Below, in pieces: positions 1 through 64,000 of a stretch of DNA of 64,000 nt (position 1 is its first letter; each line of letters begins with the position of its first letter). The position numbers and the translations under genes were made by a program. Below the pieces are notes generated by a model. That model searched no databases, was not told the DNA's origin, and worked only from the letters and a program-made list of their open reading frames with translations. The DNA is from an uncultured delta proteobacterium (GTDB taxonomy: Bacteria; Myxococcota; UBA727; VGSZ01): positions 32,001-96,000 of the forward strand of contig CAVZJB010000007.1 of NCBI GenBank assembly GCA_963775425.1, in the 5' to 3' direction.

Positions 1-1
1 G

Positions 2-862
2 GGCCCCCCGGGCGACGACGACGGCGCCACACCGGACGAGCTCTTGCTCGAGCTCATGGACCTCGTCGCGCTCGCGTTTCCGGCACCGTTGTTCGAGATG
101 ACCGTGAGCTTCGTCCCCAACGAGGATGGCCGGCGCCCGGCGCTCGCGAACCTCGACGGCAAGGGGCGCCCCGACAGCCCCAAGCGTCCCGACCTCGGGC
201 ACAACGACAACAAGGTCCTCGACGCCATCAACGCGCTCCTGCGCGACTTCGTCGACGCCACGTACCTCGGCGGCGGCGTCCGCCCGCTGGAGGGACGCAT
301 CGACATCAAGGCCGGCGACGACGGCGACCGCTTCGTCGAGCTCAAGGACGAGACCGGCGCCGTGCTCATGACCCGCCGCTTCGACAAGAGTGAGCTGCGC
401 TGGCTGTTCTGGACCGCCCCGCTGTTCGCGGCGCTCGAAGCGACCGAGGCGCAAGAGCGCGCGCAGCGCGAGGCGCTCGACGCGGCGCTGAAGGCGTACG
501 CGTCGTTTCGCATCGACATGCAGCAGGGAACGATCGAGTTCACGGGCGCCGCCGGGGGCAAGCAGTTCGCGTTCGAGCTCGTGGGGTCCTGGGCCGACGA
601 GAGCAAGCGCTTCTTGTGGGGCTGGGCCAACGAGCAGGCGCCGGCGTCGGTGCGCAAGCGGGTCGACGCGCTGCGGGCGGCGTCGACGGGCGAGGGGCTG
701 CGGGCGCTCACCGAGGAGAGCTTCGGCTGCCCCGAGGGCACCGCCGACCGCCTCGCGCGCCACGCCGCCGTGAAGATCGGCGCGACGGGCCTCTACCGCG
801 CGCCGTTTTCGTCTTCCCAGGGGAAGGGGTTCATGTACCTGGCGCTGTTCGATGCCGCTTAG
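2..862 (+). CDS. Hypothetical protein with C-terminal DUF6882-like domain (probably 5'-truncated by the window edge)
   Basis: Frame is open from nt 2 to TAG at 860-862 with GC3-rich codons. C-terminal FELVGSWADESKRFLWGWAN resembles the DUF6882 G(S/T)W...W(G/A)WAN signature. Confidence 0.6.
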   Translation, partial: GPPGDDDGATPDELLLELMDLVALAFPAPLFEMTVSFVPNEDGRRPALANLDGKGRPDSPKRPDLGHNDNKVLDAINALLRDFVDATYLGGGVRPLEGRIDIKAGDDGDRFVELKDETGAVLMTRRFDKSELRWLFWTAPLFAALEATEAQERAQREALDAALKAYASFRIDMQQGTIEFTGAAGGKQFAFELVGSWADESKRFLWGWANEQAPASVRKRVDALRAASTGEGLRALTEESFGCPEGTADRLARHAAVKIGATGLYRAPFSSSQGKGFMYLALFDAA

Positions 863-2607
863 AGCGAGAAGATCAGGTAGCGCAGGACGAGGTCCTCGGG
901 GCCGTCGAGGTCGGCGGTGCAGGCGCCGTCGAGGCACGAGAAGCCCGAGTCGCAGTCGGTCTGCTGGGAGCACAGCCGGGAGGCGTCCTGCTCCTGGTGG
1001 AACGACGTGAAGATCACGTGGCCGAGGCCGTCACTGAAGCCGACGGTCATCGGCGTGTTCGGGATGATCTCGCCGGCGTTCACGTGCACCCGCTCGTCCG
1101 CTTGCAAGAACGTCGTCACACCGGGGGCCACCTGGGTCACCACGGCGAAGTTGTCGAACTTGAAGTCGACGTCGACGTTGTCGGCCCCCAGGTACTGCTC
1201 GAGCCCGGGCTCGAGGACGCGCGCGTTGTAGATCTGCTCCCCGGCGCCGTGCTCCGCGGACGAGTTCTCCGTGTCGTCACCGAGGAAGTTGATCTTCTCG
1301 GGCCACACCTGCTCGACGAGGTCGTAGGCCCAGTCGCTCACGTAGAGCGAGCCGCCGCCCTCGACGTATTCGCGCAGGTTCTGCTTCACGTTGGCCGCGA
1401 GGCCGAACTGGAAGTTGCTCTCGTCGGCGCCGCAGTTCACGAACACCGCGTCGTAGGTCTCGAGCGTCTCCTTCACGCCGAACGCGTCCTGCGTCCAGTC
1501 GTCGCTGAAGTCGATGGGGTTGCCCTCCACGAGGTCGGGCTGGATCCCCATGCGATCGAGCACGTGCTCGATGCGGTCGAAGATGCCCTTGACCACGAGG
1601 TATTTGCGGCCGTCGTCGGGGTGCAGCGGCTGGCAGCCGACGCTGGCGGTGAGGTCGACGCCGTCGGGGTTCTGCCCGATCGTCGGCACCTGCACGTTGT
1701 CCCAGACGAACGAGAAGCCGCCCTTCTCCGCGCGCACAGACACGGTGCGGGTGCCGTCGGTGGGGATGCCGGCGATGACGAAGCTGCCGTCGTCGATGGT
1801 CTCGTCCTCGTAGGTGATGCCGTCGATGGCCTGCGTGACGAAGACGTGGGCGCCGGCGAGCGGGCCGCCGGGGTCGCCGGGGTTGTCCGTGCCGCAGAGG
1901 GTGCCGACGATCATGCCCGTGGTGAGCGGATCGTAGGGCTCGCAGGTGATGTCCTGATCCTCGAGGAGCGTCGGCTCGCCGTGGTCGGGGGTGACCTCCT
2001 GCACATCGACGCGAAAGGTCTTCTGAAAGCCCGCGGCGCGCACGTAGACGATCTGCGGGCCGGCGGGGACGCCGTCGAGCTCGAAGGTGCCGTCGTCGGG
2101 GTTGGTGTCGGTCTCGAGCGTGGTGCCGTCCGACAGCAGCACCGTGACGGTGCCGTCGGTGACGTAGTCGCCGGTGTGGCGGTTGCAGATCTGCCCGACG
2201 ATGACGCCCTTGCCCGGCTCCTCCGGCAGGTCGCGGCAGGCGGGGTCGGTGAGCTGAGAGTCCTCGAGCGCCACGACCTCGACGTCGGAGATGTCGTTTT
2301 CGAAGACGTCGGGGACCTTCACGTGCACGTTCACGGTGGTCACGGGGAGGCCGCCCACCTTGAAGAAGCCGTTTTCGTCGGCGCTGACGGTCTTTTCGCC
2401 GTCCTTCTTGGTCTTCGGGTTGGTGAACGACGCCGTGATCTCCGCGCCCGCCGCAGGGATGCCCGTCACCGGGTTACAGACCTGACCCGTGACGCCGCCC
2501 GAAAGGCCGACGACGGTGTCGTCGCGGCAGCCGCTCAGCGCGACCAGGGCCGCGACCATCACGAGCGGGGGACAAGCCCCCGCGCCACGTCCAAGTCCGG
2601 TGAGCAT
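859..2607 (-). CDS. Surface lipoprotein: tandem carboxypeptidase-regulatory-like (Ig-like) repeats plus a C-terminal GATase1-like alpha/beta domain
   Basis: ATG 2607 with GGAGG upstream; lipobox LVALSG-C; repeats G.(V/I)C...G.F...G(V/L/I)P; C-terminal YDAVFVNCG, LREYVEGGGSLYVSDWAY, GHVIFTSFH. Confidence 0.7.
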   Translation of the reverse strand: MLTGLGRGAGACPPLVMVAALVALSGCRDDTVVGLSGGVTGQVCNPVTGIPAAGAEITASFTNPKTKKDGEKTVSADENGFFKVGGLPVTTVNVHVKVPDVFENDISDVEVVALEDSQLTDPACRDLPEEPGKGVIVGQICNRHTGDYVTDGTVTVLLSDGTTLETDTNPDDGTFELDGVPAGPQIVYVRAAGFQKTFRVDVQEVTPDHGEPTLLEDQDITCEPYDPLTTGMIVGTLCGTDNPGDPGGPLAGAHVFVTQAIDGITYEDETIDDGSFVIAGIPTDGTRTVSVRAEKGGFSFVWDNVQVPTIGQNPDGVDLTASVGCQPLHPDDGRKYLVVKGIFDRIEHVLDRMGIQPDLVEGNPIDFSDDWTQDAFGVKETLETYDAVFVNCGADESNFQFGLAANVKQNLREYVEGGGSLYVSDWAYDLVEQVWPEKINFLGDDTENSSAEHGAGEQIYNARVLEPGLEQYLGADNVDVDFKFDNFAVVTQVAPGVTTFLQADERVHVNAGEIIPNTPMTVGFSDGLGHVIFTSFHQEQDASRLCSQQTDCDSGFSCLDGACTADLDGPEDLVLRYLIFSL

Positions 2608-2711
2608 CCCGTACCTCCGCACTCTTGAAGTATCCGCGGGATCGACGGCCGCGTGTGTACGCGGTTCGTCCGTGGGTCCCTGTGGGTCGGGGGCGCACGA
2701 TGTGGGCGCGC

Positions 2712-3434
2712 TCAGGGCGCGCACGTCGACACGTCGCCGGCGCCGTTGCCGAAGAACTCGTTGCCGGCGGCCGCGAAGTCCGGGATGGGCGCGCCGGGCT
2801 CGTCGCACGACACGACGATCCCGAAGTTCTCGTTGTCGCGCAGGGTGTTGTTCTCCACCACCGGCGGCGTCGCCGTCGACGAGAGGCCGAACACCCCGAG
2901 GCCCTGGATGCCCCGCTCGATGATCGTGTGCTGCACCTGGGACGGCTGCCCCGACTCCACCGCGAAGACGTTGAGCCCGCCCTCGCCGGCGGCGCCGAAG
3001 CCCGCCGCGAGGCCCGTCTTGGACGTGAACAGGATGGGGGCCTCGGCCGTGCCGAGGGCGTCGACGCGCCCGGCGCGATCGGTGTCGATGCGCGACGCGG
3101 GGTTCAGCCGCACGAGCGCCCCGGCCTCGATGGTGAGCGTGGCGCCGGCGGAGACGGTGATGGTGGCGGGGACGAAGTGCGGCCCGTCGATGCACTGCCA
3201 GGTCTCGTCGGCGTCGATGGTGGCCTTGTCGTGGCTGACCTCGGGCAGCTTCTCGATGCATTGCTCGGCGCAGTCGGCGAGCAGCAGGAAGAACTTGCCG
3301 TCACAGCGCAGGAGCTTCTCGTCCTCACAGACCTCGTTGCCCGCGTCCGCGCAGGGCTGCCCGATGAGCGAGTCGGGTGGGCACGCGCTCATGACGAGCA
3401 CAACCAGGGGAAGCGAGAGCGCGAGGAGCCTCAT
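2712..3434 (-). CDS. Lipoprotein with Cys-rich N-terminus and probable right-handed beta-helix
   Basis: Signal MRLLALSLPLVVLVMSA-C; GATLTIEAGALVRL and ALGTAEAPILFTS are typical of parallel beta-helix proteins. Confidence 0.65.
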   Translation of the reverse strand: MRLLALSLPLVVLVMSACPPDSLIGQPCADAGNEVCEDEKLLRCDGKFFLLLADCAEQCIEKLPEVSHDKATIDADETWQCIDGPHFVPATITVSAGATLTIEAGALVRLNPASRIDTDRAGRVDALGTAEAPILFTSKTGLAAGFGAAGEGGLNVFAVESGQPSQVQHTIIERGIQGLGVFGLSSTATPPVVENNTLRDNENFGIVVSCDEPGAPIPDFAAAGNEFFGNGAGDVSTCAP

Positions 3435-3440
3435 GGCGCG

Positions 3441-3446
3441 AGCATA
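3441..3446 (-). promoter_or_regulatory. Putative -10 box TATGCT for a leaderless transcript
   Basis: TATGCT lies 6 nt before ATG 3434, with no Shine-Dalgarno in between. Confidence 0.5.
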
Positions 3447-3468
3447 CGAGAGTCGCGGGCGCCGGGTC

Positions 3469-5568
3469 TCACGGGGCGACGCAGGTCTGGACCGTGACGT
3501 TCTGGGCGCCGGGGGCGCTGGCGACGTCGCAGGCGCTGCCGAACAGATCGATGCTGCTCGGGCCGGTGATGTCCCAGCCGTTCTGGCGGCTCGGGTCGCG
3601 GGTGAGGGCCTGCGCGCCGACGCGCACGGTCACCGTGTGGACGGCGTTGAGGTCCACGCCGGGGACCTCGACGTGGCACGCGAGCACCTGCTGCGTGATG
3701 GCGTCGAGGGCGCTCTCGAGCGCCGCCTGGTTGTTGGCGGCGTAGTAGTGCTGCGGGCCGGACAGCGCGGTGCCGCCGCTGTCCGCCATGGCCGAAAGCA
3801 CGCTGTCGAAGGCGGCCACGCCAAGGACGCCGATGACGAACGTCTTCACGCCGAGGTCGCGGATCTGCTGGACCTGCGTGAGCGTGTTGAGGTCGTCGAG
3901 GCAGTTGACGTTCTCGCAGGAGCCGTCGGCGGCGTCGTCGGGGTTGGTGCAGGTGCAGAACTGGCCGTCGAGCGAGGTGTTGCAGTTGGGGCCGCCGTCG
4001 GTGGCGAGCAGCACCGCGAGCGGCCGCGGGTGCGTCGGGTCGTCGCCGTTGAGCGTGTTCTGCACGATGTTGCGCGCGCGCGCCAACGTCACCGCCGTGG
4101 GCGTGCCGCCGCTCGGCGTGGTGTTGTCGAGCTGCGAGCCGATCGACGACGCGTTGTTGGTCCCGAGCCCGAGCACCTGACTGCCCTCGTCACAGACGTC
4201 GACGCCGACGTTGGCGCCGGGGTACAGCATCAGCCCGAACTGCACGCGGCTCTGCAACTGCGTGGTGACGCTCTCGAGCGCGAAGCGCATCGAGTCCCAC
4301 TTCCGGGTGCCGCCGTCGTCGTTCTCCTGCATCGAGCCGGAGCGATCGACGACCAGAAGGATGCGGCCGTCGGACGCGACGTCGGGCTGGTTCTGCACCT
4401 CGTTGCACACGTCCTGCGGCTGCGGGCAGTTGAGCTCCTGGATGAACGCGGTCTGGAACGGCTCGACCACGACGCCCGGGAACGTGCGCTCGAAGCCCGT
4501 CCGGTGCGCGCGCACGCTGTACGTGCCGGGCACGACCTGGTTGAAGTCGAAGCGCCCCTGATCGTCGCTCTGCGTCGTCGACAGCGTCGTGCCCGACGCG
4601 ATGAGGTCGACGGTGCCGACGAAGCGGCCGCCGGCGTCGGTGTCGCAGATCTCGCCCTCGATGCGGCCGACCTCGGGGCGATCGGCGCAGTTGCTCGGGT
4701 CCGTGACCTGCGCGAGCTGACCGGCGACGACGCCGACGTTGATTTGCGAGTAGTGGAACGTGTCCTTGACGACGTCGACCTTGTAGTCGTCCGGCTGCAG
4801 GCCGTTGATCTCGAACTGACCCGAGGTGTCGGTGACATCGGTGAAGACCTCGCCGCCGCTCATCTTCTGGACGCTCACCTGGGCGCCGACGAGGTTGCCG
4901 TTGCCCGAGGCGTCCTCGGGGTCGCAGAAGGAGCCGACGATGCCGCCCTCGGTGGCGCTCACGGGGTTGCAGTCGGCGGCGAGGTCCAGGGTGAAGGTCT
5001 CCCCGGCGACGATGTCGACGGCGAACGCGCGCTGGTAGCCGGCGCCGCGGATCTGCACGACCTGCGGGCCCTCGGGCACACCGTCGAGCTCGAAGTTCCC
5101 GTCCGCATCGGTGGTGGCGACCATCGGGCCGTCGGGGAGCTCGACGATGACCTGCGCGTCGGAGACATAGTCACCCGTGTGGCGGTTGCAGACCTGACCG
5201 ACGAGGTTGCCTCCGCTGCCCGGGGGCGGGCGATCGCGGCAGGCGGTGTCGGTGTTGGTGAAGTTGGTGTCGTCCGGGTTCACGAGCGCGTCAACGGTGC
5301 GCACGACGCCGTCGAGGGTGGCGGTGACCGTGTACGTCCCCTCGGGCACGCGGGTGAAGATGTAGCCGCCGGCGCCGTCGGTGACGGAGTCGCGCGTGAC
5401 CGGCCCGTCGATGTGCACGGCCGCGTTCACGAGGCCGATGCCGCTGTCGGGATCGCAGACGGTCCCCTTGAGATCGCCGGGGATGCCGCCGAGGTTCTCA
5501 CCGCAGTTGCAGCCGTTCACGACGACCGCGGCGAAGGGGGCGAGGAGCAGCGCGCGACGAAGGGACAT
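3469..5568 (-). CDS. Surface lipoprotein: carboxypeptidase-regulatory-like repeats plus Cys-rich VWA domain (CglB-like)
   Basis: Signal ending VVVNG-CNC; four Ig-like repeats; MIDAS motifs DRSGS, GGTPT, LATDGGPNC; Cys-rich insert CTCT...C...CLDD. Confidence 0.8.
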   Translation of the reverse strand: MSLRRALLLAPFAAVVVNGCNCGENLGGIPGDLKGTVCDPDSGIGLVNAAVHIDGPVTRDSVTDGAGGYIFTRVPEGTYTVTATLDGVVRTVDALVNPDDTNFTNTDTACRDRPPPGSGGNLVGQVCNRHTGDYVSDAQVIVELPDGPMVATTDADGNFELDGVPEGPQVVQIRGAGYQRAFAVDIVAGETFTLDLAADCNPVSATEGGIVGSFCDPEDASGNGNLVGAQVSVQKMSGGEVFTDVTDTSGQFEINGLQPDDYKVDVVKDTFHYSQINVGVVAGQLAQVTDPSNCADRPEVGRIEGEICDTDAGGRFVGTVDLIASGTTLSTTQSDDQGRFDFNQVVPGTYSVRAHRTGFERTFPGVVVEPFQTAFIQELNCPQPQDVCNEVQNQPDVASDGRILLVVDRSGSMQENDDGGTRKWDSMRFALESVTTQLQSRVQFGLMLYPGANVGVDVCDEGSQVLGLGTNNASSIGSQLDNTTPSGGTPTAVTLARARNIVQNTLNGDDPTHPRPLAVLLATDGGPNCNTSLDGQFCTCTNPDDAADGSCENVNCLDDLNTLTQVQQIRDLGVKTFVIGVLGVAAFDSVLSAMADSGGTALSGPQHYYAANNQAALESALDAITQQVLACHVEVPGVDLNAVHTVTVRVGAQALTRDPSRQNGWDITGPSSIDLFGSACDVASAPGAQNVTVQTCVAP

Positions 5569-5665
5569 GGGGACGCTCCGTGGGCGGCACCCGGACGGGC
5601 CCGCCCCCCGAGTATCGCCGGTCTCGCGGGCGAAACGGCGGCTTCTCCCCCCCCTGACGGATGAC

Positions 5666-6700
5666 TCACCCGACGTAGCGTGCTTGAGGCCGGATCAGGC
5701 GCCCCACCTGGCGCTGTTCTCGCACATGGGCGCACCAGCCAACGATCCGAGAGCACGCGAACACCGACGAGAAGAGCGCTCGATCGATGCCCACCGCCTC
5801 CAGCAGCACCGCTGTGAAAAATTCCACATTCGCCTTCAGCGGCCGCTCGGGGTGCCTGCGCGCGAGCGCCGCTTCGGCCTCGCGCTCGACGGCGCGCGCG
5901 AGCGCCAGCCGCGCCGAGGGATCGCCGGCGAAGCGCTCGAGGGCCTGCTCGAGGACGAACGCGCGCGGATCGCGCACGCGATAGACGCGGTGGCCCATGC
6001 CCATGATGCGGCGGCCGGCGTCGAGCTCGCCCTCGATCCACGCGCGCGCGTTGTCGGGCGTGCCGACGGCGTCGAGCATATCGAGCACGGGCCCCGGCGC
6101 GCCGCCGTGCAGCGGCCCCTTGAGGGCGCCGACGCCGGCGACGAGCGCCGAGCGGAGGTCACTGCCCGTGGACGCCACCACGCGCGCCGCGAACGTCGAC
6201 GCGTTCATCCCGTGATCGACGACGGTGACGAGGTACGTGTCGAGCGCACGCACCGCAGCCGCCGACGGCTCGCGGCCGGTGAGCATCCGCAGCAGATCGT
6301 GCGCGTGGCTCGCCGACGGGTCCGGCGCCGCGCCGCCGGGGTGCGCCCACGCGCCGGCCGTGACGGCGACGAGCCCGACGGCGTCCCACGCGCCGTCGGG
6401 ATCGTCGCGGCCGGGCTGTGCGAGCGCGGCCCGCAAGGCCTCCATGGGCTGGCCGCGCCCCTCGCCGGCGGCGCCGAGGCGGGCGGCATCCCCGCGGGCG
6501 GCGCCCAGGCGGGCGCGGGCTTCGGCGGGGGTGACGTCGAGGAAGAGGGCGCAGACGTCCTCGAAGCTCGACGAAGGAGCGAGGTCCTCGACGGAGCGCC
6601 CGCGCAGAATCAAGCGACCGGCGGCGCCGTCGACGTCGGAGAGCGCGGTCTCGGCGACGACGACGCCTTCGAGACCGCTGCTGGTGGGGATGCCTGCCAT
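5666..6700 (-). CDS. Citrate synthase / methylcitrate synthase family protein
   Basis: GLEGVVVAETALS, VDHGMNASTF, GPLHGGA, MGMGHRVY, ANVEFF, GWCAH...LIRP. Confidence 0.9.
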   Translation of the reverse strand: MAGIPTSSGLEGVVVAETALSDVDGAAGRLILRGRSVEDLAPSSSFEDVCALFLDVTPAEARARLGAARGDAARLGAAGEGRGQPMEALRAALAQPGRDDPDGAWDAVGLVAVTAGAWAHPGGAAPDPSASHAHDLLRMLTGREPSAAAVRALDTYLVTVVDHGMNASTFAARVVASTGSDLRSALVAGVGALKGPLHGGAPGPVLDMLDAVGTPDNARAWIEGELDAGRRIMGMGHRVYRVRDPRAFVLEQALERFAGDPSARLALARAVEREAEAALARRHPERPLKANVEFFTAVLLEAVGIDRALFSSVFACSRIVGWCAHVREQRQVGRLIRPQARYVG

Positions 6701-6734
6701 GAAATCCTCCCGGGCGATTTTGAGAGAGCATCAC

Positions 6735-6780
6735 AAGCTTTACATGACTATGCAATGTTGATAGATAGTAAATGTTTAAG
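6735..6780. promoter_or_regulatory. AT-rich divergent control region between the two citrate-synthase-family genes
   Basis: Markedly AT-rich island. Imperfect inverted repeat TTACAT-gact-ATGCAA at 6740-6755; direct repeat AATGTT at 6754 and 6771. Confidence 0.5.
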
Positions 6781-6850
6781 GGAACGCGCGTAAGCTGATC
6801 TCGGGCCCTTGACGCCCGTGCTGTCGAACGCGCTCGAGGAGGGTCACGGG

Positions 6851-8245
6851 ATGGGCGACCAGCAGGGCAGCAAGGGCAGCAAGGCCAGTAGGAGCAGCAA
6901 GGCGTTGGCGGGGCTCGTCGCGGATGACCTCGCGGCGCGCGTGCTCCTCCAGCCCGGCGCGACGCTCGAGGCCGCCCTGCGCGCGGCAGGGGAGGAGGTG
7001 GAGCCCGCCCTCGCCGCGCTGTCGCCGCGGTGGAGCGCGCTCCTCACGGCGCGCGGCAAGCTCCGAGACCGTCCGCCCGAGCTGGTCCCGGTCCGGACCG
7101 GGGGCGAGGAGCGCGCGGCGTTCGGGGAGACGCTGAGCGCGGGCGAGGCCGCGGCGCTCCTCGGCATCAAGAAGCAGACGCTCTACGTGTACGTGAGTCG
7201 GGGGCTGCTGCGGTCGGCGCGCGTGCGCGGCGGCACCGCGCGCCGCTACCTGCGCGACGACGTGATGCGCTTGAAGGCGCGCAGCGACGTGCGCGCGGGG
7301 CGCCCGCTCTCCGCAGTCGGGGCGCTCCACTACGGCGCGCCGGTGATCGACTCGACGATCACGCTCATCGACACCGAGCGCGGCCCCGTGTACCGCGGAC
7401 ACGAGGCCACGGCGCTGGCGCGGCGAGGCGTGAGCGCCGAGCAGGTCGCGCGCCTGTTGTGGACCGGCGCGCTCCCCCCGGAGCCCGTGCGCTTTCGCTC
7501 ACTCCACCCGCGCGTGCCGAGGATGAAGCTCGTCGAAGACGCGCCCACGCCGCTGGCGCGCATCGAGGCGGCCCTGTTCTTCCTCGGGCGCTCCCTGCCC
7601 CGCTACGCGGTGCCGGACGAGACCAAGATCGCGGAGGACGTCCTGCAGACCGTGCGCGACGTCGTCGGCGTCGGGCACCCGGCGGCGGACGCGGTGCTCG
7701 CCGACCACGAGCTCAACCCGTCGACGTTCGCCGCGCGCGTGGCCGCGTCGACGGGGGCGAGCCTCATCGCGTGCCTGCAGGCGGCTGTGGCCACCTTCAG
7801 CGGGCCGCGCCATGGCGGCGCCTGCGATCGCATCGAGGCGCTGCTCGACGAGATCGGGCGCCCGGGGCGCGCGCGCGACGTGGTGAAGGGGCGGCTCGCG
7901 CGCGGCGACGACGTGCCGGGCTTCTTCGCCGGCATCTACACCACCACCGATCCCCGTTCGGCGGTGCTGCTCGAGCAGGCCGAGGCGAAACGTCCGGGAG
8001 CGCACGCGGCGCACGCGCTCATCGCGGCCATGAAGGAGATCGGCGGGCCGCAGGCGCCGGGGCCGTCGGTGGACCTGGCGCTCGTCGCGCTCGCGCGCGG
8101 CGCCGGTTGGCCCCGCGGCGTGGCCACGGCGGTGTTCGCGGCGGCGCGGATGAGCGGGTGGATCGCCCACGTGCTCGAGCAGCGCGGCAGCGCCGACGTG
8201 CTGCGCCCGCGCGCGCGCTTCACCGGGAGCCGTGACGGCGCTTGA
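6851..8245 (+). CDS. MerR/excisionase-type HTH fused to a citrate-synthase-like domain (probable regulator)
   Basis: HTH LSAGEAAALLGIKKQTLYVYVSRGLL; CS motifs ADHELNPSTF, GPRHGGA, GWIAH...LRPRA; GAGGA upstream of ATG 6851. Confidence 0.85.
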   Translation: MGDQQGSKGSKASRSSKALAGLVADDLAARVLLQPGATLEAALRAAGEEVEPALAALSPRWSALLTARGKLRDRPPELVPVRTGGEERAAFGETLSAGEAAALLGIKKQTLYVYVSRGLLRSARVRGGTARRYLRDDVMRLKARSDVRAGRPLSAVGALHYGAPVIDSTITLIDTERGPVYRGHEATALARRGVSAEQVARLLWTGALPPEPVRFRSLHPRVPRMKLVEDAPTPLARIEAALFFLGRSLPRYAVPDETKIAEDVLQTVRDVVGVGHPAADAVLADHELNPSTFAARVAASTGASLIACLQAAVATFSGPRHGGACDRIEALLDEIGRPGRARDVVKGRLARGDDVPGFFAGIYTTTDPRSAVLLEQAEAKRPGAHAAHALIAAMKEIGGPQAPGPSVDLALVALARGAGWPRGVATAVFAAARMSGWIAHVLEQRGSADVLRPRARFTGSRDGA

Positions 8246-9152
8246 GGGCCTCGAGCTCGTCGAGGGTCTTCGGCCAGTCCCGCTTCATCAGGCGTGACAG
8301 CGCGCGGTCGGCGAGCAGCTTCCCGCCCGTCTGGCACGTCGCGCAGTAGTTCGTCTCGTTGTCCGCGTAGGCGATGCGCTGGACCGGCGCGCCGCACACC
8401 GGGCACGGCTTGCCTGCCCTGCCGTGCACCGCCATCTCGGGCCGAAACGCGGTGACCTTCTCCGGCAGCGGCTTGCCCGGGTCGTCCCGGCGCAGCCTGT
8501 CGGTCCACTCGATGAGGACCGCGCGCACGGCGTCGAAGAGGCTGCGCAGCGCGGCCTCTTCGAGGGACGTGCTCATCGCCACCGGCGACAGACGCGCGCG
8601 GTGGAGGATCTCGTCCGAGTACGCGTTGCCGATGCCGGAGAAGGTGCGCGGGTCGGTGAGCGACCGCTTGAGGGTGTGGCGCTCGGCCACGAGCGCGTCG
8701 CGGAATTCCTCGAACGAGCAGGTGAGCACCTCGACGCCACCGGGGTCGTGCTCGGCGAGCGCCTCCTCCCCGCGAACCAGGTACAGCGACGCGCGCTTCT
8801 TCTGGCTCGCCTCGGTGAGCGTGAGCGTGCCGGCGGCCCGGTCGTCGTCGTCGGCAAAATCGAACGCGGCGACGCCGATCTTGCCGGGGATCCTCGCGCC
8901 CGGCTCCCGCCACTGCAGGCGGCCGGCGATCATCAAGTGGAGGACGACGAAGAGCTCGCCTTCGAGCGCAAAGACGATCCGCTTGCCGAGCCGGCGCACC
9001 CCCAACACCCGCCGCCCGACCACCTCTGCGATCGGTGGGTCCACGCTGCGGAGCAGGAACGGCGAGGCGAGCCGGATACCCGACACGACCAAGCCGCCCG
9101 CGAGCCTCTCCAGGCGTTCCACGTACACCGTGATGTCCGGTAGCTCCGGCAT
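8220..9152 (-). CDS. Fpg/Nei family DNA glycosylase/AP lyase
   Basis: N-terminal MPELPD, RRLGK, H2TH motif SGIGNAYSDEIL, zinc finger CPVC...CATC; SD GAGGAGG. Confidence 0.92.
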   Translation of the reverse strand: MPELPDITVYVERLERLAGGLVVSGIRLASPFLLRSVDPPIAEVVGRRVLGVRRLGKRIVFALEGELFVVLHLMIAGRLQWREPGARIPGKIGVAAFDFADDDDRAAGTLTLTEASQKKRASLYLVRGEEALAEHDPGGVEVLTCSFEEFRDALVAERHTLKRSLTDPRTFSGIGNAYSDEILHRARLSPVAMSTSLEEAALRSLFDAVRAVLIEWTDRLRRDDPGKPLPEKVTAFRPEMAVHGRAGKPCPVCGAPVQRIAYADNETNYCATCQTGGKLLADRALSRLMKRDWPKTLDELEALKRRHGSR

Positions 9153-9219
9153 GCCCCTCCTCACCCCCGGCCACCGTGTTTCTTGCATAAGCGCCGTTCG
9201 CAGACGACCATGGCCGCGC

Positions 9220-10042
9220 ATGCCCCCTGCCCGCGCCAACAAGCGGAGATACGTCCGCACCCGGGCGCAGAACCTTGTCGCCCACCTGCGCGTGGGTGAT
9301 CGCCTGATCCAGGCGCCCGTCGATGACATCTCGATGGGCGGGATGCTCGCCCGCACGCAGGAGTCCATCGCCATCGGCACCGCCGTGATGTTCGACCTCG
9401 CGCGGCCGGGCCTGAAGAAGCCGCTGCGGCTTTTGGGCGTCGTGGTCGACACCCGCGTCGGCCGCGGCCTCGGCATCCGCTTCGACGGGCTCGATCGCGA
9501 CGCCGGCGATCGCCTCGGCGAGCTCATCAAGGACCTCGGCGGCATGACGTCGTCGCTGCTCGTCGACCGGCCTGACAATCCTCCGCACGCCCCCGCCGTG
9601 GCAAAGGCGCCGACGCCGATGCCCACGCCGGCCGCGACGCCGCCAGCGTCTCCGGCGCCGGCGGCCTTCAACCGCACGGGGCTCACCGGCACCTTCTCGG
9701 CTCCTCCCGGCGCGGGCTCGACGGAGCTCGAGCTCAAGCTCCAGGCGCAGATGCGCTCGATGGTGATGGAGCTCGGCCGCCTCCAGGAGCTGGTGCAGCA
9801 GCGGGAGAAGGAGCTTCACGACGCGCGCTCCGAGATTCGAACGGCTGCGGGCGGAGACCGCCTCCGGCGACGCGGCGCAACGCGTCGTGGGCAAGCTCGA
9901 GATCGAGAAGAACAAGCTCGAGGCGCAGGTGGCAGACGTGCGCTCGCGCATCAAGGTCGACGCCGACATCGTCCAACGCGAGGCCGAGCAAGCAGTCGCC
10001 GCGATGGGGCGCATGCTCGAAGCCGTCAAGCGCCTCAAGTGA
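9220..10042 (+). CDS. PilZ-domain protein with C-terminal coiled coil (frameshift near 9836)
   Basis: RRYVR and DISMGG c-di-GMP motifs. Removing one T from GAGATTCGAA continues the coiled coil EIERLRAE...KLEIEKNKLEAQV...KRLK to TGA 10040-10042. Confidence 0.75.
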
Positions 10043-10091
10043 GGGGTTGACACCCCGGACGTCGACGGGAGACTCGCGGGTGGAGGTCTCC

Positions 10092-11549
10092 ATGAACGGC
10101 GAGCGGCTCAAGAATTTCGTGGACGGTGCGTGGGTGGAGTCGTCGGGCACGGCGACGGTGGACGTGAAGAACCCGGCCACCGGGAAGACGCTCGCGCAGA
10201 CGCCGATGTCGACGGCGGCGGACGTCGATCGTGCCGTGAAGGCCGCGCAGGCCGCGTTCCCGGCGTGGCGGGCGACGCCCCCGGTCCAGCGCGCGCGCTA
10301 CCTGTTCAAGCTGAAGACCCTCCTCGACGAGCACAAGGAGGAGATTGGCCGCATCTGCACCACCGAGCACGGAAAGACGCTCGCCGAAGCCCAAAGCGAC
10401 GTCGGCCGCGGCGTCGAGAACGTCGAGCACGCCTGCGGGATGCCGACGCTGATGATGGGGCAGGCGCTCGAGGACGTCGCCGGCGGCATCGACTGCGCGT
10501 CCTGGCGTCAACCCCTCGGCGTGTTCGCGGCCATCACGCCGTTCAACTTCCCGCCGATGGTCCCGCTCTGGTTCCTCCCGTACGCGGTGGCCTCGGGCAA
10601 CTGCTTCGTCCTGAAGCCGAGCGAGCAGGTGCCGCTCAGCCAGCGGCGCATCTTCGAGCTCATCGAAAAGGCGGGCTTCCCCAAGGGCGTGGTGAACCTC
10701 GTGAACGGCGGCAAGGACGTCGTCGAGGGCTTCTGCTCGCACGAAGGCATCGCCGGCGTCTCGTTCGTCGGCTCCACCAAGATCGCGCGGCTCGTGTACG
10801 AGACCGCGTCCAGGAACGGCAAGCGCGTCCAGGCCCTGGGCGGCGCCAAGAACTTCCTCCTCATCGACGACACCGCCGTGATGGAGCAGGCCGTGCAGAA
10901 CGCCTGCGACTCCGGCTACGGCTGCGCGGGCCAGCGCTGCCTGGCCGGCTCCACCGTCGTCGCCATCGGCTCCGCCTACGACAAGGTGCGGGAGCTCCTG
11001 ACGAAGCTCACCAACAACGTCGTCGTCGGTGACGGGCTCGATCCCAAGTCCACCATGGGCCCGGTGATCTCGCAGGCGGCCCGCGACCGCATCGCCGGCA
11101 TGATCCAGAAGGGCGTCGACGAGGGCGCCGAGCTCCTCGTCGACGGCCGCACCTTCAAGCCCGCCGCGGGCTACGAGGGCGGCTTCTGGCTCGGGCCCAC
11201 GCTGTTCGACAAGGTCAACCCCAAGATGACCATCGCGCAGCAGGAGATCTTCGGGCCGGTGATCAACCTGATGCGCGCCGACAACGTCGACGACGCCATC
11301 GGCCTCATGAACTCGGTGCCGTACGCGAACGCCGGCTCCATCTACACGTCGTCGGGCAAGAACGCGCGCACCTTCAAGCAGAAGGCGCATCCGGCCATGC
11401 TCGGCGTGAACATCGGCGTGGCGGCGCCCATGGCCTTCTTCCCCTTCGGCGGCGCCAAGCAGTCCATGTTCGGCGACGTGAAGGCCCACGGGCCCGACGC
11501 CGTGCAGTTCTACACGGATCGCAAGGTCGTCATCTCGCGCTGGTTCTGA
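10092..11549 (+). CDS. mmsA: CoA-acylating (methyl)malonate-semialdehyde dehydrogenase
   Basis: ITPFNFPPMVPLW, LKPSEQVP, SFVGST, ALGGAKN, AGQRCLA, EIFGP, FPFGGAKQSMFGD; GGAGG SD. Confidence 0.93.
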   Translation: MNGERLKNFVDGAWVESSGTATVDVKNPATGKTLAQTPMSTAADVDRAVKAAQAAFPAWRATPPVQRARYLFKLKTLLDEHKEEIGRICTTEHGKTLAEAQSDVGRGVENVEHACGMPTLMMGQALEDVAGGIDCASWRQPLGVFAAITPFNFPPMVPLWFLPYAVASGNCFVLKPSEQVPLSQRRIFELIEKAGFPKGVVNLVNGGKDVVEGFCSHEGIAGVSFVGSTKIARLVYETASRNGKRVQALGGAKNFLLIDDTAVMEQAVQNACDSGYGCAGQRCLAGSTVVAIGSAYDKVRELLTKLTNNVVVGDGLDPKSTMGPVISQAARDRIAGMIQKGVDEGAELLVDGRTFKPAAGYEGGFWLGPTLFDKVNPKMTIAQQEIFGPVINLMRADNVDDAIGLMNSVPYANAGSIYTSSGKNARTFKQKAHPAMLGVNIGVAAPMAFFPFGGAKQSMFGDVKAHGPDAVQFYTDRKVVISRWF

Positions 11550-11553
11550 CGTG

Positions 11554-12480
11554 ATGGTCGCGTGGGCTCTGGTGGCCGCGTTGAGCGCCCAGAGCCCCGA
11601 CCCGTCCGACGTCGATCCGGCGCGGGGGCCGCCGGACGCGGCGCTTGTCCCGGGCGCTTCCACGCTCCGCGTGGTGGTCCTCCCGATTGAGAGCGAAGAG
11701 CTCTCCGACGAGGACACCGGGCTGCTGCGCCGCCTGATCGGCATCGAGGTGCAAAAGGCGGGGCTCACCCTCGTCGACAGCGCCGCCGCCGACATCTCCG
11801 TCACCGTGACGCACACCGTGTTCGCGGACGCCGACGTCGTCACCGTCGAAGCCGTGGACGTCGCGCAGCGCGCGCGCTTTTCGAACGCGGTGTCCACGCG
11901 CGAGCGCGGCGAGCTGCCGGAGAAGCTCGGCCCCGTCGTCGCCGAGGTGCTCAAGCGCGCCGTCGCGGCGCTGCCGCCGCTGTTGCGCCCCGACCTGAAG
12001 GCCCAATTCGCCGACGCGCACCTGGGCATCTGTCACGGCGCCGGCGGCTGGTTCTTCTGTGACGACGTGCATCGCGCGGTCACCGAGAACGAATTCGTGC
12101 GCCGCTACCGCGCGGAGACCCAGCGCCACGACCTCGACACGGCGGAGGTCGATCGGGACCCGAGCTACGAGCCCTGGATCTTCATCATCGGCGGCGGCGC
12201 CACGGCCGTCGCCACCGTGGGCGCCACCGTCGCCATCGGCAGCACCACCGAGGGCCAGGCCTTCGCGCGCCAGTCCGACGACACCTGGGTCGTCCTGCCG
12301 GTGCTCGGCCTCAGCGCCTCCCTGAGCCTGCTCGTCTATGGCGCCCTCGAGCTCGACGACGCCGGCTCCATCCACGACGGCACCGAGCTCGACCACGTCC
12401 TCGACGAGCCCACCGCCCAGACCGCCGTGCGCGCCTACGATGACGCCCTGCGCCGCCGCCTCATCCACGACGCGCGCTGA
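11554..12480 (+). CDS. Hypothetical exported/membrane protein
   Basis: N-terminal signal-like segment, two C-terminal hydrophobic segments, GC3-rich codons. Confidence 0.6.
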   Translation: MVAWALVAALSAQSPDPSDVDPARGPPDAALVPGASTLRVVVLPIESEELSDEDTGLLRRLIGIEVQKAGLTLVDSAAADISVTVTHTVFADADVVTVEAVDVAQRARFSNAVSTRERGELPEKLGPVVAEVLKRAVAALPPLLRPDLKAQFADAHLGICHGAGGWFFCDDVHRAVTENEFVRRYRAETQRHDLDTAEVDRDPSYEPWIFIIGGGATAVATVGATVAIGSTTEGQAFARQSDDTWVVLPVLGLSASLSLLVYGALELDDAGSIHDGTELDHVLDEPTAQTAVRAYDDALRRRLIHDAR

Positions 12481-12545
12481 CGGTTCCCGCCGGGGCTGGA
12501 TCGGAGCCGTCACCGTGCTACGACGCGGCGTCTCAGGAGGAAGTC

Positions 12546-13421
12546 ATGGCGCGCAAGGTCATCGGTGGTCTCATCCAGTGCAGCAACCCGCTCAACGACC
12601 CCTCGGCGTCGGTGGACGCGGTGAAGAAGGCGATGCACGAGAAGCATCTCGCCTTCGTCCACGAGGCCGGCAAGAAGGGCGTGCAGATCCTCTGCCTCCA
12701 GGAGATCTACAACGGTCCGTACTTCTGCCCGTCCAAGGACCCCAAGTGGTGTGACCAGGCCGAGTCCATCCCCGGCCCCACCGTCGAGGAATTCCAGAAG
12801 CTCGCCAAGCAGTACGGGATGGTCATCATCGTGCCCATCTACGAGCGCGAGATGGCCGGCGTCTACTACAACTCCGCCGCCGTCATCGACGCCGACGGCA
12901 GCTACCTCGGCAAGTACCGCAAGAACCACATCCCGGACGTGAACCCGGGCTTCTTCGAGAAGATGTTCTTCAAGCCGGGCAACCTCGGCTACCCGACGTT
13001 CCAGACCAAGTTCGCCAAGGTCGGCGTGTACATCTGCTACGACCGTCACTTCCCCGAGGGCGCACGCCTGCTCGGCCTGCACGGCGCGGAGATCGTGTTC
13101 AACCCGTCGGCGACGGTGGCCGGGCTCTCCGAGTACCTGTGGAAGCTCGAGCAGCCCGCCCACGCGGTCGCCAACGGCTACTTCATCGCCGCCTCCAACC
13201 GCGTCGGCACGGAAGCGCCGTGGAACATCGGTGAGTTCTACGGCCAGAGCTACTTCTGCGACCCGCGCGGCCAGATGCTCAAGGTCGGCTCGCGCGACAA
13301 GGACGAGCTCGTGGTCGCCGAGATGAACCTCGACCTGATCGAGGAGGTCCGCCGCACGTGGCAGTTCTTCCGCGACCGCCGCCCCGAGACCTACGACGAC
13401 CTCGTGAAGCAGCTCCCCTGA
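12546..13421 (+). CDS. Beta-ureidopropionase-like nitrilase-family hydrolase
   Basis: Glu-Lys-Cys triad in LQEIY, YRKNHIP, ICYDRHFPE; WKLEQPAHAVAN, FFRDRRPETY; AGGAGG SD; lies near mmsA. Confidence 0.88.
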   Translation: MARKVIGGLIQCSNPLNDPSASVDAVKKAMHEKHLAFVHEAGKKGVQILCLQEIYNGPYFCPSKDPKWCDQAESIPGPTVEEFQKLAKQYGMVIIVPIYEREMAGVYYNSAAVIDADGSYLGKYRKNHIPDVNPGFFEKMFFKPGNLGYPTFQTKFAKVGVYICYDRHFPEGARLLGLHGAEIVFNPSATVAGLSEYLWKLEQPAHAVANGYFIAASNRVGTEAPWNIGEFYGQSYFCDPRGQMLKVGSRDKDELVVAEMNLDLIEEVRRTWQFFRDRRPETYDDLVKQLP

Positions 13422-13437
13422 GCCGTTAGACAAGAAG

Positions 13438-14527
13438 ATGACGACAATCCGCACCCTCGAGCTTCGCGGCACCGACCCCGCCCGCTGGGGCGAGCAGCAC
13501 GGCGAGAGCTTCAAGAGCGACATCCGCGCCCTCTACGACATCCGCCTCGCGCTCACCCTCGGGCGCACGGACTTGAAGACGGCCGACAACGTCCTCGCGC
13601 TCGCGCGCCATCACCTGCCCGTCCTCGAACGGTTCGATCGCCCGCTCTACGACGAGCTGTGCGGCATCGCGGCGGGGCTCGGGGCTCACGCCGGAGCAGA
13701 TCGTCGTCCTCAACCACTACACCGATCTGCGCGACCTCTCGCTCGCCGACCTCAAGGCGCTCGACGCGCGAGAGCCCGAGGGCTGCTCGGCCGTCTTCTG
13801 GCAGGGCGGCGGCCGGCGCATCCTCGCGCAGACCTGGGATATGCACGGCTCCGCCGAGCCCTTCGCGCTGATGCTCAAGGTGCCGGCGGTGCCGCCGTCG
13901 CCCAAGGTGAACGCCGCGGGCATCCCCGAGCAGGGCTCCATCCTGAGCTTCACCATCACCGGCTGCCTCGGGATGACCGGGATGTCGTCGTGGGGGACGG
14001 CGCTCACCATCAACAACCTCAACTCCGTCGACGCCACCGTCGGCGTGGTGTGGCCGGCCACTGTGCGCGCGGCGCTCCGCGAGCACTCGGCCAAGGCGAT
14101 GCGTGACCTCTTGCTGCGCGTTCCCGTCGGCAGCGGGCGTCACTACATCGTCGCCGACGACGTCGACATGTTCGGCATCGAGATGAGCGGCAAGAAGAAG
14201 AAGATCATCCGTGAAGACGGCAAGGAGCCGTACTTCCACACCAACCACTGCGTCGACGCCGAGATGAAGCCCACCGCGCGCATCATGCCGGGGTCCACCA
14301 CGCTCAAGCGCTACGACCAGCTCGGCGTCATCACCCAGCGAGAGCCCGCGGACCTCAAGGCCGCCTTCGACGCGCTCGAGCCGGTCGGCCTGCCGCACAA
14401 CCCGAACAACCCCGACGACGTCGCCACCTGCGGCGCCCTCGCCATGGACATCACCGCGAGGAACGCCATGGCCTGCGTCGGCATCCCCGGGCCGGACGCG
14501 GACGCCATCGTCGTCGAGGTCCGTTGA
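13438..14527 (+). CDS. C45 family autoproteolytic amidohydrolase/acyltransferase (frameshift at 13674-13677)
   Basis: Removing one G from the GGGG run joins ELCGIAAG-SGLTPEQIVVLN to EG-CSAV (Ntn nucleophile), AQTWDM, GMSSWG, HTNH. Confidence 0.8.
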
Positions 14528-15243
14528 TGGCGGGCAAGCTCTTCGCCTCCGCCGAGGAGGCGCTGTTCGACGTCACGGACGGCGCGTCCTTGATGTTCGG
14601 CGGCTTCGGCCTCTCCGGGAACGCCGAGAACTGCATCGCTGCGGTGGCCAAGAAGGGCGTGAAGGGCCTCACCATCATCTCCAACAACTGCGGCAACCAA
14701 CGCCAGGGGCTCGCGCTGCTCCTGCAGCAAAAGCAGGTGCAAAAATTCATCGGCTCCTACGTCGGCGGCAACCCCGACCTCGAGGAGCTCATGCTCAAGG
14801 GCGCGGTGGACGTCGAGCTGTCGCCGCAAGGCACGTTCGCCGAGCGCATCCGCGCGGGCGGCGCCGGCATCGGCGGCTTCTATACGCCCACGGGCGTCGG
14901 CACCGTCATCGCCGACGGCAAGGACGAGCGCACCTTCGTCGACAAGGAGGGGCGCGAGCGCCGCATGATCCTCGAGACGGGGCTGTTCGCGGACTTCGCC
15001 TGCATCCGCGCCAGGACCGCCGACACCTACGGCAACCTCCGCTTCTATCGGACCAGCCGCAACTTCTCGCCGATGATGGCGATGGCGGCGCGCGTCTGCA
15101 TCGTCGAGGCCGAAGAGATCGTCGAGCGCGGCGCCATCGACCCCGACGACGTCCACCTGCCCGGCCTCTTCGTGAAGCGCATCTTCCAGGGCACCGCACA
15201 CAAAGACGTCATCGAGCAGCGCACCATCCGCGCGCGCGTGTGA
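14527..15243 (+). CDS. Family I CoA-transferase subunit A (ScoA/AtoD-like)
   Basis: MFGGFGLSG, ISNNCG, SYVG, PQGTFAERIRAGGAGI, RNFSPMMA, DDVHLPG. Confidence 0.92.
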   Translation: MAGKLFASAEEALFDVTDGASLMFGGFGLSGNAENCIAAVAKKGVKGLTIISNNCGNQRQGLALLLQQKQVQKFIGSYVGGNPDLEELMLKGAVDVELSPQGTFAERIRAGGAGIGGFYTPTGVGTVIADGKDERTFVDKEGRERRMILETGLFADFACIRARTADTYGNLRFYRTSRNFSPMMAMAARVCIVEAEEIVERGAIDPDDVHLPGLFVKRIFQGTAHKDVIEQRTIRARV

Positions 15244-15249
15244 GCTCCG

Positions 15250-16071
15250 CTACTGACACTCGTCGACGCCGTCGGTGACGTCGGCGACGCAGAAGACGTC
15301 GGGCGCCGTCACGTGCACGATGGCGAGGTCGGCCCAGGTCCCCTCATCGACGAGGGACGCGCTGATCGACTTGATCACGCTGCCGTGGGCGCGCACCTCC
15401 AGCGTCGCGGCGGTGTCCGTGGGCGTGATGGCGTGGTTCGAATAGTAGGCTGCGCCGACGAGGTAGTCGCCGACGACGGGGACGGAGACGTCGATGAGCT
15501 CGATCGCAGGCGCGGCGGCGCTGCCGCCGTCGACGTCGTCCTGCTCGAGGAGCGGATCGCCGGCGGTGGTGGCGGCGCCGTCCCAGTCGACGCTCGAGAA
15601 GCCCGGGACGCAGTCGCCGTAATAGCACTCGAGCGGCGCTTGACCGCCGCACGTGTCGGAGAACGGGCCGACGGCGACCGTGGTGGTGGCGGCGGTGCTC
15701 GGCGTGACGCAGAAGGGCGCGCCCTTGGTGGCGTGGATGTCGATGTCGGCGGCGGTGGTCCACGACAGGGTGAACGAGAGCACCGCGGGCTCGCCTTCGC
15801 CTTCGCCTTCGCCCTCGCCTTCGCCCTCGCCTTCGCCCTCGCCTTCCCCCTCTCCTTCGCCCTCGCCCTCGCCCTCGCCTTCGCCTTCACCGGGCTCGCC
15901 TTCGCCTTCGCCGGGCTCGCAGGTGCCGCCGGCGGCGCACAGCTCGCCGGAGTCACAGTCCGAGTCGACGACGCACTCGGCGCTCAAGCACGAAGAGGCG
16001 AACGCCGCGAACAGCGGCGCCAGCAGGAGCGCGGGGGAGGCGGGGACGAGCCGCAGGGAGATCAGCCGCAT
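15250..16071 (-). CDS. Lipoprotein: Cys-rich module, (GE)n linker, YfaP/DUF2135-like C-terminal domain
   Basis: Lipobox FASS-C; ECVVDSDCDSGELC; GEGEGE run; LSWTTAADIDIH...GDPLLEQDDVDG. Confidence 0.7.
   Translation of the reverse strand: MRLISLRLVPASPALLLAPLFAAFASSCLSAECVVDSDCDSGELCAAGGTCEPGEGEGEPGEGEGEGEGEGEGEGEGEGEGEGEGEGEGEGEGEPAVLSFTLSWTTAADIDIHATKGAPFCVTPSTAATTTVAVGPFSDTCGGQAPLECYYGDCVPGFSSVDWDGAATTAGDPLLEQDDVDGGSAAAPAIELIDVSVPVVGDYLVGAAYYSNHAITPTDTAATLEVRAHGSVIKSISASLVDEGTWADLAIVHVTAPDVFCVADVTDGVDECQ
15790..15912. repeat. 6-bp tandem repeat encoding (Gly-Glu)n
   Basis: (CTCGCC/TTCGCC)n on the + strand. Confidence 0.9.
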
Positions 16072-16955
16072 TGGTCGGTGGCGGAGCCGTCGGTGAGGTC
16101 CTCGATGCAGACGGCGCCTCCGCTCTTGTGGACGACGGCGAGGTCCACCCAGAAGATGGTCGTTCCGTCGAGGGGCACGGTGCGCGTGAACACCACGGAC
16201 TGGCTCGTGCCCTGGAGGATCTCGCCGGTGACGGTCGTGTTCGGCGACGTCCCGCTGTTGCTGTAGAAGCCCGCGCCGAGGAGGTAGTCGCCGTCGGCGA
16301 GCGCCTGCACCGAGACGACCTCCGGCCCGGGCCCCGTGAGGGCGTCGAGCTCGAGCACGGGGTCGCCCGCGCTGTTGCCCGCGACGGCGTCCCACGAGGG
16401 GTGCGTGCCCGAGCTCCTGCAGTCGGAGAAGTTGCAGTCGAGCGGGGCCGCGCTCGGGCACAGCGACGAGGTCGGCCCCACGGACGCCACGTCCACGCCG
16501 ACGAGGTCGATGCAGAATTGACCGTTGGCGTCCTTCTTCGTGAAGTGGATGTCGAGGTCCGCGCTGGTGGAGTCCCACTGGATGCGCGCCACGACCGTCT
16601 GCGGGCCCGGCGGCTCGCCCACCTCGCCTTCGCCCTCGCCCTCGCCTTCGCCTTCTCCTTCACCCTCGCCGGGCTCGCCTTCACCCTCGCCTTCGCCCTC
16701 GCCCTCGCCGGGCTCCCCCTCGCCCTCGCCCTCGCCGACGCCGCGCTCGCAGACGTTGTCGATGCAGGTCTCCCGGGAGTCGCAGTCCCCGTCGCCCTCG
16801 CACTCGACGCAGAGGCCGTCGCTCGAGCAGATCTTGGAGCCGTGGCAGTCGTCGTCGACGGCGCACTCGGCGCCGCCGAACAGCCCGCAGCCCGCCCCCA
16901 GCGCCGGAAGCGTGGCGACGAGGAGGCCGCGGGCGATCAGGGGATGGAGGCGCAT
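16062..16955 (-). CDS. Lipoprotein paralog: Cys-rich module, (GE)n linker, YfaP/DUF2135-like domain
   Basis: Lipobox LGAG-C; ECAVDDDC; GE run; IQWDSTSADLDIH...GPGPEVV. Same architecture as the downstream gene. Confidence 0.72.
   Translation of the reverse strand: MRLHPLIARGLLVATLPALGAGCGLFGGAECAVDDDCHGSKICSSDGLCVECEGDGDCDSRETCIDNVCERGVGEGEGEGEPGEGEGEGEGEGEPGEGEGEGEGEGEGEGEVGEPPGPQTVVARIQWDSTSADLDIHFTKKDANGQFCIDLVGVDVASVGPTSSLCPSAAPLDCNFSDCRSSGTHPSWDAVAGNSAGDPVLELDALTGPGPEVVSVQALADGDYLLGAGFYSNSGTSPNTTVTGEILQGTSQSVVFTRTVPLDGTTIFWVDLAVVHKSGGAVCIEDLTDGSATDQCG
16623..16735. repeat. 6-bp tandem repeat encoding (Gly-Glu)n with EP interruptions
   Basis: (CTCGCC/TTCGCC/TTCACC)n on the + strand. Confidence 0.9.
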
Positions 16956-17024
16956 GTGGCCGCTTTGTCGTCGACGGAACGCCTTTCGCCAAGGCGGATC
17001 CGGGTGAGCGACGTCACGCGCCGC

Positions 17025-17393
17025 TCACTGACAGGTGGTGTTGTCGTTGGCCTTGGGGTTTTGCCCCTGCGGGCACTGGTTGCCGTCGTTGGCGCACGAC
17101 GACGCGAGCAGGTCCGGACAGTCGATGTCCTGGAGCTCGCAGCCGCAGTCGCAGGCGCCGTCCCCGAAGAACTTGCCCTTGCACTGCCAGTCCCCGGGCG
17201 GCGGCAGGCACACCCGCGTGCCCGCGGGGTTGGTGTCGTCGGTGGCGACGCAGCCGAGGTCGGGGTCGTCGCATTCGCCGGAGTCCGTACACTCGAGGCC
17301 CACGTTGCCCCGTGAGGCCGCGAGCTGACAGCCGCCGAGCGCCGCGAGGGTGCCTGCCGTGAGCACGGCGAGGAGCAGGGTGAGCGTCTTCAT
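17025..17393 (-). CDS. Small Cys-rich lipoprotein (122 aa)
   Basis: MKTLTLLLAVLTAGTLAALGG-C; CDCGC and many other Cys; ATGA overlap with the upstream stop. Confidence 0.75.
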   Translation of the reverse strand: MKTLTLLLAVLTAGTLAALGGCQLAASRGNVGLECTDSGECDDPDLGCVATDDTNPAGTRVCLPPPGDWQCKGKFFGDGACDCGCELQDIDCPDLLASSCANDGNQCPQGQNPKANDNTTCQ

Positions 17394-18919
17394 CGCGCGT
17401 CCTCCCCGTCTTGTTCCGTGGGCTCCGCGGACGCGCCCCCGGCGATGCCCCAGATCAGGCCGGTGACCACGAGCGCCACACCGAGGCCGGCGACGCCGGC
17501 GCCGGTGCCGAACACCACGCGCCCCGTGGGGATGCCGGTGCCGTTGCCGCCGGTGCCGTCCCAGGCGTCCGACGCGTTGTTCACCTTGAGGCGAAGATCG
17601 CGCGCGTCGTCGGCGACCTTGGCGCGGTCGACGTCGCTGCTCTTCTTCACGTAGTCGCTCGCGAGCTTGCCGTCGTTGGCGAGCTCGGGGCAGTCCGTGG
17701 AGCCGAACGACCCGCGGCACAGCCTCACGTAGTCGAAGTACGGCAGCGCCCCCCACACGCCCGCGGCCGCGCCGCCCGCCGTGAGAGCGGCGCCGATGCC
17801 GAGCGTGATCCAGCCGCCGACGCCCCCGCCGCCCTTTTGCTGCGGCGCCTCCGCCGCGGGCTGGTGCTCGCGCTCGAGCGGCTCGATGCGGGTGTCCGTG
17901 TGCGCGGGCTCCGGCGTCGTCGCCGGTCCCGTCGTCGTCGTCGCCGGACCGGTCTCCGCCGGACCGGTCTCCGCCGGGCCCGTCGTCGCAGGGCCCGTCG
18001 TCTCTGGGCCCGTCGTCTCTGGGCCCGTCGTCTCCGGGCCCGGCGTCTCCGGGCCCGTCGTCTCCGGGCCCGTCGTCGCCGGGCCCGTCGTCTCCGGGCC
18101 CGGCGGCAGCGACTCCTTGCTGCACGCGTTGGCCATGGCGCTCGACGCGATCTTGCCGTCGCCGTGGGGGGACTCCACCAGCGTCCACTGCGGGCCGCGC
18201 GACTTGATGTTGATGGTGGCGCCGAACTCCAGCGTCTTCCACTGCCCCTTCGAGAACATCTTCACGGGCTTCTGCAGCGTGCACAGCTCCGACGTCCCCG
18301 TCTCCTCGGGGGGCGGCGGCGGTGGCGCCACCACCACAGGCGGCGGAGGCGGCGGCGGCGGAGGCGGAGGCGGAGGCGGCGGCGGCGGAGGACGCGTCAC
18401 CACCGGCGGCGGCGGCGTGACCACCGGCGGCGGCGGCGGGCGCGACGACGGGCGGCCACCGGTGCACGTGGCCGGGCAACTGTCGCCGCTTTGGACGTTT
18501 CCGTCGTCGCAGGTCTCGCCGCGCTCGATGAGGCCGTTGCCGCACTCGGCCCGCGGCACCCCGCACGCGCTCCCGCCCCCGCCGCGTTGGATGAGCTTCT
18601 CGAGGGCGGTGATCGACGTCTGCACCTCGCGCGCGCGCCGGTGGTGCGGCGCCCGCGAGAGCACGGTCTTGTACAGGCTGAGCGCGCGCACGCGGTCGTC
18701 CGCGAACTGCGCCGCGTCCGCGGCCTGCAGCGCCCACTCGGGGTTCGGATCGACCTTGTCGAGCTCGGTGTACAAAAAGACCGCCTCGCACCAGCGCTCC
18801 TTGAGGAGCGCGCGCTCGGCTGCCGCCTTGTGCGCCTTCAGGTTCTGCCCGAAGGCCGGCAAGGAGAGCGCGGCGGCGACGACGACGATCAGAGCGGGGA
18901 GGGACCGGCGAAAGAACAT
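17390..18919 (-). CDS. Exported TPR-like + myxobacterial Cys-rich repeat + Pro-rich + (GPETT)n protein with C-terminal membrane segments
   Basis: Signal MFFRRSLPALIVVVAAALSLPAFG; helical TPR-like region; CGNGLIERGETCDDGN...CPATC; poly-Pro; two Gly/Ala-rich C-terminal hydrophobic segments. Confidence 0.75.
   Translation of the reverse strand: MFFRRSLPALIVVVAAALSLPAFGQNLKAHKAAAERALLKERWCEAVFLYTELDKVDPNPEWALQAADAAQFADDRVRALSLYKTVLSRAPHHRRAREVQTSITALEKLIQRGGGGSACGVPRAECGNGLIERGETCDDGNVQSGDSCPATCTGGRPSSRPPPPPVVTPPPPVVTRPPPPPPPPPPPPPPPPPPVVVAPPPPPPEETGTSELCTLQKPVKMFSKGQWKTLEFGATINIKSRGPQWTLVESPHGDGKIASSAMANACSKESLPPGPETTGPATTGPETTGPETPGPETTGPETTGPETTGPATTGPAETGPAETGPATTTTGPATTPEPAHTDTRIEPLEREHQPAAEAPQQKGGGGVGGWITLGIGAALTAGGAAAGVWGALPYFDYVRLCRGSFGSTDCPELANDGKLASDYVKKSSDVDRAKVADDARDLRLKVNNASDAWDGTGGNGTGIPTGRVVFGTGAGVAGLGVALVVTGLIWGIAGGASAEPTEQDGEDAR
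17926..18101. repeat. 15-bp tandem repeat encoding GP(E/A)(T/E)(T/P)
   Basis: About 11 copies of GGGCCCGTCGTCTCC-like units. Confidence 0.9.
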
Positions 18920-18992
18920 GCGGGGGCCATTATCACCCGAAGCCTTGCCGCGATGCGACAAATGCACGTCGGCCGGGATCGCGTGAGAGGTG

Positions 18993-20441
18993 TCACGGCT
19001 GCGGCCACGTCCTCGCCATCACGTCGATGCTGTGCTCGTGCGCCCACGCGGGCTCGTCGTCGAGCAGGCGGTTGGCCTCGTCATGCGCCTCGTCGAAGCG
19101 GCCGAGCTCGGACCACGCCCGCATGGTGAGGAAGCGGGAGAGCTTGACGAGGCCGTCGCCGTCGTCGGCGGCCTTGTAGTCCTTGGCGAACTGCTTGCAG
19201 ACGTCGATGGCGTCGGCCCAGCGCTCGGCGGAGACGAGCACGGAGCAGTGGCGGAAGGCATACGTGCGCTGGAGCACCGCCGACAGGGGGTGCTTGGCGT
19301 TCCTCTCATCGAGCTCCAAGGACGCCATCTCGCGCTCGCCGTCCTTGAGCGCCTGCTCGTGGCGATGCGCCTGGTCGATCATCGCCCGCATCTGCAGGTC
19401 GATGGACTGCGCGTACATCCCGGCGGGGAACTGCGCGAGGTAGCGCTCGCCCGCCTGGAGCGCGAGGTCGCCGCGCTTGAGGATGTTGAGCGCCTGGAAG
19501 ATGTAGAACGCGGCGAGCTCCCGCGCGTTGATCACGGGCATCCCGGGCGCCGCCGGCGGCGGCACCGGCAGCTTCATCTCGTACACGCGCGAAGCGACGT
19601 CGAGGAGCGCCTGGTAGCGGAACTGCGACATCAGGCCGTTCATGGCGCTCATGGCCTGCATGTTGCGCTCCTGCGCCGGCCTCGTGACGTCGTCGACGCC
19701 GGCGAGCATGGTCTTGGTGCGCTCGTCGAGGATGGCCTTGCCCTTGCGCGCGTACCGGTCGAGGCGGCTCTCGAGGGCGCGCAGGTCGTAGAGCGCGTAG
19801 TGGAAGTCGGGGTCGAGGTCGAGGGCGCGCCTGAGGTGCTCCATCTTCTCGGTGTCCGACGCGGGCTGCAGGCTCAAGGCGTAGGCCTTGTACGCGTCCA
19901 GCGTGCGCTGCTTGTTCCTGGGCTTCCGCTTGTGGACCGGCGGGAGCTTGAGGAGGCGTCCGACGACGCTGTCCTGGAGCGTGAAGATCTCCGTGAGCGG
20001 CCCGGTGACCTTGGCGGTGGTGTCGACGACGCCGGTCTCGACGACGACGAGCCGGGCGGTGATGCGCACCTGATTGCCGGCCTTCTGGAAGCCCCCGACG
20101 ACCACGTGCGTGGCGCCCACGAGCTTGCCTGCGGCGGCGGCGGTGCTCTCGTCGGTGCCGGCCTTCTTCTGGAGCGCGATCTCGGCCAGCGCCTCATCGA
20201 TCTGGTCGCGCTCGACGACGGAGCGGTGCGCGGTCTTCAGGTCGCTGATCATGGTCTCGGCGATGCCGAGACGCAGCCAGTCGAGCGAAGGCTCCGCGTT
20301 CAGGTTCTTGAACGGCAGCACCGCCAACCGCGCCGCCCCCGCCTCCGCCAGCTCCTCGGGGTGCCCTCCCTCGAGATCCGGCGCGCGCTCTCCCGGCGCG
20401 GTCGTCATCGCGAGCAGGCCCACGACGGCAAAGGCGATCAC
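18993..20441 (-). CDS. Exported FlgO/CsgG/TolB-N-like domain + TPR protein
   Basis: GTG overlaps the upstream TGA; hydrophobic N-terminus; LAVLPFKNL...LDWLRLGIAETM...VVERDQI...GKLVGA...RITARLVVVETG...IFTLQD; TPR motifs such as LRRALDLDPDF. Confidence 0.8.
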   Translation of the reverse strand: MIAFAVVGLLAMTTAPGERAPDLEGGHPEELAEAGAARLAVLPFKNLNAEPSLDWLRLGIAETMISDLKTAHRSVVERDQIDEALAEIALQKKAGTDESTAAAAGKLVGATHVVVGGFQKAGNQVRITARLVVVETGVVDTTAKVTGPLTEIFTLQDSVVGRLLKLPPVHKRKPRNKQRTLDAYKAYALSLQPASDTEKMEHLRRALDLDPDFHYALYDLRALESRLDRYARKGKAILDERTKTMLAGVDDVTRPAQERNMQAMSAMNGLMSQFRYQALLDVASRVYEMKLPVPPPAAPGMPVINARELAAFYIFQALNILKRGDLALQAGERYLAQFPAGMYAQSIDLQMRAMIDQAHRHEQALKDGEREMASLELDERNAKHPLSAVLQRTYAFRHCSVLVSAERWADAIDVCKQFAKDYKAADDGDGLVKLSRFLTMRAWSELGRFDEAHDEANRLLDDEPAWAHEHSIDVMARTWPQP

Positions 20442-22882
20442 GGCCGGACCCGCGCCTTCACGTCGAGCATGGTCTTGTTCACCGCCGCCGCGAGCTTGTC
20501 CTGCAGGGCGAAGACGTCGTCCTTCTTGCCGTCGGCCTTGGCCGCCGCGAGCACCTCGCCGCTGTCGACGTCGACGAAGCGCGCGGTGAAGCGCATGTCG
20601 CCGCCGGCGACCTGGTAGCTGCCGAGGATGGCGATCTCGGCGCCGGCAATCTTGCCGAGCTGCGCCCGCGTGGCCGGGTCGACGTACTTGGTCTGCGCGA
20701 ACTCGAGCTCGCCGATGTCGACGTCGATCTGCCCGCGCTCGATGAGCTTCACGCCGTCCGCCTGCGCGAGCTCCGTGACCACCACCTCGGCGAGCCCTTG
20801 CTTGAGGTAATCGAGCGACGCGTCGGCGCCGCTGGCCTTGAAGGGGAACACGCTCACGCGCACCGGCCCCTCGTGCCGCGCCTCGCCGCCCGGCTTCGGG
20901 GGTGGAGCGGGGGCCGGCTCCCCGCGGCTCGCGAGCATTTGTGACGGCGCAGCGGCGACGCCCGCGTCGCCGGCGGCGTGTGCTTCGTCCCAGGGGTGCA
21001 AGAGCAACGCGGCGACGACGACGACGCCCGCGAGCAGACCGCCCGCCGCCCCGAGGGCGAGCGCGCTCCGGCCGCCGCCCGCCGCGCGCACCGGCGGGGG
21101 CGGCGGGGGCGCCCGCGGCATCGACACCGTCGGCACGGTCTGGGTTGGCTCGGGCGCGGGACGAGCCGGGAATTCCCCCGAGCGCGTGCGCCCCGACGAC
21201 GGCAGCGTCGCGTCGTCGGGCGGCAGGGTCGCGCGCGGGTCGCCGTAGAGCACGTACCCGGCGAACGACAGCGACGAGGCGTGCACCTGCGCCAGCGCCC
21301 GCCGCGCCCGCCGCGCGCACTCGCCGAAGGGCACGCCCGACAGCGCCGCCTCGTAGAAGCGCAGCGCGAACGACAGCGCGTCGGCGTCGGGGACGCCCCA
21401 CATCGGCGCGAGCGTATGGCGCACGCCCGAGAGCAGGAGCGCCTGCGCCAGCGACGACGCCGCCGGCGCGTCGCCGACCTGGGGATCGCCCGGGCCGAGC
21501 GCGTGCCAGCGCTCCGACGTCGACGCGTGGCAGCCGTTGGCGAACACCAGGAGCGGCGCGCTCTCGCGCATCGCCGCCGTCACGTCCCGCGCCGTCACCA
21601 CGCCGTCGGCGACGACGAAGCCGCCCTCGCCCGCGGCGCCGCCGCGCACCACGTGCCCCGCGAAGTGCAGCACCCGCGCGCGCGCCGCCAGCGCCAGGAA
21701 CTGCGCGCGATCGATGGCGCCGCTGTGGTGCACCACGCGCCCCGGCGCCGCCGACGAAAACAGCTTCTCGACGACGCGCCCCTCCTCCTCGGCGTGCGGC
21801 AGGTCCCCCGACGGGTTCGCCACGACCACGATCTCGCGCGCCGACGTCGACGGCGGCGGCACCGCGGCGTCCGCCCGCGCCGTCACCATCCGCCCCACGG
21901 AGAACCGGCAGCCGAGGAAGTCGGTGCCGTCGTGCAACAGCTCCCACGGCACGTGCACCAGCGTGTCCTCGACGTGCAGCCGCACCGTGTGCCGCCCCGT
22001 TTCGCGGATGCGCTTCTGCACGCGCTCGGGCAGCGCGCGGTCGAACAGCGCGCGGCCGCGCTCGACGAGCGCCTCGACGTACGCGCCCTGCCCGCCGTCG
22101 TGCGCGAGCACCGCGAACGGCTCCGGCAGCGCGTCGATCTCCTCGAGCGACAGCGGCACGTCCGCGTACGCCTTCACCGTGCCGCGCTCGGCCTCGCCGT
22201 CCATGGCGGCGACGCGCAGCCCGGTGGGGCCGCGATCGATCTCGATGATGAACAGCTCCTGCGCCGCCGGCGACAGCGCCGCCGCGTTCGCCTTGTCCTC
22301 GGGGCGCCAGGCGACCGCCACCACCGGCACCGGCGCGCTCTTGCCCTTGGCCGCGAGCGGGCGGCGCGGCGCGACCACCGGCCGCCCCGCGGCAGGCAGC
22401 GCGTCGAGGAGCGCCTGCGACACGAGCACCTCGTCGCCGTCGGCGGCGCTCGCGACCCGGGCGGCCGTGTTGACGGTGTCGCCGAAGACGTCGTCGCCGT
22501 CCTTGAGCACCCGGCCGAAGTGAACGCCGACGCGGATGCGGATGCGCTCCACCGCCGCCGTCCCCGTCTCCTGCGCGAGCTTGTCCTGCAGCGCCACCGC
22601 GCAGGCGACGCCGTCGGCGGCCTTCTCGAAGACCGCCATGATGGAGTCGCCGATGGTCTTCACCACCCGGCCGGCGTGCTGCTTCACCACCGGGAACAGC
22701 AGGTCGTTGTGGCGATGGACGAGCGCGAGGCCCTCGATGTCGCCGCGCTGCTCGAAGTACGCCGTGGAGCCGACGATGTCCGTGAACAGCACCGCCATCT
22801 CCACGGCGTGCCGCTCGAGGAGCGCGCGATCGATCTCGCGCCGTTTCTCGATGAGCTCCTGCAGGTCGTCTTCGAGCGCCAC
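20438..22882 (-). CDS. Class III adenylate cyclase - CHAT protease - TM - FlgO/CsgG-like receptor
   Basis: Cyclase LFTDIVGST, VKTIGDSIMA, RVGVHFG, DVFGDTVNTAARV; CHAT VPWELL, NPSGDLPHAEEEG, LHFAGH, FANGC, PMWGVPD, YVLYGDP; TM LALGAAGGLLAGVVVVAALLL; C-terminal VSVFPF...IERGQI...FTARFVDVDSG. Confidence 0.88.
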   Translation of the reverse strand: MALEDDLQELIEKRREIDRALLERHAVEMAVLFTDIVGSTAYFEQRGDIEGLALVHRHNDLLFPVVKQHAGRVVKTIGDSIMAVFEKAADGVACAVALQDKLAQETGTAAVERIRIRVGVHFGRVLKDGDDVFGDTVNTAARVASAADGDEVLVSQALLDALPAAGRPVVAPRRPLAAKGKSAPVPVVAVAWRPEDKANAAALSPAAQELFIIEIDRGPTGLRVAAMDGEAERGTVKAYADVPLSLEEIDALPEPFAVLAHDGGQGAYVEALVERGRALFDRALPERVQKRIRETGRHTVRLHVEDTLVHVPWELLHDGTDFLGCRFSVGRMVTARADAAVPPPSTSAREIVVVANPSGDLPHAEEEGRVVEKLFSSAAPGRVVHHSGAIDRAQFLALAARARVLHFAGHVVRGGAAGEGGFVVADGVVTARDVTAAMRESAPLLVFANGCHASTSERWHALGPGDPQVGDAPAASSLAQALLLSGVRHTLAPMWGVPDADALSFALRFYEAALSGVPFGECARRARRALAQVHASSLSFAGYVLYGDPRATLPPDDATLPSSGRTRSGEFPARPAPEPTQTVPTVSMPRAPPPPPPVRAAGGGRSALALGAAGGLLAGVVVVAALLLHPWDEAHAAGDAGVAAAPSQMLASRGEPAPAPPPKPGGEARHEGPVRVSVFPFKASGADASLDYLKQGLAEVVVTELAQADGVKLIERGQIDVDIGELEFAQTKYVDPATRAQLGKIAGAEIAILGSYQVAGGDMRFTARFVDVDSGEVLAAAKADGKKDDVFALQDKLAAAVNKTMLDVKARVRP

Positions 22883-22888
22883 GCGGGC

Positions 22889-22894
22889 AGCCTA
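22889..22894 (-). promoter_or_regulatory. Putative -10 box TAGGCT for a leaderless cyclase-CHAT transcript
   Basis: TAGGCT lies 6 nt before GTG 22882; no SD. Confidence 0.5.
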
Positions 22895-22967
22895 GCGTGC
22901 CCCACCGCGCCGTTGTCGGTGTCCGCGCGCACGTCGGCCCGGCCGCGGAGCGCCGGGGGCGCGGGGC

Positions 22968-23759
22968 CTACGGCTTGCGCGCGCTCAGGAAGATGCGCTT
23001 GAGCGTGTAGAAGTAGGGGCGATCGTCGTCGAGCCGCGCCAGCAGCCGCTCGCTGTAGCGGGCGACGAAGTCGGCGTAGAGCGCCTCGCTCAAGCGCGCC
23101 TTGACGTCGGTGAGCATGGCGCCCTTGACCCACTCGATGACGCCGTCGCGCGAGGGCATCTCGTGCACGTAGACGCGCAGGAAGACGTCGACGTCCAAGA
23201 GCCCGAGCTTCGACAGGAGCACCGCGTAACGCTCGGGCGCGAGTATGTGTTGCCGCGGCCCCTCCCCGCCGAGCGGCGCCGCAAACGGCGCCTCGCGGGC
23301 GAGCTCGGCGGCGACGACGTGGTCGGGGTGGTCCTGGTTGGCCGGCATCTGCACCGCGAGCTGCCCGCCCGGCGCCAGCAGCCCCACGAGCCGCGCGAAC
23401 AGCGCCTCGTGATCGGGCACCCATTGCAGCGCGGCGTTCGACAAGACCACGTCGAAGTCCACGACGCCCTCCGCGCCGTCGGGGAAGCGCGCGATGTCCG
23501 CGTGCGCGAACGCGAGGCCGTCGACGACGAGCGCGCCGGCGCGAGCGAGCATGGCCTCGCTGTTGTCCAGGCCGAGGGTGGAGCGCGCCTTCAATTCGTC
23601 ATGGGCGAAGCGCGTGTTTTCGCCGGTGCCGCAGCCAAGGTCGACGACGCGCATGCCGGGCTTGGCCGCGACCGTGGCGAGCAGATCGAAGAAGGGCTTC
23701 TTGCGCTGCTCGCGGAAGCGCTCGTACTGCGCGGGGTCCCAGGCGTCGCCGGTGCTCAT
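22968..23759 (-). CDS. tam: Trans-aconitate 2-methyltransferase-like SAM methyltransferase
   Basis: WDPAQYERF...PFFDLL, VVDLGCGTG, SNAALQWVPDH, LAVQMPAN. Confidence 0.85.
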   Translation of the reverse strand: MSTGDAWDPAQYERFREQRKKPFFDLLATVAAKPGMRVVDLGCGTGENTRFAHDELKARSTLGLDNSEAMLARAGALVVDGLAFAHADIARFPDGAEGVVDFDVVLSNAALQWVPDHEALFARLVGLLAPGGQLAVQMPANQDHPDHVVAAELAREAPFAAPLGGEGPRQHILAPERYAVLLSKLGLLDVDVFLRVYVHEMPSRDGVIEWVKGAMLTDVKARLSEALYADFVARYSERLLARLDDDRPYFYTLKRIFLSARKP

Positions 23760-24196
23760 GAGATGATCGTCTGGAGGGCCGTGTGCACGTCCTTGTTCTC
23801 GAGGCACACGGCGCGGATGGCGGGGAGCATCTGCTCGATGCTGGCGATGTTGGCGTAGACGCAGTTGGCGACGAGGCCTTCCGTGGGCTCCTCGCCCTCG
23901 ATGTCCAGGCTGGTCTTGAAGCGGATGAGCCCGGTGTCGACGTCGAGCTCGAGGTTGCCGAGCACGTGGCCGTAGTTGAGGCGCGCCATCAATTCCAACG
24001 CGGGCGCCATCCGCTCTCGTGGGACCTCGACGGGGCACAGCGCGTAGAACGCGAGCACCCCCGTGTCCTCGTCGACGCGGACCAGCCCTTGAAAGCGTCC
24101 GCTCTCTCCGCTGAAGGCCACGTGCAGGTGCTCGTGGTCTTCGCTCTCGATGTCGATGTGCTCACTCGCGAGGAAGGACAGGACGACGTCGCGCAT
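23756..24196 (-). CDS. YbjN-domain protein
   Basis: ELMARLNYGHVLGNLELDVDTGLIRFKTSLD matches the YbjN / sensory transduction regulator pattern. Confidence 0.8.
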   Translation of the reverse strand: MRDVVLSFLASEHIDIESEDHEHLHVAFSGESGRFQGLVRVDEDTGVLAFYALCPVEVPRERMAPALELMARLNYGHVLGNLELDVDTGLIRFKTSLDIEGEEPTEGLVANCVYANIASIEQMLPAIRAVCLENKDVHTALQTIIS

Positions 24197-24227
24197 GAAC
24201 TATGCTTACGGTCCACGCGCCTGAACG

Positions 24228-25241
24228 TCATCCCCCTTGCGTGAGCACGAGGTCGACTTGCCCCACGCTGTTGGGCGGCAGGTCCACCGGCACGCTCGCT
24301 GCGTAGTCCGTGCCGACGGCGCGGGCGCGCACGGTGTAGGTCCCGGGGACGAACGTTCGCCGCACGACGTTGGCGGCGCCGCAGTCGACGTCGAGGGAGT
24401 CCTCGGGGGAGGTGAAGCCGTCGCGCTGGAACGAGAGCGACACGGTGTCGACGCCGGCGCTCGCGCACGTCTGGTCGGCGAACGTCCACGCCACGTCGAA
24501 GTCGGAGAAGTTGTCCGCCACGCGCGGCATGGCGATGTCGCCGACATCGGTGGTCTGGTCGGCGAGCACGTCGACGACGATGTCGCCGCTGTCGTACAGG
24601 AGCACATCGGCGCCGTTGTAGCTGCCGTAGGCCTGCAGGCGCAGCGTGTACCGGCCCTCGTTCAGGTTGTTGATGTCGAGGCCCTGGTGCTGCGGATCGC
24701 AGATCGACGTCTGGTCGAACTCCTCGCCGTTCGCGCCGTCGGGCGTCACGAACACGTCGACGAGGTCGACGCCGGCGAGCGCGCAGTCCGTGACGTCGTC
24801 GTTGTCGGTGGGGTAGAGGAAGGACCAGAAGAAGCCGAGCGTCCCCTCGCCGGTGGAGCTGTTGGTCGGGTCGAGCTCGATGACGCCGGCGTAGTTCTCC
24901 TGGCCGCCGAAGACGTGGATGGTAAAGGCGCCGTGGTAGATGATGACGCCGTTGTGGTCGACGGCGCTGACGTCGACGCCGTAGACGCCCGCGCGGAGGT
25001 CCGTGAATGTGAGCCCGCCGCCGACGCAGGACTCCTCGTCCTGGATCACGACCTCGCCGAAGTCGTCGGTGATGACGACGTCGACGAAGTCGACGTTCGC
25101 GTTGGCGCAGTCGCTCTCGCCGCCGAAGCTCCAGTCGAACGCCAGGTCGCCGAAGGGGCTCGGCGGCGGCGGGCTCTCATGGACGATGCAGCCGGTGGAG
25201 ACGACGACGAGCGCGAGGGAGGCCAGCAGGGCGAAGCGCAT
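24228..25241 (-). CDS. Lipoprotein with three tandem Cys-pinned Ig-like repeats
   Basis: MRFALLASLALVVVSTG-C; three repeats of W(S/T)F...C..A.VD.V...C...G.Y. Confidence 0.75.
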   Translation of the reverse strand: MRFALLASLALVVVSTGCIVHESPPPPSPFGDLAFDWSFGGESDCANANVDFVDVVITDDFGEVVIQDEESCVGGGLTFTDLRAGVYGVDVSAVDHNGVIIYHGAFTIHVFGGQENYAGVIELDPTNSSTGEGTLGFFWSFLYPTDNDDVTDCALAGVDLVDVFVTPDGANGEEFDQTSICDPQHQGLDINNLNEGRYTLRLQAYGSYNGADVLLYDSGDIVVDVLADQTTDVGDIAMPRVADNFSDFDVAWTFADQTCASAGVDTVSLSFQRDGFTSPEDSLDVDCGAANVVRRTFVPGTYTVRARAVGTDYAASVPVDLPPNSVGQVDLVLTQGG

Positions 25242-25336
25242 GGGGGTCACCATGTGGGCATGGACGCCCGGATCGGGGTTCCCATTCAGCCGAGCACGCT
25301 TTGTGCCGACGATCACAAGCCCGCGCCGGACGCCCC

Positions 25337-26794
25337 TCAGGCGCGAAAGACCACGACGCCCGCGTCCTTCTCGGTCTCGCTGGCCTCGGAGCGCTCCTTC
25401 TTGAGCGCCTCGACCTCGGCCTCGAGGTCGCGGAAGCGGTACTGTGCCCGCTCGCCCTTCTCCACGGCGTCGAGGTCGATGTCGCCGCCGAGGGCGACCA
25501 CCTCCTGGCGGATCTTCTTTTCGTCCGGCTCGATGCCCGTGGCGTCGCGCCAGGCCTTCTTCAGCTCGCCGTCGGTGACGCCCTGGTCGCGCTGGGTGGC
25601 GTCGAGCACGGTCTTGAGCACGGCGCGGCGGGCGTTTTCGTTCTGGGCCTTCTTCTGCCGCCTGCCCTTGGTGGCCCACCGCAGCAGCGGGAGCGCGAAC
25701 AGGGCCGTGGAGAACACGAGCGGGATGATGCCCAGCACGATGGGGGTGCCGTCGTAGGGGATGGGGATCCACGGCACGTGCGAGCCCCAGTGGTCGATGA
25801 TCTGCGCGATGCGGGCGACCGTGAGGTTGGAGCCGAACGCGACGAGGCTCATGAACAGGTTGAAGGCGTTGAGGCCGCCGATGAGCAGGTTGCTCCCGGA
25901 GTCGTTGCCGGTGACGGGCGGCGCGTCGACGCGCTCGGTCCACACCGGTGACGGCGGGCGGTCGAACGCCGTCTGCTGCGCGGTGCGGCGCAGCGCGGGG
26001 AACTTGTAGAAGATGCCGCCGTCCTCGCTGACCTCGACCTCGCCCTCGTAGTCGAGCATCAGGCGCGCCATCAACGGATCGGCCTCTTCGCGCGGGAGCC
26101 CGGTGACGCGCATGACGTCGCCGATGCCCACGCGCCCCGAGCTCGCGCGGATCTGCGTGAGGATGCGCCGCTCCATCTCGCGCGCGTCGGGCTTTTTGTC
26201 CTCGGGACCGAACACGAAGCGGTTCACGCGCTCGTAGAACGGGGCCTTGGCCGAGCGCCGCGAGCGCTGCCGCGACCGCGCGTAGTAGTCACCCGCGTAA
26301 AACGGCGAGAAGGGATGGAACGTCCAGAAGAACGCCTCGCTCAACACGCGCACCAGCGCGAACACGATGCCGCCGGCGTTGCCGCCGCCGCGGCGGTTGT
26401 CGTTCCCGCCGAACATCAACGCGAGCGCGATGCCGATGAACACGGCCACGTACGCCACGAGCACGATGGAGATCCACGCGCGGACGACGAGCTTGGCCGC
26501 GCCCATGACGCCGCGCTTGAGCTTTTCGAAGAAGCGCACCACGCCGGGCCGCTTGGTGAGCGGCAGCGAGAAGCCGTAGGGGAAGCGGAAGAGGAGCTCG
26601 CCCTTGTCGGTGGCCGACAGGGTCCCGCGGTACTTGCTCGACAGGTGGTGCAGCCCGAGCTCCGCCTCGCGCAAGGCGACGCCGCCCTTGGCGGCGGCGT
26701 CCGCGACGGTCAAATCCCCTTTGTGGCCGCGCAGGGCGGCCTCGAGGATCTCCGCGGCCTTTTCGGCCTCGAGCGTGCGGACCTTTTCGGCCAT
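25337..26794 (-). CDS. Membrane protein resembling the plastid/cyanobacterial At5g03900 family
   Basis: LTVADAA...EAE...L...G.L....GELLFRFP; TM segments; RFVFG; second repeat LDYEGEVEVSEDGGIFYKFPALRRTA. Resemblance recalled from the family pattern, not searched. Confidence 0.6.
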   Translation of the reverse strand: MAEKVRTLEAEKAAEILEAALRGHKGDLTVADAAAKGGVALREAELGLHHLSSKYRGTLSATDKGELLFRFPYGFSLPLTKRPGVVRFFEKLKRGVMGAAKLVVRAWISIVLVAYVAVFIGIALALMFGGNDNRRGGGNAGGIVFALVRVLSEAFFWTFHPFSPFYAGDYYARSRQRSRRSAKAPFYERVNRFVFGPEDKKPDAREMERRILTQIRASSGRVGIGDVMRVTGLPREEADPLMARLMLDYEGEVEVSEDGGIFYKFPALRRTAQQTAFDRPPSPVWTERVDAPPVTGNDSGSNLLIGGLNAFNLFMSLVAFGSNLTVARIAQIIDHWGSHVPWIPIPYDGTPIVLGIIPLVFSTALFALPLLRWATKGRRQKKAQNENARRAVLKTVLDATQRDQGVTDGELKKAWRDATGIEPDEKKIRQEVVALGGDIDLDAVEKGERAQYRFRDLEAEVEALKKERSEASETEKDAGVVVFRA

Positions 26795-26961
26795 GAGGCA
26801 GTCATAGTCTCACGGCCGACATAAACAAGGACGGTCCAAACGCCCCCGCCCTTCTTGTCGCTCTCGACGTAGACGCCGGGCGCGGAGATGTCGACGGCGT
26901 GGTGTCGAGGTCGAGCATCGCGCAAGCAGTGAGCGCGGCGGCGGGCGCGTACGGACGAGGC

Positions 26962-27049
26962 TGGTGCCGGGGGCGGGACTCGAACCCGCACGGAGCTCGC
27001 GCTCCCGTCGATTTTAAGTCGACTGCGTCTGCCGTTTCGCCACCCCGGC
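26962..27049 (-). tRNA. tRNA-Leu(TAA)
   Basis: GCCGGGG/CCCCGGC acceptor stem, discriminator A, encoded CCA; anticodon arm GTCGA-CTTAAAA-TCGAC; long variable arm GGAGC-GCGA-GCTCC; GGTTCGAGTCC T-arm. Confidence 0.97.
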
Positions 27050-27116
27050 CCGCCGACGCCGTCGACGAGGAACGGCGATGTTACAGCGACAGCAGGGGCG
27101 CGAAAGGAGGTCGCTC

Positions 27117-27357
27117 ATGATTCGCAAAGCCAACGCCCTGTGGCGCGGCGGGCTCAAAGACGGCGGGGGCACCGTGTCGACGGAGTCCGGCGCCGTCGAC
27201 GCCACGCTCAAGGCCGCCTCCCGCTTCGGCGGCGAGCCCGGCACCAACCCGAGGAGCTCGTCGCCGCCGCCCACGCGCCCGGCGTCGACGCCGCCGAATT
27301 GTCCGAATCTCGCGCCTGCTGCACGCGAAGGTGACCATGGAGGCGCGCTTGGTGTGA
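27117..27357 (+). pseudogene. osmC: OsmC peroxiredoxin remnant
   Basis: AAGGAGG SD; MIRKANALWRGGLKDGGGTVSTESG...SRFGGEPGTNP / EELVAAAHA / PGVDAA / NCP-ISRLLHAKVTMEARLV* spread over shifted frames. The central region, including the first Cys, is missing. Confidence 0.85.
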
Positions 27358-27370
27358 GGCGCGGCCGAGA

Positions 27371-28429
27371 CTACGGGCAGCCGGGGGCGGGGTCGTTGTC
27401 GTTGATCCCCGGGCACTGCTGGTCCTTGGGCTGGCCGACGATGAAGTCGGCGTCGCACTCGCACAGGCAGTCCTCGAGGTTCGACGGCTCGGCGCACTGG
27501 AGCGTCACCGTCGCCGTCATCTCGTGGGTGCGCCCGCAATCCTCGCCCGCGCGCGGCAGCTCCGTGGCGCGCAACTGGAGCTGGTAGGGCTGCCCCTCGG
27601 CGTCGCGGCTCGAGGTGATGCTCGGGCAGACGTCGAGGTTCGCGAAGTTCGACAGCGTGTCCGGCGCCACCGGCACGCCGAAGCCGTCGGGGCCCTGCTC
27701 GAGGAGCACGGGCCTGCCCTCGCTCGAGATGATGCGGGGCGGGTCCTCGCATTGATCGAACAGCGCCGCCGAGAGCTGCAGGTTGCACGTCACGTTCTTC
27801 GCGCGCACGCCGACGAGCGTGGCCTTGCCGCCCTGCGGCGGCAGGATGAGCGGGATGGTGCCGTTGTCGATGTCGACGTCGGCGAAGGTGCCGTCGGGCT
27901 CCCGCTCGATGAGCACCAGCACCGCGTCCGCCGCCGGCGGCGTGGCGCATGTGGGCGCGGCGGGAGCGGCGGCGGTCTGGTCGCCGCCGAAGCAGACGTC
28001 GCCGGCGGCGCAGTCGGCGTCGACGCTGCAGGCGTCGCCGTGCACGTCGAAGTCGCCGACCACGCAGCGCGCGCACGCGCCGACCTCCTCGAGCGGCACG
28101 CACGGGTCGGTGTTCTTCGGGTCGGCCTCGTCGGGGACGCCGTCGCCGTCGGCGTCGCTCTTGTCGGACTCGAGGGCGTCGATGACGCCGTCGCCGTCGC
28201 TGTCCTTCGGGGCTTCGGCGTCGCCCACCTCGGCGCCGTCGCTCTTGCCGTCGCCGTCGGTGTCCTTGGCGTGGGGGTTTGTGCCGAGCGTCTCCTCGAC
28301 GGCGTTGCTCAGGCCGTCGCCGTCGTCGTCGGGCTCGCAGCCGACGAGCGCGACGACCGCGGCGAGCGCGGCGAGCAGGAATTGCGACCGGGGGGAGCGG
28401 CCGCGCGGGGTTCGGTGTCGGTCGGGCAC
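27371..28429 (-). CDS. Lipoprotein with Ca-binding DxDGDG (TSP3-like) repeats and a Cys-rich C-terminal domain
   Basis: LAALAAVVALVG-C; DDDGDGLSN, DTDGDGKSDG, DSDGDGVID, DADGDGVPD. Start codon uncertain. Confidence 0.7.
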   Translation of the reverse strand: MPDRHRTPRGRSPRSQFLLAALAAVVALVGCEPDDDGDGLSNAVEETLGTNPHAKDTDGDGKSDGAEVGDAEAPKDSDGDGVIDALESDKSDADGDGVPDEADPKNTDPCVPLEEVGACARCVVGDFDVHGDACSVDADCAAGDVCFGGDQTAAAPAAPTCATPPAADAVLVLIEREPDGTFADVDIDNGTIPLILPPQGGKATLVGVRAKNVTCNLQLSAALFDQCEDPPRIISSEGRPVLLEQGPDGFGVPVAPDTLSNFANLDVCPSITSSRDAEGQPYQLQLRATELPRAGEDCGRTHEMTATVTLQCAEPSNLEDCLCECDADFIVGQPKDQQCPGINDNDPAPGCP

Positions 28430-28434
28430 GAGGG

Positions 28435-29481
28435 TCAGTTGCAGAAGACGTCGGTGTCGATCTTCGGCCAGTAGTACACGAACGCGTTGCAGTGCTCCGC
28501 CGTCTCCACCGTGCCGCCGAACGTGTAGCAGCAGTCGTTGGCGCCCTCCGGGTCGCAATCGTTGACGGCGTCGCAGCCCGCCGACGGCTCGCGCCACTGG
28601 TACGCGCAGGTCCACCACACGCCGCCGCCCGACGGCGACACCGCGTCGAGGCCGGTGGCCATGGGCGGATCGTCCCACTGCAGGCTCTCGTAGAACATAT
28701 CGTCGTCGCCGGGGTGCTCGAGCGAGAGGCCGTCCCACGTGTACATGCGCATGCTCGCGAGGCGGCTGTGGCCGTGGCCGTTGGCGGCGGCGATGTGGAT
28801 GTCGGCGCCCGGCGGGAAGCTGCAGGTGCCGTCGAAGCTGGGGTTCGGGTGCGACTGGCAGATGCGAATGCTCTGCTGGGTGGCGAAGAGCGTCCCCATC
28901 TCGATCGGGTCGGGGTCGGGGGACTTGTAGAAGTTCACCTTGGCCTCGCCGCCGTTGGGCGTCTTTTGCGTGCTGGCGTTCACGTAGTGCGCCTGGAGCA
29001 TCAACAGCTCGCCGGGGTGGAAGCGCTGCGCGACGCCCTCGGGCAGGTGCCAGTCGACGCCGACGTCCTGCGAGTTGGCGACCAGCGGCCAGTCCGCCCA
29101 GTTGGTGGAGATCCGGCACTCGCCGCCGTGGACGACGTCGCCGGGGGCGCCGGAGAGGTTGATGATGCTGTTCACGCGAAACACGGTCATGTGGTGCGTG
29201 CCGTCGCGCTCGCCGATGCGGATGCGGTTGATGAAGACGTCGTCGCCGTGGTTGATGTCGGGGACGGCGAAGAAGTAGCAGTCCTGCACCTCGGTGCCCG
29301 CGGGCACGTCGAACACCGGCGTCCGCAACTGGAAGCCCTGATCCGGCGTGAGGTCCTCGACGCCGTCGATGCTCGGATCGCTCGTGTCCGGCGGCGGAGG
29401 CGCCATCAGGCAGCCTCCCGCCAGAAGGCCGCCCGTCAGAAAACCGACACCTGCGACGACGACGCAGATCCGCAGAACCAT
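28435..29481 (-). CDS. Copper type II ascorbate-dependent monooxygenase-like (PHM/DBH fold) lipoprotein
   Basis: GGAGG SD; LLAGG-C; GTHHM, LQAHYVN, NGHGHSR, WWTCAY, AEHCNAFVYYWP. Confidence 0.8.
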   Translation of the reverse strand: MVLRICVVVAGVGFLTGGLLAGGCLMAPPPPDTSDPSIDGVEDLTPDQGFQLRTPVFDVPAGTEVQDCYFFAVPDINHGDDVFINRIRIGERDGTHHMTVFRVNSIINLSGAPGDVVHGGECRISTNWADWPLVANSQDVGVDWHLPEGVAQRFHPGELLMLQAHYVNASTQKTPNGGEAKVNFYKSPDPDPIEMGTLFATQQSIRICQSHPNPSFDGTCSFPPGADIHIAAANGHGHSRLASMRMYTWDGLSLEHPGDDDMFYESLQWDDPPMATGLDAVSPSGGGVWWTCAYQWREPSAGCDAVNDCDPEGANDCCYTFGGTVETAEHCNAFVYYWPKIDTDVFCN

Positions 29482-29587
29482 CACGCCTCCAGCGAGCAGC
29501 GTAACACGTCGTTGCCGCCATGCAGGACGCGGACCATCGGTCAGCGTGCGGTCCCGCACGCCCGGTGCGCGCGGGGGGCCGGCGGCG

Positions 29588-30103
29588 CTAGAGGGCTTCG
29601 ATGGCGCCGATGACGTCGTCGACGTGGCCGGCGACCTTCACCTTGGGCCACGCGCGGGCGATCTTGCCGCTTTTGTCGACGAGGAAGGTGGAGCGGATCA
29701 CCCCGAGGACCTTCTTGCCGTACATGACCTTTTCGCCCCAGGCGCCCCAGGCGCTGTGCACGGCGAGATCGGGATCGGACAGGAGCGTAAACGGCAGCTT
29801 GTACTTGGCCTTGAACTTGTCGTGGCTGGCCATGCTGTCCCTGGACACGCCGTAGACGACGGCGCCGGTCTTCGCGATGCGCGCCATGTTGTCGCGAAAG
29901 TCGCAGGCCTCGGTGGTGCAGCCGGGCGTGTCATCGCGCGGATAGAAGTAGACGACCGTGGGCTTGCCTTTGACGAGGCCGTGCGTCGCGCCGTCGGTGC
30001 CGGCCAGCGTGAACGACGGCGCCTTGTCGCCGACGTCGAGCTTCACCTTGGACGCGGGCGGGGGCTTCTTCTTCGCGGGGGCGGCCTTCTTCTTGGCGGG
30101 CAT
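29588..30103 (-). CDS. bcp: BCP/PrxQ peroxiredoxin
   Basis: YFYPRDDTPGCTTEACDFRD, GVSRD, LLSDPD, RSTFLVD. Confidence 0.95.
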   Translation of the reverse strand: MPAKKKAAPAKKKPPPASKVKLDVGDKAPSFTLAGTDGATHGLVKGKPTVVYFYPRDDTPGCTTEACDFRDNMARIAKTGAVVYGVSRDSMASHDKFKAKYKLPFTLLSDPDLAVHSAWGAWGEKVMYGKKVLGVIRSTFLVDKSGKIARAWPKVKVAGHVDDVIGAIEAL

Positions 30104-30106
30104 GCG

Positions 30107-31036
30107 TCACTCCTGGTTCTTGCGCGCGAGCTCGCGGCGGCGCTTCATGTCGTCGGTGGCGTAGAGCATCAAGGGGGGCGCGCGATCCTGCAGCAGGAGC
30201 CGCGCGCCCGTGGGGAGATCGAAGGCCTCGTGCGGCCCGTCGAGGTACACGCGCCCCTCGCGCATCTTGGAAGTCACCGCGACGGCGTCCCCCCGCTCGA
30301 GCCAGAACGAGGCGAGCGCGAGCGGGGGGCCGTCGGCGAGGAAGGGCTCGCGGACGCGCACCTGGCAGCGCTCGTCGTCGAGCTCCACCACGGTGCCTCC
30401 CGCCGACGCCACCGCCGCCGTGGACCCCGCGGCGGTGCTCACCCAGACGCCGGAGGAGCGGTGATCCTCGACGGAGCCCCACTTCTGACGGGCGCGGTGC
30501 TCGATGAAGTAGCGCGACGTGGCCGCCGGGTTCTTGTGTGCCACCAGCACGTCGTTCAGCACCGGAAACGGCAAGGGCTCGTCGTCGATGGTGCCCGACA
30601 GGCGGCGCACCGGCGTCGGCCGCCAGGCGTCCGACAGCAGGTCGGCGAGGAGCGCGGCGAAGTTCCCGCGGTGGCCGGCGCACAGGAAGCCCACGGAGTG
30701 ACCGGGGTCCGAATTCACGCCGAGGACCGATTGGTCGACGACCTTGTGGCTCGCGTCGAGCAGCGTGCCGTCGCCGCCGACGCTGACGACGAGCTTGCCG
30801 TCGATCATCTCGGGCTTGAGGCGGGCCCGGTACACCTTCTTGTGCTCGACGCGCTCCGCCTTCAGCGCGCGCTCCACCTCGACGAGCGTGGCGTCGTGCG
30901 CCTCGTGCGACGCCTGCATCGGCGCGACGCTCGGGTCACGCTTGTGGAGGAGGCGCTGGATGCGCGTGTTGTGCTTCTCGGCGGCAAGCTGGAGCAGCGA
31001 CTTCTTGTAGACGATGAGGACGTCGGGGCGTCTCAT
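30107..31036 (-). CDS. nadK: NAD(+)/NADH kinase
   Basis: VGGDGTLL, LGVNSDP...GFLC, VLNDV, STAAGSTA. Confidence 0.9.
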   Translation of the reverse strand: MRRPDVLIVYKKSLLQLAAEKHNTRIQRLLHKRDPSVAPMQASHEAHDATLVEVERALKAERVEHKKVYRARLKPEMIDGKLVVSVGGDGTLLDASHKVVDQSVLGVNSDPGHSVGFLCAGHRGNFAALLADLLSDAWRPTPVRRLSGTIDDEPLPFPVLNDVLVAHKNPAATSRYFIEHRARQKWGSVEDHRSSGVWVSTAAGSTAAVASAGGTVVELDDERCQVRVREPFLADGPPLALASFWLERGDAVAVTSKMREGRVYLDGPHEAFDLPTGARLLLQDRAPPLMLYATDDMKRRRELARKNQE

Positions 31037-31112
31037 ACCGGGCTCCTCGCCGTACGTTCCCTTGACCGTCGATCGCCCCGGGTCCTAGCGTGACCGCGGC
31101 GGGACCAAAACA

Positions 31113-31850
31113 GTGGATGATCAACACAAGACTGCGCTGGTCAACTCGTTCACCAACATCGTGCGCCAGTCCGGGGTGGCGGGCATCGATGCCCAGCGGC
31201 TCGGCATGGCCTTCCGCATGAGCCTCGAGGGCGACCAGACCGTCATCGAGCTCCAGCCGCTGTTCGACTACCTCACCAAGGACCAGGGGGTCCCCGAGCA
31301 GTCCGTGCTCGAGCTCTGCGTGATCCTGAAGGCCCGCGAGGAGAAGCTCAGCGTCACATTCGCGCCGGCGGAGAAGCAGGCCGAGCTGCCCGACGCGGCG
31401 GTGCAGAAGATCATGACGGCCTTCCATGGCCGCGTGGGCACGTGGGACAAGACCGGCGAGGTCGTGCTGCCGCCCAAGCCCGGCGCGGCGGCCGAGCCGG
31501 GGTGGGCGCCCAAGAAGGACAACAAGCGCGGGGACAAGCGGCCGCGCACCAACACCCGCGTCCTCGCGGCCGCGCTCGGCGTCTGCGTCCTCGCCGGGAT
31601 CTTCTTCTTCGGGTGGCGCGCCAAGACCCTCAAGCCGCCGATGCGGGAGATCCCGATCCCCGCGGGGGTCAAGTGCGCGCACGTCCAATCCGACGGCACC
31701 ACCGCGATCTGCGACGTCACGCGGGCGATGGTGAAGAGCATGGATCGCCCTACGCTCGAGGCCCTCGCGCTCAACAACAAGCGGGCGCTCCGGACGCGGA
31801 TGATCGTCGTGCGAACCCTCGAGGATCAGAAGATCATCATTCTGAAATAG
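31113..31850 (+). CDS. Hypothetical single-pass membrane protein
   Basis: GC3-rich codons; one TM segment VLAAALGVCVLAGIFFFGW. Confidence 0.7.
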   Translation: MDDQHKTALVNSFTNIVRQSGVAGIDAQRLGMAFRMSLEGDQTVIELQPLFDYLTKDQGVPEQSVLELCVILKAREEKLSVTFAPAEKQAELPDAAVQKIMTAFHGRVGTWDKTGEVVLPPKPGAAAEPGWAPKKDNKRGDKRPRTNTRVLAAALGVCVLAGIFFFGWRAKTLKPPMREIPIPAGVKCAHVQSDGTTAICDVTRAMVKSMDRPTLEALALNNKRALRTRMIVVRTLEDQKIIILK

Positions 31851-31887
31851 GTCCGTACCCAGGTTGCCAGGGGCGCTCGAGCCGGTC

Positions 31888-31907
31888 ATAAGAATCCCGG
31901 TTCTATT
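31888..31907. promoter_or_regulatory. Candidate TetR operator AGAA-N6-TTCT
   Basis: ATAAGAATCCCGGTTCTATT is an AT-rich imperfect palindrome about 20 nt upstream of the TetR start. Confidence 0.45.
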
Positions 31908-31928
31908 CCCGTCCCGGCCGGAGCGTGC

Positions 31929-32576
31929 GTGACCACGGCGTTGTCTTCCCTCGAATGGGTCCGGGCCCCCCAGCAAGCGCGCAGCCAGGACACCCTGGCC
32001 CGCCTCCTCGACGCCGCCGAGTCGCTCCTCGAGGAGCTGCCCTGGGACGCCATCACCGTGGCGGCGCTGGTGGCGCGCGCGAAGTCGTCGGTGGGCGCCT
32101 TCTACGCGCGCTTCCCCGACAAGGACTCGCTCTTGCAACATCTGCACGCGCGACGCTCCAACGAGGCGGTGCAGACCGCGGACCAGGCGCTCGCGCGCGA
32201 CCGGTGGCAGGGCGTGTCGCTCGAGCAACTGGTGCGCTCGTTGGTGGCGTTCACCGCGCGCGACTACATCGAGCACGCGGGCTTCCACCGCGAGATCGTG
32301 CGGCGCAACAGCGTGGACCCGCGCTTCCGCGAGCGCTCCGCGCAGGTGGGCGCCCACACCTGTCGCCTGGTGGCGAGCCTGCTCGAGGACCGCCGCGCCG
32401 ACATCCAGGTGAACGACACCATGCGCGCGGCGGACATGGTCCACCGCATCCTGTTTTCCGTCCTCGACCAGCGCACGCAATTCTTCGACTGTTCCCCCGG
32501 CGTGCACACGCTGACGCCCGACGAGCTGGTCGACGAGATCGTGCGCGCCTGTCTCGGGTACCTCGGAGCGCGATGA
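31929..32576 (+). CDS. TetR/AcrR family regulator
   Basis: PQQARSQDTLARLLDAAESLL...ITVAALVARAKSSVGAFYARFPDKDSLL. Confidence 0.92.
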   Translation: MTTALSSLEWVRAPQQARSQDTLARLLDAAESLLEELPWDAITVAALVARAKSSVGAFYARFPDKDSLLQHLHARRSNEAVQTADQALARDRWQGVSLEQLVRSLVAFTARDYIEHAGFHREIVRRNSVDPRFRERSAQVGAHTCRLVASLLEDRRADIQVNDTMRAADMVHRILFSVLDQRTQFFDCSPGVHTLTPDELVDEIVRACLGYLGAR

Positions 32577-33676
32577 CCGGTGCGCCCCGCCTCGCCCTCG
32601 TCGTCGTCGTCGTCGTGGTCGCCGCGGCGTGCGCATCCGACGTGGCGCGACCGGCGGCGACCGTGAAGCCCATCGTCGCTGCGTTCGGCGACGACGCGGG
32701 GCGCGGCAACCTCCTCGGCGTGCAGCCGTGGCTGACGCCGCTCGACTACGCCACCCCCGGGCGCCTCGACCACAAGCTGCGCGGCCTGCTCGACGAGGCC
32801 AAGGCGCGAGGGCTCCTCGGCCCGCGGACGGTGGTGGTCTTCCCCGAGTACATGGGCGCGTGGCTCGTCGGCGTCGACGAAGGCCGCGGCGTGCTCGAGG
32901 CGGCGCACATCGCGAGCGCCATGCGCTCCCTCGCCGCCGCCCACCCGATCGACTTCGCCGCCGCCGCGCTCGGCGCGCCCGCGCACGACGCCATGGCGTA
33001 CGCCGCGTTCGCCGTGAAGGCCAGGCGGATGGCCCAGGTGCACGAGCAGATCTTCTCGGCCATCGCCCGCGACTACGAGGTCACCGTCGCCGGCGCGAGC
33101 ACGCTGCTGCCGGGCGCCGTCGTCGAGGGCGGACACATCGCCGTCACCCCGGGCGCGCCCCTGCAAAACGTCGCGTTCCTGTTTCACCCCGACGGCACCG
33201 TCGATCCGCAGGTGGCGCGCAAGGCGTTCCCCACCGCCGACGAGCGGCCCTTCGTCGCCGCCGCCGCCGTCGGCGACCTGCCCGTCTACGACACGCCCGC
33301 CGGCGCGCTCGGCGTCGTCATCTGCGCGGACTCGTGGTTCCCGCAGACCTACGACGTGCTCCACGACAAGGGCGCCGCGCTCATCGCCGTGCCCGTGTTC
33401 ATCGACGGCGACTGGGACCTGCCGTGGAAGGGCTACTCCGGGCAGCCGGCGCCCCACGACGTCGACGCGCACGACGTCGGCGCGCTCACGGAGCGAGAAG
33501 CGTGGGCGAAGTACGCGCTGCCCGGCCGCGCCAACGTCGACAAGGCGCTGCTGGTGCCCCTGCGCGGGGCGCTGTGGGACCTGCGCGACAGCGGGCGCCC
33601 CCTCGTCGTGAACGGCGCCGCCCGCGACGCCGGGCCCGAGGCGGACGGCCCGCTCCTCGTGAGCTTGTGGCTTTGA
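32573..33676 (+). CDS. Exported carbon-nitrogen hydrolase (nitrilase family) lipoprotein
   Basis: ATGA overlap with tetR; VVVVAAA-C; catalytic VFPEY, RKAFP, ICADSWFP. Confidence 0.85.
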   Translation: MTGAPRLALVVVVVVVAAACASDVARPAATVKPIVAAFGDDAGRGNLLGVQPWLTPLDYATPGRLDHKLRGLLDEAKARGLLGPRTVVVFPEYMGAWLVGVDEGRGVLEAAHIASAMRSLAAAHPIDFAAAALGAPAHDAMAYAAFAVKARRMAQVHEQIFSAIARDYEVTVAGASTLLPGAVVEGGHIAVTPGAPLQNVAFLFHPDGTVDPQVARKAFPTADERPFVAAAAVGDLPVYDTPAGALGVVICADSWFPQTYDVLHDKGAALIAVPVFIDGDWDLPWKGYSGQPAPHDVDAHDVGALTEREAWAKYALPGRANVDKALLVPLRGALWDLRDSGRPLVVNGAARDAGPEADGPLLVSLWL

Positions 33677-33707
33677 GGAATTTACGAGAGCGGAGTAGAG
33701 GGCGCGC

Positions 33708-34601
33708 ATGATCAAAAACGCCCTGGCCGCCACCGCGGCCGCCGCCGCGCTCTTCGCCTGCACCCCGAAAGAGGCCGACGCCAAGAAGCCCGACACGAAA
33801 GCCACGCCGGAGACGCCCACGGCAAACGGTGACATCCCCGCGCCGCCCGACGTCGCCGCGCCCCCGGCGGACGCCGAGAAGAGCCCGAGCGGCCTCGCCT
33901 CCAAGGTGCTCGTGAAGGGCACCGGCACCGAGCACCCGGAGGCGCAGGACACCGTCGAGGTGAACTACACCGGCTGGACCAAGGACGGGCACATGTTCGA
34001 CTCCTCGGTGAAGCGCCACCACACCATCAAGTTCCCGCTCAACCGGGTGATCAAGGGCTGGACCGAGGGCGTGCAGCTCATGGTCACGGGCGAGAAGCGC
34101 CGGTTCTGGATCCCCGCGGACCTCGCCTACGGCGACACCCCGCGCCGCCCGGGGGCGCCCTCGGGCCAGCTCACCTTCGACGTCGAGCTCGTGAGCATCG
34201 AGAAGGCGCCCAAGCCCCTGCCGGTGCCGTCCACGCCGCCCGACGTCGCCGCCGTCCCCAAGGACGCCAAGACCACCCCGAGCGGCCTCGCCTACAAGGT
34301 GCTCGAGAAGGGCACGGGCTCGGTGCACCCCACGCCCGCCGACACCGTCGAGGTGCATTACGCGGGCTGGACCACCGACGGCCACATGTTCGACAACTCC
34401 TACTCGCGCGGGCAGACCACCAAGTTCCCGCTGCTCGGCGTCATCAAGGGCTGGACCGAGGGTGTGCAGCTCATGACCGTCGGCGAGAAGATGCGCTTCT
34501 GGATCCCGGCAAACCTGGCCTACGGCGACAACCCGCGGCCGGGTGCGCCCAAGGGGATGCTGGTGTTCGACATCCAGCTCGTGAGCATCCAGGGCAAATA
34601 G
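33708..34601 (+). CDS. Double-domain FKBP-type peptidyl-prolyl isomerase lipoprotein
   Basis: LFA-C; two copies of SGLA.KVL.KGTG...V.Y.GWT.DGHMFD...VIKGWTEGVQLM..GEK.RFWIPA.LAYG. Confidence 0.95.
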   Translation: MIKNALAATAAAAALFACTPKEADAKKPDTKATPETPTANGDIPAPPDVAAPPADAEKSPSGLASKVLVKGTGTEHPEAQDTVEVNYTGWTKDGHMFDSSVKRHHTIKFPLNRVIKGWTEGVQLMVTGEKRRFWIPADLAYGDTPRRPGAPSGQLTFDVELVSIEKAPKPLPVPSTPPDVAAVPKDAKTTPSGLAYKVLEKGTGSVHPTPADTVEVHYAGWTTDGHMFDNSYSRGQTTKFPLLGVIKGWTEGVQLMTVGEKMRFWIPANLAYGDNPRPGAPKGMLVFDIQLVSIQGK

Positions 34602-34605
34602 GCTC

Positions 34606-35061
34606 TCAGGGCGTCTCGAGCGTCGTCCTCAGGCTGGCGACGTCGATGCGGATGTCCACGGCCCGCGCGGCGGCGTCGCAGGTGGCGCCGCTGTGGACGA
34701 CGACCTCGGCGGCGCCGGCGTCGGGGACGATGGAGACGTTCACCGACGTCGACACGGCGAGGCCCGCGCCGTCGAACTGCCGACCGGTGACGGTGCCGCC
34801 GTCGGCGACGAACTCGTCCGCGAGGCCGACGCCGGTCTCGGCGAACGTGTTGAGCGACAGCGTGAGCGTGAGCGTGCCCCCGCCGCTGTCGCTGGTGAAC
34901 GCCGAGAGCCACAGGTTGATGTCGTCGGCCGGCGCGCAGGCCTGCGGCGGGAACGCGACCAGGTTCGCGGAGGTGATGGGGCAGCCCACCATGCTGACGC
35001 TGACCGCGCCGGCGCCGATGACGAGGAGGGGCTTTCCGTGACGGGGGCGGCGCCGTGCCAT
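34606..35061 (-). CDS. Small hypothetical lipoprotein
   Basis: MARRRPRHGKPLLVIGAGAVSVSMVG-C followed by a beta-rich domain. Confidence 0.55.
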   Translation of the reverse strand: MARRRPRHGKPLLVIGAGAVSVSMVGCPITSANLVAFPPQACAPADDINLWLSAFTSDSGGGTLTLTLSLNTFAETGVGLADEFVADGGTVTGRQFDGAGLAVSTSVNVSIVPDAGAAEVVVHSGATCDAAARAVDIRIDVASLRTTLETP

Positions 35062-35081
35062 GTCGCGTATCTTGCCCCACG

Positions 35082-36413
35082 GTGACCCACTCGCAAAGCG
35101 CCGCGGATCCACCGAGCGTCGACGGCGGCGCGCGCGGGCTCTCCCCGGGGATCGCGCTCGCCGCGCTCCGCGTCTTGCTCGCGGCGGCCGTGCTCCTCTC
35201 CGCCGACGTGTGGCGCGCGCCGCTGACCGTGCCGGCCCCGGGCGCGCCGGCGACGGCGCCCGCGCTCTTCGGTGCGCCGTGGCTGTGGCTGCCGCGCAGC
35301 GCGGGCGTCGTGCACGCCCTCGTCGCCGTCGTCGTCGTGAGCGCGGCGCTGGTGCTCGCGGGGGCGGCGACGCGCGCGTCGTCGACGGTGCTGACGCTGT
35401 CGTTGACGGTGCTCCTCGGCCTCGTGCAGTTGCAGGGCACGCCCGTCCACGTGCACCACCTCGCGTGGATGGCGGCGCTCGTGGCGGCGGGCGGCGCGGG
35501 CGGCTCCTTCTCGGTGGACGCGCTCGTGCGGCGGTGGCGCGGCGGCGACACGGGGCTGCGCGGGGCGCGCGCGGGGCGGGACGCCGGCGCGGCGATCGCC
35601 CTGCGCGCCGCGGCGTTGGTGCTCGCGCTCGTGTACTTCTTTCCCGGGCTGCACAAGCTCGTCGACGCGGGCTCGCCGTTTTTCGACGGGGCGTCGCTTC
35701 AGCGCCTGATCCGCTTGAAGGCGCTCGAGGCCGGCGGCGACGTCCCCTTCGGCCTCGACGCGCACCCCGCGCTCCTCGTCGCCGGCGGCGCCGTCGTCAT
35801 CGGCGTGGAGCTGTCGATGCCGCTCCTGGCGTGCCTGCGTCCGTGGACGGCGGGCGTGGCCGCGCTCGTTCTCCACGCGGTGTTCGCGGTCGGCTTCCAT
35901 ATGCCCTTCGGCGTGCTCGCGATCTTCGCGCCGGTGTTCTTCCTCGACGAGGCCGCGCGCCGCGCGTCCGCCGGCGCCCGCCACGGCGTCGCCGATCGCG
36001 GCGGCCTCTCCGCGGCGCCGCGCGCCGGTCTCGCGGTGGCAGGCGTGGTGCTCACGGGCGTCGTCGTCGCCGGCGCGCTCGGCGAGATGCGCGGGTATCC
36101 GTTCGCCTGCTACCCCACGTTCGCCGTGCCCGTGCCCCACGCCGTGCCCGACCTGCGCGTCTTCGTGGGCGCGCAAGCGAGCGCGCTTCCGTACGGCGTC
36201 CTCGCGCCCGAAGACGTGCGCACCGCCGTCGTCGCCGCCGCCCGCCGCGTGCGCACCGCCGGCGACGCCCGCCGCTTCCTCGCGTGGCGCATGCGCGATC
36301 CGCGCTTCGCCGCGGCCGTCGCCGGCGCCCGCGCGCGCGTCGTCCTCTTCGACGTCAACCTCGACGACATGCGCCGGTACAACGAGCGGACCGTCTCCGT
36401 CGACGTCCCGTGA
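35082..36413 (+). CDS. HTTM-domain multi-pass membrane protein
   Basis: Many TM segments; LVYFFPGLHKL, VELSMPLL, LHAVF, YPFACYPTFA. Start uncertain. Confidence 0.65.
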   Translation: MTHSQSAADPPSVDGGARGLSPGIALAALRVLLAAAVLLSADVWRAPLTVPAPGAPATAPALFGAPWLWLPRSAGVVHALVAVVVVSAALVLAGAATRASSTVLTLSLTVLLGLVQLQGTPVHVHHLAWMAALVAAGGAGGSFSVDALVRRWRGGDTGLRGARAGRDAGAAIALRAAALVLALVYFFPGLHKLVDAGSPFFDGASLQRLIRLKALEAGGDVPFGLDAHPALLVAGGAVVIGVELSMPLLACLRPWTAGVAALVLHAVFAVGFHMPFGVLAIFAPVFFLDEAARRASAGARHGVADRGGLSAAPRAGLAVAGVVLTGVVVAGALGEMRGYPFACYPTFAVPVPHAVPDLRVFVGAQASALPYGVLAPEDVRTAVVAAARRVRTAGDARRFLAWRMRDPRFAAAVAGARARVVLFDVNLDDMRRYNERTVSVDVP

Positions 36414-36444
36414 ACGCTTGCCGCTCGACGTCGCGCGGCGAGCG

Positions 36445-37233
36445 TCACAGGGAGATGCCGCGCTCGGCCAGGGGGCGGCGGACGCGCTCCTCGAGAGACC
36501 GCTTGGCGAGCGACAGGTACGGGGCGTCGCCGATCCAGCCGAGGCCGTTGGAGGGCAGGGAGCCGCGGGCGGCGATCGGCCGCCAGAGCTTTCTGAGCTC
36601 ACCCACGGCGTGCGCCGCCACCGCCGACAGGTGCGCGCGATCGGCGTCGTCGAGGAACGGCGCGGCCCAGTCGAGGAACGTCCACCCGACCACCCCGTGG
36701 GCCGCCTCGTCGCGCACGATGCGCCCGAGCACCGCGCGCGCGAGCGGGTAGCGCGCGTCCTGCCAGGCGGCGTGCAGGAGCGGGATCGAGAGGGCCTCAC
36801 CGACGCAGAAGGTGCGCACCACCAGCTCCGCCGCGCGCAACAACGGCGGCAAGGACGGCGACGGATCGATGACCAGGTCCTCGACGGTGTGCGTGAGCTC
36901 CACGGCCCCGCCGAGCGCCATCGCCATGCGCGCCGCCAGCTCCACGTGCGCCATCTCGTCGACGGGGAAGCGCGCGAAGATGGCCGTGAGGTCCACCGGC
37001 GCCTTGCACTCGAACAACGCCCGCAGCGTCGCCGTGCACTGCGCCCCCGTCCGATGCTCCTGAAACGCCGCCAGCGTCCACTGCATGCGCGCCTCGGCGA
37101 CGACGTCGGCGGGCAGCCCTGCGTCCGCCAGCGAGCCCCAGGGCATGCTCTCGATGTCGGGGCGCGCGGCGCGCCAGCGGCGCTCGGTGGCCCCGCCCCA
37201 AAGCTCGAGCTCGAAGACCTCGGGGTCGCTCAT
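36445..37233 (-). CDS. Ferritin-like (diiron four-helix bundle) protein
   Basis: E...ExxH pattern twice: FQEH, DEMAH, GEALS, DEAAH. Confidence 0.8.
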   Translation of the reverse strand: MSDPEVFELELWGGATERRWRAARPDIESMPWGSLADAGLPADVVAEARMQWTLAAFQEHRTGAQCTATLRALFECKAPVDLTAIFARFPVDEMAHVELAARMAMALGGAVELTHTVEDLVIDPSPSLPPLLRAAELVVRTFCVGEALSIPLLHAAWQDARYPLARAVLGRIVRDEAAHGVVGWTFLDWAAPFLDDADRAHLSAVAAHAVGELRKLWRPIAARGSLPSNGLGWIGDAPYLSLAKRSLEERVRRPLAERGISL

Positions 37234-37293
37234 GGCGCGGGGCTCACGGCGCGGGGCTCACGGCGCGGGGCTCACGGCGCGGCGCTCACGGCG
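37229..37293. repeat. 14-bp tandem repeat (CTCACGGCGCGGGG), about 4.6 copies, spanning the rseP stop and the ferritin-like start
   Basis: Units begin at 37229, 37243, 37257, 37271 and 37285 (partial). Confidence 0.92.
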
Positions 37294-39100
37294 AAAAGAG
37301 CCCGAGCACGTCGTTGGTGAGGGCGACCACCATCAGGATGCCGATGAGGACGAGCCCCACGAGCACCGCCTTGCGGCGGGTCTCGCCGCTGATCTTCTTG
37401 CGCGTGACGAGCTCGATGACGAAGAACATCAGGTGCCCGCCGTCGAGGACGGGGATCGGGATCATGTTCATCACGGCGAGGTTCACGCTGATGAGCCCCA
37501 TGATCGACACGTAGCTCGCGGCGCCGAGCTCCGCCGCCTGGCCCGAGAGCTTGGCGATGCCGATGGGCCCGGAGAGCGCCTGCAGGCCCACGCCGCCGGT
37601 GACCAGCATCGCGAAGCCGCGGAAGACGTCGAGCACGAGGTCACCGGTCTGGTCCACCGCGCGCCGCGCGGCCTCGACGGGGGACACCGTGCGCTCGACC
37701 ATGGGGCCGTCGCCCATCGACGAGGACAGCGCCACGCCGAACACCTTGAGCCCGCCCATCTGGCGCTGCGGCGCGGGCAACATGCGGAACGCGAGCACGC
37801 GCGCGCCGCCGGCGCCGGTGACGCCCACGACGTGGATGCCGTCAGGGTCCGCGTTGAGCGGCGCCTGGAGGTCCTGGGGCGTGACCAGCTTCTTGCCGTC
37901 GACGGCGACGATGCGGTCGCCGGCCACGAGGCCCTTCTCCGCGGCCACCGTGCGCGGCTCCACGTGGGCGACGAGGCCGTCGACCGGGGACAGGCCGAAG
38001 CGGCGGGCGGCGTCGGCCTGCGCGGCGCGCGTGGACGCGAGCGTCTGCGCCACGCGGCCGCTCACCGGGTCCGTCGACAGCTCGTCGCCGGTGACGCCGA
38101 AGCGATCGACCGCGATCTCGACGGGGGCCGCCTCCTCCGCCGTGAGCGTCACCGTGCGCGGCTTGCCGTCGGGGGCCGCAGCCGCGGGGGCCACGGCGTC
38201 GTCGTCCTCGTGCTCGCCGTCGTGCGCGCCGTCGTCGGCGCCGGCCGCGGGCGCCGCCCCACCGGCCTTGCCGGCGGCCGCGCCGTCGTGCACGACCTCG
38301 ACGGTGGCCGTGCCCGCGGCCGCGGCCGCGTCGAGGGCCGCCATCAGCTCGTCCTTGCTCTGAACGGGCGTGCCGTCGACGGCGGTGACGCGGTCGCGGT
38401 CGCGAATGCCCGCGGCGGCCGCGGGGCTGTCAGGCTCCACGAGGACGGTGGGCAGCTCGACGCCGGCGAGGATGCCGAGGCGGCCGACGGTGCGCTTGCG
38501 GTCGAAGATTGTGGGATCGCGCGCGGCCCGCGGCGTGACCTCGAGATCGAAGGTCTTGCCGGCGCGCTCCACCGTGAGGCGCAGGGGCACGCCGGGGCGC
38601 GGCTCGACGAAGGCCTGCAGGTCCGAAAACAGCGTCACCGGCGTGCCGCCCACCGCGACGATGCGGTCGCCGGAGCGCAGACCGCCCTGGGCCGCGGGCT
38701 CGCCGTCGATCACCGTGCCCGCCACCGCCGCCGGCACGGTCTCGTGCCCCACGTTGAGGCCGAACAGCAGCGCCACCGGCAGCAGGATGTTCGCGAGCGG
38801 CCCCGCCACCGCGATGGCCGACTTCTTGAGGAACGGCTGGCCCAGGAAGGAGCGGTGCAGCTCCTCGGGAGGAATTTCCTCCTCGATGTCGTCGCCGTAC
38901 ATCTTCACGTAGCCGCCGAGCGGCAGCGCGGAGATGCGGTACTCGGTCTCGCCGCGCCGGAAGCCGACGAGCCGTGGGCCGAAGCCGATGCTGAAGGTCA
39001 GCACGCGGACGCCGCAGGCCTTGGCGACGAAAAAATGCCCCGCCTCGTGGACGGTGATCAAGATGCCGAGGAGCGCCACGAAGGCGACGACTGTCAACAC
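37286..39100 (-). CDS. rseP: RIP metalloprotease RseP (M50) with multiple PDZ domains
   Basis: HEAGH, FSIGFGP, LPLGGYVKM, AGPLAN, SGPIGIA, NMIPIPVLDGGH. GTG 39100 chosen as start from the promoter position. Confidence 0.92.
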   Translation of the reverse strand: MLTVVAFVALLGILITVHEAGHFFVAKACGVRVLTFSIGFGPRLVGFRRGETEYRISALPLGGYVKMYGDDIEEEIPPEELHRSFLGQPFLKKSAIAVAGPLANILLPVALLFGLNVGHETVPAAVAGTVIDGEPAAQGGLRSGDRIVAVGGTPVTLFSDLQAFVEPRPGVPLRLTVERAGKTFDLEVTPRAARDPTIFDRKRTVGRLGILAGVELPTVLVEPDSPAAAAGIRDRDRVTAVDGTPVQSKDELMAALDAAAAAGTATVEVVHDGAAAGKAGGAAPAAGADDGAHDGEHEDDDAVAPAAAAPDGKPRTVTLTAEEAAPVEIAVDRFGVTGDELSTDPVSGRVAQTLASTRAAQADAARRFGLSPVDGLVAHVEPRTVAAEKGLVAGDRIVAVDGKKLVTPQDLQAPLNADPDGIHVVGVTGAGGARVLAFRMLPAPQRQMGGLKVFGVALSSSMGDGPMVERTVSPVEAARRAVDQTGDLVLDVFRGFAMLVTGGVGLQALSGPIGIAKLSGQAAELGAASYVSIMGLISVNLAVMNMIPIPVLDGGHLMFFVIELVTRKKISGETRRKAVLVGLVLIGILMVVALTNDVLGLFSP

Positions 39101-39106
39101 GCGGAA

Positions 39107-39116
39107 AGCATATCCT
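39107..39116. promoter_or_regulatory. Bidirectional overlapping -10 boxes (TATGCT on minus, TATCCT on plus)
   Basis: AGCATATCCT: each hexamer is 6 nt from a start codon (GTG 39100 minus, ATG 39123 plus). Confidence 0.6.
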
Positions 39117-39122
39117 CTCGCC

Positions 39123-39689
39123 ATGGCGTCGCCGTCACTTTCGACCTCCCTTTCGTGCGCGATCGCCGTCGTCGCGCTCGCCTCCGGCTGCAAGCCCGAC
39201 GTGCTCTCGGCCACCTCGGTCGAGGGAGGCGAGGGGTGGGTACGCGCGCACGTGCCCAAGGGCGACGGCTGGCACTGCGCCGCGCACGACGCCGACAAGG
39301 AGACGTTCCAGTTCCGCGGCGTCAAGTGTCAGTACGACGCCGGCGTCGTCATGACCGCCAAGCTCTACGACGTCGACACCGGCGACGCGCGCACGGCGCA
39401 GCTCTTCTGCATCCAGGACTGGAGGCAGGCGTACGCCGCAGTGTTCAAAGACGTGATGACGTACACCCACGACGTCGTCGACTGGCACGGCGTGCCCGCG
39501 TGCAAGGTCGTGATCGACGGCGCGTCGACCAAGGGTCCCTGGCACCTGTTCGAGATCCACGCGCCGAACGGGCGGCGCATGCTGCAGCTCACGGTGATGG
39601 GATCGCTGCCGGTGGTGGACAAGGAGCAAAAGGTCGTCGACGCGTGGCTCGACAATCTGCACTACGACCTGCGCCTGCCGGGGCAGTGA
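39123..39689 (+). CDS. Hypothetical lipoprotein
   Basis: AIAVVALASG-C lipobox; GC3-rich codons; several Cys. Confidence 0.7.
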   Translation: MASPSLSTSLSCAIAVVALASGCKPDVLSATSVEGGEGWVRAHVPKGDGWHCAAHDADKETFQFRGVKCQYDAGVVMTAKLYDVDTGDARTAQLFCIQDWRQAYAAVFKDVMTYTHDVVDWHGVPACKVVIDGASTKGPWHLFEIHAPNGRRMLQLTVMGSLPVVDKEQKVVDAWLDNLHYDLRLPGQ

Positions 39690-39698
39690 CGGCGCGCC

Positions 39699-39875
39699 TC
39701 AGCCCTTCTTCGGGGCCTTGTTCTTCGCCGCCTCCGCGTCGGGGGCCTCGACGTTGGCCTCGGCGTCGGGATCCTCGGCCTCGGCCCGCTTCAACAGCTC
39801 GGCGAGCTCGTCCTTCGACATCCGCTGCGTCGCCGCCGCTTGCTTGAGCGGCGGGGCCTTCTTCTTGTCCGTCAT
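39699..39875 (-). CDS. Small charged protein (58 aa), absent from the ORF track
   Basis: MTDKKKAPPLKQAAATQRMSKDELAELLKRAEAEDPDAEANVEAPDAEAAKNKAPKKG*; genome-like codons; TACAGT 6 nt upstream. Confidence 0.65.
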   Translation of the reverse strand: MTDKKKAPPLKQAAATQRMSKDELAELLKRAEAEDPDAEANVEAPDAEAAKNKAPKKG

Positions 39876-39887
39876 GAGCTCACTGTA

Positions 39888-40631
39888 TCAGGTGTGCGCG
39901 GGGGCGAGGCGGCCGTCCTTGACGACGAAGTCTTCGGCGACGGCGGGCGCGAGCGGCTTGGTGGCGTCGATGGCCACGCCGAGGCGCTGCATGGCGGCCG
40001 CGGTGTGACGCAGGACGCGCGCGGAGCGGGACTCGTCGCACACCATCGCCTGCAGCTTCTGAGACACCCCGTCGTGCAGCGACGCGATCTTCGGCCACAT
40101 GCGCTCGAAGGCGTCGATGCACGAGCACTGGACGTCGTCACCGTGGTCGTCGAGGTACGGGAGCACGGCCTCGGCGGCGCGCGGGTCGTTGTCCATGGAG
40201 ATGCAGAAGACGAGCTCGGCCTTGCCCTGCGTGGTGCGGTAGTCCTCGGGGGAGCGCGCCTTGAGCGCCTCGACGAGGTCGAGGATGTACGTGTCGTGGT
40301 CCACCAGGCGCTGCAGCGCCTTGGCCGCGAACGCGATGGCGTTCTCCTTCTTGAGGAACATCTTGAGCGCCATGCGCGCCGGCTCCCCGCGCTGCACGAG
40401 CTCGTCCACGAGCCACTTCTTCTCCTCCTCGTCCCAGTGCGGCGACTGCGCGACGACGGCGAACCGGGTGAGCGCGCCCTGGATGGCCTCGGGGGTGCCC
40501 CAGCCGAGCAGGCGCTCCATGGCCTCGCGGCGGTATTCGGGCTGCGCGTAGCGCTCCTTCACCTTCACAACGAGCTTTTCGATGTTCTTCTGCGTCGGCT
40601 TGTCGCCACCAAAGATGCTGAGAAGGCCCAT
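39888..40631 (-). CDS. HEAT-repeat-like protein
   Basis: MGLLSIFGG...; all-helical; DPRAAEAVLPYLDDHGDDVQ HEAT-like motif. Confidence 0.75.
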   Translation of the reverse strand: MGLLSIFGGDKPTQKNIEKLVVKVKERYAQPEYRREAMERLLGWGTPEAIQGALTRFAVVAQSPHWDEEEKKWLVDELVQRGEPARMALKMFLKKENAIAFAAKALQRLVDHDTYILDLVEALKARSPEDYRTTQGKAELVFCISMDNDPRAAEAVLPYLDDHGDDVQCSCIDAFERMWPKIASLHDGVSQKLQAMVCDESRSARVLRHTAAAMQRLGVAIDATKPLAPAVAEDFVVKDGRLAPAHT

Positions 40632-40720
40632 GGAGGCTGCATACGCACCGCCGGGGCCGCTGGCTAGGGGGCACGATGCTCCCCTTGACGTCGACGTCGG
40701 CGCACGCGACATGCCGCAGC

Positions 40721-41737
40721 ATGAGCGAGTCTCCTCGATCCGCCGACGACATCCAGGCCCTGTCCGAGAAGATCAAGACGGAGAGCGCCTTCGTCGACGC
40801 TGTGCTGCGCGAAGTGCAGAAGGTCATCGTCGGGCAGCGCGCCATGGTGGAGCGGGTCCTCGTCGGCTTGCTCACCGGTGGCCACGTGCTCCTCGAGGGC
40901 GTCCCCGGCCTGGCCAAGACCCTCACGCTCACCACGCTCGCCAAAGCGCTGCACCTCTCCTTCGGGCGCGTGCAGTTCACGCCCGACCTCCTCCCCGGCG
41001 ACCTCACCGGCACGTCCATCTGGGATCCGGAGAAGCGCGCCTTCGAGCCGCGCAAGGGCCCCATCTTCGCCAACCTGCTGCTCGCCGACGAGGTGAACCG
41101 CGCCCCGGCCAAGGTGCAGAGCGCCCTCCTCGAGGCCATGCAGGAAAAGCGCGTCACCATCGGCACCACCACGTTCGACCTGCCGTCCCCGTTCTTCGCC
41201 ATGGCCACGCAGAACCCGGTGGAGCAGGAGGGGACCTATCCGCTGCCCGAAGCCCAGGTCGATCGCTTCATGCTCAAGGTCGTCGTCGGGTTCCCCACGC
41301 GCGCCGAGGAGCGGCAGATCATGGACCGCATGACGGAGGGCCACGAGGCGGTCGCCGAGAACATCGTCGGCCCTGAAGAGCTCGAGCGTGCGTCGGCGTG
41401 CGTCAAGCAGATCTACGTCGACGACAAGATCAAGCGCTACATCGTCGACCTCGTGTTCGCCACGCGCGAGCCCAAGGAGGTGAGCGGCGGCAAGCTCAAG
41501 GACCTCGAGCCGCTCATCGCCTACGGCGCCTCTCCGCGCGCGTCCATCGCGCTCAACATGGCGGCGCGCGCCCACGCGTTCCTGTCCCATCGGGCCTTCG
41601 TCACACCCGACGACGTCAAGGCCATCGGCCTCGACGTCCTGCGCCACCGCGTGCACCTCACGTTCGAAGCCGAGGCCCAGGAGATCAAGGCCGACGACGT
41701 CGTGCGTCGCGTGTTCGAAGCCGTCCCCGTCCCGTAG
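40721..41737 (+). CDS. moxR: MoxR family AAA+ ATPase
   Basis: GHVLLEGVPGLAKT, RVQFTPDLLPGD, LADEVNRAPAKVQSALLEAMQE, ATQNPVEQEGTYPLPEAQVDRF, GASPRA. Confidence 0.96.
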   Translation: MSESPRSADDIQALSEKIKTESAFVDAVLREVQKVIVGQRAMVERVLVGLLTGGHVLLEGVPGLAKTLTLTTLAKALHLSFGRVQFTPDLLPGDLTGTSIWDPEKRAFEPRKGPIFANLLLADEVNRAPAKVQSALLEAMQEKRVTIGTTTFDLPSPFFAMATQNPVEQEGTYPLPEAQVDRFMLKVVVGFPTRAEERQIMDRMTEGHEAVAENIVGPEELERASACVKQIYVDDKIKRYIVDLVFATREPKEVSGGKLKDLEPLIAYGASPRASIALNMAARAHAFLSHRAFVTPDDVKAIGLDVLRHRVHLTFEAEAQEIKADDVVRRVFEAVPVP

Positions 41738-41780
41738 GGGCTGGCGGGACACCGCAACGGTCGTCACGCCGCAGGGCTCG

Positions 41781-42087
41781 TCAGTTCGCGAGCACCTCGC
41801 TGGCGAGCTCGTTGCCGAGCGCCGCCTCCTCGGGCGCCACCACGCCCATCTCGCGGCCGAGCGCGTCGAACGCGACCAGGCCGCCGGTCTTCGTGCGCTG
41901 CGCGGAGCCGACCTTCTTCCCGTCGACGACGATGTCCACGCGATCGTCGCCGTGCGGCACGAGGACGAAGCGCTCGAGGTCGCGGGTGACCGTGACGGTG
42001 CTAGAGCTTCCGCGTGAGCACGAACGAGCCCATGCAGCCCGACACCATCACCATCGCCAGCGACACGGCGATCACTCGCTTTTTCAT
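41781..42087 (-). pseudogene. DUF3332-like lipoprotein remnant
   Basis: GGAGG SD; MKKRVIAVSLAMVMVSG-CMGSFVLTRKL then TAG at 42001-42003; another frame continues TVTVTRDLERFVLVPHGDDRVDIVVDGKKVG...LAN*. The conserved middle appears missing. Confidence 0.6.
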
Positions 42088-42136
42088 GCAGCCTCCGCCC
42101 CCAGTCTCCCCCACCCGCGGCGCGCGCGGGAGCGCA

Positions 42137-44176
42137 TCAGCGCGCCTGGTGCCCGCGCTGCCCGCGCCGGGGGTCGGCCGTCGTCGTCGCCGGGGGCGGC
42201 GGCAGGGCGGCGAGGACGGCGGCGTGGACCGAGACGAGGTCGGGCGAGCGCTTCTTGCCGTGCTCGAGGAAGCGCAGGTGCTCGTTTCGCCGGTGCACCG
42301 CGAGCTTGGTGACGTCGGCGCGCCCGAGCGGCAGCGTGAGCGCCTTGTGCATCTCGGCGGCCGCGCCGCCGGGATCGCCGGCGACGACGTGCGACTCCGC
42401 GAGCCCCAGGTGCGCCCAAGGCGAGCGCGGTTGGAGCTCCTCCGCGAGCGCCAGCGCGCGCGCCGCCCCGTGGGCGTCGCCGGCCGCGCGGCGCCGGTCC
42501 GCGAGGTGGCGCAGGTCCTCGACGAAGTCCGGGTGCGCCGGCAGCCCAGAGAGCGGCTTGAGGAGGCGCTCGGCGGCGGCGACGTCGCCGGGGACCGCCT
42601 CGGGTCGCAGGTCGCGCAGCGCCTCCGGCGTCTTCTTCCACGCCGCGTCGAGGCGCGCGGCGAGCTTGTTCAGCGCCGGCGGCAGCGGATGCGCGCAGCG
42701 CGCCTTGGCGCAGGCGTCGACGTAGGCGTGGAAGAACGCCGCGGGGCTGTCGTGCGCGAGCGCGCGGACGCCGGCGGCGCCGCGGGCGGCCTCGAGGACG
42801 CGCGCCATCTCCGCGCCCACGCGGATGCTCACCCGCCCGAAGGCCGGGTGGTACGCGTCGCGCAACGCCTCGCGCGCCTCGAAGGGCAGGCGCGTGCGCG
42901 CGAACAGCGCCGGCAGCGCGGCGAAGGCGCGCGTGACCGCGGCGGGCGGCGCCGAAGCGTCGTCGTGGACGAGGCCGTAGCTCATGATCCGGCTCATGCC
43001 GTCGAACGCCACCGCGTCGTACGGGTCCGCGGCGTACAGGTCGCGAAAGGGCGCGCCGTCGTCGACGAGGAGCTCGGCCACGCTCGACGAGATGCGCGTG
43101 AGCAGCGGCGCGGAGCCCTGGAGGTTCGTCAGAAGGACGACGATCAGATCGTCGTCGGGGAGCATGAACAACAGCGACGATGTCCCCGGCTGGCCCCCCG
43201 CGTGCGCCACCACCCTGCGCCCGTGCAGCGGATAGACGGCGAAGCCCATGCCGTAGTCGGCCTGCCGCCCGTCCCGCGTCACCACCGGCGTGGTCATGCG
43301 CGCGAACACCTCCTTGTCGACGAGCGTGCCGGCGAGCAGCGCGTGCGCGTAGCGCAGGAGGTCGTCGACGTCGGCGCGCATGCCGCCGCTGGCGAAGCGG
43401 CTCGAGATGTCGAGCGGCTCGGCGGGCACGATGCGGCCACCGGCGAGGCGGTAGCCGGCGGCGACATCGTCGTCCTTCAGGTGGAGGGCCTCGAGCCCGG
43501 TGCGCGTCATGCCGAGCGGGCCGAGCACGTGCTCTTCGAGATACGTCCCGAAGGGGACGCCCGAGGCCTCCTCCACCGCCGCGCCGAGCAGGTTGTAGCC
43601 GAAGCTCGAGTACAAGAACCTCTGCCCGGGCGGCGCCGCCAGCGGCCGCTTGGCGAACAGCGCGATGGACTGCGCGGTGTCGAGCGGCGTCGTCGTCATC
43701 GCGTCGTGCATGCTGCGGTAGTGCGCGACGCCCCCCGTGTGCGAGAGGAGCTCCTTCACCGTGACGGGTCCGCTCTTGTCGGGGTACGCGGGCACGTAGC
43801 GCTGGATCTCCGCGCCGAGGTCGATCTTGTTGTCCGCCGCGAGCTGCATGACGGAGACGGCCGTGAAGGTCTTGGTGATGGAGGCGATGCGATACGACGT
43901 GCGCGCCGTCGCCTCCCTGGCCGCCGCCGCGCCGCGCAGCCCCCGCGACGGCAACACGGCGTCGCCGCGCGCCGCGTGCCAGACCGCGCCGTGGAAGAGC
44001 ACCGCCGCCGACACCCCCGCCACCGGCTCTCCCGCGAGCGCGTGGTCGACGACGGCGTCGAGCATCGCCGCGGTCTTGTCCGGCAGCGCCGGCGCCGACG
44101 CCGGCGACCAGGGCGCGTCCTTCGCGGCCGTCGCGGGCGCGGCGGCGAGGGCGAGGGTGAGGGCGAAGGCGAGCAC
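42137..44176 (-). CDS. Exported serine hydrolase (beta-lactamase/PBP family) with C-terminal TPR
   Basis: Signal peptide; IASITK (SxxK), LLSHTGG, YSSFGY, ASGGM, AHAGGQPG; TPR-like ALALAEELQPRSPWAHLGLAE. Confidence 0.85.
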   Translation of the reverse strand: MLAFALTLALAAAPATAAKDAPWSPASAPALPDKTAAMLDAVVDHALAGEPVAGVSAAVLFHGAVWHAARGDAVLPSRGLRGAAAAREATARTSYRIASITKTFTAVSVMQLAADNKIDLGAEIQRYVPAYPDKSGPVTVKELLSHTGGVAHYRSMHDAMTTTPLDTAQSIALFAKRPLAAPPGQRFLYSSFGYNLLGAAVEEASGVPFGTYLEEHVLGPLGMTRTGLEALHLKDDDVAAGYRLAGGRIVPAEPLDISSRFASGGMRADVDDLLRYAHALLAGTLVDKEVFARMTTPVVTRDGRQADYGMGFAVYPLHGRRVVAHAGGQPGTSSLLFMLPDDDLIVVLLTNLQGSAPLLTRISSSVAELLVDDGAPFRDLYAADPYDAVAFDGMSRIMSYGLVHDDASAPPAAVTRAFAALPALFARTRLPFEAREALRDAYHPAFGRVSIRVGAEMARVLEAARGAAGVRALAHDSPAAFFHAYVDACAKARCAHPLPPALNKLAARLDAAWKKTPEALRDLRPEAVPGDVAAAERLLKPLSGLPAHPDFVEDLRHLADRRRAAGDAHGAARALALAEELQPRSPWAHLGLAESHVVAGDPGGAAAEMHKALTLPLGRADVTKLAVHRRNEHLRFLEHGKKRSPDLVSVHAAVLAALPPPPATTTADPRRGQRGHQAR

Positions 44177-44181
44177 GGCGG

Positions 44182-45624
44182 TCAGATCCCGTCGCCCATG
44201 GCCGCGCCCGCGGACGCGAGCGACGTCGGCGGCGGCGGCGCAGCGGCAGCAGCGACGGGCGCAGCGGCGGGAACAGGCGCAGCGGCGGGCTCGACGTCGG
44301 CGAGGGCGCCGGGCGGGTGCGGCGGCGGAGAAGACGCGTAGCCGTCGAGGACGGCGTCGGCGATGATCTGGCCGAGCATGTCGAGGCCGCGGCCGCGCGG
44401 GTGCGCGAAGTCGTCGTGGAGCGCGCCGACGTCGTACAGCCGCTTGAGCGAGCCGTTCCCGCCCATCGCCGCGAACAGATCGAAGAACGCGCAGCCCTCC
44501 TCGTGGGCGACGCGGCGCTCGATGTCGATGACGTCGTCGAGCTGCGGGCGCGTGCGGAAGGGATCGGGCACGTCGGCGCCGGCCGCGCCGACCACCTCCT
44601 CGATGGGCCCCACCACGAGGCACGCGGCGCCGGTGGCGGCCTGCACGCGGTGCACGAGCGCGCGCAGGTCGCGCTCGACGGTCTTGGTGGTGTAGCGCCG
44701 CCAGGCGAGCCGCTTGGTCTCGTTGCCGCCGATCATCAACACGACGAGCGCGGGGCGTCGCTCGCGGAGCTGCGCCGAGAAGGTCTCCTCGTCGGTGGAC
44801 AGCCACAGCCGCGCGTCCGCCGAGGGCACGCCGAGCGCGTCCAGGACGACGCCGCCGCTGTTGCGCTCGAGGGTGACGCCCTGCACCACGGCGCCGGCGG
44901 CGGCGGCGCGCAGCTCGAGGACGTCGGCGCCGCGGTCGAGGGTGAAGCGGCTGATGCGCGGCCCGTCGTAGCCGCGGCCCTTGAGCTTCACCCAGGGGCC
45001 GTGGTCGAGGCGCCACGACAAAGGCGCGCCGCCCTCCTTCTCGAGCCAGAACACCTCGGCCTTGCGCTCGCCGCGCAAGCGGAAACGGCTGACGGCGGCG
45101 CCCTCGCTGACGTGCTGCACGCCGGTGGCGCCGAGCGGCGCGACGACCGGACCCTCGGCGCAGTTCTCCGCGCGCCAGCCCCAGGCGCTGCGCGCGGTGC
45201 GGCCGCGCGGGCCGTACTCGGCCATGCGATCGGCGAGGATGAGCCCGCGCCCGGCGTCATCGAAGCGCTCGACGAGGCGCTCGCGGACGACGTCGGTGAT
45301 GCCGTCGGAGGCGATGAGCGAGTTGCCGATCACGGCGATCTCGGTGCGCGCCCCGCGCGACGCCGTGGCGTCGAGCGACGCGTAGAAGGGCTCGAGCACC
45401 GTGCGCGCGCAGGTGCAGCGACCCTTCATCACCGGCCTCACGCACGGGTCCTCCACGCGGCCGCCCGGCGCGCGCACCACGCGCATGAAGCGATGGAGCA
45501 CGTCGGCCTCGTGCGACCCGAGCCGCGCGGCGCGGTCGAGGTACGCCGGCCGCGCCGGGCACATCCCGCGATCCGCCGGGGCAGCGGCGGCGACGACGAC
45601 GGTGAGGAGCACCGGGGCGAGCAC
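44182..45624 (-). CDS. Exported SGNH/GDSL hydrolase (PatB/Ape-like O-acetyl transferase or esterase)
   Basis: IAVIGNSLIA, LGVPSA, MIGGNE, VVGP, FFDLFAAMGG, DFAHP. Start uncertain. Confidence 0.78.
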   Translation of the reverse strand: MLAPVLLTVVVAAAAPADRGMCPARPAYLDRAARLGSHEADVLHRFMRVVRAPGGRVEDPCVRPVMKGRCTCARTVLEPFYASLDATASRGARTEIAVIGNSLIASDGITDVVRERLVERFDDAGRGLILADRMAEYGPRGRTARSAWGWRAENCAEGPVVAPLGATGVQHVSEGAAVSRFRLRGERKAEVFWLEKEGGAPLSWRLDHGPWVKLKGRGYDGPRISRFTLDRGADVLELRAAAAGAVVQGVTLERNSGGVVLDALGVPSADARLWLSTDEETFSAQLRERRPALVVLMIGGNETKRLAWRRYTTKTVERDLRALVHRVQAATGAACLVVGPIEEVVGAAGADVPDPFRTRPQLDDVIDIERRVAHEEGCAFFDLFAAMGGNGSLKRLYDVGALHDDFAHPRGRGLDMLGQIIADAVLDGYASSPPPHPPGALADVEPAAAPVPAAAPVAAAAAPPPPTSLASAGAAMGDGI

Positions 45625-45752
45625 GGCGCCGATCGTCAGATCACGAATGCCCGCGCCGCCCGTTTGTGCCCGGCCGCGCGTTCGGGCCGGGGCCTGCGCT
45701 GCGCATCGCGCGGAGCGGGGCCGGCGCGCCGACGAGAAGGAGGCGCCGACGC

Positions 45753-46139
45753 TCAGCTCGCGGCGTGGGCGACGAGCTCGTCGAGGCTGACGAACGCGAG
45801 CGTGGCCTCGTGCGTCGCCGTCAGGATGACCGCGGGCGCCTTGCCGGCGTCGAGGGCCTCCTTCCAGCGGGGCGCGCACAGGCACCAGCGGTCACCCGGC
45901 TTCAGTCCGGCGAAGCCGTAGTGCGGCGCCGGCGTCGACAGATCGTTGCCGACGCTCTTCGAGTACGCGAGGAACTCGGCGCTCACCTGCACGCACACGG
46001 TGTGCACGCCGCGGTCCTGGGGCCCGGTCTCGCAGCAGCCGGTCCGGAAGAAGCCCGTGCGCGGCTCGAGCGAGCAGGTCTGGAGCACGCCGCCGAGGAC
46101 ATTTCTGGGGCCGGCGCCGCCCTGTGCATCGTCGAACAT
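45753..46139 (-). CDS. DUF2237 family protein
   Basis: NVLGGVLQTCS.EPRTGFFRTGCC, HTVC, GNDLSTP, GLKPGDRWCLCA.RW, ATHE. Confidence 0.92.
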   Translation of the reverse strand: MFDDAQGGAGPRNVLGGVLQTCSLEPRTGFFRTGCCETGPQDRGVHTVCVQVSAEFLAYSKSVGNDLSTPAPHYGFAGLKPGDRWCLCAPRWKEALDAGKAPAVILTATHEATLAFVSLDELVAHAAS

Positions 46140-46150
46140 CGTGTCGCTCC

Positions 46151-47485
46151 TCAGCGCCCGAGCGCTTCGTCGCAGGGGGTGCCGAGCGGCTCCTGGTACA
46201 GGTGCCATCGGCCGTAGGCGTCGGACGCCGCGTCGTAGATGTCGACGGCCTTGAGCGGGAGCGCGGCCCCGCCGGGCGGCGTCCACGAGGCCTGCTTGCC
46301 GTCGGAGGTCTCCTTGAACGACAGGCGCCCCGCGCGGGTCATGAACACCTGGGCGTCGCGCTCGAGGATGACGTCGTCGACCTTGGCGTACGCGAAGGTG
46401 CCGGGCCTCCCGGCGAACAGCCGGAAGTCGCGGTTGTCCTCGGGGACGAGGGCGCGGTCGACGACGAAGTAGGTGCCGTCGTCGGTGCGCGCCACGGCGA
46501 ACAGCGTGCGCTGCCAGCGGTGCTCGAAGAAGGACGCGCCCTTGGGCAGCTTGGTGGGCTTCAACGCGATCTTGTCGTCGCCGCACTGCAGCCAGAAATT
46601 GCCGTCCTTCATGTCGAACGCCGCCTGCCAGCGCGCCTTGGCCCGCGGGTCCCAAAAGACGACGTCGAAGCTCTTGTCGCCCTCGCGCCCGCCGCCGGTC
46701 ACGCGCTGCGCGTAGAGCCGGGTCGGGTCCTTGCGCGCCGCGAAGAAGGGGGCGAAGCCGTCGGCGGGCTTGTCGTCGTACGCGATGAACAAGCCCTTCC
46801 CGTCGGTGAGCCCGCGCAGCTTCGCCGCGTCGACCTTCATGGGGACGTCCTTGATCGACGAGGGCGCGCGCGTCTTGAGCGCGGCGACGGCGGCGTCGGG
46901 CGCGACCGCCGCCGGCGCCTTGGCGCCCGCCGTCGCGGCGCCGTTCGACGCGGCGCCCGTGGTCGCGCCCGTCGCAGCGGCGACGGCGCCGGGCGCGCGC
47001 GGAGCGGAGAGCTCGGCGACCATCGCCGGCAGCACGTCGAGGACGTCGTCGATGGAGCCGTGCTTGAGGCGGCGGTCGGCGAGGTGCGAGGCGCCGGTCT
47101 TCACGTCGACGGAGCGCAGGCCGACGAGGTAGCTGCGGCCGACCTTGGCGAGCGTGCCGGTGACGAGCGCGTCGACGCCGAGCGCCTCGCCGATCTGCGC
47201 CATGCAGGCGTCGTCGGCGCAGCCGGCGAGCTGCTTTTGCGCCTCGAGATCGAGCAGCGCCTTGAGCTGCTGCTGCGTCACCACCTCGACGCCGGTCTTG
47301 GCGAGCGCGCCCGCCACCGCCTCCGTCAGCGCCGCGGCCACGCGCTTGCTGACGCCGGCGCCGTCGTGAAAGGGCAAGACGCCGACCTTGTCGACGGGCG
47401 CGGCGGCGGCCGCGGAGGCGACGACGAGGAGAGCGCCGAGGACGGCCGCGGGCGCCACGAGCGAGGGAGAGCGGAGGGAGCGCAT
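46151..47485 (-). CDS. Exported protein with N-terminal DUF2380/FlgO-like domain and unknown C-terminal domain
   Basis: Signal peptide; VGVLPF...LEAQKQLAGCADDACMAQIGEALGVDALVTGTL...SVDVKTG; TATGCT 8 nt upstream. Confidence 0.7.
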   Translation of the reverse strand: MRSLRSPSLVAPAAVLGALLVVASAAAAAPVDKVGVLPFHDGAGVSKRVAAALTEAVAGALAKTGVEVVTQQQLKALLDLEAQKQLAGCADDACMAQIGEALGVDALVTGTLAKVGRSYLVGLRSVDVKTGASHLADRRLKHGSIDDVLDVLPAMVAELSAPRAPGAVAAATGATTGAASNGAATAGAKAPAAVAPDAAVAALKTRAPSSIKDVPMKVDAAKLRGLTDGKGLFIAYDDKPADGFAPFFAARKDPTRLYAQRVTGGGREGDKSFDVVFWDPRAKARWQAAFDMKDGNFWLQCGDDKIALKPTKLPKGASFFEHRWQRTLFAVARTDDGTYFVVDRALVPEDNRDFRLFAGRPGTFAYAKVDDVILERDAQVFMTRAGRLSFKETSDGKQASWTPPGGAALPLKAVDIYDAASDAYGRWHLYQEPLGTPCDEALGR

Positions 47486-47670
47486 GGGCGCGGAGCATAC
47501 AGCGCCCCACCGTTCGGCGAGGTCACGGCGGACCCGGCGCGCCGTGCCCGGAGGTCGCGGGCGACCCGGGGCCGGCCGGGTCCTTCGCCGCGCGGGTGCG
47601 TCCGGACGCGGAGCGTGCGCCGCGGGCCGGCGGGCACGGGCCGTGCTTCCTTCCACCACGGAGGGGCCCC

Positions 47671-48135
47671 ATGAACACGCAAGCGCTGCACGTCTTGATC
47701 GTCGACGATGACATCCACGCCGCCCGCCTGCTCGGGAGGATCGTCGAGCGCGAAGGCCACAAGGTGACGTTGCTGTTCGACCCCACCGACGCCATCCGCC
47801 TCGTGCGCAAGCTCGCCATCGACGTCATCATCGCCGACGAGCGCATGCCCGGCATCACGGGCGCGGACATCCTCGCGACGCTCGCGCGCCTGGAGCCGCA
47901 CACCTTCCGCGTGCTCACGAGCTGCAACCTCGACGTCAACGGCGTCATCGACCGCGTCAACCGCGCGCGCATCGACTACCTCTTGAAGAAGCCGTTCCGC
48001 ATCGCCGACGTCTGCGATCTGCTCCGCACCGCGACCAACGAGTGGCGCCCGATGGAGCGGAGCGTGCCTTCGTACCTGTTCGGCTCGCCGTCGCTGAAGC
48101 GCGACAGCACGGGCGCCATCCTCCTCCCCGCCTGA
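47671..48135 (+). CDS. Single-domain response regulator
   Basis: VLIVDDD, IIADERMPGITG, LTS, KKPF; GGAGG SD. Confidence 0.88.
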   Translation: MNTQALHVLIVDDDIHAARLLGRIVEREGHKVTLLFDPTDAIRLVRKLAIDVIIADERMPGITGADILATLARLEPHTFRVLTSCNLDVNGVIDRVNRARIDYLLKKPFRIADVCDLLRTATNEWRPMERSVPSYLFGSPSLKRDSTGAILLPA

Positions 48136-48142
48136 GGGACCC

Positions 48143-48538
48143 ATGCTCGCCTCGCACGGACCGCGCGTCCTCGTCATCGACAGCGACCCGGGTCGCGCGC
48201 GCGAGCTCGGCGTGTTCCTGCGCCTGAGCGGCTGCGAGGTCGCCCACGCCGCCGACGTCGTGCAGGGCGCGGAGCTCTTCGCGCGCGCCGACGTCGCCGT
48301 CCTCGACGACGACGCGTTCGGTCGCGCCGGCACCTCCCTGTTTTCCCGCCTCGGTCGCGTGGCGCCCGGCGTGTTCCGCTGCGTCGCCTGCCGCTGGTCG
48401 CGCTTCGCCGACGTGCGCGGCTGCGCCGACTACGTGCTCGCCAAGCCGTACACGAGCGCGGTGCTCGCCGACGCCCTCGTCGCCTCGCGAAGCCTCCGCC
48501 GCGCCGCGCCCGAGCACGGCGCGGACGCCGCGACCTGA
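48143..48538 (+). CDS. Degenerate receiver-domain protein
   Basis: RVLVIDSD, DVAVLDDD, ADYVLAKPY; lacks the MP and T/S motifs. Confidence 0.6.
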   Translation: MLASHGPRVLVIDSDPGRARELGVFLRLSGCEVAHAADVVQGAELFARADVAVLDDDAFGRAGTSLFSRLGRVAPGVFRCVACRWSRFADVRGCADYVLAKPYTSAVLADALVASRSLRRAAPEHGADAAT

Positions 48539-48643
48539 GGCGCGACGAACGCGCGACCGCCCCGCCGTCGTCACGCTGCACAACGCAGGGCGTTTTGCCC
48601 ACCTTGCGCCGGCGAGCGCGATTTGCGATTGCCGTCGTCAACC

Positions 48644-49609
48644 GTGACACCCGATGAAGAGCTGCGGGCGCTGCTCAAACGCGTGCGCCAGATCGAGCTG
48701 AAGACGCGCAAGGCCGTCAACGCGGCGGGCCAGGGTGCGTACCACTCGCGGTTCAAAGGGCGCGGCATGGCGTTTTCCGAGAGCCGCGCCTACGTCCCCG
48801 GCGACGACCCGCGCCACATCGACTGGAACGCCACGGCGCGCCGCCAGGACCCGCGCGCGGGGCACACGGGGTCGGAGCTGTTCGTGAAGCAGTTCGTCGA
48901 GGAGCGCGAGCTCACGGTGCTGCTCGCGGTGGACCTCTCGGGCTCCATGAGCACGGGCTCGCGCGCGCGCACCAAGCGGCAGATCGCGGCGGAGGCGGCG
49001 GCGCTCCTCGCGTTCTCGGCGCTGCGCAACAACGACAAGGTCGGCCTGGTCGCGTTCACCGATCGCATCGAGCTCCTCGTGCGCCCCAAGAAGGGCCGCG
49101 GACACGTGCTGCGCCTGCTGCGGGAGATCCTCGCGGCGCGCCCCAAAGGCAAGGGCACGAACCTCGTCGCCGCCGTGGAGACCGTGACGCACCTCTCCAA
49201 GCAGCGCGCCATCGTCGCCCTGGTGAGCGACATGCTCCTCGGCGGTGGACAAACCGCCCCGCCGCGCCCGGCCGCTCCCGGGTCGCCGCTCGGACCGCTC
49301 GAGCGCCCGCTCAAGGTGCTGGCGCGGCGGCACGACCTCATCGTCGTCGAGGTCGAAGATCCGCTCGAGGGCGCCCTGCCCGACGCCGGCCTCATCAGCG
49401 TCCACGACCCGGAGACCGGCAAGCGCGTCCTCCTCGACAGCGGCGACGCCCGGGTGCGCAAGACGTACCAGGAGCGCGCCGCCGCCGAGCGGGCGCGCAC
49501 GCGGGGCGCTTTGGAGCGCCTCGGCGTGGATCGCGTGACCGTGACGGATCGGGAATCCGCCGCGGCGCTGGTTCGTTTCCTGCGACGCCGCGCAAGGAAG
49601 GCCGCGTGA
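48644..49609 (+). CDS. DUF58 protein (MoxR-associated)
   Basis: SRFKGRGMAFSESRAYVPGDDPRHIDWNATAR, VKQFVEERE, DLSGSM, NDKVGL. Confidence 0.93.
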   Translation: MTPDEELRALLKRVRQIELKTRKAVNAAGQGAYHSRFKGRGMAFSESRAYVPGDDPRHIDWNATARRQDPRAGHTGSELFVKQFVEERELTVLLAVDLSGSMSTGSRARTKRQIAAEAAALLAFSALRNNDKVGLVAFTDRIELLVRPKKGRGHVLRLLREILAARPKGKGTNLVAAVETVTHLSKQRAIVALVSDMLLGGGQTAPPRPAAPGSPLGPLERPLKVLARRHDLIVVEVEDPLEGALPDAGLISVHDPETGKRVLLDSGDARVRKTYQERAAAERARTRGALERLGVDRVTVTDRESAAALVRFLRRRARKAA

Positions 49610-50775
49610 TTCTCGCCGCCGTCGTCACCCTGCTCGCCACCGCCCCCGGCCCCGCGCCGGTCGCCGACACCGCCGCGCCGCCGACGGCCGAAGCGCAAAG
49701 CGACGCGGGCGTCGCCGAGGAGGCGCTGCCGCCGCCCATCCCGCCGCGCGAGCTCGACGACGCCGACGCGGGCGTCGCCGACGCGACAGCCCCCGACGGG
49801 GGGCCCGCGAGCATCCCCGGGCTCGTCTTGAACGCGACCATCGAGCCCGCGCTGGTGCCGTTCGGCGCCCCGTTCGAGCTCGTGGTCACCATCACCCGCG
49901 ACCGCGGCCTGCAGCTCGCGTTGCCCGGCGCCATCCCCGACGTCGACAGCGCGCCCAGGACCGGCGACCCGGTGCGCACCGTCCAGGATCTCCCCGCCGC
50001 GGCGGACGCCGGCCCCGGCGGCGCGCGCGTCAAGGAGACCATCAAGATCCCCTTCCTCGCGCTCGACACCAAGGACGTGAAGACGCCGGCGTTCACGCTC
50101 ACCGGCAAGGACGGCGCCGCCGTCGACGTCCCCGCGCTCGACGTGCGCGTCGACATGCCCAAGGACACCATGCCGAACCCCGCGGGGCCCGACGCCGGGC
50201 CGCCCCCGCCGGGCACGGTGGTCCTCGAGCCAAACGCCCCCGCCATCGCCTACGCCGTGCCCGACGCGCGGCCCTTCGTGGTGCTCGGCGCGTTCGCCGG
50301 CGCGGGGCTGTTGTTCTTCCTGGTGCGCTTGTTCGCGCGACGCCGCAAGGCGACGGCGCCGGCCACCCCGGCGGTGCCGCCGCCGCCGCCGCGGCCGGCG
50401 CACGAGGTGGCGCTCGAGCGGCTCGAGGCGCTCCTCGCGAGCGGGCTGTTGCAGCGCGGAGAGACCGCGGAGTTCGTCGAGCGCCTGATGGACGAGGTGC
50501 TGCGCGACTACATCTCCGCGCGCTTCCAGATGACCGCGGGCACCCGCACCACGCGCGAGCTGGTGAAGGACCTCCTCGGCGTCGCCGTGCTCGGCCTCGA
50601 CGTCAGCCTGGTCGAGAGCCTCCTCGCCGACGCAGACCTCGTGAAGTTCGCCAAGGCGTCCATCCCCTCCGAGCGCGCGCACGCCATGGCCACCCGCGTG
50701 CGCGCGCTCATCGACGCCACCAAGCTCGTCCCCGGCGACCGCGCCGCGCGCGCCGCGGGCGGAGGTGCCTCGTGA
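49606..50775 (+). CDS. Bat-cluster membrane protein (DUF4381-like)
   Basis: Signal, Ig-like region, TM, PAHEVALERLEAL, LRDYI, TTREL, ADLVKFAK; lies between DUF58 and batA. Confidence 0.8.
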   Translation: MILAAVVTLLATAPGPAPVADTAAPPTAEAQSDAGVAEEALPPPIPPRELDDADAGVADATAPDGGPASIPGLVLNATIEPALVPFGAPFELVVTITRDRGLQLALPGAIPDVDSAPRTGDPVRTVQDLPAAADAGPGGARVKETIKIPFLALDTKDVKTPAFTLTGKDGAAVDVPALDVRVDMPKDTMPNPAGPDAGPPPPGTVVLEPNAPAIAYAVPDARPFVVLGAFAGAGLLFFLVRLFARRRKATAPATPAVPPPPPRPAHEVALERLEALLASGLLQRGETAEFVERLMDEVLRDYISARFQMTAGTRTTRELVKDLLGVAVLGLDVSLVESLLADADLVKFAKASIPSERAHAMATRVRALIDATKLVPGDRAARAAGGGAS

Positions 50776-51839
50776 CGGCCGCCGAGCTGTTCGGGGGGAT
50801 CGTCGCCGCCGTGCGCGCGCTGCACGAGTCCGGCGTCCACGACCTCCAGCTCGGCATGCCCTGGCTGCTGTTGTTGCTCATCCCCGTCGCCGGCGCCGTC
50901 GCCGCCATCGCCGTCGTCGGCTCGCCGCTGCCGACGCTGTCGTTCGCCCGCGGCGAGCAGGCGGCCAGGCTCCCGCGCGGCCGCGGGCACACCGCGCGCG
51001 TCGCGGCGTTCGTCTGCATCGCGGCGTCGGCGGTGCTCGGCGCCGTCGGCCTCGCGCAGCCGGAGGTGCTCGGCGAGCCCGAGCCGGGCACCACCGAGGG
51101 CATCGACATCGTCGTCGCCCTCGACGTCTCCGGCTCCATGCGCGCCGCAGACTTTCGCCCCAAGGACCGCCTGCACGTCGCCAAGAAGGTCATCGAGGAG
51201 CACCTGCTCACGCGCAAGCGCGACCGCGTGGGGCTCGTCGTCTTCGCCGGCGAAGCGTTCACGCAGGCGCCGCTCACGCATGACAAGGCGCTCCTCGGCG
51301 AGATCCTCGAGGGCGTTCGCACCGGCGTCATCACTGATGGCACCGCCATCGGCGACGGCCTCGCCACGTCCCTCAACCGGCTGAAGGACAGCAAGGCCAA
51401 GACGCGCGCCATCATCCTGCTCACCGACGGCGACAACAACGCGGGCTTCATCGCGCCCGAGAGCGCCACCGACCTCGCCGTCGACCTCGGGGTGAAGGTG
51501 TTCCCCATCCTCGTCGGGCGCGGCGGCAAGGTCCCCTTCCCCGACGGCACCGACATCTTCGGCGCCCCGCGCTTCGTCACCGTCGAGATGCCGGTGAACC
51601 CCACGCTGCTGAAGACCATCGCCACCCGCACCGGCGGTTCGTACTTCAACGCCACCGACGCCGAGAGCCTCAAGACGAGCTTCTCCAAGATCCTCGACAG
51701 CCTCGACCGCTCGCTGCTCGAGGGCCAAAAGCCCGTGCGCCGCCCCATCCCGCTCACCCCGCTGTTGCTCCTTCCTGCCGCGCTGCTGTTGGCGGCGGGG
51801 CTCACCCTCGCGTTCACGCGCGCATCGACGGTGCCCTGA
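50772..51839 (+). CDS. batA: VWA protein BatA
   Basis: GIDIVVALDVSGSM, DRVGLVVFAGEAFTQAPLT, GTAIGDG, ILLTDGDNNAG, TGGSYF. Confidence 0.9.
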   Translation: MTAAELFGGIVAAVRALHESGVHDLQLGMPWLLLLLIPVAGAVAAIAVVGSPLPTLSFARGEQAARLPRGRGHTARVAAFVCIAASAVLGAVGLAQPEVLGEPEPGTTEGIDIVVALDVSGSMRAADFRPKDRLHVAKKVIEEHLLTRKRDRVGLVVFAGEAFTQAPLTHDKALLGEILEGVRTGVITDGTAIGDGLATSLNRLKDSKAKTRAIILLTDGDNNAGFIAPESATDLAVDLGVKVFPILVGRGGKVPFPDGTDIFGAPRFVTVEMPVNPTLLKTIATRTGGSYFNATDAESLKTSFSKILDSLDRSLLEGQKPVRRPIPLTPLLLLPAALLLAAGLTLAFTRASTVP

Positions 51840-52885
51840 TGCGCTTCACCTCGCCCCTCCTCCTGGCGCTGCTCGGCCTCGTGCCCGTGCTGCTCCTGTT
51901 GTGGCTGCGCGACGAGCGCTCGCGCACGCGACGCCTCGCCGTCCTCGTCGACGCGGGGCTGCTGCCCGCGCTGTCGGCGGGCGCGTCGGACGCGCGGCGC
52001 GGGTGGCGGCGGGGCCTGGCCGTCGGCGCGCTGGCGCTTTTCGTGGTGGCGGCGGCGGGCCCCGAGGTGGGCGGGAAGACGGTGCTCCTCCCGCAGCGCG
52101 GCCTCGACGTGCTCTTCGTCATCGACGTGTCGCGCTCGATGCGCGCGCGCGACGTGCTCCCCGATCGCCTCGAGCGCGCCAAGGCCGAGATCGGCGCGGT
52201 GCTGCCGCGGCTGTCCGACCACCGCGTGGGCATCGTCGCGTTCGCGGGCACCGCGTTCGTGCAGTGCCCGCTCACGTCGGACACCGAGGCCGTGCGCCTG
52301 TTCTTGAACGACCTCACGCCCGACACCGTCCCCCAGGGCGGCACGGCGCTGTCGGCGGGCCTCGAGGTGGCGCTCAACGCCATCCGCGCCGAGGACGAGG
52401 GCCAGGGCGCCGAGGGGCCGGCCAAGAACAAGAGCGCCGGCCGGGTGATCGTCGTCGTCACGGACGGCGAAGATCACGAGGGCAAGCTCGATGACGTGAA
52501 TAAGGAGCTCAAGGAGAGCGGCGCCACCGTGGTGCTCATCGGCGTCGGCTCCACGCTCGGCGAGCCCATCCCAGTCGTCGACGATCACGGCAAGGTGAGC
52601 GGCTACGTGAAGGACCGTCGCGGCCAGACCGTGATGACGCGCATGTCGCCCGAGGTGTTGAGCCAGGTGGCGCAGCAGGTGGGCGGCGTCTTCGTCGACG
52701 GCACGAGCCAGCCTGACATGGGCCTGCGCGAGGTCGAGTCGCGCATCGCCGGCCTCGAGAAGCGCGACTTCGAGAGCCGCGCGCAGACGGAGTGGGACGA
52801 CCGCACCGCCATCCCCCTCGGCGTCGCGTTGCTGCTGCTCGTCGTCGCGCTCGTGATCCCCGAGCGCGCGGGAGGTGCCCCGTGA
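51839..52885 (+). CDS. batB: VWA protein BatB
   Basis: DVSRSMRARDVLPDRLERAK, FAGTAFVQCPLTSD, VTDGEDHEG, GVGSTLGEPIP. Confidence 0.9.
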   Translation: MRFTSPLLLALLGLVPVLLLLWLRDERSRTRRLAVLVDAGLLPALSAGASDARRGWRRGLAVGALALFVVAAAGPEVGGKTVLLPQRGLDVLFVIDVSRSMRARDVLPDRLERAKAEIGAVLPRLSDHRVGIVAFAGTAFVQCPLTSDTEAVRLFLNDLTPDTVPQGGTALSAGLEVALNAIRAEDEGQGAEGPAKNKSAGRVIVVVTDGEDHEGKLDDVNKELKESGATVVLIGVGSTLGEPIPVVDDHGKVSGYVKDRRGQTVMTRMSPEVLSQVAQQVGGVFVDGTSQPDMGLREVESRIAGLEKRDFESRAQTEWDDRTAIPLGVALLLLVVALVIPERAGGAP

Positions 52886-53856
52886 TCGCCCTCGCCCTGT
52901 TCGTCGCCGCGGCCACGACGTCGTCGCCGGTGGGCGCCGCCCCAAAGCTCCTGCAGCGGGCGGAGCCGTCCCTCGAGGAGGGCGCGCGGCTCCTGTCCCA
53001 CGGCGACTTCGACGGCGCGCTCGAGCACTTCCGGCGCGCGCAGGCCAAGTCGCCCGACGAGCGCGCGGTGGTCGAGTACGACGTCGGCGCCGCACAGCTC
53101 GCGCGCGTGATGCAGCAGGCGCGGGCAGCGGCCAAGGAGGCGGCAGCCAAGCAGGCGGCGCAGAGCGCGGGCCCCTCGCCCGCGGGTGCGCCGGCGGCCG
53201 GGCCGGCGCCGGGCGCTCCCGCGGCGCAGGGCGGACCGCAGATCGACAAGTCCGCGCTCGACGACGCCAAGGCGTCCTTCGAGCGCGCCTTCGGGCTCGC
53301 CCACGACGCGCACCTCAAGTCCGAGGCCGCCCTCGCCGCCGGCAACGCCGCCGCCAACGCCCAGGACCTCGACGACGCCATCGCCCACTACAGAAAAGCG
53401 CTCGTGGCCGACCCGAACAACGAGCGCGCCAGGAAGAACCTCCTGCGCGTCCTCGAGGCCAAGCGCGCCCAACCGCCGCCGCCCCCCAAGAAGGGCGGCG
53501 ACGACGACAAGAAGAACGACAAGAACAACGACGACAAGAACAACGACAAGAAGGACCAAAGCGGCGACGACAAGAAGGACCAGCAGCAGGGCGACAAGGA
53601 CAAACAGCAGAAGGACCAGGACAAGCAGGGCGACAAGGACAAGCAGCAGCAGGGTGACAAGGACAAGGACAAGGACAAGGACAAGGACAAGGACAAGCAG
53701 CAGCAGCAGCAGCAGCAGCAGGGCGACAAGAAGAAGCAGAAGAAGGAGGAGGCCAGGCGCCTGCTCGACGCGCTGCGCGCCCGCGAGCGCCCGATGACGC
53801 CGCTCGAGATGCGCGGCAGGCAGAAGCAGCCGCCCAGGGCCGGGAAGGACTGGTGA
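52882..53856 (+). CDS. batC: TPR protein BatC-like
   Basis: AIAHYRKALVADPNNERARKNL; K/D/Q low-complexity tract; EARRLLDAL...KDW C-terminus. Confidence 0.85.
   Translation: MIALALFVAAATTSSPVGAAPKLLQRAEPSLEEGARLLSHGDFDGALEHFRRAQAKSPDERAVVEYDVGAAQLARVMQQARAAAKEAAAKQAAQSAGPSPAGAPAAGPAPGAPAAQGGPQIDKSALDDAKASFERAFGLAHDAHLKSEAALAAGNAAANAQDLDDAIAHYRKALVADPNNERARKNLLRVLEAKRAQPPPPPKKGGDDDKKNDKNNDDKNNDKKDQSGDDKKDQQQGDKDKQQKDQDKQGDKDKQQQGDKDKDKDKDKDKDKQQQQQQQQGDKKKQKKEEARRLLDALRARERPMTPLEMRGRQKQPPRAGKDW
53500..53745. repeat. Low-complexity (GACAAG)n and (CAG)n tracts in batC
   Basis: Encode DKDKDK and poly-Gln. Confidence 0.85.
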
Positions 53857-55685
53857 TGCCGCTGCGTCCGAAGCGCGCCCCGCGACGCCGCGCCGCGCGG
53901 AGCACGCGGCACCTCGGCGCCGTGGGCCTCGTGGCCGCCGCCCTGCTCGTGGCGGGCGCGGCGGCTGCCGACGACGCCCCCATCAGCCTGCGCTACGACG
54001 TCAACGCCAAGGAGATCGCGCAAGGCGAGACCTTCCAGCTCGACGTGGTGCTCACGGTGCACTCCCAGCAGCCCGTGGAGGAGGTGGCGCTGCCCGACAT
54101 CCCGCGCGGGCTCACCGTCGTGCAGGAGCGGCGCGCGTCGTCGACGCAGATCGGCAACGTCAACGGCCACCGCAGCATCACCGTCGAGCAGCGCTACCTG
54201 TACCTGTTGCGCGGCGACGAGGCCGGCACCTTCAAGATCCCCGAGGCCACCGCGCGCCTCGGGCGCTTCGTCGCGCACGCCCCCGCGCTCACGGTGAAGG
54301 TCGTGGCGGATCCGTCGTCGTCGGCGGCAGCGCCGCCGGGGGTGCCCGAGCCCGCCGGCGCGCTGCCGGGCGCGCGCTTCGGCAGGAGGCCGCCGGCGTC
54401 GTTCCTCGAGGTCACGCTCGACCGCGACAGCGCCGTCGTCGGCCAGCAGGTCACCGCCACCACCGAGGTCTACTCCCAGCGGCCCCTCGGCGAGTTTCCG
54501 CGGCTCGCGCCGCTCAAGCCGCCGGGCTTCTTCTGCACGCCGCTCCTCGGCGACGATCGACCAAACCCCTCGCAAAAGAGCGTCGCCGGCCACCTCTACT
54601 ACGTCTACCTCGTCAACATGGACGCGCTGTTCCCCGTGAAGGCGGGCGACGTGACCATCCCCGCGCAGACCGTGGACCTGCAGCCCGCGGGCTCGTTCTT
54701 CTCACGGCCGCGCGGGGTTCGCGTGAAGTCGGCGGCCGTGACCCTGCACGTGAGCGCGCTCCCCGGAGCGGACATGCCCGCCGGCTTCCCCGCGGGGAAC
54801 GTGGGCATCTGGCAGCTCACCTCGACGGTGCGGCCGTCGTCGGCGTCGCTCGATCAACCGGTGACGCTCACCATCGTCGCCAACGGCACCGGCAGCCTCG
54901 AGCAACTGCAGCTCCCCACCTGGGACGCGGCCGACGCCGAGGCCGCGGGTGCCCGCGTCTTTCCGTCGACGACGAAGATCGATCGGCGCCAGACCTCGGC
55001 GGACGAGCCCGAGCTCGGGGGGCGCGTGGTCATCGAGATGCTGGTGCAGCCGGAGAAGGTCGGCCAACTGCACATCCCCGCGTTCACGCTCTCGTTCTTC
55101 GACCCGTTTGCGCGCGCGTACAAGACGTCGAGCACCAGGCCCATCGTGGTCCCGGTGCGCGCGGCGCGCAGCGCGTCGTCGTCGTCGGCGTCGCCGGCGC
55201 CGGGATCGCGGCAGACCATCGCCAAGGGGGCGCGGCCCTTGCGCGGGCACGTCTCGGCACAGACGCGGCCGGGCGAGGCGCCGGTGGCGGCCGGGGGCGC
55301 AGCGTTCGTCGCCGGTCTCGGCGTGCTCGCGGCGCGCGCGCGGCAGCGCAAGAAGGGCGCGTCGCTCGAGGGCAAGCGCGCGAGCAAGCGGCGCGATCGG
55401 CAGCGCGCCCTCGACGACGCCAAGGCGCGCGGCGACCTCGCGGGCCTCGAGCGCATCCTCCTCGAGGCCGTGGCCGACCGCTGCGGCGCCGAGGCCAAGT
55501 CGCGCGCTACCGGCGACCTCGCCGCGTTCCTCGCCGAGCGCGGCCTCGAGCGCGCCGCCGCGGACGACGTCGTCCGCTTCATCCGCGACGTCGAGGCGGC
55601 GCGCTACTCCCCGGGCGGCTCGAGCGAGCGCGCGCGCCTCGCCGACGTCTGCGTCGCGCTCATCGCGCGCGTGGAGGCCGCATGA
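53856..55685 (+). CDS. batD: BatD family protein
   Basis: SSTQIGNVNG, GTFKIP, LFPVKAGDVTIP, VGIWQL, GTGSL, FSFFDP-like SFFDP..R.Y, TM, ARYSP. Confidence 0.85.
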   Translation: MPLRPKRAPRRRAARSTRHLGAVGLVAAALLVAGAAAADDAPISLRYDVNAKEIAQGETFQLDVVLTVHSQQPVEEVALPDIPRGLTVVQERRASSTQIGNVNGHRSITVEQRYLYLLRGDEAGTFKIPEATARLGRFVAHAPALTVKVVADPSSSAAAPPGVPEPAGALPGARFGRRPPASFLEVTLDRDSAVVGQQVTATTEVYSQRPLGEFPRLAPLKPPGFFCTPLLGDDRPNPSQKSVAGHLYYVYLVNMDALFPVKAGDVTIPAQTVDLQPAGSFFSRPRGVRVKSAAVTLHVSALPGADMPAGFPAGNVGIWQLTSTVRPSSASLDQPVTLTIVANGTGSLEQLQLPTWDAADAEAAGARVFPSTTKIDRRQTSADEPELGGRVVIEMLVQPEKVGQLHIPAFTLSFFDPFARAYKTSSTRPIVVPVRAARSASSSSASPAPGSRQTIAKGARPLRGHVSAQTRPGEAPVAAGGAAFVAGLGVLAARARQRKKGASLEGKRASKRRDRQRALDDAKARGDLAGLERILLEAVADRCGAEAKSRATGDLAAFLAERGLERAAADDVVRFIRDVEAARYSPGGSSERARLADVCVALIARVEAA

Positions 55686-56461
55686 GCGCGACGCGCCTTC
55701 GCGGAGGACGAGCCCCCGCGCCTCGACAGGCAGCGGCGCTCGCGGCGCTCGTCGTCGTCGTCGTCGCGGGCGCGGCCCAGGCGGCGAGCGACGCGCGGCT
55801 GTCGCAGGCGGAGGGGTTGGCGAAGAAGCAGGAGACCGGCGCCGCCGCCGACATCTACCGCGGCCTCGTCAAGGACGGCGTCGACGGCCCGGGCATCCGC
55901 TACAACCTCGGCACGCTGTGTCTCGAGCAGGGCGACATCGGCGAGGCGGTGCTGCACCTGCTCACCGCCCGGCGCATGGCGCCCGGCGACGGCGACGTGC
56001 GCCACAACCTCTCGGTGGCGCTGGACGCGCGGGTGGACCGCCTCGCCGGCGAGGCCCCCGCCGACCCCGTGCGCGCCGTGGGCGCGCGGGTGCCGCCGCT
56101 CGCCGCGCGGCTCGCGCTCGCGGTGCCGTTGTTCCTCCTCGGCGCGCTCCTCGCCGCGCTCGCGTTCGTCGACCGCGGGCGCGCCGCCGTCCGCGCCGCC
56201 TGCGCCGCGGTCTTCGCCCTCGCGATCGTCGGCGGCGCCGTCTACCTCTGCCGCAGGTCCGTCGAGGGCACGCGCGAAGCCGTGGTGTTGAAGGAGGCCC
56301 CCGCCCTGCGCGAGCCCGACGACGCGGCCGCGGTCAGCTTCACCGCGCACCCCGGCCTGTACGGCGACGTCGTCGAGGACGGCGGCCCCTTCGTGCGCAT
56401 CCGCTTCGAAAACGGGCTCGAGGCGTGGATGAAGTCCGAGGACCTCGGCTTCGTGGACTGA
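55682..56461 (+). CDS. batE: BatE-like TPR + SH3 protein
   Basis: YNLGTL...GDIGEAVL...PGDGDVRHNL; two TM segments; LREPD...HPG...RIRFENGLEAW. Confidence 0.82.
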   Translation: MSATRLRGGRAPAPRQAAALAALVVVVVAGAAQAASDARLSQAEGLAKKQETGAAADIYRGLVKDGVDGPGIRYNLGTLCLEQGDIGEAVLHLLTARRMAPGDGDVRHNLSVALDARVDRLAGEAPADPVRAVGARVPPLAARLALAVPLFLLGALLAALAFVDRGRAAVRAACAAVFALAIVGGAVYLCRRSVEGTREAVVLKEAPALREPDDAAAVSFTAHPGLYGDVVEDGGPFVRIRFENGLEAWMKSEDLGFVD

Positions 56462-56546
56462 CGCCGGTCATCGCCGCACACGCCGGACGCGCCGCGCCCG
56501 ACGACGCGCCCGACGACACGTCCGAGGCGCCGGACGAGCCGGCGCC

Positions 56547-57278
56547 CTACTTGGGGACGGCCTTGAGCATGGCCTTGCCGTCCTTCAAGACCACCTTGAA
56601 GTCGACGTTCTGGCACTTGTGCTTGGCCTTGATGGCGGGGATCTGCTTTTCGATCTGCTTGCGCAGGCCGTCCATGGTGAGGCTCGAGGACTCGCCGGTG
56701 CGGCGCTTGGCCTGCATGTAGACGTCGTAGAGCTGCTTGAGGTGTTGATCGGTCATGTTGCCGCCCGCGCGCGCCGCCGCGGCGGGCGCCGGGCGCGACG
56801 CGCGCTCGCTGGCCGGGCGCTCGGTGACGGGGCGCTGCGGCGGCTGCGACGTGATCAGGCCCTCGTCGGAGAAGGAGCCCACGTCGACGTCGAGGCCTTC
56901 GATGGCGGCGGGACGGTTTCCCACCTGGGTGTCCGTGGCCGCCGCCTGCTTCTCGTTCTTCTTTTTCTGCGCGACCTTGAACTTGTCCCGCTTGTAGGTG
57001 CCGTCCTCGATCTGCTTGAGCGTGCGCGCCCACATCCGGTCCATGGACACGAAGCGCGCGAAGAGCTGGCTGAAGCGGAACTTGTCGACCGTGTTCCAGG
57101 TCTTGACCTCCTCTTCGCGCAGGCGCCGCATCTCCGCGCCGAGCTGCATCTGGTTGCTCGTGGGCGGCATGCGCTGCTCGGGGGACCCGACGAAGTACAG
57201 GTCGAAGCGACGGCGAAGCTCATCGAGCTTCTTCTCGATCTCATCGAGCCGCTCGCGTTGTCCGCCCCGGTACGCCAT
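56547..57278 (-). CDS. MXAN_5187 C-terminal-domain-like protein
   Basis: FDLYFVG...PP; C-terminal LYDVYMQAKRRTGE...VDFKVVLKDGKAMLKAVPK; TAGAAT 7 nt upstream of ATG. Confidence 0.75.
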   Translation of the reverse strand: MAYRGGQRERLDEIEKKLDELRRRFDLYFVGSPEQRMPPTSNQMQLGAEMRRLREEEVKTWNTVDKFRFSQLFARFVSMDRMWARTLKQIEDGTYKRDKFKVAQKKKNEKQAAATDTQVGNRPAAIEGLDVDVGSFSDEGLITSQPPQRPVTERPASERASRPAPAAAARAGGNMTDQHLKQLYDVYMQAKRRTGESSSLTMDGLRKQIEKQIPAIKAKHKCQNVDFKVVLKDGKAMLKAVPK

Positions 57279-58648
57279 CAGTGGGATTCTACCTTGTCCT
57301 CGCCGTCGGCGATGCGTTTGAGACGCTCCCGCTCCCGCGTCAAGAACGCGTCACCCCCGGAGAGCTCGTCAGCGCGGCCCTCCGCGGCGAGCTTCTGCAG
57401 GAGCGCCAGCCCCTCGGCGGCGTCGCCGTTGTCCGAGAGCGCCACCGCGAGCGTGTGAACCATGTTGGCGTCCTTGCCGCCGGACTCGGCCACGGCGGCG
57501 CGGGCCAGGGCGAGGGCCGTGACGGGATCGCGCACCTCGGGGTCGGGCGCCTTCGCCTTGATCCAGGCGCAGTCGTTCTTCACCTCGGGCGACGACCGCG
57601 TGCCCACCTCGGCGAGCGCGGCGTCGCACAACGCGTTGGCCGTCTTGAGGTCGGACCACGGCAGCTCCTCGTCGTCACCGCCGTACAGGGACAGCAGCAG
57701 CGTGGCGTGCTCGATGGCGTGCTCCATGTCGTCGTCGTGCAGGCGCAGGAGGCCCTCGTGGATGAGGCGCTTGCCCTCGACGTCGTCGCCGGTCTCGCTC
57801 TTGATGCGGCCGAGCAGGAAGAAGGTGGCCGGGTCGTCGGGGGCGAGGCGGGCGGCGGCGGCGGCGTGCTTCTTGGCCTCGTCCACGCGCTTGTGCAGGA
57901 GCGCCTCGAGCCCGGCCACCGCCTGGTAGCGCGGCGACAGCAGCGGCCGGCCGGCATAGAGCACCACCACCGCGAACAGGACGCCCGACGCCGCGAGCAC
58001 CACGGTGCCGAAGAGCTTCTCCCGCGGGCCCACGGCGACGTCGGCGCCGTCGTCGCCGAGGAAGCTGCGGTCGCCGGCGGACAGGCCGTAGCCGAGGAGG
58101 AAGCCGAACACGAGCCCGCCCACGTGGGCGGTGTTGTCGATGAACGGCACCAGGAAGCCGAGCGCGAACGTGGCGCCCACGAACGGCAGCAGCGCCCCGA
58201 TGAGCAGCCGGCCGAGGCTCTTGTGGCGCACGATCAAGGCGAGCGCGAGGAGCGCCCCGGTGATGCCGAAGATGGCCCCCGACGCGCCCGCCGTCGGCGT
58301 GGAGGCGAGCGCGACGCTGACGGCGAAGCCGAACACGCCGGTGGCGGCGTAGATGAGCAGGAGCCGCGCGGCGCCCACCATCTGCTCGAGGGCGCGCCCG
58401 ACCTGCAGGAGCACCCACATGTTGAGCGCGAGGTGCCACACGCCGAGGTGCACGAAGCACGCGGTGAGCAGGCGCCAGATCTCGCCGTTCCATACGCGCC
58501 CCGGGTCGACGCCGCCGGCGGCGGTGAGGTCGGCGAGGCCTGCGCGCCACGGGGACACCCCCGCGAGGATCATCGCGAGGAAAACGGACACGTTGAGCCC
58601 GAGCAGGGCCCAGGTCGCCGTGGTCTTCTTGTCGTCCTCGTCCGCCAA
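57278..58648 (-). CDS. Rhomboid intramembrane serine protease with C-terminal TPRs
   Basis: WRLLTACFVH.G.WHLALN, GASGAIFG, IDNTAHVGG; TPR-like tail. TTG start 58648 is tentative. Confidence 0.9.
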   Translation of the reverse strand: MADEDDKKTTATWALLGLNVSVFLAMILAGVSPWRAGLADLTAAGGVDPGRVWNGEIWRLLTACFVHLGVWHLALNMWVLLQVGRALEQMVGAARLLLIYAATGVFGFAVSVALASTPTAGASGAIFGITGALLALALIVRHKSLGRLLIGALLPFVGATFALGFLVPFIDNTAHVGGLVFGFLLGYGLSAGDRSFLGDDGADVAVGPREKLFGTVVLAASGVLFAVVVLYAGRPLLSPRYQAVAGLEALLHKRVDEAKKHAAAAARLAPDDPATFFLLGRIKSETGDDVEGKRLIHEGLLRLHDDDMEHAIEHATLLLSLYGGDDEELPWSDLKTANALCDAALAEVGTRSSPEVKNDCAWIKAKAPDPEVRDPVTALALARAAVAESGGKDANMVHTLAVALSDNGDAAEGLALLQKLAAEGRADELSGGDAFLTRERERLKRIADGEDKVESH

Positions 58649-58715
58649 GAGTGCCTGTCCTTGTTGCCGGTGGCCGGCGCGAGCGCGACCAACCCCGAGG
58701 TTATAGTCTCGTCCG

Positions 58716-60872
58716 GTGCCGTGCGCGCACGCGATCCTCGCCGTTGTCGCCGTCGTCGCAGCCGCGGGCGCCAAAGACGCGCCCGCGGGCGCGTTGGAGG
58801 GGGACTTCCTCGAGGTCGACGGCGTCATCTACGAGGTCCACGGCGGCAAGCTCTACACCCTGGACGACCCCGCCCTCGAGGACCCGCGCCTCACCGTCAC
58901 CGTCACCGGCTCCAACGTCCAAAAGACGCGGGAGAAGCGTGTGCTTCGCCCCGACATCATCACCAGCACCGACATCGCGGAGAGCGGGGCGCACACGCTC
59001 GGCGACGTCCTCGCGACGCAGCCCGGGATCCAGGTGAACCCGAGCTTCGGCCTCGGGCAGGACGTGCAGCTCGACGGCCTCGACAGCCGGCAGGTGCTGG
59101 TCCTCGTCGACGGGCGCCCGGTGAAGGGCCGCGTGGACAGCCACGTCGACGTCTCGCGCATCCCCGTCGACGCCTCGTCCATCGAGCGCATCGAGATCGT
59201 GCGCGGGCCGGGCAGCGCGCTGTACGGCAGCGAGGCCATCGGCGGCGTCATCAACATCGTCACCAAGAAGCCGTCGCAGGCGCTCGGGGGCGAGGTCGAC
59301 GTCGGCGGCCAGGTGGTGCAGGGGGAGCTGTGGACCACGCTCGGCCTCCACGGCCGAGGCGGCGCGGGGCCGGTGGCGCTGCGCCTCGACCTCACCGGGC
59401 AGAACCTCCCCGGCATCGACCGCGCGGGCGTCGTCGACGTCACCGACGCGTCCGGCGGCGTCACCGGGCAGCGCGTGGTGATGCGTCCGGACGGCAAGGC
59501 CGACCTGCCCGACCGCCGCCAGCTCGGCCTGCACGGCGAAGCCGCCGCCGCGCTCTTCGACGACGTGTCGTTCCGCGCGCAGGTGGACGGCTCGTCGTCG
59601 CAGTCGGTGGCGCGCACCACCGGGGCGGCGGCGTTTTCGGAGCGCGCGCGCGACGACGAGTGGAGCGCGTCCGCCGCCGTGGGCACCGGCGTCGGCGACG
59701 CCGACGTCACGCTCGACCTGCGCCTGGATCGCTTCCGCCACGTCTTCGACAAGCTGCCGAGCGGCGGCTCCCTCGCCCCGCCCGGCTTCTGCGCCGACGG
59801 CGGCTTCTTCTTCGACGTCCCCTGTCCCGCCAAGCCCGTGCTCAACACCGACGCCGTCGAGGACGAGGCGCGCCTCGAGCTCAAGGCGACGTCCCCCCTG
59901 CTCGCCGACGTGCTCGCAGGCTCCGCGGGCGCCGTCCTCACCCGGGAGCAGGACGCGCGGGTGAACGGCAAGGGCGAGGACACGCTCCCCGGCGGCGGCG
60001 AGCGCGACGTCGCCTCCGTGTACGCGGAGCTGTCATGGACGCCGCTGCCGTGGCTGACGGTGGTGCCGGGCGCCCGCGCCGACGCGTTCTTGCCCGCGGC
60101 CGCCGACGAAAACGCCGCCTTTTCTCCCAAGCTCGCGGCCAAGGCGGACGTGGGTGGCGGGTTCTCGGTGCGCGCGAGCTACGGCCACGGCTTTCGCCTG
60201 CCGAGCTACGAGGAGCGGCTCTTGCGCTTTGATCACAGCGAGCTCGGCTACGTGGTGCTCGGGAACCCCGACCTGTCGCCCGAGGAGAGCAACGGCTTCC
60301 GCGGCGGCGGCGCCTGGGAGGTGGACGGCGCGTCGCTCTCGCTGGAGGGGTACCTGAACCTCGTCGACGGCCTCATCGACTTCGACGACACCGGCGACAC
60401 CGAAAACGACGTGCCCGTGTTCACCTACGTGAACCGCGCGCACGCATACACCTCGGGCGTCGACGTGCGCGCGTCCTTGGGGCCGTGGCTCGGCTTCTCC
60501 CTCGACGGCGGCTACCAGTACCTGCTGAACGCCGTCGACGCGTCAGGCTGCCCGGACGCGAACCCGTACTTCTGCGGCGACGCCGCCCGCTCGCTGCCGC
60601 TTCGACCCGCGCACTCGGCGAACGCCACCCTGCGCTGGCGCCTGCGGTCGACGGGCACGGTGCTGTTCACCCGCGTCGACGGCGTCTCGGAGCGGCCCAT
60701 CGACGCCGTGACCACGGCGCCCGGCTACGCGCAGCTCTCGGCGGGCGTGCGCCAGACGCTCGGCCCCCTCGAGCTCATGGTCTCCGCGGACGACGTCTTC
60801 GACGCGTACGACCCGCGCCTCGGCCCCAAGCCCGGCCGCTCCGTCTCGTTCCTGTTGAGCCTCGCGCGCTGA
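58716..60872 (+). CDS. TonB-dependent outer-membrane receptor
   Basis: TVTVTGS TonB box; VLVLVDG, IERIEIVRGPGSALYGSEAIGGVINIVTK; RASYGHGFRLPS, GNPDLSPEES, PGR. Ends in LSLAR without the usual terminal aromatic residue. Confidence 0.9.
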   Translation: MPCAHAILAVVAVVAAAGAKDAPAGALEGDFLEVDGVIYEVHGGKLYTLDDPALEDPRLTVTVTGSNVQKTREKRVLRPDIITSTDIAESGAHTLGDVLATQPGIQVNPSFGLGQDVQLDGLDSRQVLVLVDGRPVKGRVDSHVDVSRIPVDASSIERIEIVRGPGSALYGSEAIGGVINIVTKKPSQALGGEVDVGGQVVQGELWTTLGLHGRGGAGPVALRLDLTGQNLPGIDRAGVVDVTDASGGVTGQRVVMRPDGKADLPDRRQLGLHGEAAAALFDDVSFRAQVDGSSSQSVARTTGAAAFSERARDDEWSASAAVGTGVGDADVTLDLRLDRFRHVFDKLPSGGSLAPPGFCADGGFFFDVPCPAKPVLNTDAVEDEARLELKATSPLLADVLAGSAGAVLTREQDARVNGKGEDTLPGGGERDVASVYAELSWTPLPWLTVVPGARADAFLPAAADENAAFSPKLAAKADVGGGFSVRASYGHGFRLPSYEERLLRFDHSELGYVVLGNPDLSPEESNGFRGGGAWEVDGASLSLEGYLNLVDGLIDFDDTGDTENDVPVFTYVNRAHAYTSGVDVRASLGPWLGFSLDGGYQYLLNAVDASGCPDANPYFCGDAARSLPLRPAHSANATLRWRLRSTGTVLFTRVDGVSERPIDAVTTAPGYAQLSAGVRQTLGPLELMVSADDVFDAYDPRLGPKPGRSVSFLLSLAR

Positions 60873-60896
60873 CGGATCGGCGACCGGAGCGCTGGG

Positions 60897-62006
60897 TCAG
60901 ACGCCGAGGGCCTTCACGCGATCGGCGACCTTGCGGGTCAGCTCGGCGGGGAGCGTGTCGACGGCCTGCAGGAGGGCGTCGTCGAGGAGGGCCTGCAGCG
61001 CCTTGATCATGGCGCCGCAGCCGCCCGTGATGAATTGCGCGTGCTGCAGCGTGCTCTCCTCGTCGAGCGGCTCCTTCAACGACAGCGCCGACAGCGCCTC
61101 CTCGAAGGACGGCGGCGGCGCGTCGAGGTACTCGCGCACCTGGTCGCCGACGCCGAAGCCGCCCTCGTCCAGGGCGGCCATGACGAGGTTCACGGCGGTG
61201 CACAGGCGCTTGACCATGAGCTCCTCTTCGCCGCGGGAGGCGCGGGTGGAGAGGAAGCCGCGCTCGACCAGCGTGAGCAGGGCGCGCGCGCCGTCGATGC
61301 GGCCGAGGTTGGCCTTGTGGACGAGCTCCCGGCCGGTGAGCTGCTTGTTGCGCGCGCTGGCGACGAGCTGGAGCACGGCGAGGGCTTGCTCGTCGAGCCC
61401 CTGCCCCGACGGTGCCGGCGTGACGACCTCGTAGGGGCGGTCGAGCGAGCCGAGCTTGCGCATGAGATCGCGGTGCTCGCGCACGCGCACGATGGCCCCG
61501 TCGACGAGCTGGCGGGTGGCCACGCCGAAGTGCAGCGGGTTTTTGTGGAACTGGTCCGCGCGGAACACGGCGTGGCCGGTCTCCTCCACGCAGGCGCCCT
61601 CGAACACCTGGATGGCCTGGTCGACGAGGGCGCGGCGCAAAGAGGCCGGCTCGATGAAGCCGAGCTCGATGAGCGCGCGGCCGAGCATCTTGCCCTCCTT
61701 CACCTGCTCCGACGCGATCAGCACCTGGTCGGCGCTGAGGCGACCCGAGCGCCAAAGGACCTCGCCGAGGCGGTCCGGCGTGTGCGTGGACATGGAGCCG
61801 GTGTACTCGCCGGTCTCGAAGAACAGCGTGCGCGTCCCGCCGCCGTCGACGACGTCGAGGCGGCCGGTGCGTTTGGCCGCGATGAGCATGCCGACAATCT
61901 CGGCGACGCTGGCGACCTCGAGGTCGCAGACGAGCCACGGAGGGCTGTCCTCGGCCGCCTGCACACGCAGGCCGGGGGCCTCGGCCACGGTCGGCATGTC
62001 GGTCAC
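60897..62006 (-). CDS. DUF4388-domain protein
   Basis: IVGMLIAAKRTGRLDV...RTLFFETG...DRLGEVLWRSGRLS...LGRALIELGFI; TGTATGAT and GGAGG upstream. Confidence 0.8.
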   Translation of the reverse strand: MTDMPTVAEAPGLRVQAAEDSPPWLVCDLEVASVAEIVGMLIAAKRTGRLDVVDGGGTRTLFFETGEYTGSMSTHTPDRLGEVLWRSGRLSADQVLIASEQVKEGKMLGRALIELGFIEPASLRRALVDQAIQVFEGACVEETGHAVFRADQFHKNPLHFGVATRQLVDGAIVRVREHRDLMRKLGSLDRPYEVVTPAPSGQGLDEQALAVLQLVASARNKQLTGRELVHKANLGRIDGARALLTLVERGFLSTRASRGEEELMVKRLCTAVNLVMAALDEGGFGVGDQVREYLDAPPPSFEEALSALSLKEPLDEESTLQHAQFITGGCGAMIKALQALLDDALLQAVDTLPAELTRKVADRVKALGV

Positions 62007-62059
62007 GACGCTCCCTCCAAGGGCACGCCCATCATACAAGAGTGTGGTAGGGAGGGCGC

Positions 62060-63232
62060 ATGGCCACGCGGAAGAAAGCAAACGAGACACAGAAGCCCGC
62101 GAAAGCGGTTCACCGCAAACCGACGGACGACGCCAAGGACAAGGCGACCATCGACGCCATCACGGCGACGGCGGAGGGCATCCGAGAGTCCATCAACCGC
62201 AAGCGCAAGCCCGAGCTCAAGATGCCGGTGCGCGCGCTGTCCAACGTCAAGTACGACCCCAAGAAGGGCTTCTTCGAGATCGGCAAGGACAGGAAGGTCC
62301 GCACCCTCACGGTGTCCACCGTGAAGACCTTCGCCCAGACGCTGAAGCTGATGGCGCTGTCGCAGGAGCTCGTGAAGAGCAACGATCACGCCACGAAGCG
62401 TGACGCGTACTACCAGTCCAAGAACTGGGGCGACGCCCGCTTCGACGAGCAGAGCGAGAGCGACACGGTGATGGACGACATCGAGGCCCTGTTCTCGACG
62501 TCCGGGGTGTCGCGCGAGCAGCTCCGCTTCATCCCCGACCAGCACGGCGGCGCCGTCGCCGGGGAGCTCATCATCGTCGACAGGAACCCCGACGGCACCG
62601 CGGTCGAGATCGACTGCACGCGACAGGGCTCCGGGGCGTGGAGCGTCCCGTCGTCGGTGGAGCACCTGCGCTTCCGTTCGAAGGCGAAGTTCGTCCTCGC
62701 CATCGAGACCACCGGTATGTTCAGCCGGCTCAACGAGCACCAATACTGGGCCACCGGCAACTGCATCCTCGTCGCCATGGGCGGCGTGCCCACGCGGGCC
62801 TGCCGCCGGTTCGTGCGCATGCTCGGCGACCAGCTCAACATCCCCGTCTACGCGTTCACCGACTGCGACCCCTACGGCTTCGCCAACATCTACCGCACCC
62901 TCAAGGTCGGCTCGGGCAACGCTGCGCACATCAACCAGTTCTTCTGTGTCCCGGGCGTGCACTACCTGGGGTTGACGCCGCAGGACATCATCGACTTCGA
63001 CCTCGACAAGGCCACGCACCCGCTCGCCGAGATCGACGTGAAGCGCGCGTTCGACGCGCTCAAGAACGATCCGTTCTTCCAAAACAGCAAGGCGTGGCGG
63101 GGCGCGCTCGACCTCTTGATGAAGATGCAGAAGCGCGCGGAGCAACAGGCGCTGTCGTTGCACGGCCTCAACTTCGTCATCGACGAGTACCTGCCAGCCA
63201 AGCTGAAGGACCCGTCGAAGTTCCTGCCGTGA
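62060..63232 (+). CDS. top6A: DNA topoisomerase VI subunit A (Spo11/Top6A family)
   Basis: TKRDAYY (catalytic Tyr region), FDEQSESD, AIETTGMF (TOPRIM Glu), GGVPTRACRRF, TDCDPYG (DxD), AEQQAL. Confidence 0.92.
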   Translation: MATRKKANETQKPAKAVHRKPTDDAKDKATIDAITATAEGIRESINRKRKPELKMPVRALSNVKYDPKKGFFEIGKDRKVRTLTVSTVKTFAQTLKLMALSQELVKSNDHATKRDAYYQSKNWGDARFDEQSESDTVMDDIEALFSTSGVSREQLRFIPDQHGGAVAGELIIVDRNPDGTAVEIDCTRQGSGAWSVPSSVEHLRFRSKAKFVLAIETTGMFSRLNEHQYWATGNCILVAMGGVPTRACRRFVRMLGDQLNIPVYAFTDCDPYGFANIYRTLKVGSGNAAHINQFFCVPGVHYLGLTPQDIIDFDLDKATHPLAEIDVKRAFDALKNDPFFQNSKAWRGALDLLMKMQKRAEQQALSLHGLNFVIDEYLPAKLKDPSKFLP

Positions 63233-64000
63233 CATCGCCACGCGGCCGCGCCCTCCGGTCGCAGCTCCGCGCGCGCGTCGCCGCGACCACGTTCGTCGTC
63301 GCGCTGCTCACGTCGGGCACGCTGACCGCGCTGTTCGCGTTCGACGCGTACCAGGCCCGGATCGCCCGGCTGCGCGCCGAGGGGAGGCGCGTGGCCTTCT
63401 CGGCGGTCACGCTCTACGACGTGCTGCGCCTGACGGGCTCCGAAGCCGACAAGGCCACGCTGCAGGCGTTCCTCAGCGCGGCGGTGCGCGGGACGTCGAG
63501 CGAAGAGGAGCTCGCGTACGCCGTCGTCCTCGACGACAAGGGCGCCGTGGTCGCGCAGGCCACGTCGTCGCGCAACCCGAGCCCGCAGGGGGCGGCGCCG
63601 GCGCCGGGCGCGCCCTGCCCGGACGGAACGCTCTGCATCAACGCCGGCGTCGTCGGGCGCGACACCGCGGGCAAGTCGCCGGACGCGGCCGCGGGCCGGG
63701 TGCTCGTCGGGCTGTCGACGGCGCCGGCCATGGCGGCGCTCAAGCGCACCACCGCCGTCGCCGGCGGCCTGTCTGCCCTGGTGGCGCTCTTGTTCTCCGG
63801 CGCGCTCTTGTCGGTGGTGAGCCGCCGCGTGGTCCGGCCCATCGCGCGCGTGGTCGAGGGCATGCAGGCCGTGCGCGCGGGCAAGCTCGAGGGTGTCGCG
63901 CCGGTGGTCGGCGCCGACGAAGGCGCCGAGCTGGTCGACGGGTTCAACGAGATGGTCGTGGCGCTCGCGAGCAAGCAGGCCACGCTCGAGCGCCACGTCG
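63229..64000 (+). CDS. Membrane sensor with HAMP domain (3'-truncated by the window edge; output domain not visible)
   Basis: GTG overlaps the top6A TGA; TM1, periplasmic region (AYAVVLDDKG), TM2, HAMP RPIARVVEGMQAVRAG...DEGAELVDGFNEM. Confidence 0.85.
   Translation, partial: MTSPRGRALRSQLRARVAATTFVVALLTSGTLTALFAFDAYQARIARLRAEGRRVAFSAVTLYDVLRLTGSEADKATLQAFLSAAVRGTSSEEELAYAVVLDDKGAVVAQATSSRNPSPQGAAPAPGAPCPDGTLCINAGVVGRDTAGKSPDAAAGRVLVGLSTAPAMAALKRTTAVAGGLSALVALLFSGALLSVVSRRVVRPIARVVEGMQAVRAGKLEGVAPVVGADEGAELVDGFNEMVVALASKQATLERHV

What the first reader, a model, noticed from the sequence alone, without database searches (positions are those of the whole stretch)
18993..22882. Cyclase-caspase(CHAT) transmembrane receptor coupled to an exported partner carrying the same FlgO/CsgG-like domain
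Seen: one 814-aa ORF carries, in order, a coiled coil, a class III cyclase, a CHAT domain, a Pro/Thr linker, one TM helix and a FlgO/CsgG/TolB-N-like domain. The cyclase keeps both metal Asp (FTDIVGST, IGDS), the Lys and Asp of adenine specificity (VKTIG, DVFG) and NxxxR. The CHAT domain keeps His (LHFAGH) and Cys (FANGC). The stop overlaps (GTGA) the start of an exported protein that begins with a homologous FlgO-like domain followed by TPRs. Established: class III cyclases work as dimers; CHAT proteases are caspase relatives, often controlled by TPRs or cyclic nucleotides (Csx29, SAVED-CHAT); class III cyclases also act in Pycsar defence. Inference: the periplasmic TPR partner clusters the receptor through like-with-like domains, so one outside signal switches on both cAMP synthesis and proteolysis. 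That could serve envelope or contact sensing, development or programmed death. I know of no characterised protein with this architecture.
Basis: partly seen in the sequence, partly recalled or inferred. Interest (0 to 1): 0.85.

Follow-up and report, generated by a model that had tools for sequence, protein, structure and literature searches.

The report
Membrane receptor fusing cyclase and caspase-like protease
A conserved two-gene unit of myxobacteria-like bacteria encodes a membrane receptor that carries both a cAMP-making enzyme and a caspase-like protease inside the cell, plus a secreted helper protein; nobody appears to have studied such a receptor.

Summary
Window 20438-22882 (-) encodes an 814-aa protein. 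In order it has an N-terminal helix, a class III cyclase with all six catalytic residues, a separase/CHAT-type protease with its His-Cys dyad, a Pro-rich disordered linker, one hydrophobic helix, and a TolB-N/LpoB/CsgG-N-like domain. Its TGA overlaps (GTGA) the start of a 482-aa exported protein. That protein begins with a paralogous TolB-N-like domain and continues as a TPR-like helical solenoid with two invariant Cys.

The fusion is not a misassembly. More than 90 homologues from independent assemblies keep the architecture and the catalytic residues. The partner lies directly downstream in 15 of 19 assessable loci, usually with the same ATGA/GTGA overlap. No other gene is conserved around the pair, and the neighbourhood is housekeeping, not a defence island.

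Relatives show a modular family: the CHAT-TM-periplasmic sensor is the core and the cyclase is an N-terminal add-on. Longer variants carry TPRs and the LpoB-like domain in one chain.

Best reading: a dual-output receptor controlled by oligomerisation, with the partner as co-receptor. Partner binding has only weak modelling support. Like-with-like clustering, ligand, substrate and biological role are inferred. No publication of this architecture was found. It is a new variant of known kinds.

The parts
20438..22882 (-). Gene A: 814-aa single-pass receptor (P0001). GTG start; its TGA stop overlaps the start of gene B.
   Evidence: GC3 is 0.97. The N-terminus agrees with the homologue consensus.
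22808..22879 (-). N-terminal helix, residues 2-25, directly preceding the cyclase domain. A possible dimerising helix (inference).
   Evidence: AlphaFold2 model, H2-25, pLDDT 90-95.
22298..22807 (-). Class III nucleotidyl cyclase domain, residues about 26-195. Residues: D35 and D79 (metal), K75 and D131 (adenine-type), N138 and R142 (transition state).
   Evidence: Pfam PF00211, E 8.5e-20. Gap-free alignment to the M. avium adenylyl cyclase Ma1120, E 3e-29. Foldseek 5d0e_A, 39% identity, TMt 0.90, rmsd 1.7. VIA Rv1900c Z 23.4, rmsd 1.8, 163 aligned. Residue conservation; codons checked.
21209..22264 (-). Separase/CHAT-type caspase-fold protease domain, residues about 207-558. Dyad H410 (21653-21655) and C451 (21530-21532).
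   Evidence: Pfam PF12770, E 1.7e-27. VIA: separase 5fc2_B Z 25.2, rmsd 3.7, 301 aligned; Csx29 7y9x_B Z 21.0; DdvA 8rot_B Z 20.4. Profile alignment places H410 on DdvA H862 and C451 on C907. H410 is kept in 92/93 and C451 in 92/93.
21071..21208 (-). Cytoplasmic Pro-rich disordered linker, residues 559-604.
   Evidence: 28% Pro; pLDDT below 50.
20987..21070 (-). Single predicted transmembrane segment, residues 605-632.
   Evidence: Kyte-Doolittle 2.47 over 19 residues, and the only segment at or above 1.6 in the protein. A segment in the same position occurs in 69 of 75 homologues. The other 6 have weaker maxima of 1.23-1.53 there. AlphaFold2 did not model it as a confident helix.
20876..20986 (-). 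Periplasmic Pro/Ala-rich linker, residues 633-669.
   Evidence: 19% Pro; pLDDT below 50.
20447..20875 (-). Periplasmic TolB-N/LpoB/CsgG-N/FlgO-like alpha/beta domain, residues 670-812.
   Evidence: Pfam CsgG 26.5 bits (cutoff 20.8; profile positions 7-97 of 210) and FlgO 18.2 bits (below cutoff). pLDDT mostly 87-97, with one low loop at 718-734. Homologous to the N-domain of gene B, E 2.8e-23.
20438..20441 (-). GTGA: the start codon of B overlaps the stop codon of A (translational coupling).
   Evidence: The same ATGA/GTGA overlap in B's frame is seen in 8 other loci: L010, L011, L012, L014, L015, L016, L023, L029.
18993..20441 (-). Gene B: 482-aa exported partner (P0002).
   Evidence: AlphaFold2 pLDDT 92.6, pTM 0.82.
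20337..20441 (-). B N-terminus, residues 1-35: a short hydrophobic signal-peptide-like stretch plus a spacer.
   Evidence: The sequence VIAFAVVGLLAM.... Homologues show Sec-type N-termini ending in Ala-x-Ala-like sites just before the conserved (A/L)V(M/L)PF strand (by eye; no predictor was run).
19953..20330 (-). B N-terminal TolB-N/LpoB-like domain, residues 38-163.
   Evidence: Pfam FlgO 24.9 bits (cutoff 22.6). VIA: TolB 1c5k_A Z 13.6, rmsd 2.2, 117 aligned; also PelC, LpoB, CsgG and a flagellar LPHT-ring protein. Foldseek LpoB 4q6l, E 4.5e-4.
19011..19913 (-). B C-terminal all-helical TPR-like solenoid, residues 177-477, with invariant C399 and C415.
   Evidence: Secondary structure. VIA: YbgF TPR 2xev_A Z 12.7; BamD Z 11.5-11.9 (below the tool's caution level of about 13 for helical repeats). 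Consensus-TPR profile hit at positions 413-453, E 1.1e-5. Invariant Cys; codons checked.

Best explanation
Genes A and B form a self-contained, translationally coupled two-gene operon. It encodes a dual-output transmembrane signalling receptor and its secreted co-receptor.

Shown:
- Protein A has a cytoplasmic class III adenylate-type cyclase and a cytoplasmic separase/CHAT-type cysteine protease. Both keep conserved catalytic residues.
- A then has a flexible Pro-rich linker, one hydrophobic helix, a second flexible linker and a TolB-N/LpoB-like domain.
- Protein B has a signal-peptide-like N-terminus, a paralogous TolB-N-like domain and a TPR-like solenoid with two invariant Cys.
- The pair is conserved together. 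No other gene is.

Inferred:
- A sits N-in/C-out in the inner membrane.
- B binds A's periplasmic domain, and together they make the sensing unit. In longer relatives the same unit is a single chain of TPRs plus an LpoB-like domain.
- The linkers on both sides of the membrane are long, disordered and variable in length. The signal therefore cannot be a rigid conformational push.
- Instead, an envelope or external cue changes the oligomeric state or clustering of A-B.
- Bringing two A chains together completes the two-chain active sites of the cyclase. This is the established requirement of class III cyclases.
- It also brings the protease domains together, as in proximity-activated caspases.
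- The result would be a cAMP signal plus cleavage of a still unknown substrate, possibly A's own linker.

Relatives that lack the cyclase show that the CHAT-TM-sensor is the core and the cyclase an added second output.
For: Architecture and catalytic residues.

Topology:
- One hydrophobic segment in A, present in 69/75 homologues.
- B homologues have Sec-type N-termini and invariant C399/C415.
- A's C-terminal domain is homologous to B's exported N-domain.

Partnership:
- B lies directly downstream in 15 of 19 assessable loci. This is 14 of 18 without the unpublished genome G195.
- B is adjacent in 10 of 13 loci with long flanks.
- An ATGA/GTGA start-stop overlap is seen in the window and in 8 of the 9 other loci where the script could evaluate it.
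- The B family is tight: 85 hits at E <= 1.4e-51, then a drop to 1.5e-9.
- 13 B hits share their contig length with A hits. Same-contig origin is inferred from this.
- Only the A and B families recur across 13 loci plus the window.
- The two TolB-N-like domains form two clean clades, 40 against 40, SH-aLRT 100 on a quick tree. The pair is therefore old and has been maintained.

Binding model: ipSAE 0.46 (runs 0.47, 0.46, 0.44) against a best control of 0.20. The tool rates this 'weak support'. The mark was reached by 58 of 80 solved complexes and 2 of 110 mismatched pairs. At 0.60 or under, only 7 of those 80 and both mismatches reached it. The runs agree in at least 95% of contacts, and the partner's pLDDT is at least 81.

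Cis version of the sensor: the long variants are cyclase-CHAT-TM-TPR-LpoB/CsgG-like.

Flexible coupling: residues 565-657 have pLDDT below 50. Linker plus TM length is 88-207 residues across 75 homologues.

Cyclase as add-on: cyclase-less relatives start at the first strand of the CHAT module.
Against: - No activity, binding, localisation or expression data exist. No sequencing run was listed.
- The complex prediction is only weak and gives no interface.
- AlphaFold2 did not model the hydrophobic segment as a confident helix. Six of 75 homologues have only a weak hydrophobic segment.
- In 4 of 19 loci B is not adjacent. In two of those genomes (G161, G196) only distant B-like proteins (29-32% identity) were found. 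A can therefore exist without a close B.
- Separase and the TPR-CHAT of craspase act as monomers according to PMC11506125 (passages). Proximity activation of the CHAT domain is thus an analogy to caspases, not a property of the family.
- K75 and D131 predict ATP use, but the specificity of class III cyclases cannot be read with certainty from sequence.
Confidence: 0.5

Rival explanations
1. Release by regulated proteolysis. The CHAT protease is the primary and only switch. On a periplasmic cue it cuts A's own flexible linker, in cis or in trans. This frees a soluble cyclase (or cyclase-CHAT) from the membrane, or destroys it. The two activities would then act in sequence, not in parallel.
For: - A long disordered Pro-rich linker lies between CHAT and the TM.
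- The closest solved CHAT protein by sequence is DdvA (E 5.7e-6). Its authors propose signal-induced CHAT autoproteolysis of the linker next to its TM helix (PMC11506125, passages).
- Cyclase-less relatives show that CHAT-TM-sensor is the ancestral core.
Against: - In DdvA the CHAT domain and the linker are periplasmic, and autoproteolysis is itself only proposed.
- No conserved cleavage motif was looked for or seen in the variable linker. Its alignment is poor: 1271 columns for 814 residues.
- A class III cyclase still needs dimerisation after release.
Confidence: 0.2
2. Static anchoring. The periplasmic domain and B only position or stabilise A at a particular envelope structure, as LpoB, TolB-N, PelC and FlgO-type domains contact envelope machines. 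B would act as a stabilising chaperone, like ToxS for ToxR (recalled). The enzymes would be regulated from inside the cell.
For: - The fold family consists of envelope-machine contact or ring domains: TolB, LpoB, PelC, CsgG and a flagellar LPHT-ring protein.
- Flexible linkers suit a tether.
- A B-like paralogue sits beside a Ser/Thr kinase elsewhere in the genome. This suggests a general accessory role.
Against: - No cytoplasmic regulatory domain (cNMP-binding, GAF, PAS, receiver) is detected in A.
- Related receptors swap the periplasmic module (TPR plus LpoB-like, or DUF4384) while keeping the cytoplasmic enzymes. This is typical of sensor exchange.
Confidence: 0.15
3. Anti-phage abortive-infection system. 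The cyclase makes a nucleotide alarm (Pycsar-like) and the CHAT protease kills or arrests the infected cell.
For: - Weak PADLOC PycC hits to the cyclase domain (best E 7.5e-8).
- CHAT proteases act in CRISPR-linked defence. Csx29 and SAVED-CHAT are structural neighbours (Z 21.0 and 14.6).
- Distribution is patchy: a match covering more than the cyclase domain in 20 of 400 other genomes sampled in the phylum.
Against: - No PADLOC hit for B or gene C.
- The neighbours are housekeeping genes: Fpg, aldehyde dehydrogenase, nitrilase-type hydrolase, CoA transferase, methyltransferase, YbjN, AhpC, NAD kinase, TetR.
- No effector with a nucleotide-binding domain is conserved nearby.
- The specificity residues are the adenine type, K and D.
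- A periplasmic sensor with a secreted partner is not how known Pycsar or CBASS systems detect phage (established knowledge).
Confidence: 0.1

Closest known systems
DdvA, the transmembrane anti-sigma factor of Myxococcus xanthus with a periplasmic TPR-CHAT domain (PDB 8rot; PMC11506125, abstract and passages read)
   Same: - Single-pass membrane protein of Myxococcota with a CHAT domain and a long flexible linker next to the TM.
- It is the closest solved CHAT by sequence (E 5.7e-6) and its dyad aligns with A's.
- Structural match Z 20.4, rmsd 3.4, 275 aligned.
- It works as a dimer according to the paper.
   Different: - The topology is opposite: in DdvA the CHAT domain is periplasmic and the output is a cytoplasmic zinc anti-sigma domain.
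- DdvA has no cyclase, no TolB-N-like domain and no secreted partner.
- According to the paper the DdvA active site is incomplete.
Minimal class III adenylyl cyclases Ma1120 (M. avium) and Rv1900c/LipJ (M. tuberculosis)
   Same: - Gap-free alignment of residues 29-192 with Ma1120, E 3e-29.
- 39% identity, TMt 0.90.
- Metal Asp pair, Lys/Asp specificity pair and Arg are present.
   Different: - A has the canonical Asn (N138), where the aligned Ma1120 residue is Ala.
- A's cyclase sits at the extreme N-terminus, so all other domains lie C-terminal of it.
- It is fused to a protease and a membrane anchor.
Separase and the CRISPR-linked CHAT proteases (Csx29 of Cas7-11 craspase, SAVED-CHAT)
   Same: - Same protease fold. 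Z values: separase 5fc2_B 25.2, yeast separase 22.7, Csx29 21.0, SAVED-CHAT 14.6.
- His-Cys dyad.
   Different: - No SAVED domain, no Cas association and no N-terminal TPR array in A.
- Regulation by a periplasmic module instead of RNA, cyclic oligoadenylate or securin.
Receptor-type bacterial proteins with a cytoplasmic output, one TM and a periplasmic TolB-like domain plus TPRs (cyclases, Ser/Thr kinases, CadC/ToxR-type regulators). Partly recalled; seen here as weak hits.
   Same: - Same general plan.
- B's nearest hits outside its own family are kinase or Trans_reg_C proteins with TPRs (E 1.5e-9 to 2.6e-4).
- The CadC periplasmic domain appears as a weak structural and language-model lead.
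- NCBIfam TIGR04510 (cyclase of a peptide-modification system) hits only the cyclase part: 43.4 bits against a cutoff of 400.
   Different: - Here a CHAT protease is inserted between the cyclase and the TM.
- The TPR-like part is supplied by a separate secreted protein carrying its own copy of the TolB-N-like domain.
ToxR-ToxS and VtrA-VtrC co-receptor pairs (recalled, not tested here)
   Same: A single-pass receptor whose downstream, co-transcribed gene encodes a periplasmic partner that completes or stabilises the sensing domain.
   Different: - Unrelated folds and outputs (DNA binding).
- ToxS and VtrC are membrane-anchored, not secreted.
- No sequence relationship was found or sought.
Pycsar (class III cyclase plus nucleotide-activated effector)
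   Same: Class III cyclase fold. Weak PycC matches (best E 7.5e-8). cUMP and cCMP synthases are structural neighbours (Z 16.4-19.1).
   Different: - Adenine-type specificity residues.
- No cNMP-binding effector gene.
- Not in a defence island.

Membership tests
Class III nucleotidyl cyclase (Pfam PF00211) | Profile match above the curated threshold | tested here: met
   71.5 bits against a cutoff of 21.9, residues 28-163.
Class III nucleotidyl cyclase (Pfam PF00211) | Two metal-binding Asp, transition-state Asn and Arg | tested here: met
   D35, D79, N138 and R142 are present. Conservation is 89/93 (4 gaps), 93/93, 93/93 and 93/93. The Asp pair and the Arg align with those of Ma1120. The roles of the residues are recalled from the literature on the family.
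Class III nucleotidyl cyclase (Pfam PF00211) | Adenine-specifying Lys and Asp (adenylate rather than guanylate cyclase) | tested here: met
   K75 (90/93) and D131 (92/93). They align with the K and D of the adenylyl cyclase Ma1120. The product itself was not measured.
Class III nucleotidyl cyclase (Pfam PF00211) | Active as a dimer, with active sites at the interface | not tested
   No homodimer model was made; the single complex job went to the A-B pair.
CHAT / clan CD caspase-fold protease (Pfam PF12770) | Profile match above the curated threshold | tested here: met
   97.1 bits against a cutoff of 24, residues 274-548, covering profile positions 2-289 of 289.
CHAT / clan CD caspase-fold protease (Pfam PF12770) | Catalytic His-Cys dyad in the positions of a solved CHAT protease | tested here: met
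   H410 aligns with DdvA H862 and C451 with DdvA C907. Dyad numbering is from PMC11506125. H410 is kept in 92/93 and C451 in 92/93.
CHAT / clan CD caspase-fold protease (Pfam PF12770) | Separase-like fold | tested here: met
   5fc2_B Z 25.2, rmsd 3.7, 301 aligned over model residues 207-558.
CHAT / clan CD caspase-fold protease (Pfam PF12770) | Proteolytic activity and cleavage specificity | not testable with these tools
   Needs biochemistry.
TolB-N / LpoB-C / CsgG-N / FlgO-like alpha/beta domain | Sequence profile match | tested here: met
   A: CsgG 26.5 bits (cutoff 20.8), FlgO 18.2 bits (below 22.6). B: FlgO 24.9 bits (above 22.6), CsgG and LpoB below their cutoffs.
TolB-N / LpoB-C / CsgG-N / FlgO-like alpha/beta domain | Fold match to solved members | tested here: met
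   B residues 37-170: TolB 1c5k_A Z 13.6, rmsd 2.2, 117 aligned; PelC Z 11.5; LpoB Z 11.3; CsgG 6lqh Z 10.4. A's domain was not searched on its own.
CsgG curli secretion channel (true family member) | Full-length match including the channel-forming part; outer-membrane lipoprotein | tested here: not met
   Only profile positions 7-97 of 210 match in A and 42-97 in B. In A the domain follows a TM helix, and B homologues have no lipobox Cys in most N-termini (by eye). Only a domain is shared, not the family.
TPR repeat protein (partner's C-terminal part) | TPR profile matches at threshold | tested here: not met
   Best hit is TPR_2 at 15.5 bits against a cutoff of 27. The family profile hits consensus TPR proteins only at positions 413-453, E 1.1e-5.
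TPR repeat protein (partner's C-terminal part) | TPR-like helical-hairpin solenoid fold | tested here: inconclusive
   YbgF TPR Z 12.7, BamD 11.5-11.9 and others around 10. All are below the tool's caution level of about 13 for helical repeats. Foldseek TPR hits have E about 1e-3 with rmsd near 19 A.
Pycsar defence system | PycC-type cyclase plus adjacent effector with a cyclic-nucleotide-binding domain | tested here: not met
   Only weak PycC hits (best E 7.5e-8). There is no hit for B or gene C and no conserved third gene.
SAVED-CHAT / Csx29 craspase-type CHAT effectors | SAVED sensor domain or association with Cas7-11 / type III CRISPR | tested here: not met
   No SAVED or Cas family hit in A. 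The neighbours are housekeeping genes.
DdvA-type anti-sigma factor | N-terminal cytoplasmic zinc anti-sigma domain, periplasmic TPR-CHAT, adjacent ECF sigma gene | tested here: not met
   A's N-terminus is a cyclase, and the CHAT domain lies on the N-terminal (cytoplasmic) side of the TM. No sigma factor was found among the neighbours.
NCBIfam TIGR04510, peptide-modification-system cyclase | Full-length equivalence (cutoff 400 bits) | tested here: not met
   43.4 bits, residues 30-126 only.

The most novel reading that the evidence does not exclude
A bacterial counterpart of a death-receptor-like switch. A secreted co-receptor and a single-pass receptor sense an envelope or cell-contact cue. 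They cluster and, by induced proximity alone, turn on a caspase-fold protease and an adenylate cyclase in the same polypeptide. One external event would then produce both an irreversible (proteolytic) and a diffusible (cAMP) signal. In social, developmentally complex Myxococcota this could govern developmental lysis, kin or prey contact responses, or envelope-damage responses.
Probability: 0.3. Interest if true: 0.85.

Novelty: new variant of a known kind. Interest (0 to 1): 0.62.

Why it matters
- Class III cyclases and CHAT/caspase-fold proteases are each well known. A receptor that joins both behind one transmembrane helix, with a dedicated secreted partner, has no characterised example that I could find.
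- It offers a tractable system for asking how a bacterial caspase-fold protease is switched on from outside the cell. It would also show whether proximity-induced activation, the principle of animal initiator caspases and receptor cyclases, operates in bacteria.
- The modular relatives amount to a natural domain-swap series for experiments. They come with or without the cyclase, with cis or trans TPR, or with DUF4384 as sensor.
- cAMP signalling and regulated proteolysis in Myxococcota bear on development and predation. The family is therefore a plausible but unproven entry point there.

Tried and rejected
- The search for related loci in genome contigs with the single protein returned only one weak CHAT-only locus (L009, 28% identity). 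It was not used further; the genome search replaced it.
- MAFFT --auto on 93 sequences timed out. It was repeated with faster settings.
- Single-sequence phmmer of the CHAT region against PDB sequences found nothing at E <= 1. A 12-sequence profile was needed.
- The careful tree did not finish in 288 s. The quick tree is reported.
- The look-up of sequencing runs: no run and no RNA holder was listed. Read laying was therefore not used. Expression and co-transcription remain untested.
- Misassembly of the fusion was rejected. The same architecture occurs in more than 90 proteins from independent assemblies and in 20 other genomes.
- A Rosetta-stone fusion of A with B was rejected. The long variants carry TPRs before, not after, the LpoB-like domain, and they have one such domain, not two. 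They are a cis version of a similar sensor, not A+B joined.
- A defence-island context was rejected.
- The CadC link of B's helical part was not confirmed. The evidence is an Atlas score of 0.91, Foldseek 3ly9/3lya at E about 2e-3 with rmsd 20-21 A, and no sequence-profile hit. It is kept only as a lead.
- Literature: 7 searches found no description of a cyclase-CHAT fusion or of this partner family. The first search was swamped by 'tolbutamide'-type matches.
- Supplementary files (for example table S7 of PMC11506125, which lists DdvA-like proteins) could not be seen.
- The search of protein representatives and the second Atlas call were not used.

Full report
**1. What is there**

The window is about 72% G+C. 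The 814-aa ORF at 20438-22882 (-) is the high-GC3 frame (0.97). Its GTG start gives an N-terminus that matches the homologue consensus.

Pfam finds:
- Guanylate_cyc, residues 28-163, E 8.5e-20.
- CHAT, residues 274-548, E 1.7e-27, covering the full profile.
- At the C-terminus, CsgG (residues 671-755, 26.5 bits, cutoff 20.8, N-terminal half of the profile only) and FlgO (18.2 bits, below the cutoff).

The next gene starts with a GTG that overlaps the TGA (gtga at 20441-20438) and runs to 18993 (482 aa). It hits FlgO above threshold (residues 38-146) and CsgG, LpoB and TPR_2 only weakly.

**2. The two enzymes look active**

The cyclase domain aligns without gaps to the crystallised adenylyl cyclase Ma1120 (E 3e-29; 39% identity, TMt 0.90, rmsd 1.7). 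It also aligns structurally to Rv1900c (Z 23.4).

I took the 93 sequences of at least 730 aa among the query and the hits P0004-P0108; shorter rows were dropped. In these the six canonical residues are nearly invariant:
- D35: 89/93, with 4 gaps
- K75: 90/93
- D79: 93/93
- D131: 92/93
- N138: 93/93
- R142: 93/93

The K/D pair is the adenine-type pair. The roles of the residues are recalled from the literature on the family.

The protease part is larger than the Pfam match. Model residues 207-558 superpose on separase (5fc2_B Z 25.2, rmsd 3.7, 301 aligned), Csx29 (Z 21.0) and DdvA (Z 20.4). The region between cyclase and 'CHAT' is therefore the N-terminal half of the separase-like fold, not an unknown domain.

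A 12-sequence profile of this part hits DdvA (8rot_B, E 5.7e-6). It places A's H410 on DdvA H862 and C451 on C907. The DdvA paper names these as the catalytic dyad (PMC11506125, passages). H410 is kept in 92/93 and C451 in 92/93.

**3. Topology**

A has one hydrophobic segment, residues 605-632 (Kyte-Doolittle 2.47). Basic residues precede it and acidic ones follow it. A segment in the same place is present in 69 of 75 aligned homologues. The other six have weaker maxima of 1.23-1.53.

Both flanking linkers are Pro-rich (28% and 19% Pro) and are modelled as disordered (565-657, pLDDT below 50). AlphaFold2 did not model the hydrophobic segment as a confident helix either. This is a caveat.

B has no internal hydrophobic segment. 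Its homologues start with short basic, hydrophobic, Ala-x-Ala-like N-termini that end just before the conserved (A/L)V(M/L)PF strand (judged by eye). Two Cys, C399 and C415, are invariant in 75 sequences. This fits an oxidising compartment.

A's C-terminal domain is homologous to B's N-domain (36% identity, E 2.8e-23). Together with the ATP need of the cyclase, this gives an N-in/C-out receptor and a periplasmic partner. That topology is an inference, because no dedicated predictor was available.

**4. The partner**

B's model is confident (pLDDT 92.6, pTM 0.82). Residues 37-170 have the TolB N-terminal / LpoB / PelC / CsgG-N / GNA1162 fold (TolB 1c5k_A Z 13.6, rmsd 2.2, 117 aligned; LpoB E 4.5e-4).

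The rest is an all-helical hairpin array that resembles TPR proteins. The matches are YbgF Z 12.7 and BamD Z 11.5-11.9, below the tool's caution level for helical repeats. One consensus-TPR motif is seen by profile (E 1.1e-5). 'TPR-like' is fair; 'TPRs' overstates the sequence evidence.

Weak leads to the periplasmic sensor of CadC were not confirmed. They were Foldseek 3ly9/3lya and an Atlas score of 0.91.

**5. Conservation of the pair**

A's architecture is common in metagenome-assembled genomes. These are labelled Deltaproteobacteria, Myxococcota or Myxococcales where a name is given.

In 400 other genomes sampled from the phylum, 20 had a match extending beyond the cyclase domain (E <= 2.2e-76). 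Another 14 matched only the cyclase domain (E 1e-41 to 1e-47). The tool warned that these tallies are a floor.

Of the 20 loci L010-L029, 19 had usable downstream sequence; L027 ends at a contig edge. A long B-like match lies directly after A in 15 of the 19. The four misses are L013, L017, L020 and L022. One of the 15 (L028) comes from the unpublished genome G195; without it the count is 14 of 18.

With long flanks, A and B are adjacent on the same strand in 10 of 13 loci. For the genomes behind the four misses:
- G131 has a B orthologue on another contig of a 1670-contig assembly (44% identity).
- G128 has a B homologue (38% identity) about 6 kb away on the other strand.
- G161 and G196 have only distant B-like proteins (29-32% identity).

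A start codon in B's frame overlaps A's TGA as ATGA or GTGA in the window and in L010, L011, L012, L014, L015, L016, L023 and L029. In L018 the script found a candidate start only 103 nt downstream. The other loci could not be evaluated by the script.

The B family is tight: 85 hits at E <= 1.4e-51, then a gap to 1.5e-9.

Clustering all high-GC3 ORFs of 13 loci plus the window found no family other than A and B in more than 3 loci. The other two large clusters are antisense shadows of A and B.

A tree of 40 A C-terminal domains and 40 B N-terminal domains splits them cleanly (SH-aLRT 100). This is a quick tree; the careful search did not finish, and only the first 40 rows of each 75-row alignment were used. 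The duplication therefore predates the family's spread, and both copies have been kept.

**6. Does B bind A?**

One complex job was run with A 660-814 and B 34-482, using my own alignments.
- It gave ipSAE 0.46 (runs 0.47, 0.46, 0.44) against a best control of 0.20. The verdict was 'weak support'.
- The mark was reached by 58 of 80 solved complexes and by 2 of 110 mismatched pairs.
- At 0.60 or under, only 7 of those 80 and both mismatches reached it.
- The runs agree in at least 95% of contacts, and the partner's pLDDT is at least 81.
- No interface was released.

**7. The wider family**

Searching with the CHAT part alone and inspecting hits shows a modular set:
- (i) The window's type, about 740-890 aa.
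- (ii) Proteins of about 1050-1200 aa with cyclase-CHAT-TM (16 of 18 inspected have a hydrophobic segment at 553-711), then TPRs, then an LpoB/CsgG-like domain. One is labelled Methylomirabilota.
- (iii) Cyclase-less CHAT-TM-TPR-CsgG-like proteins.
- (iv) CHAT-TM-DUF4384 proteins, and one cyclase-CHAT-TM-DUF4384.
- (v) Soluble CHAT-only proteins of about 465 aa.

The cyclase-less forms begin at the first strand of the separase-like module. The CHAT-TM-sensor is therefore the core, and the cyclase is a second output added at the N-terminus. The periplasmic part is exchanged like a sensor. Type (ii) carries TPRs and the LpoB-like domain in one chain, which supports the idea that A's domain plus B form one sensing unit.

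**8. Context**

The neighbours are housekeeping or envelope genes:
- Fpg-like glycosylase
- aldehyde dehydrogenase
- CN hydrolase
- CoA transferase
- a methyltransferase
- YbjN
- AhpC
- NAD kinase
- TetR
- several Cys-rich lipoproteins

PADLOC gives only weak PycC hits for the cyclase fold and nothing for B or gene C. A defence-island reading is not supported.

**9. Mechanism**

Shown: two conserved catalytic centres on the N-terminal side of a single hydrophobic helix; a conserved extracytoplasmic domain; and a dedicated, translationally coupled exported partner.

Inferred: the segment between invariant P549 and G672 varies from 88 to 207 residues (median 118) and is disordered. A rigid piston or rotation signal is therefore unlikely. 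Control by oligomeric state (clustering) or by proteolytic release fits better.

Class III cyclases need two chains to form their active sites (established knowledge). Caspases can be activated by induced proximity (established for animal initiator caspases). For CHAT proteases this is only an analogy. The DdvA paper notes that separase and craspase TPR-CHAT act as monomers, while DdvA itself is a dimer.

I rate the dual-output, oligomerisation-controlled receptor at 0.5. The rivals are self-cleavage and release at 0.2, static anchoring at 0.15 and phage defence at 0.1.

**10. Novelty**

Databases annotate these proteins only by domain (for example 'class 3 adenylate cyclase/TolB-like protein/CHAT domain-containing protein'). 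Seven full-text searches found no description of the fusion or of the partner family. The only characterised transmembrane CHAT protein found is DdvA, which has the opposite topology. Supplementary files could not be read.

The finding is a new variant built from known kinds of parts. It is real and conserved, but its function is entirely untested.

Noticed in passing
window 17390-18967 (-): Gene C starts 26 nt after B's stop on the same strand and encodes 525 aa. It has a signal-peptide-like N-terminus, a helical region, a Cys-rich DUF4215-like repeat (E 4e-4, below cutoff), long Pro-rich tracts and a C-terminal hydrophobic segment. It is conserved only in the two closest relatives (L039, L040), so it is not part of the core pair. 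It may still be co-transcribed here.
   Followed up: partly
L052 (G000:C8:95000-108000), 6228-7583 (+) and 3655-5586 (+): The same genome has a full-length paralogue of the partner (38% identity; Pfam FlgO and TolB_N). It lies about 640 nt downstream of a 643-aa Ser/Thr protein kinase gene on the same strand, with a high-GC3 258-aa ORF on the opposite strand overlapping the kinase gene's end and the gap, and it is flanked by Gly-Glu-repeat lipoproteins. Partner-like proteins may serve other single-pass receptors too.
   Followed up: partly
window 16062-16955 (-), 15250-16050 (-), 17025-17399 (-): A run of small Cys-rich lipoprotein-like genes with (Gly-Glu)n repeats lies downstream of the operon. 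One has a weak TrAA12-like hit. Similar genes flank the paralogous locus in L052. Their function is unknown.
   Followed up: no
proteins P0090-P0101, P0219-P0261: Related receptors of about 1050-1200 aa carry cyclase-CHAT-TM-TPR-LpoB/CsgG-like domains, one with an added FlgT_C-like end. Cyclase-less CHAT-TM-TPR-CsgG forms and CHAT-TM-DUF4384 forms also exist. One long form is labelled Methylomirabilota, so the wider family is not confined to Myxococcota.
   Followed up: partly
window 22968-23747 (-) and 23756-24196 (-): A class I SAM methyltransferase and a YbjN-family gene lie upstream of gene A on the same strand. The methyltransferase is also near A in the two closest relatives, on the same strand in L040 and L039, but not further out.
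   Followed up: no
G000 contigs C13, C16, C5, C18, C11; family f8 genomes: The genome has at least nine further class III cyclase paralogues in open frames of 231-1552 aa. In another family of the phylum, frames of about 880-1320 aa carry a cyclase domain 42-52% identical to A's but without the CHAT part.
   Followed up: no
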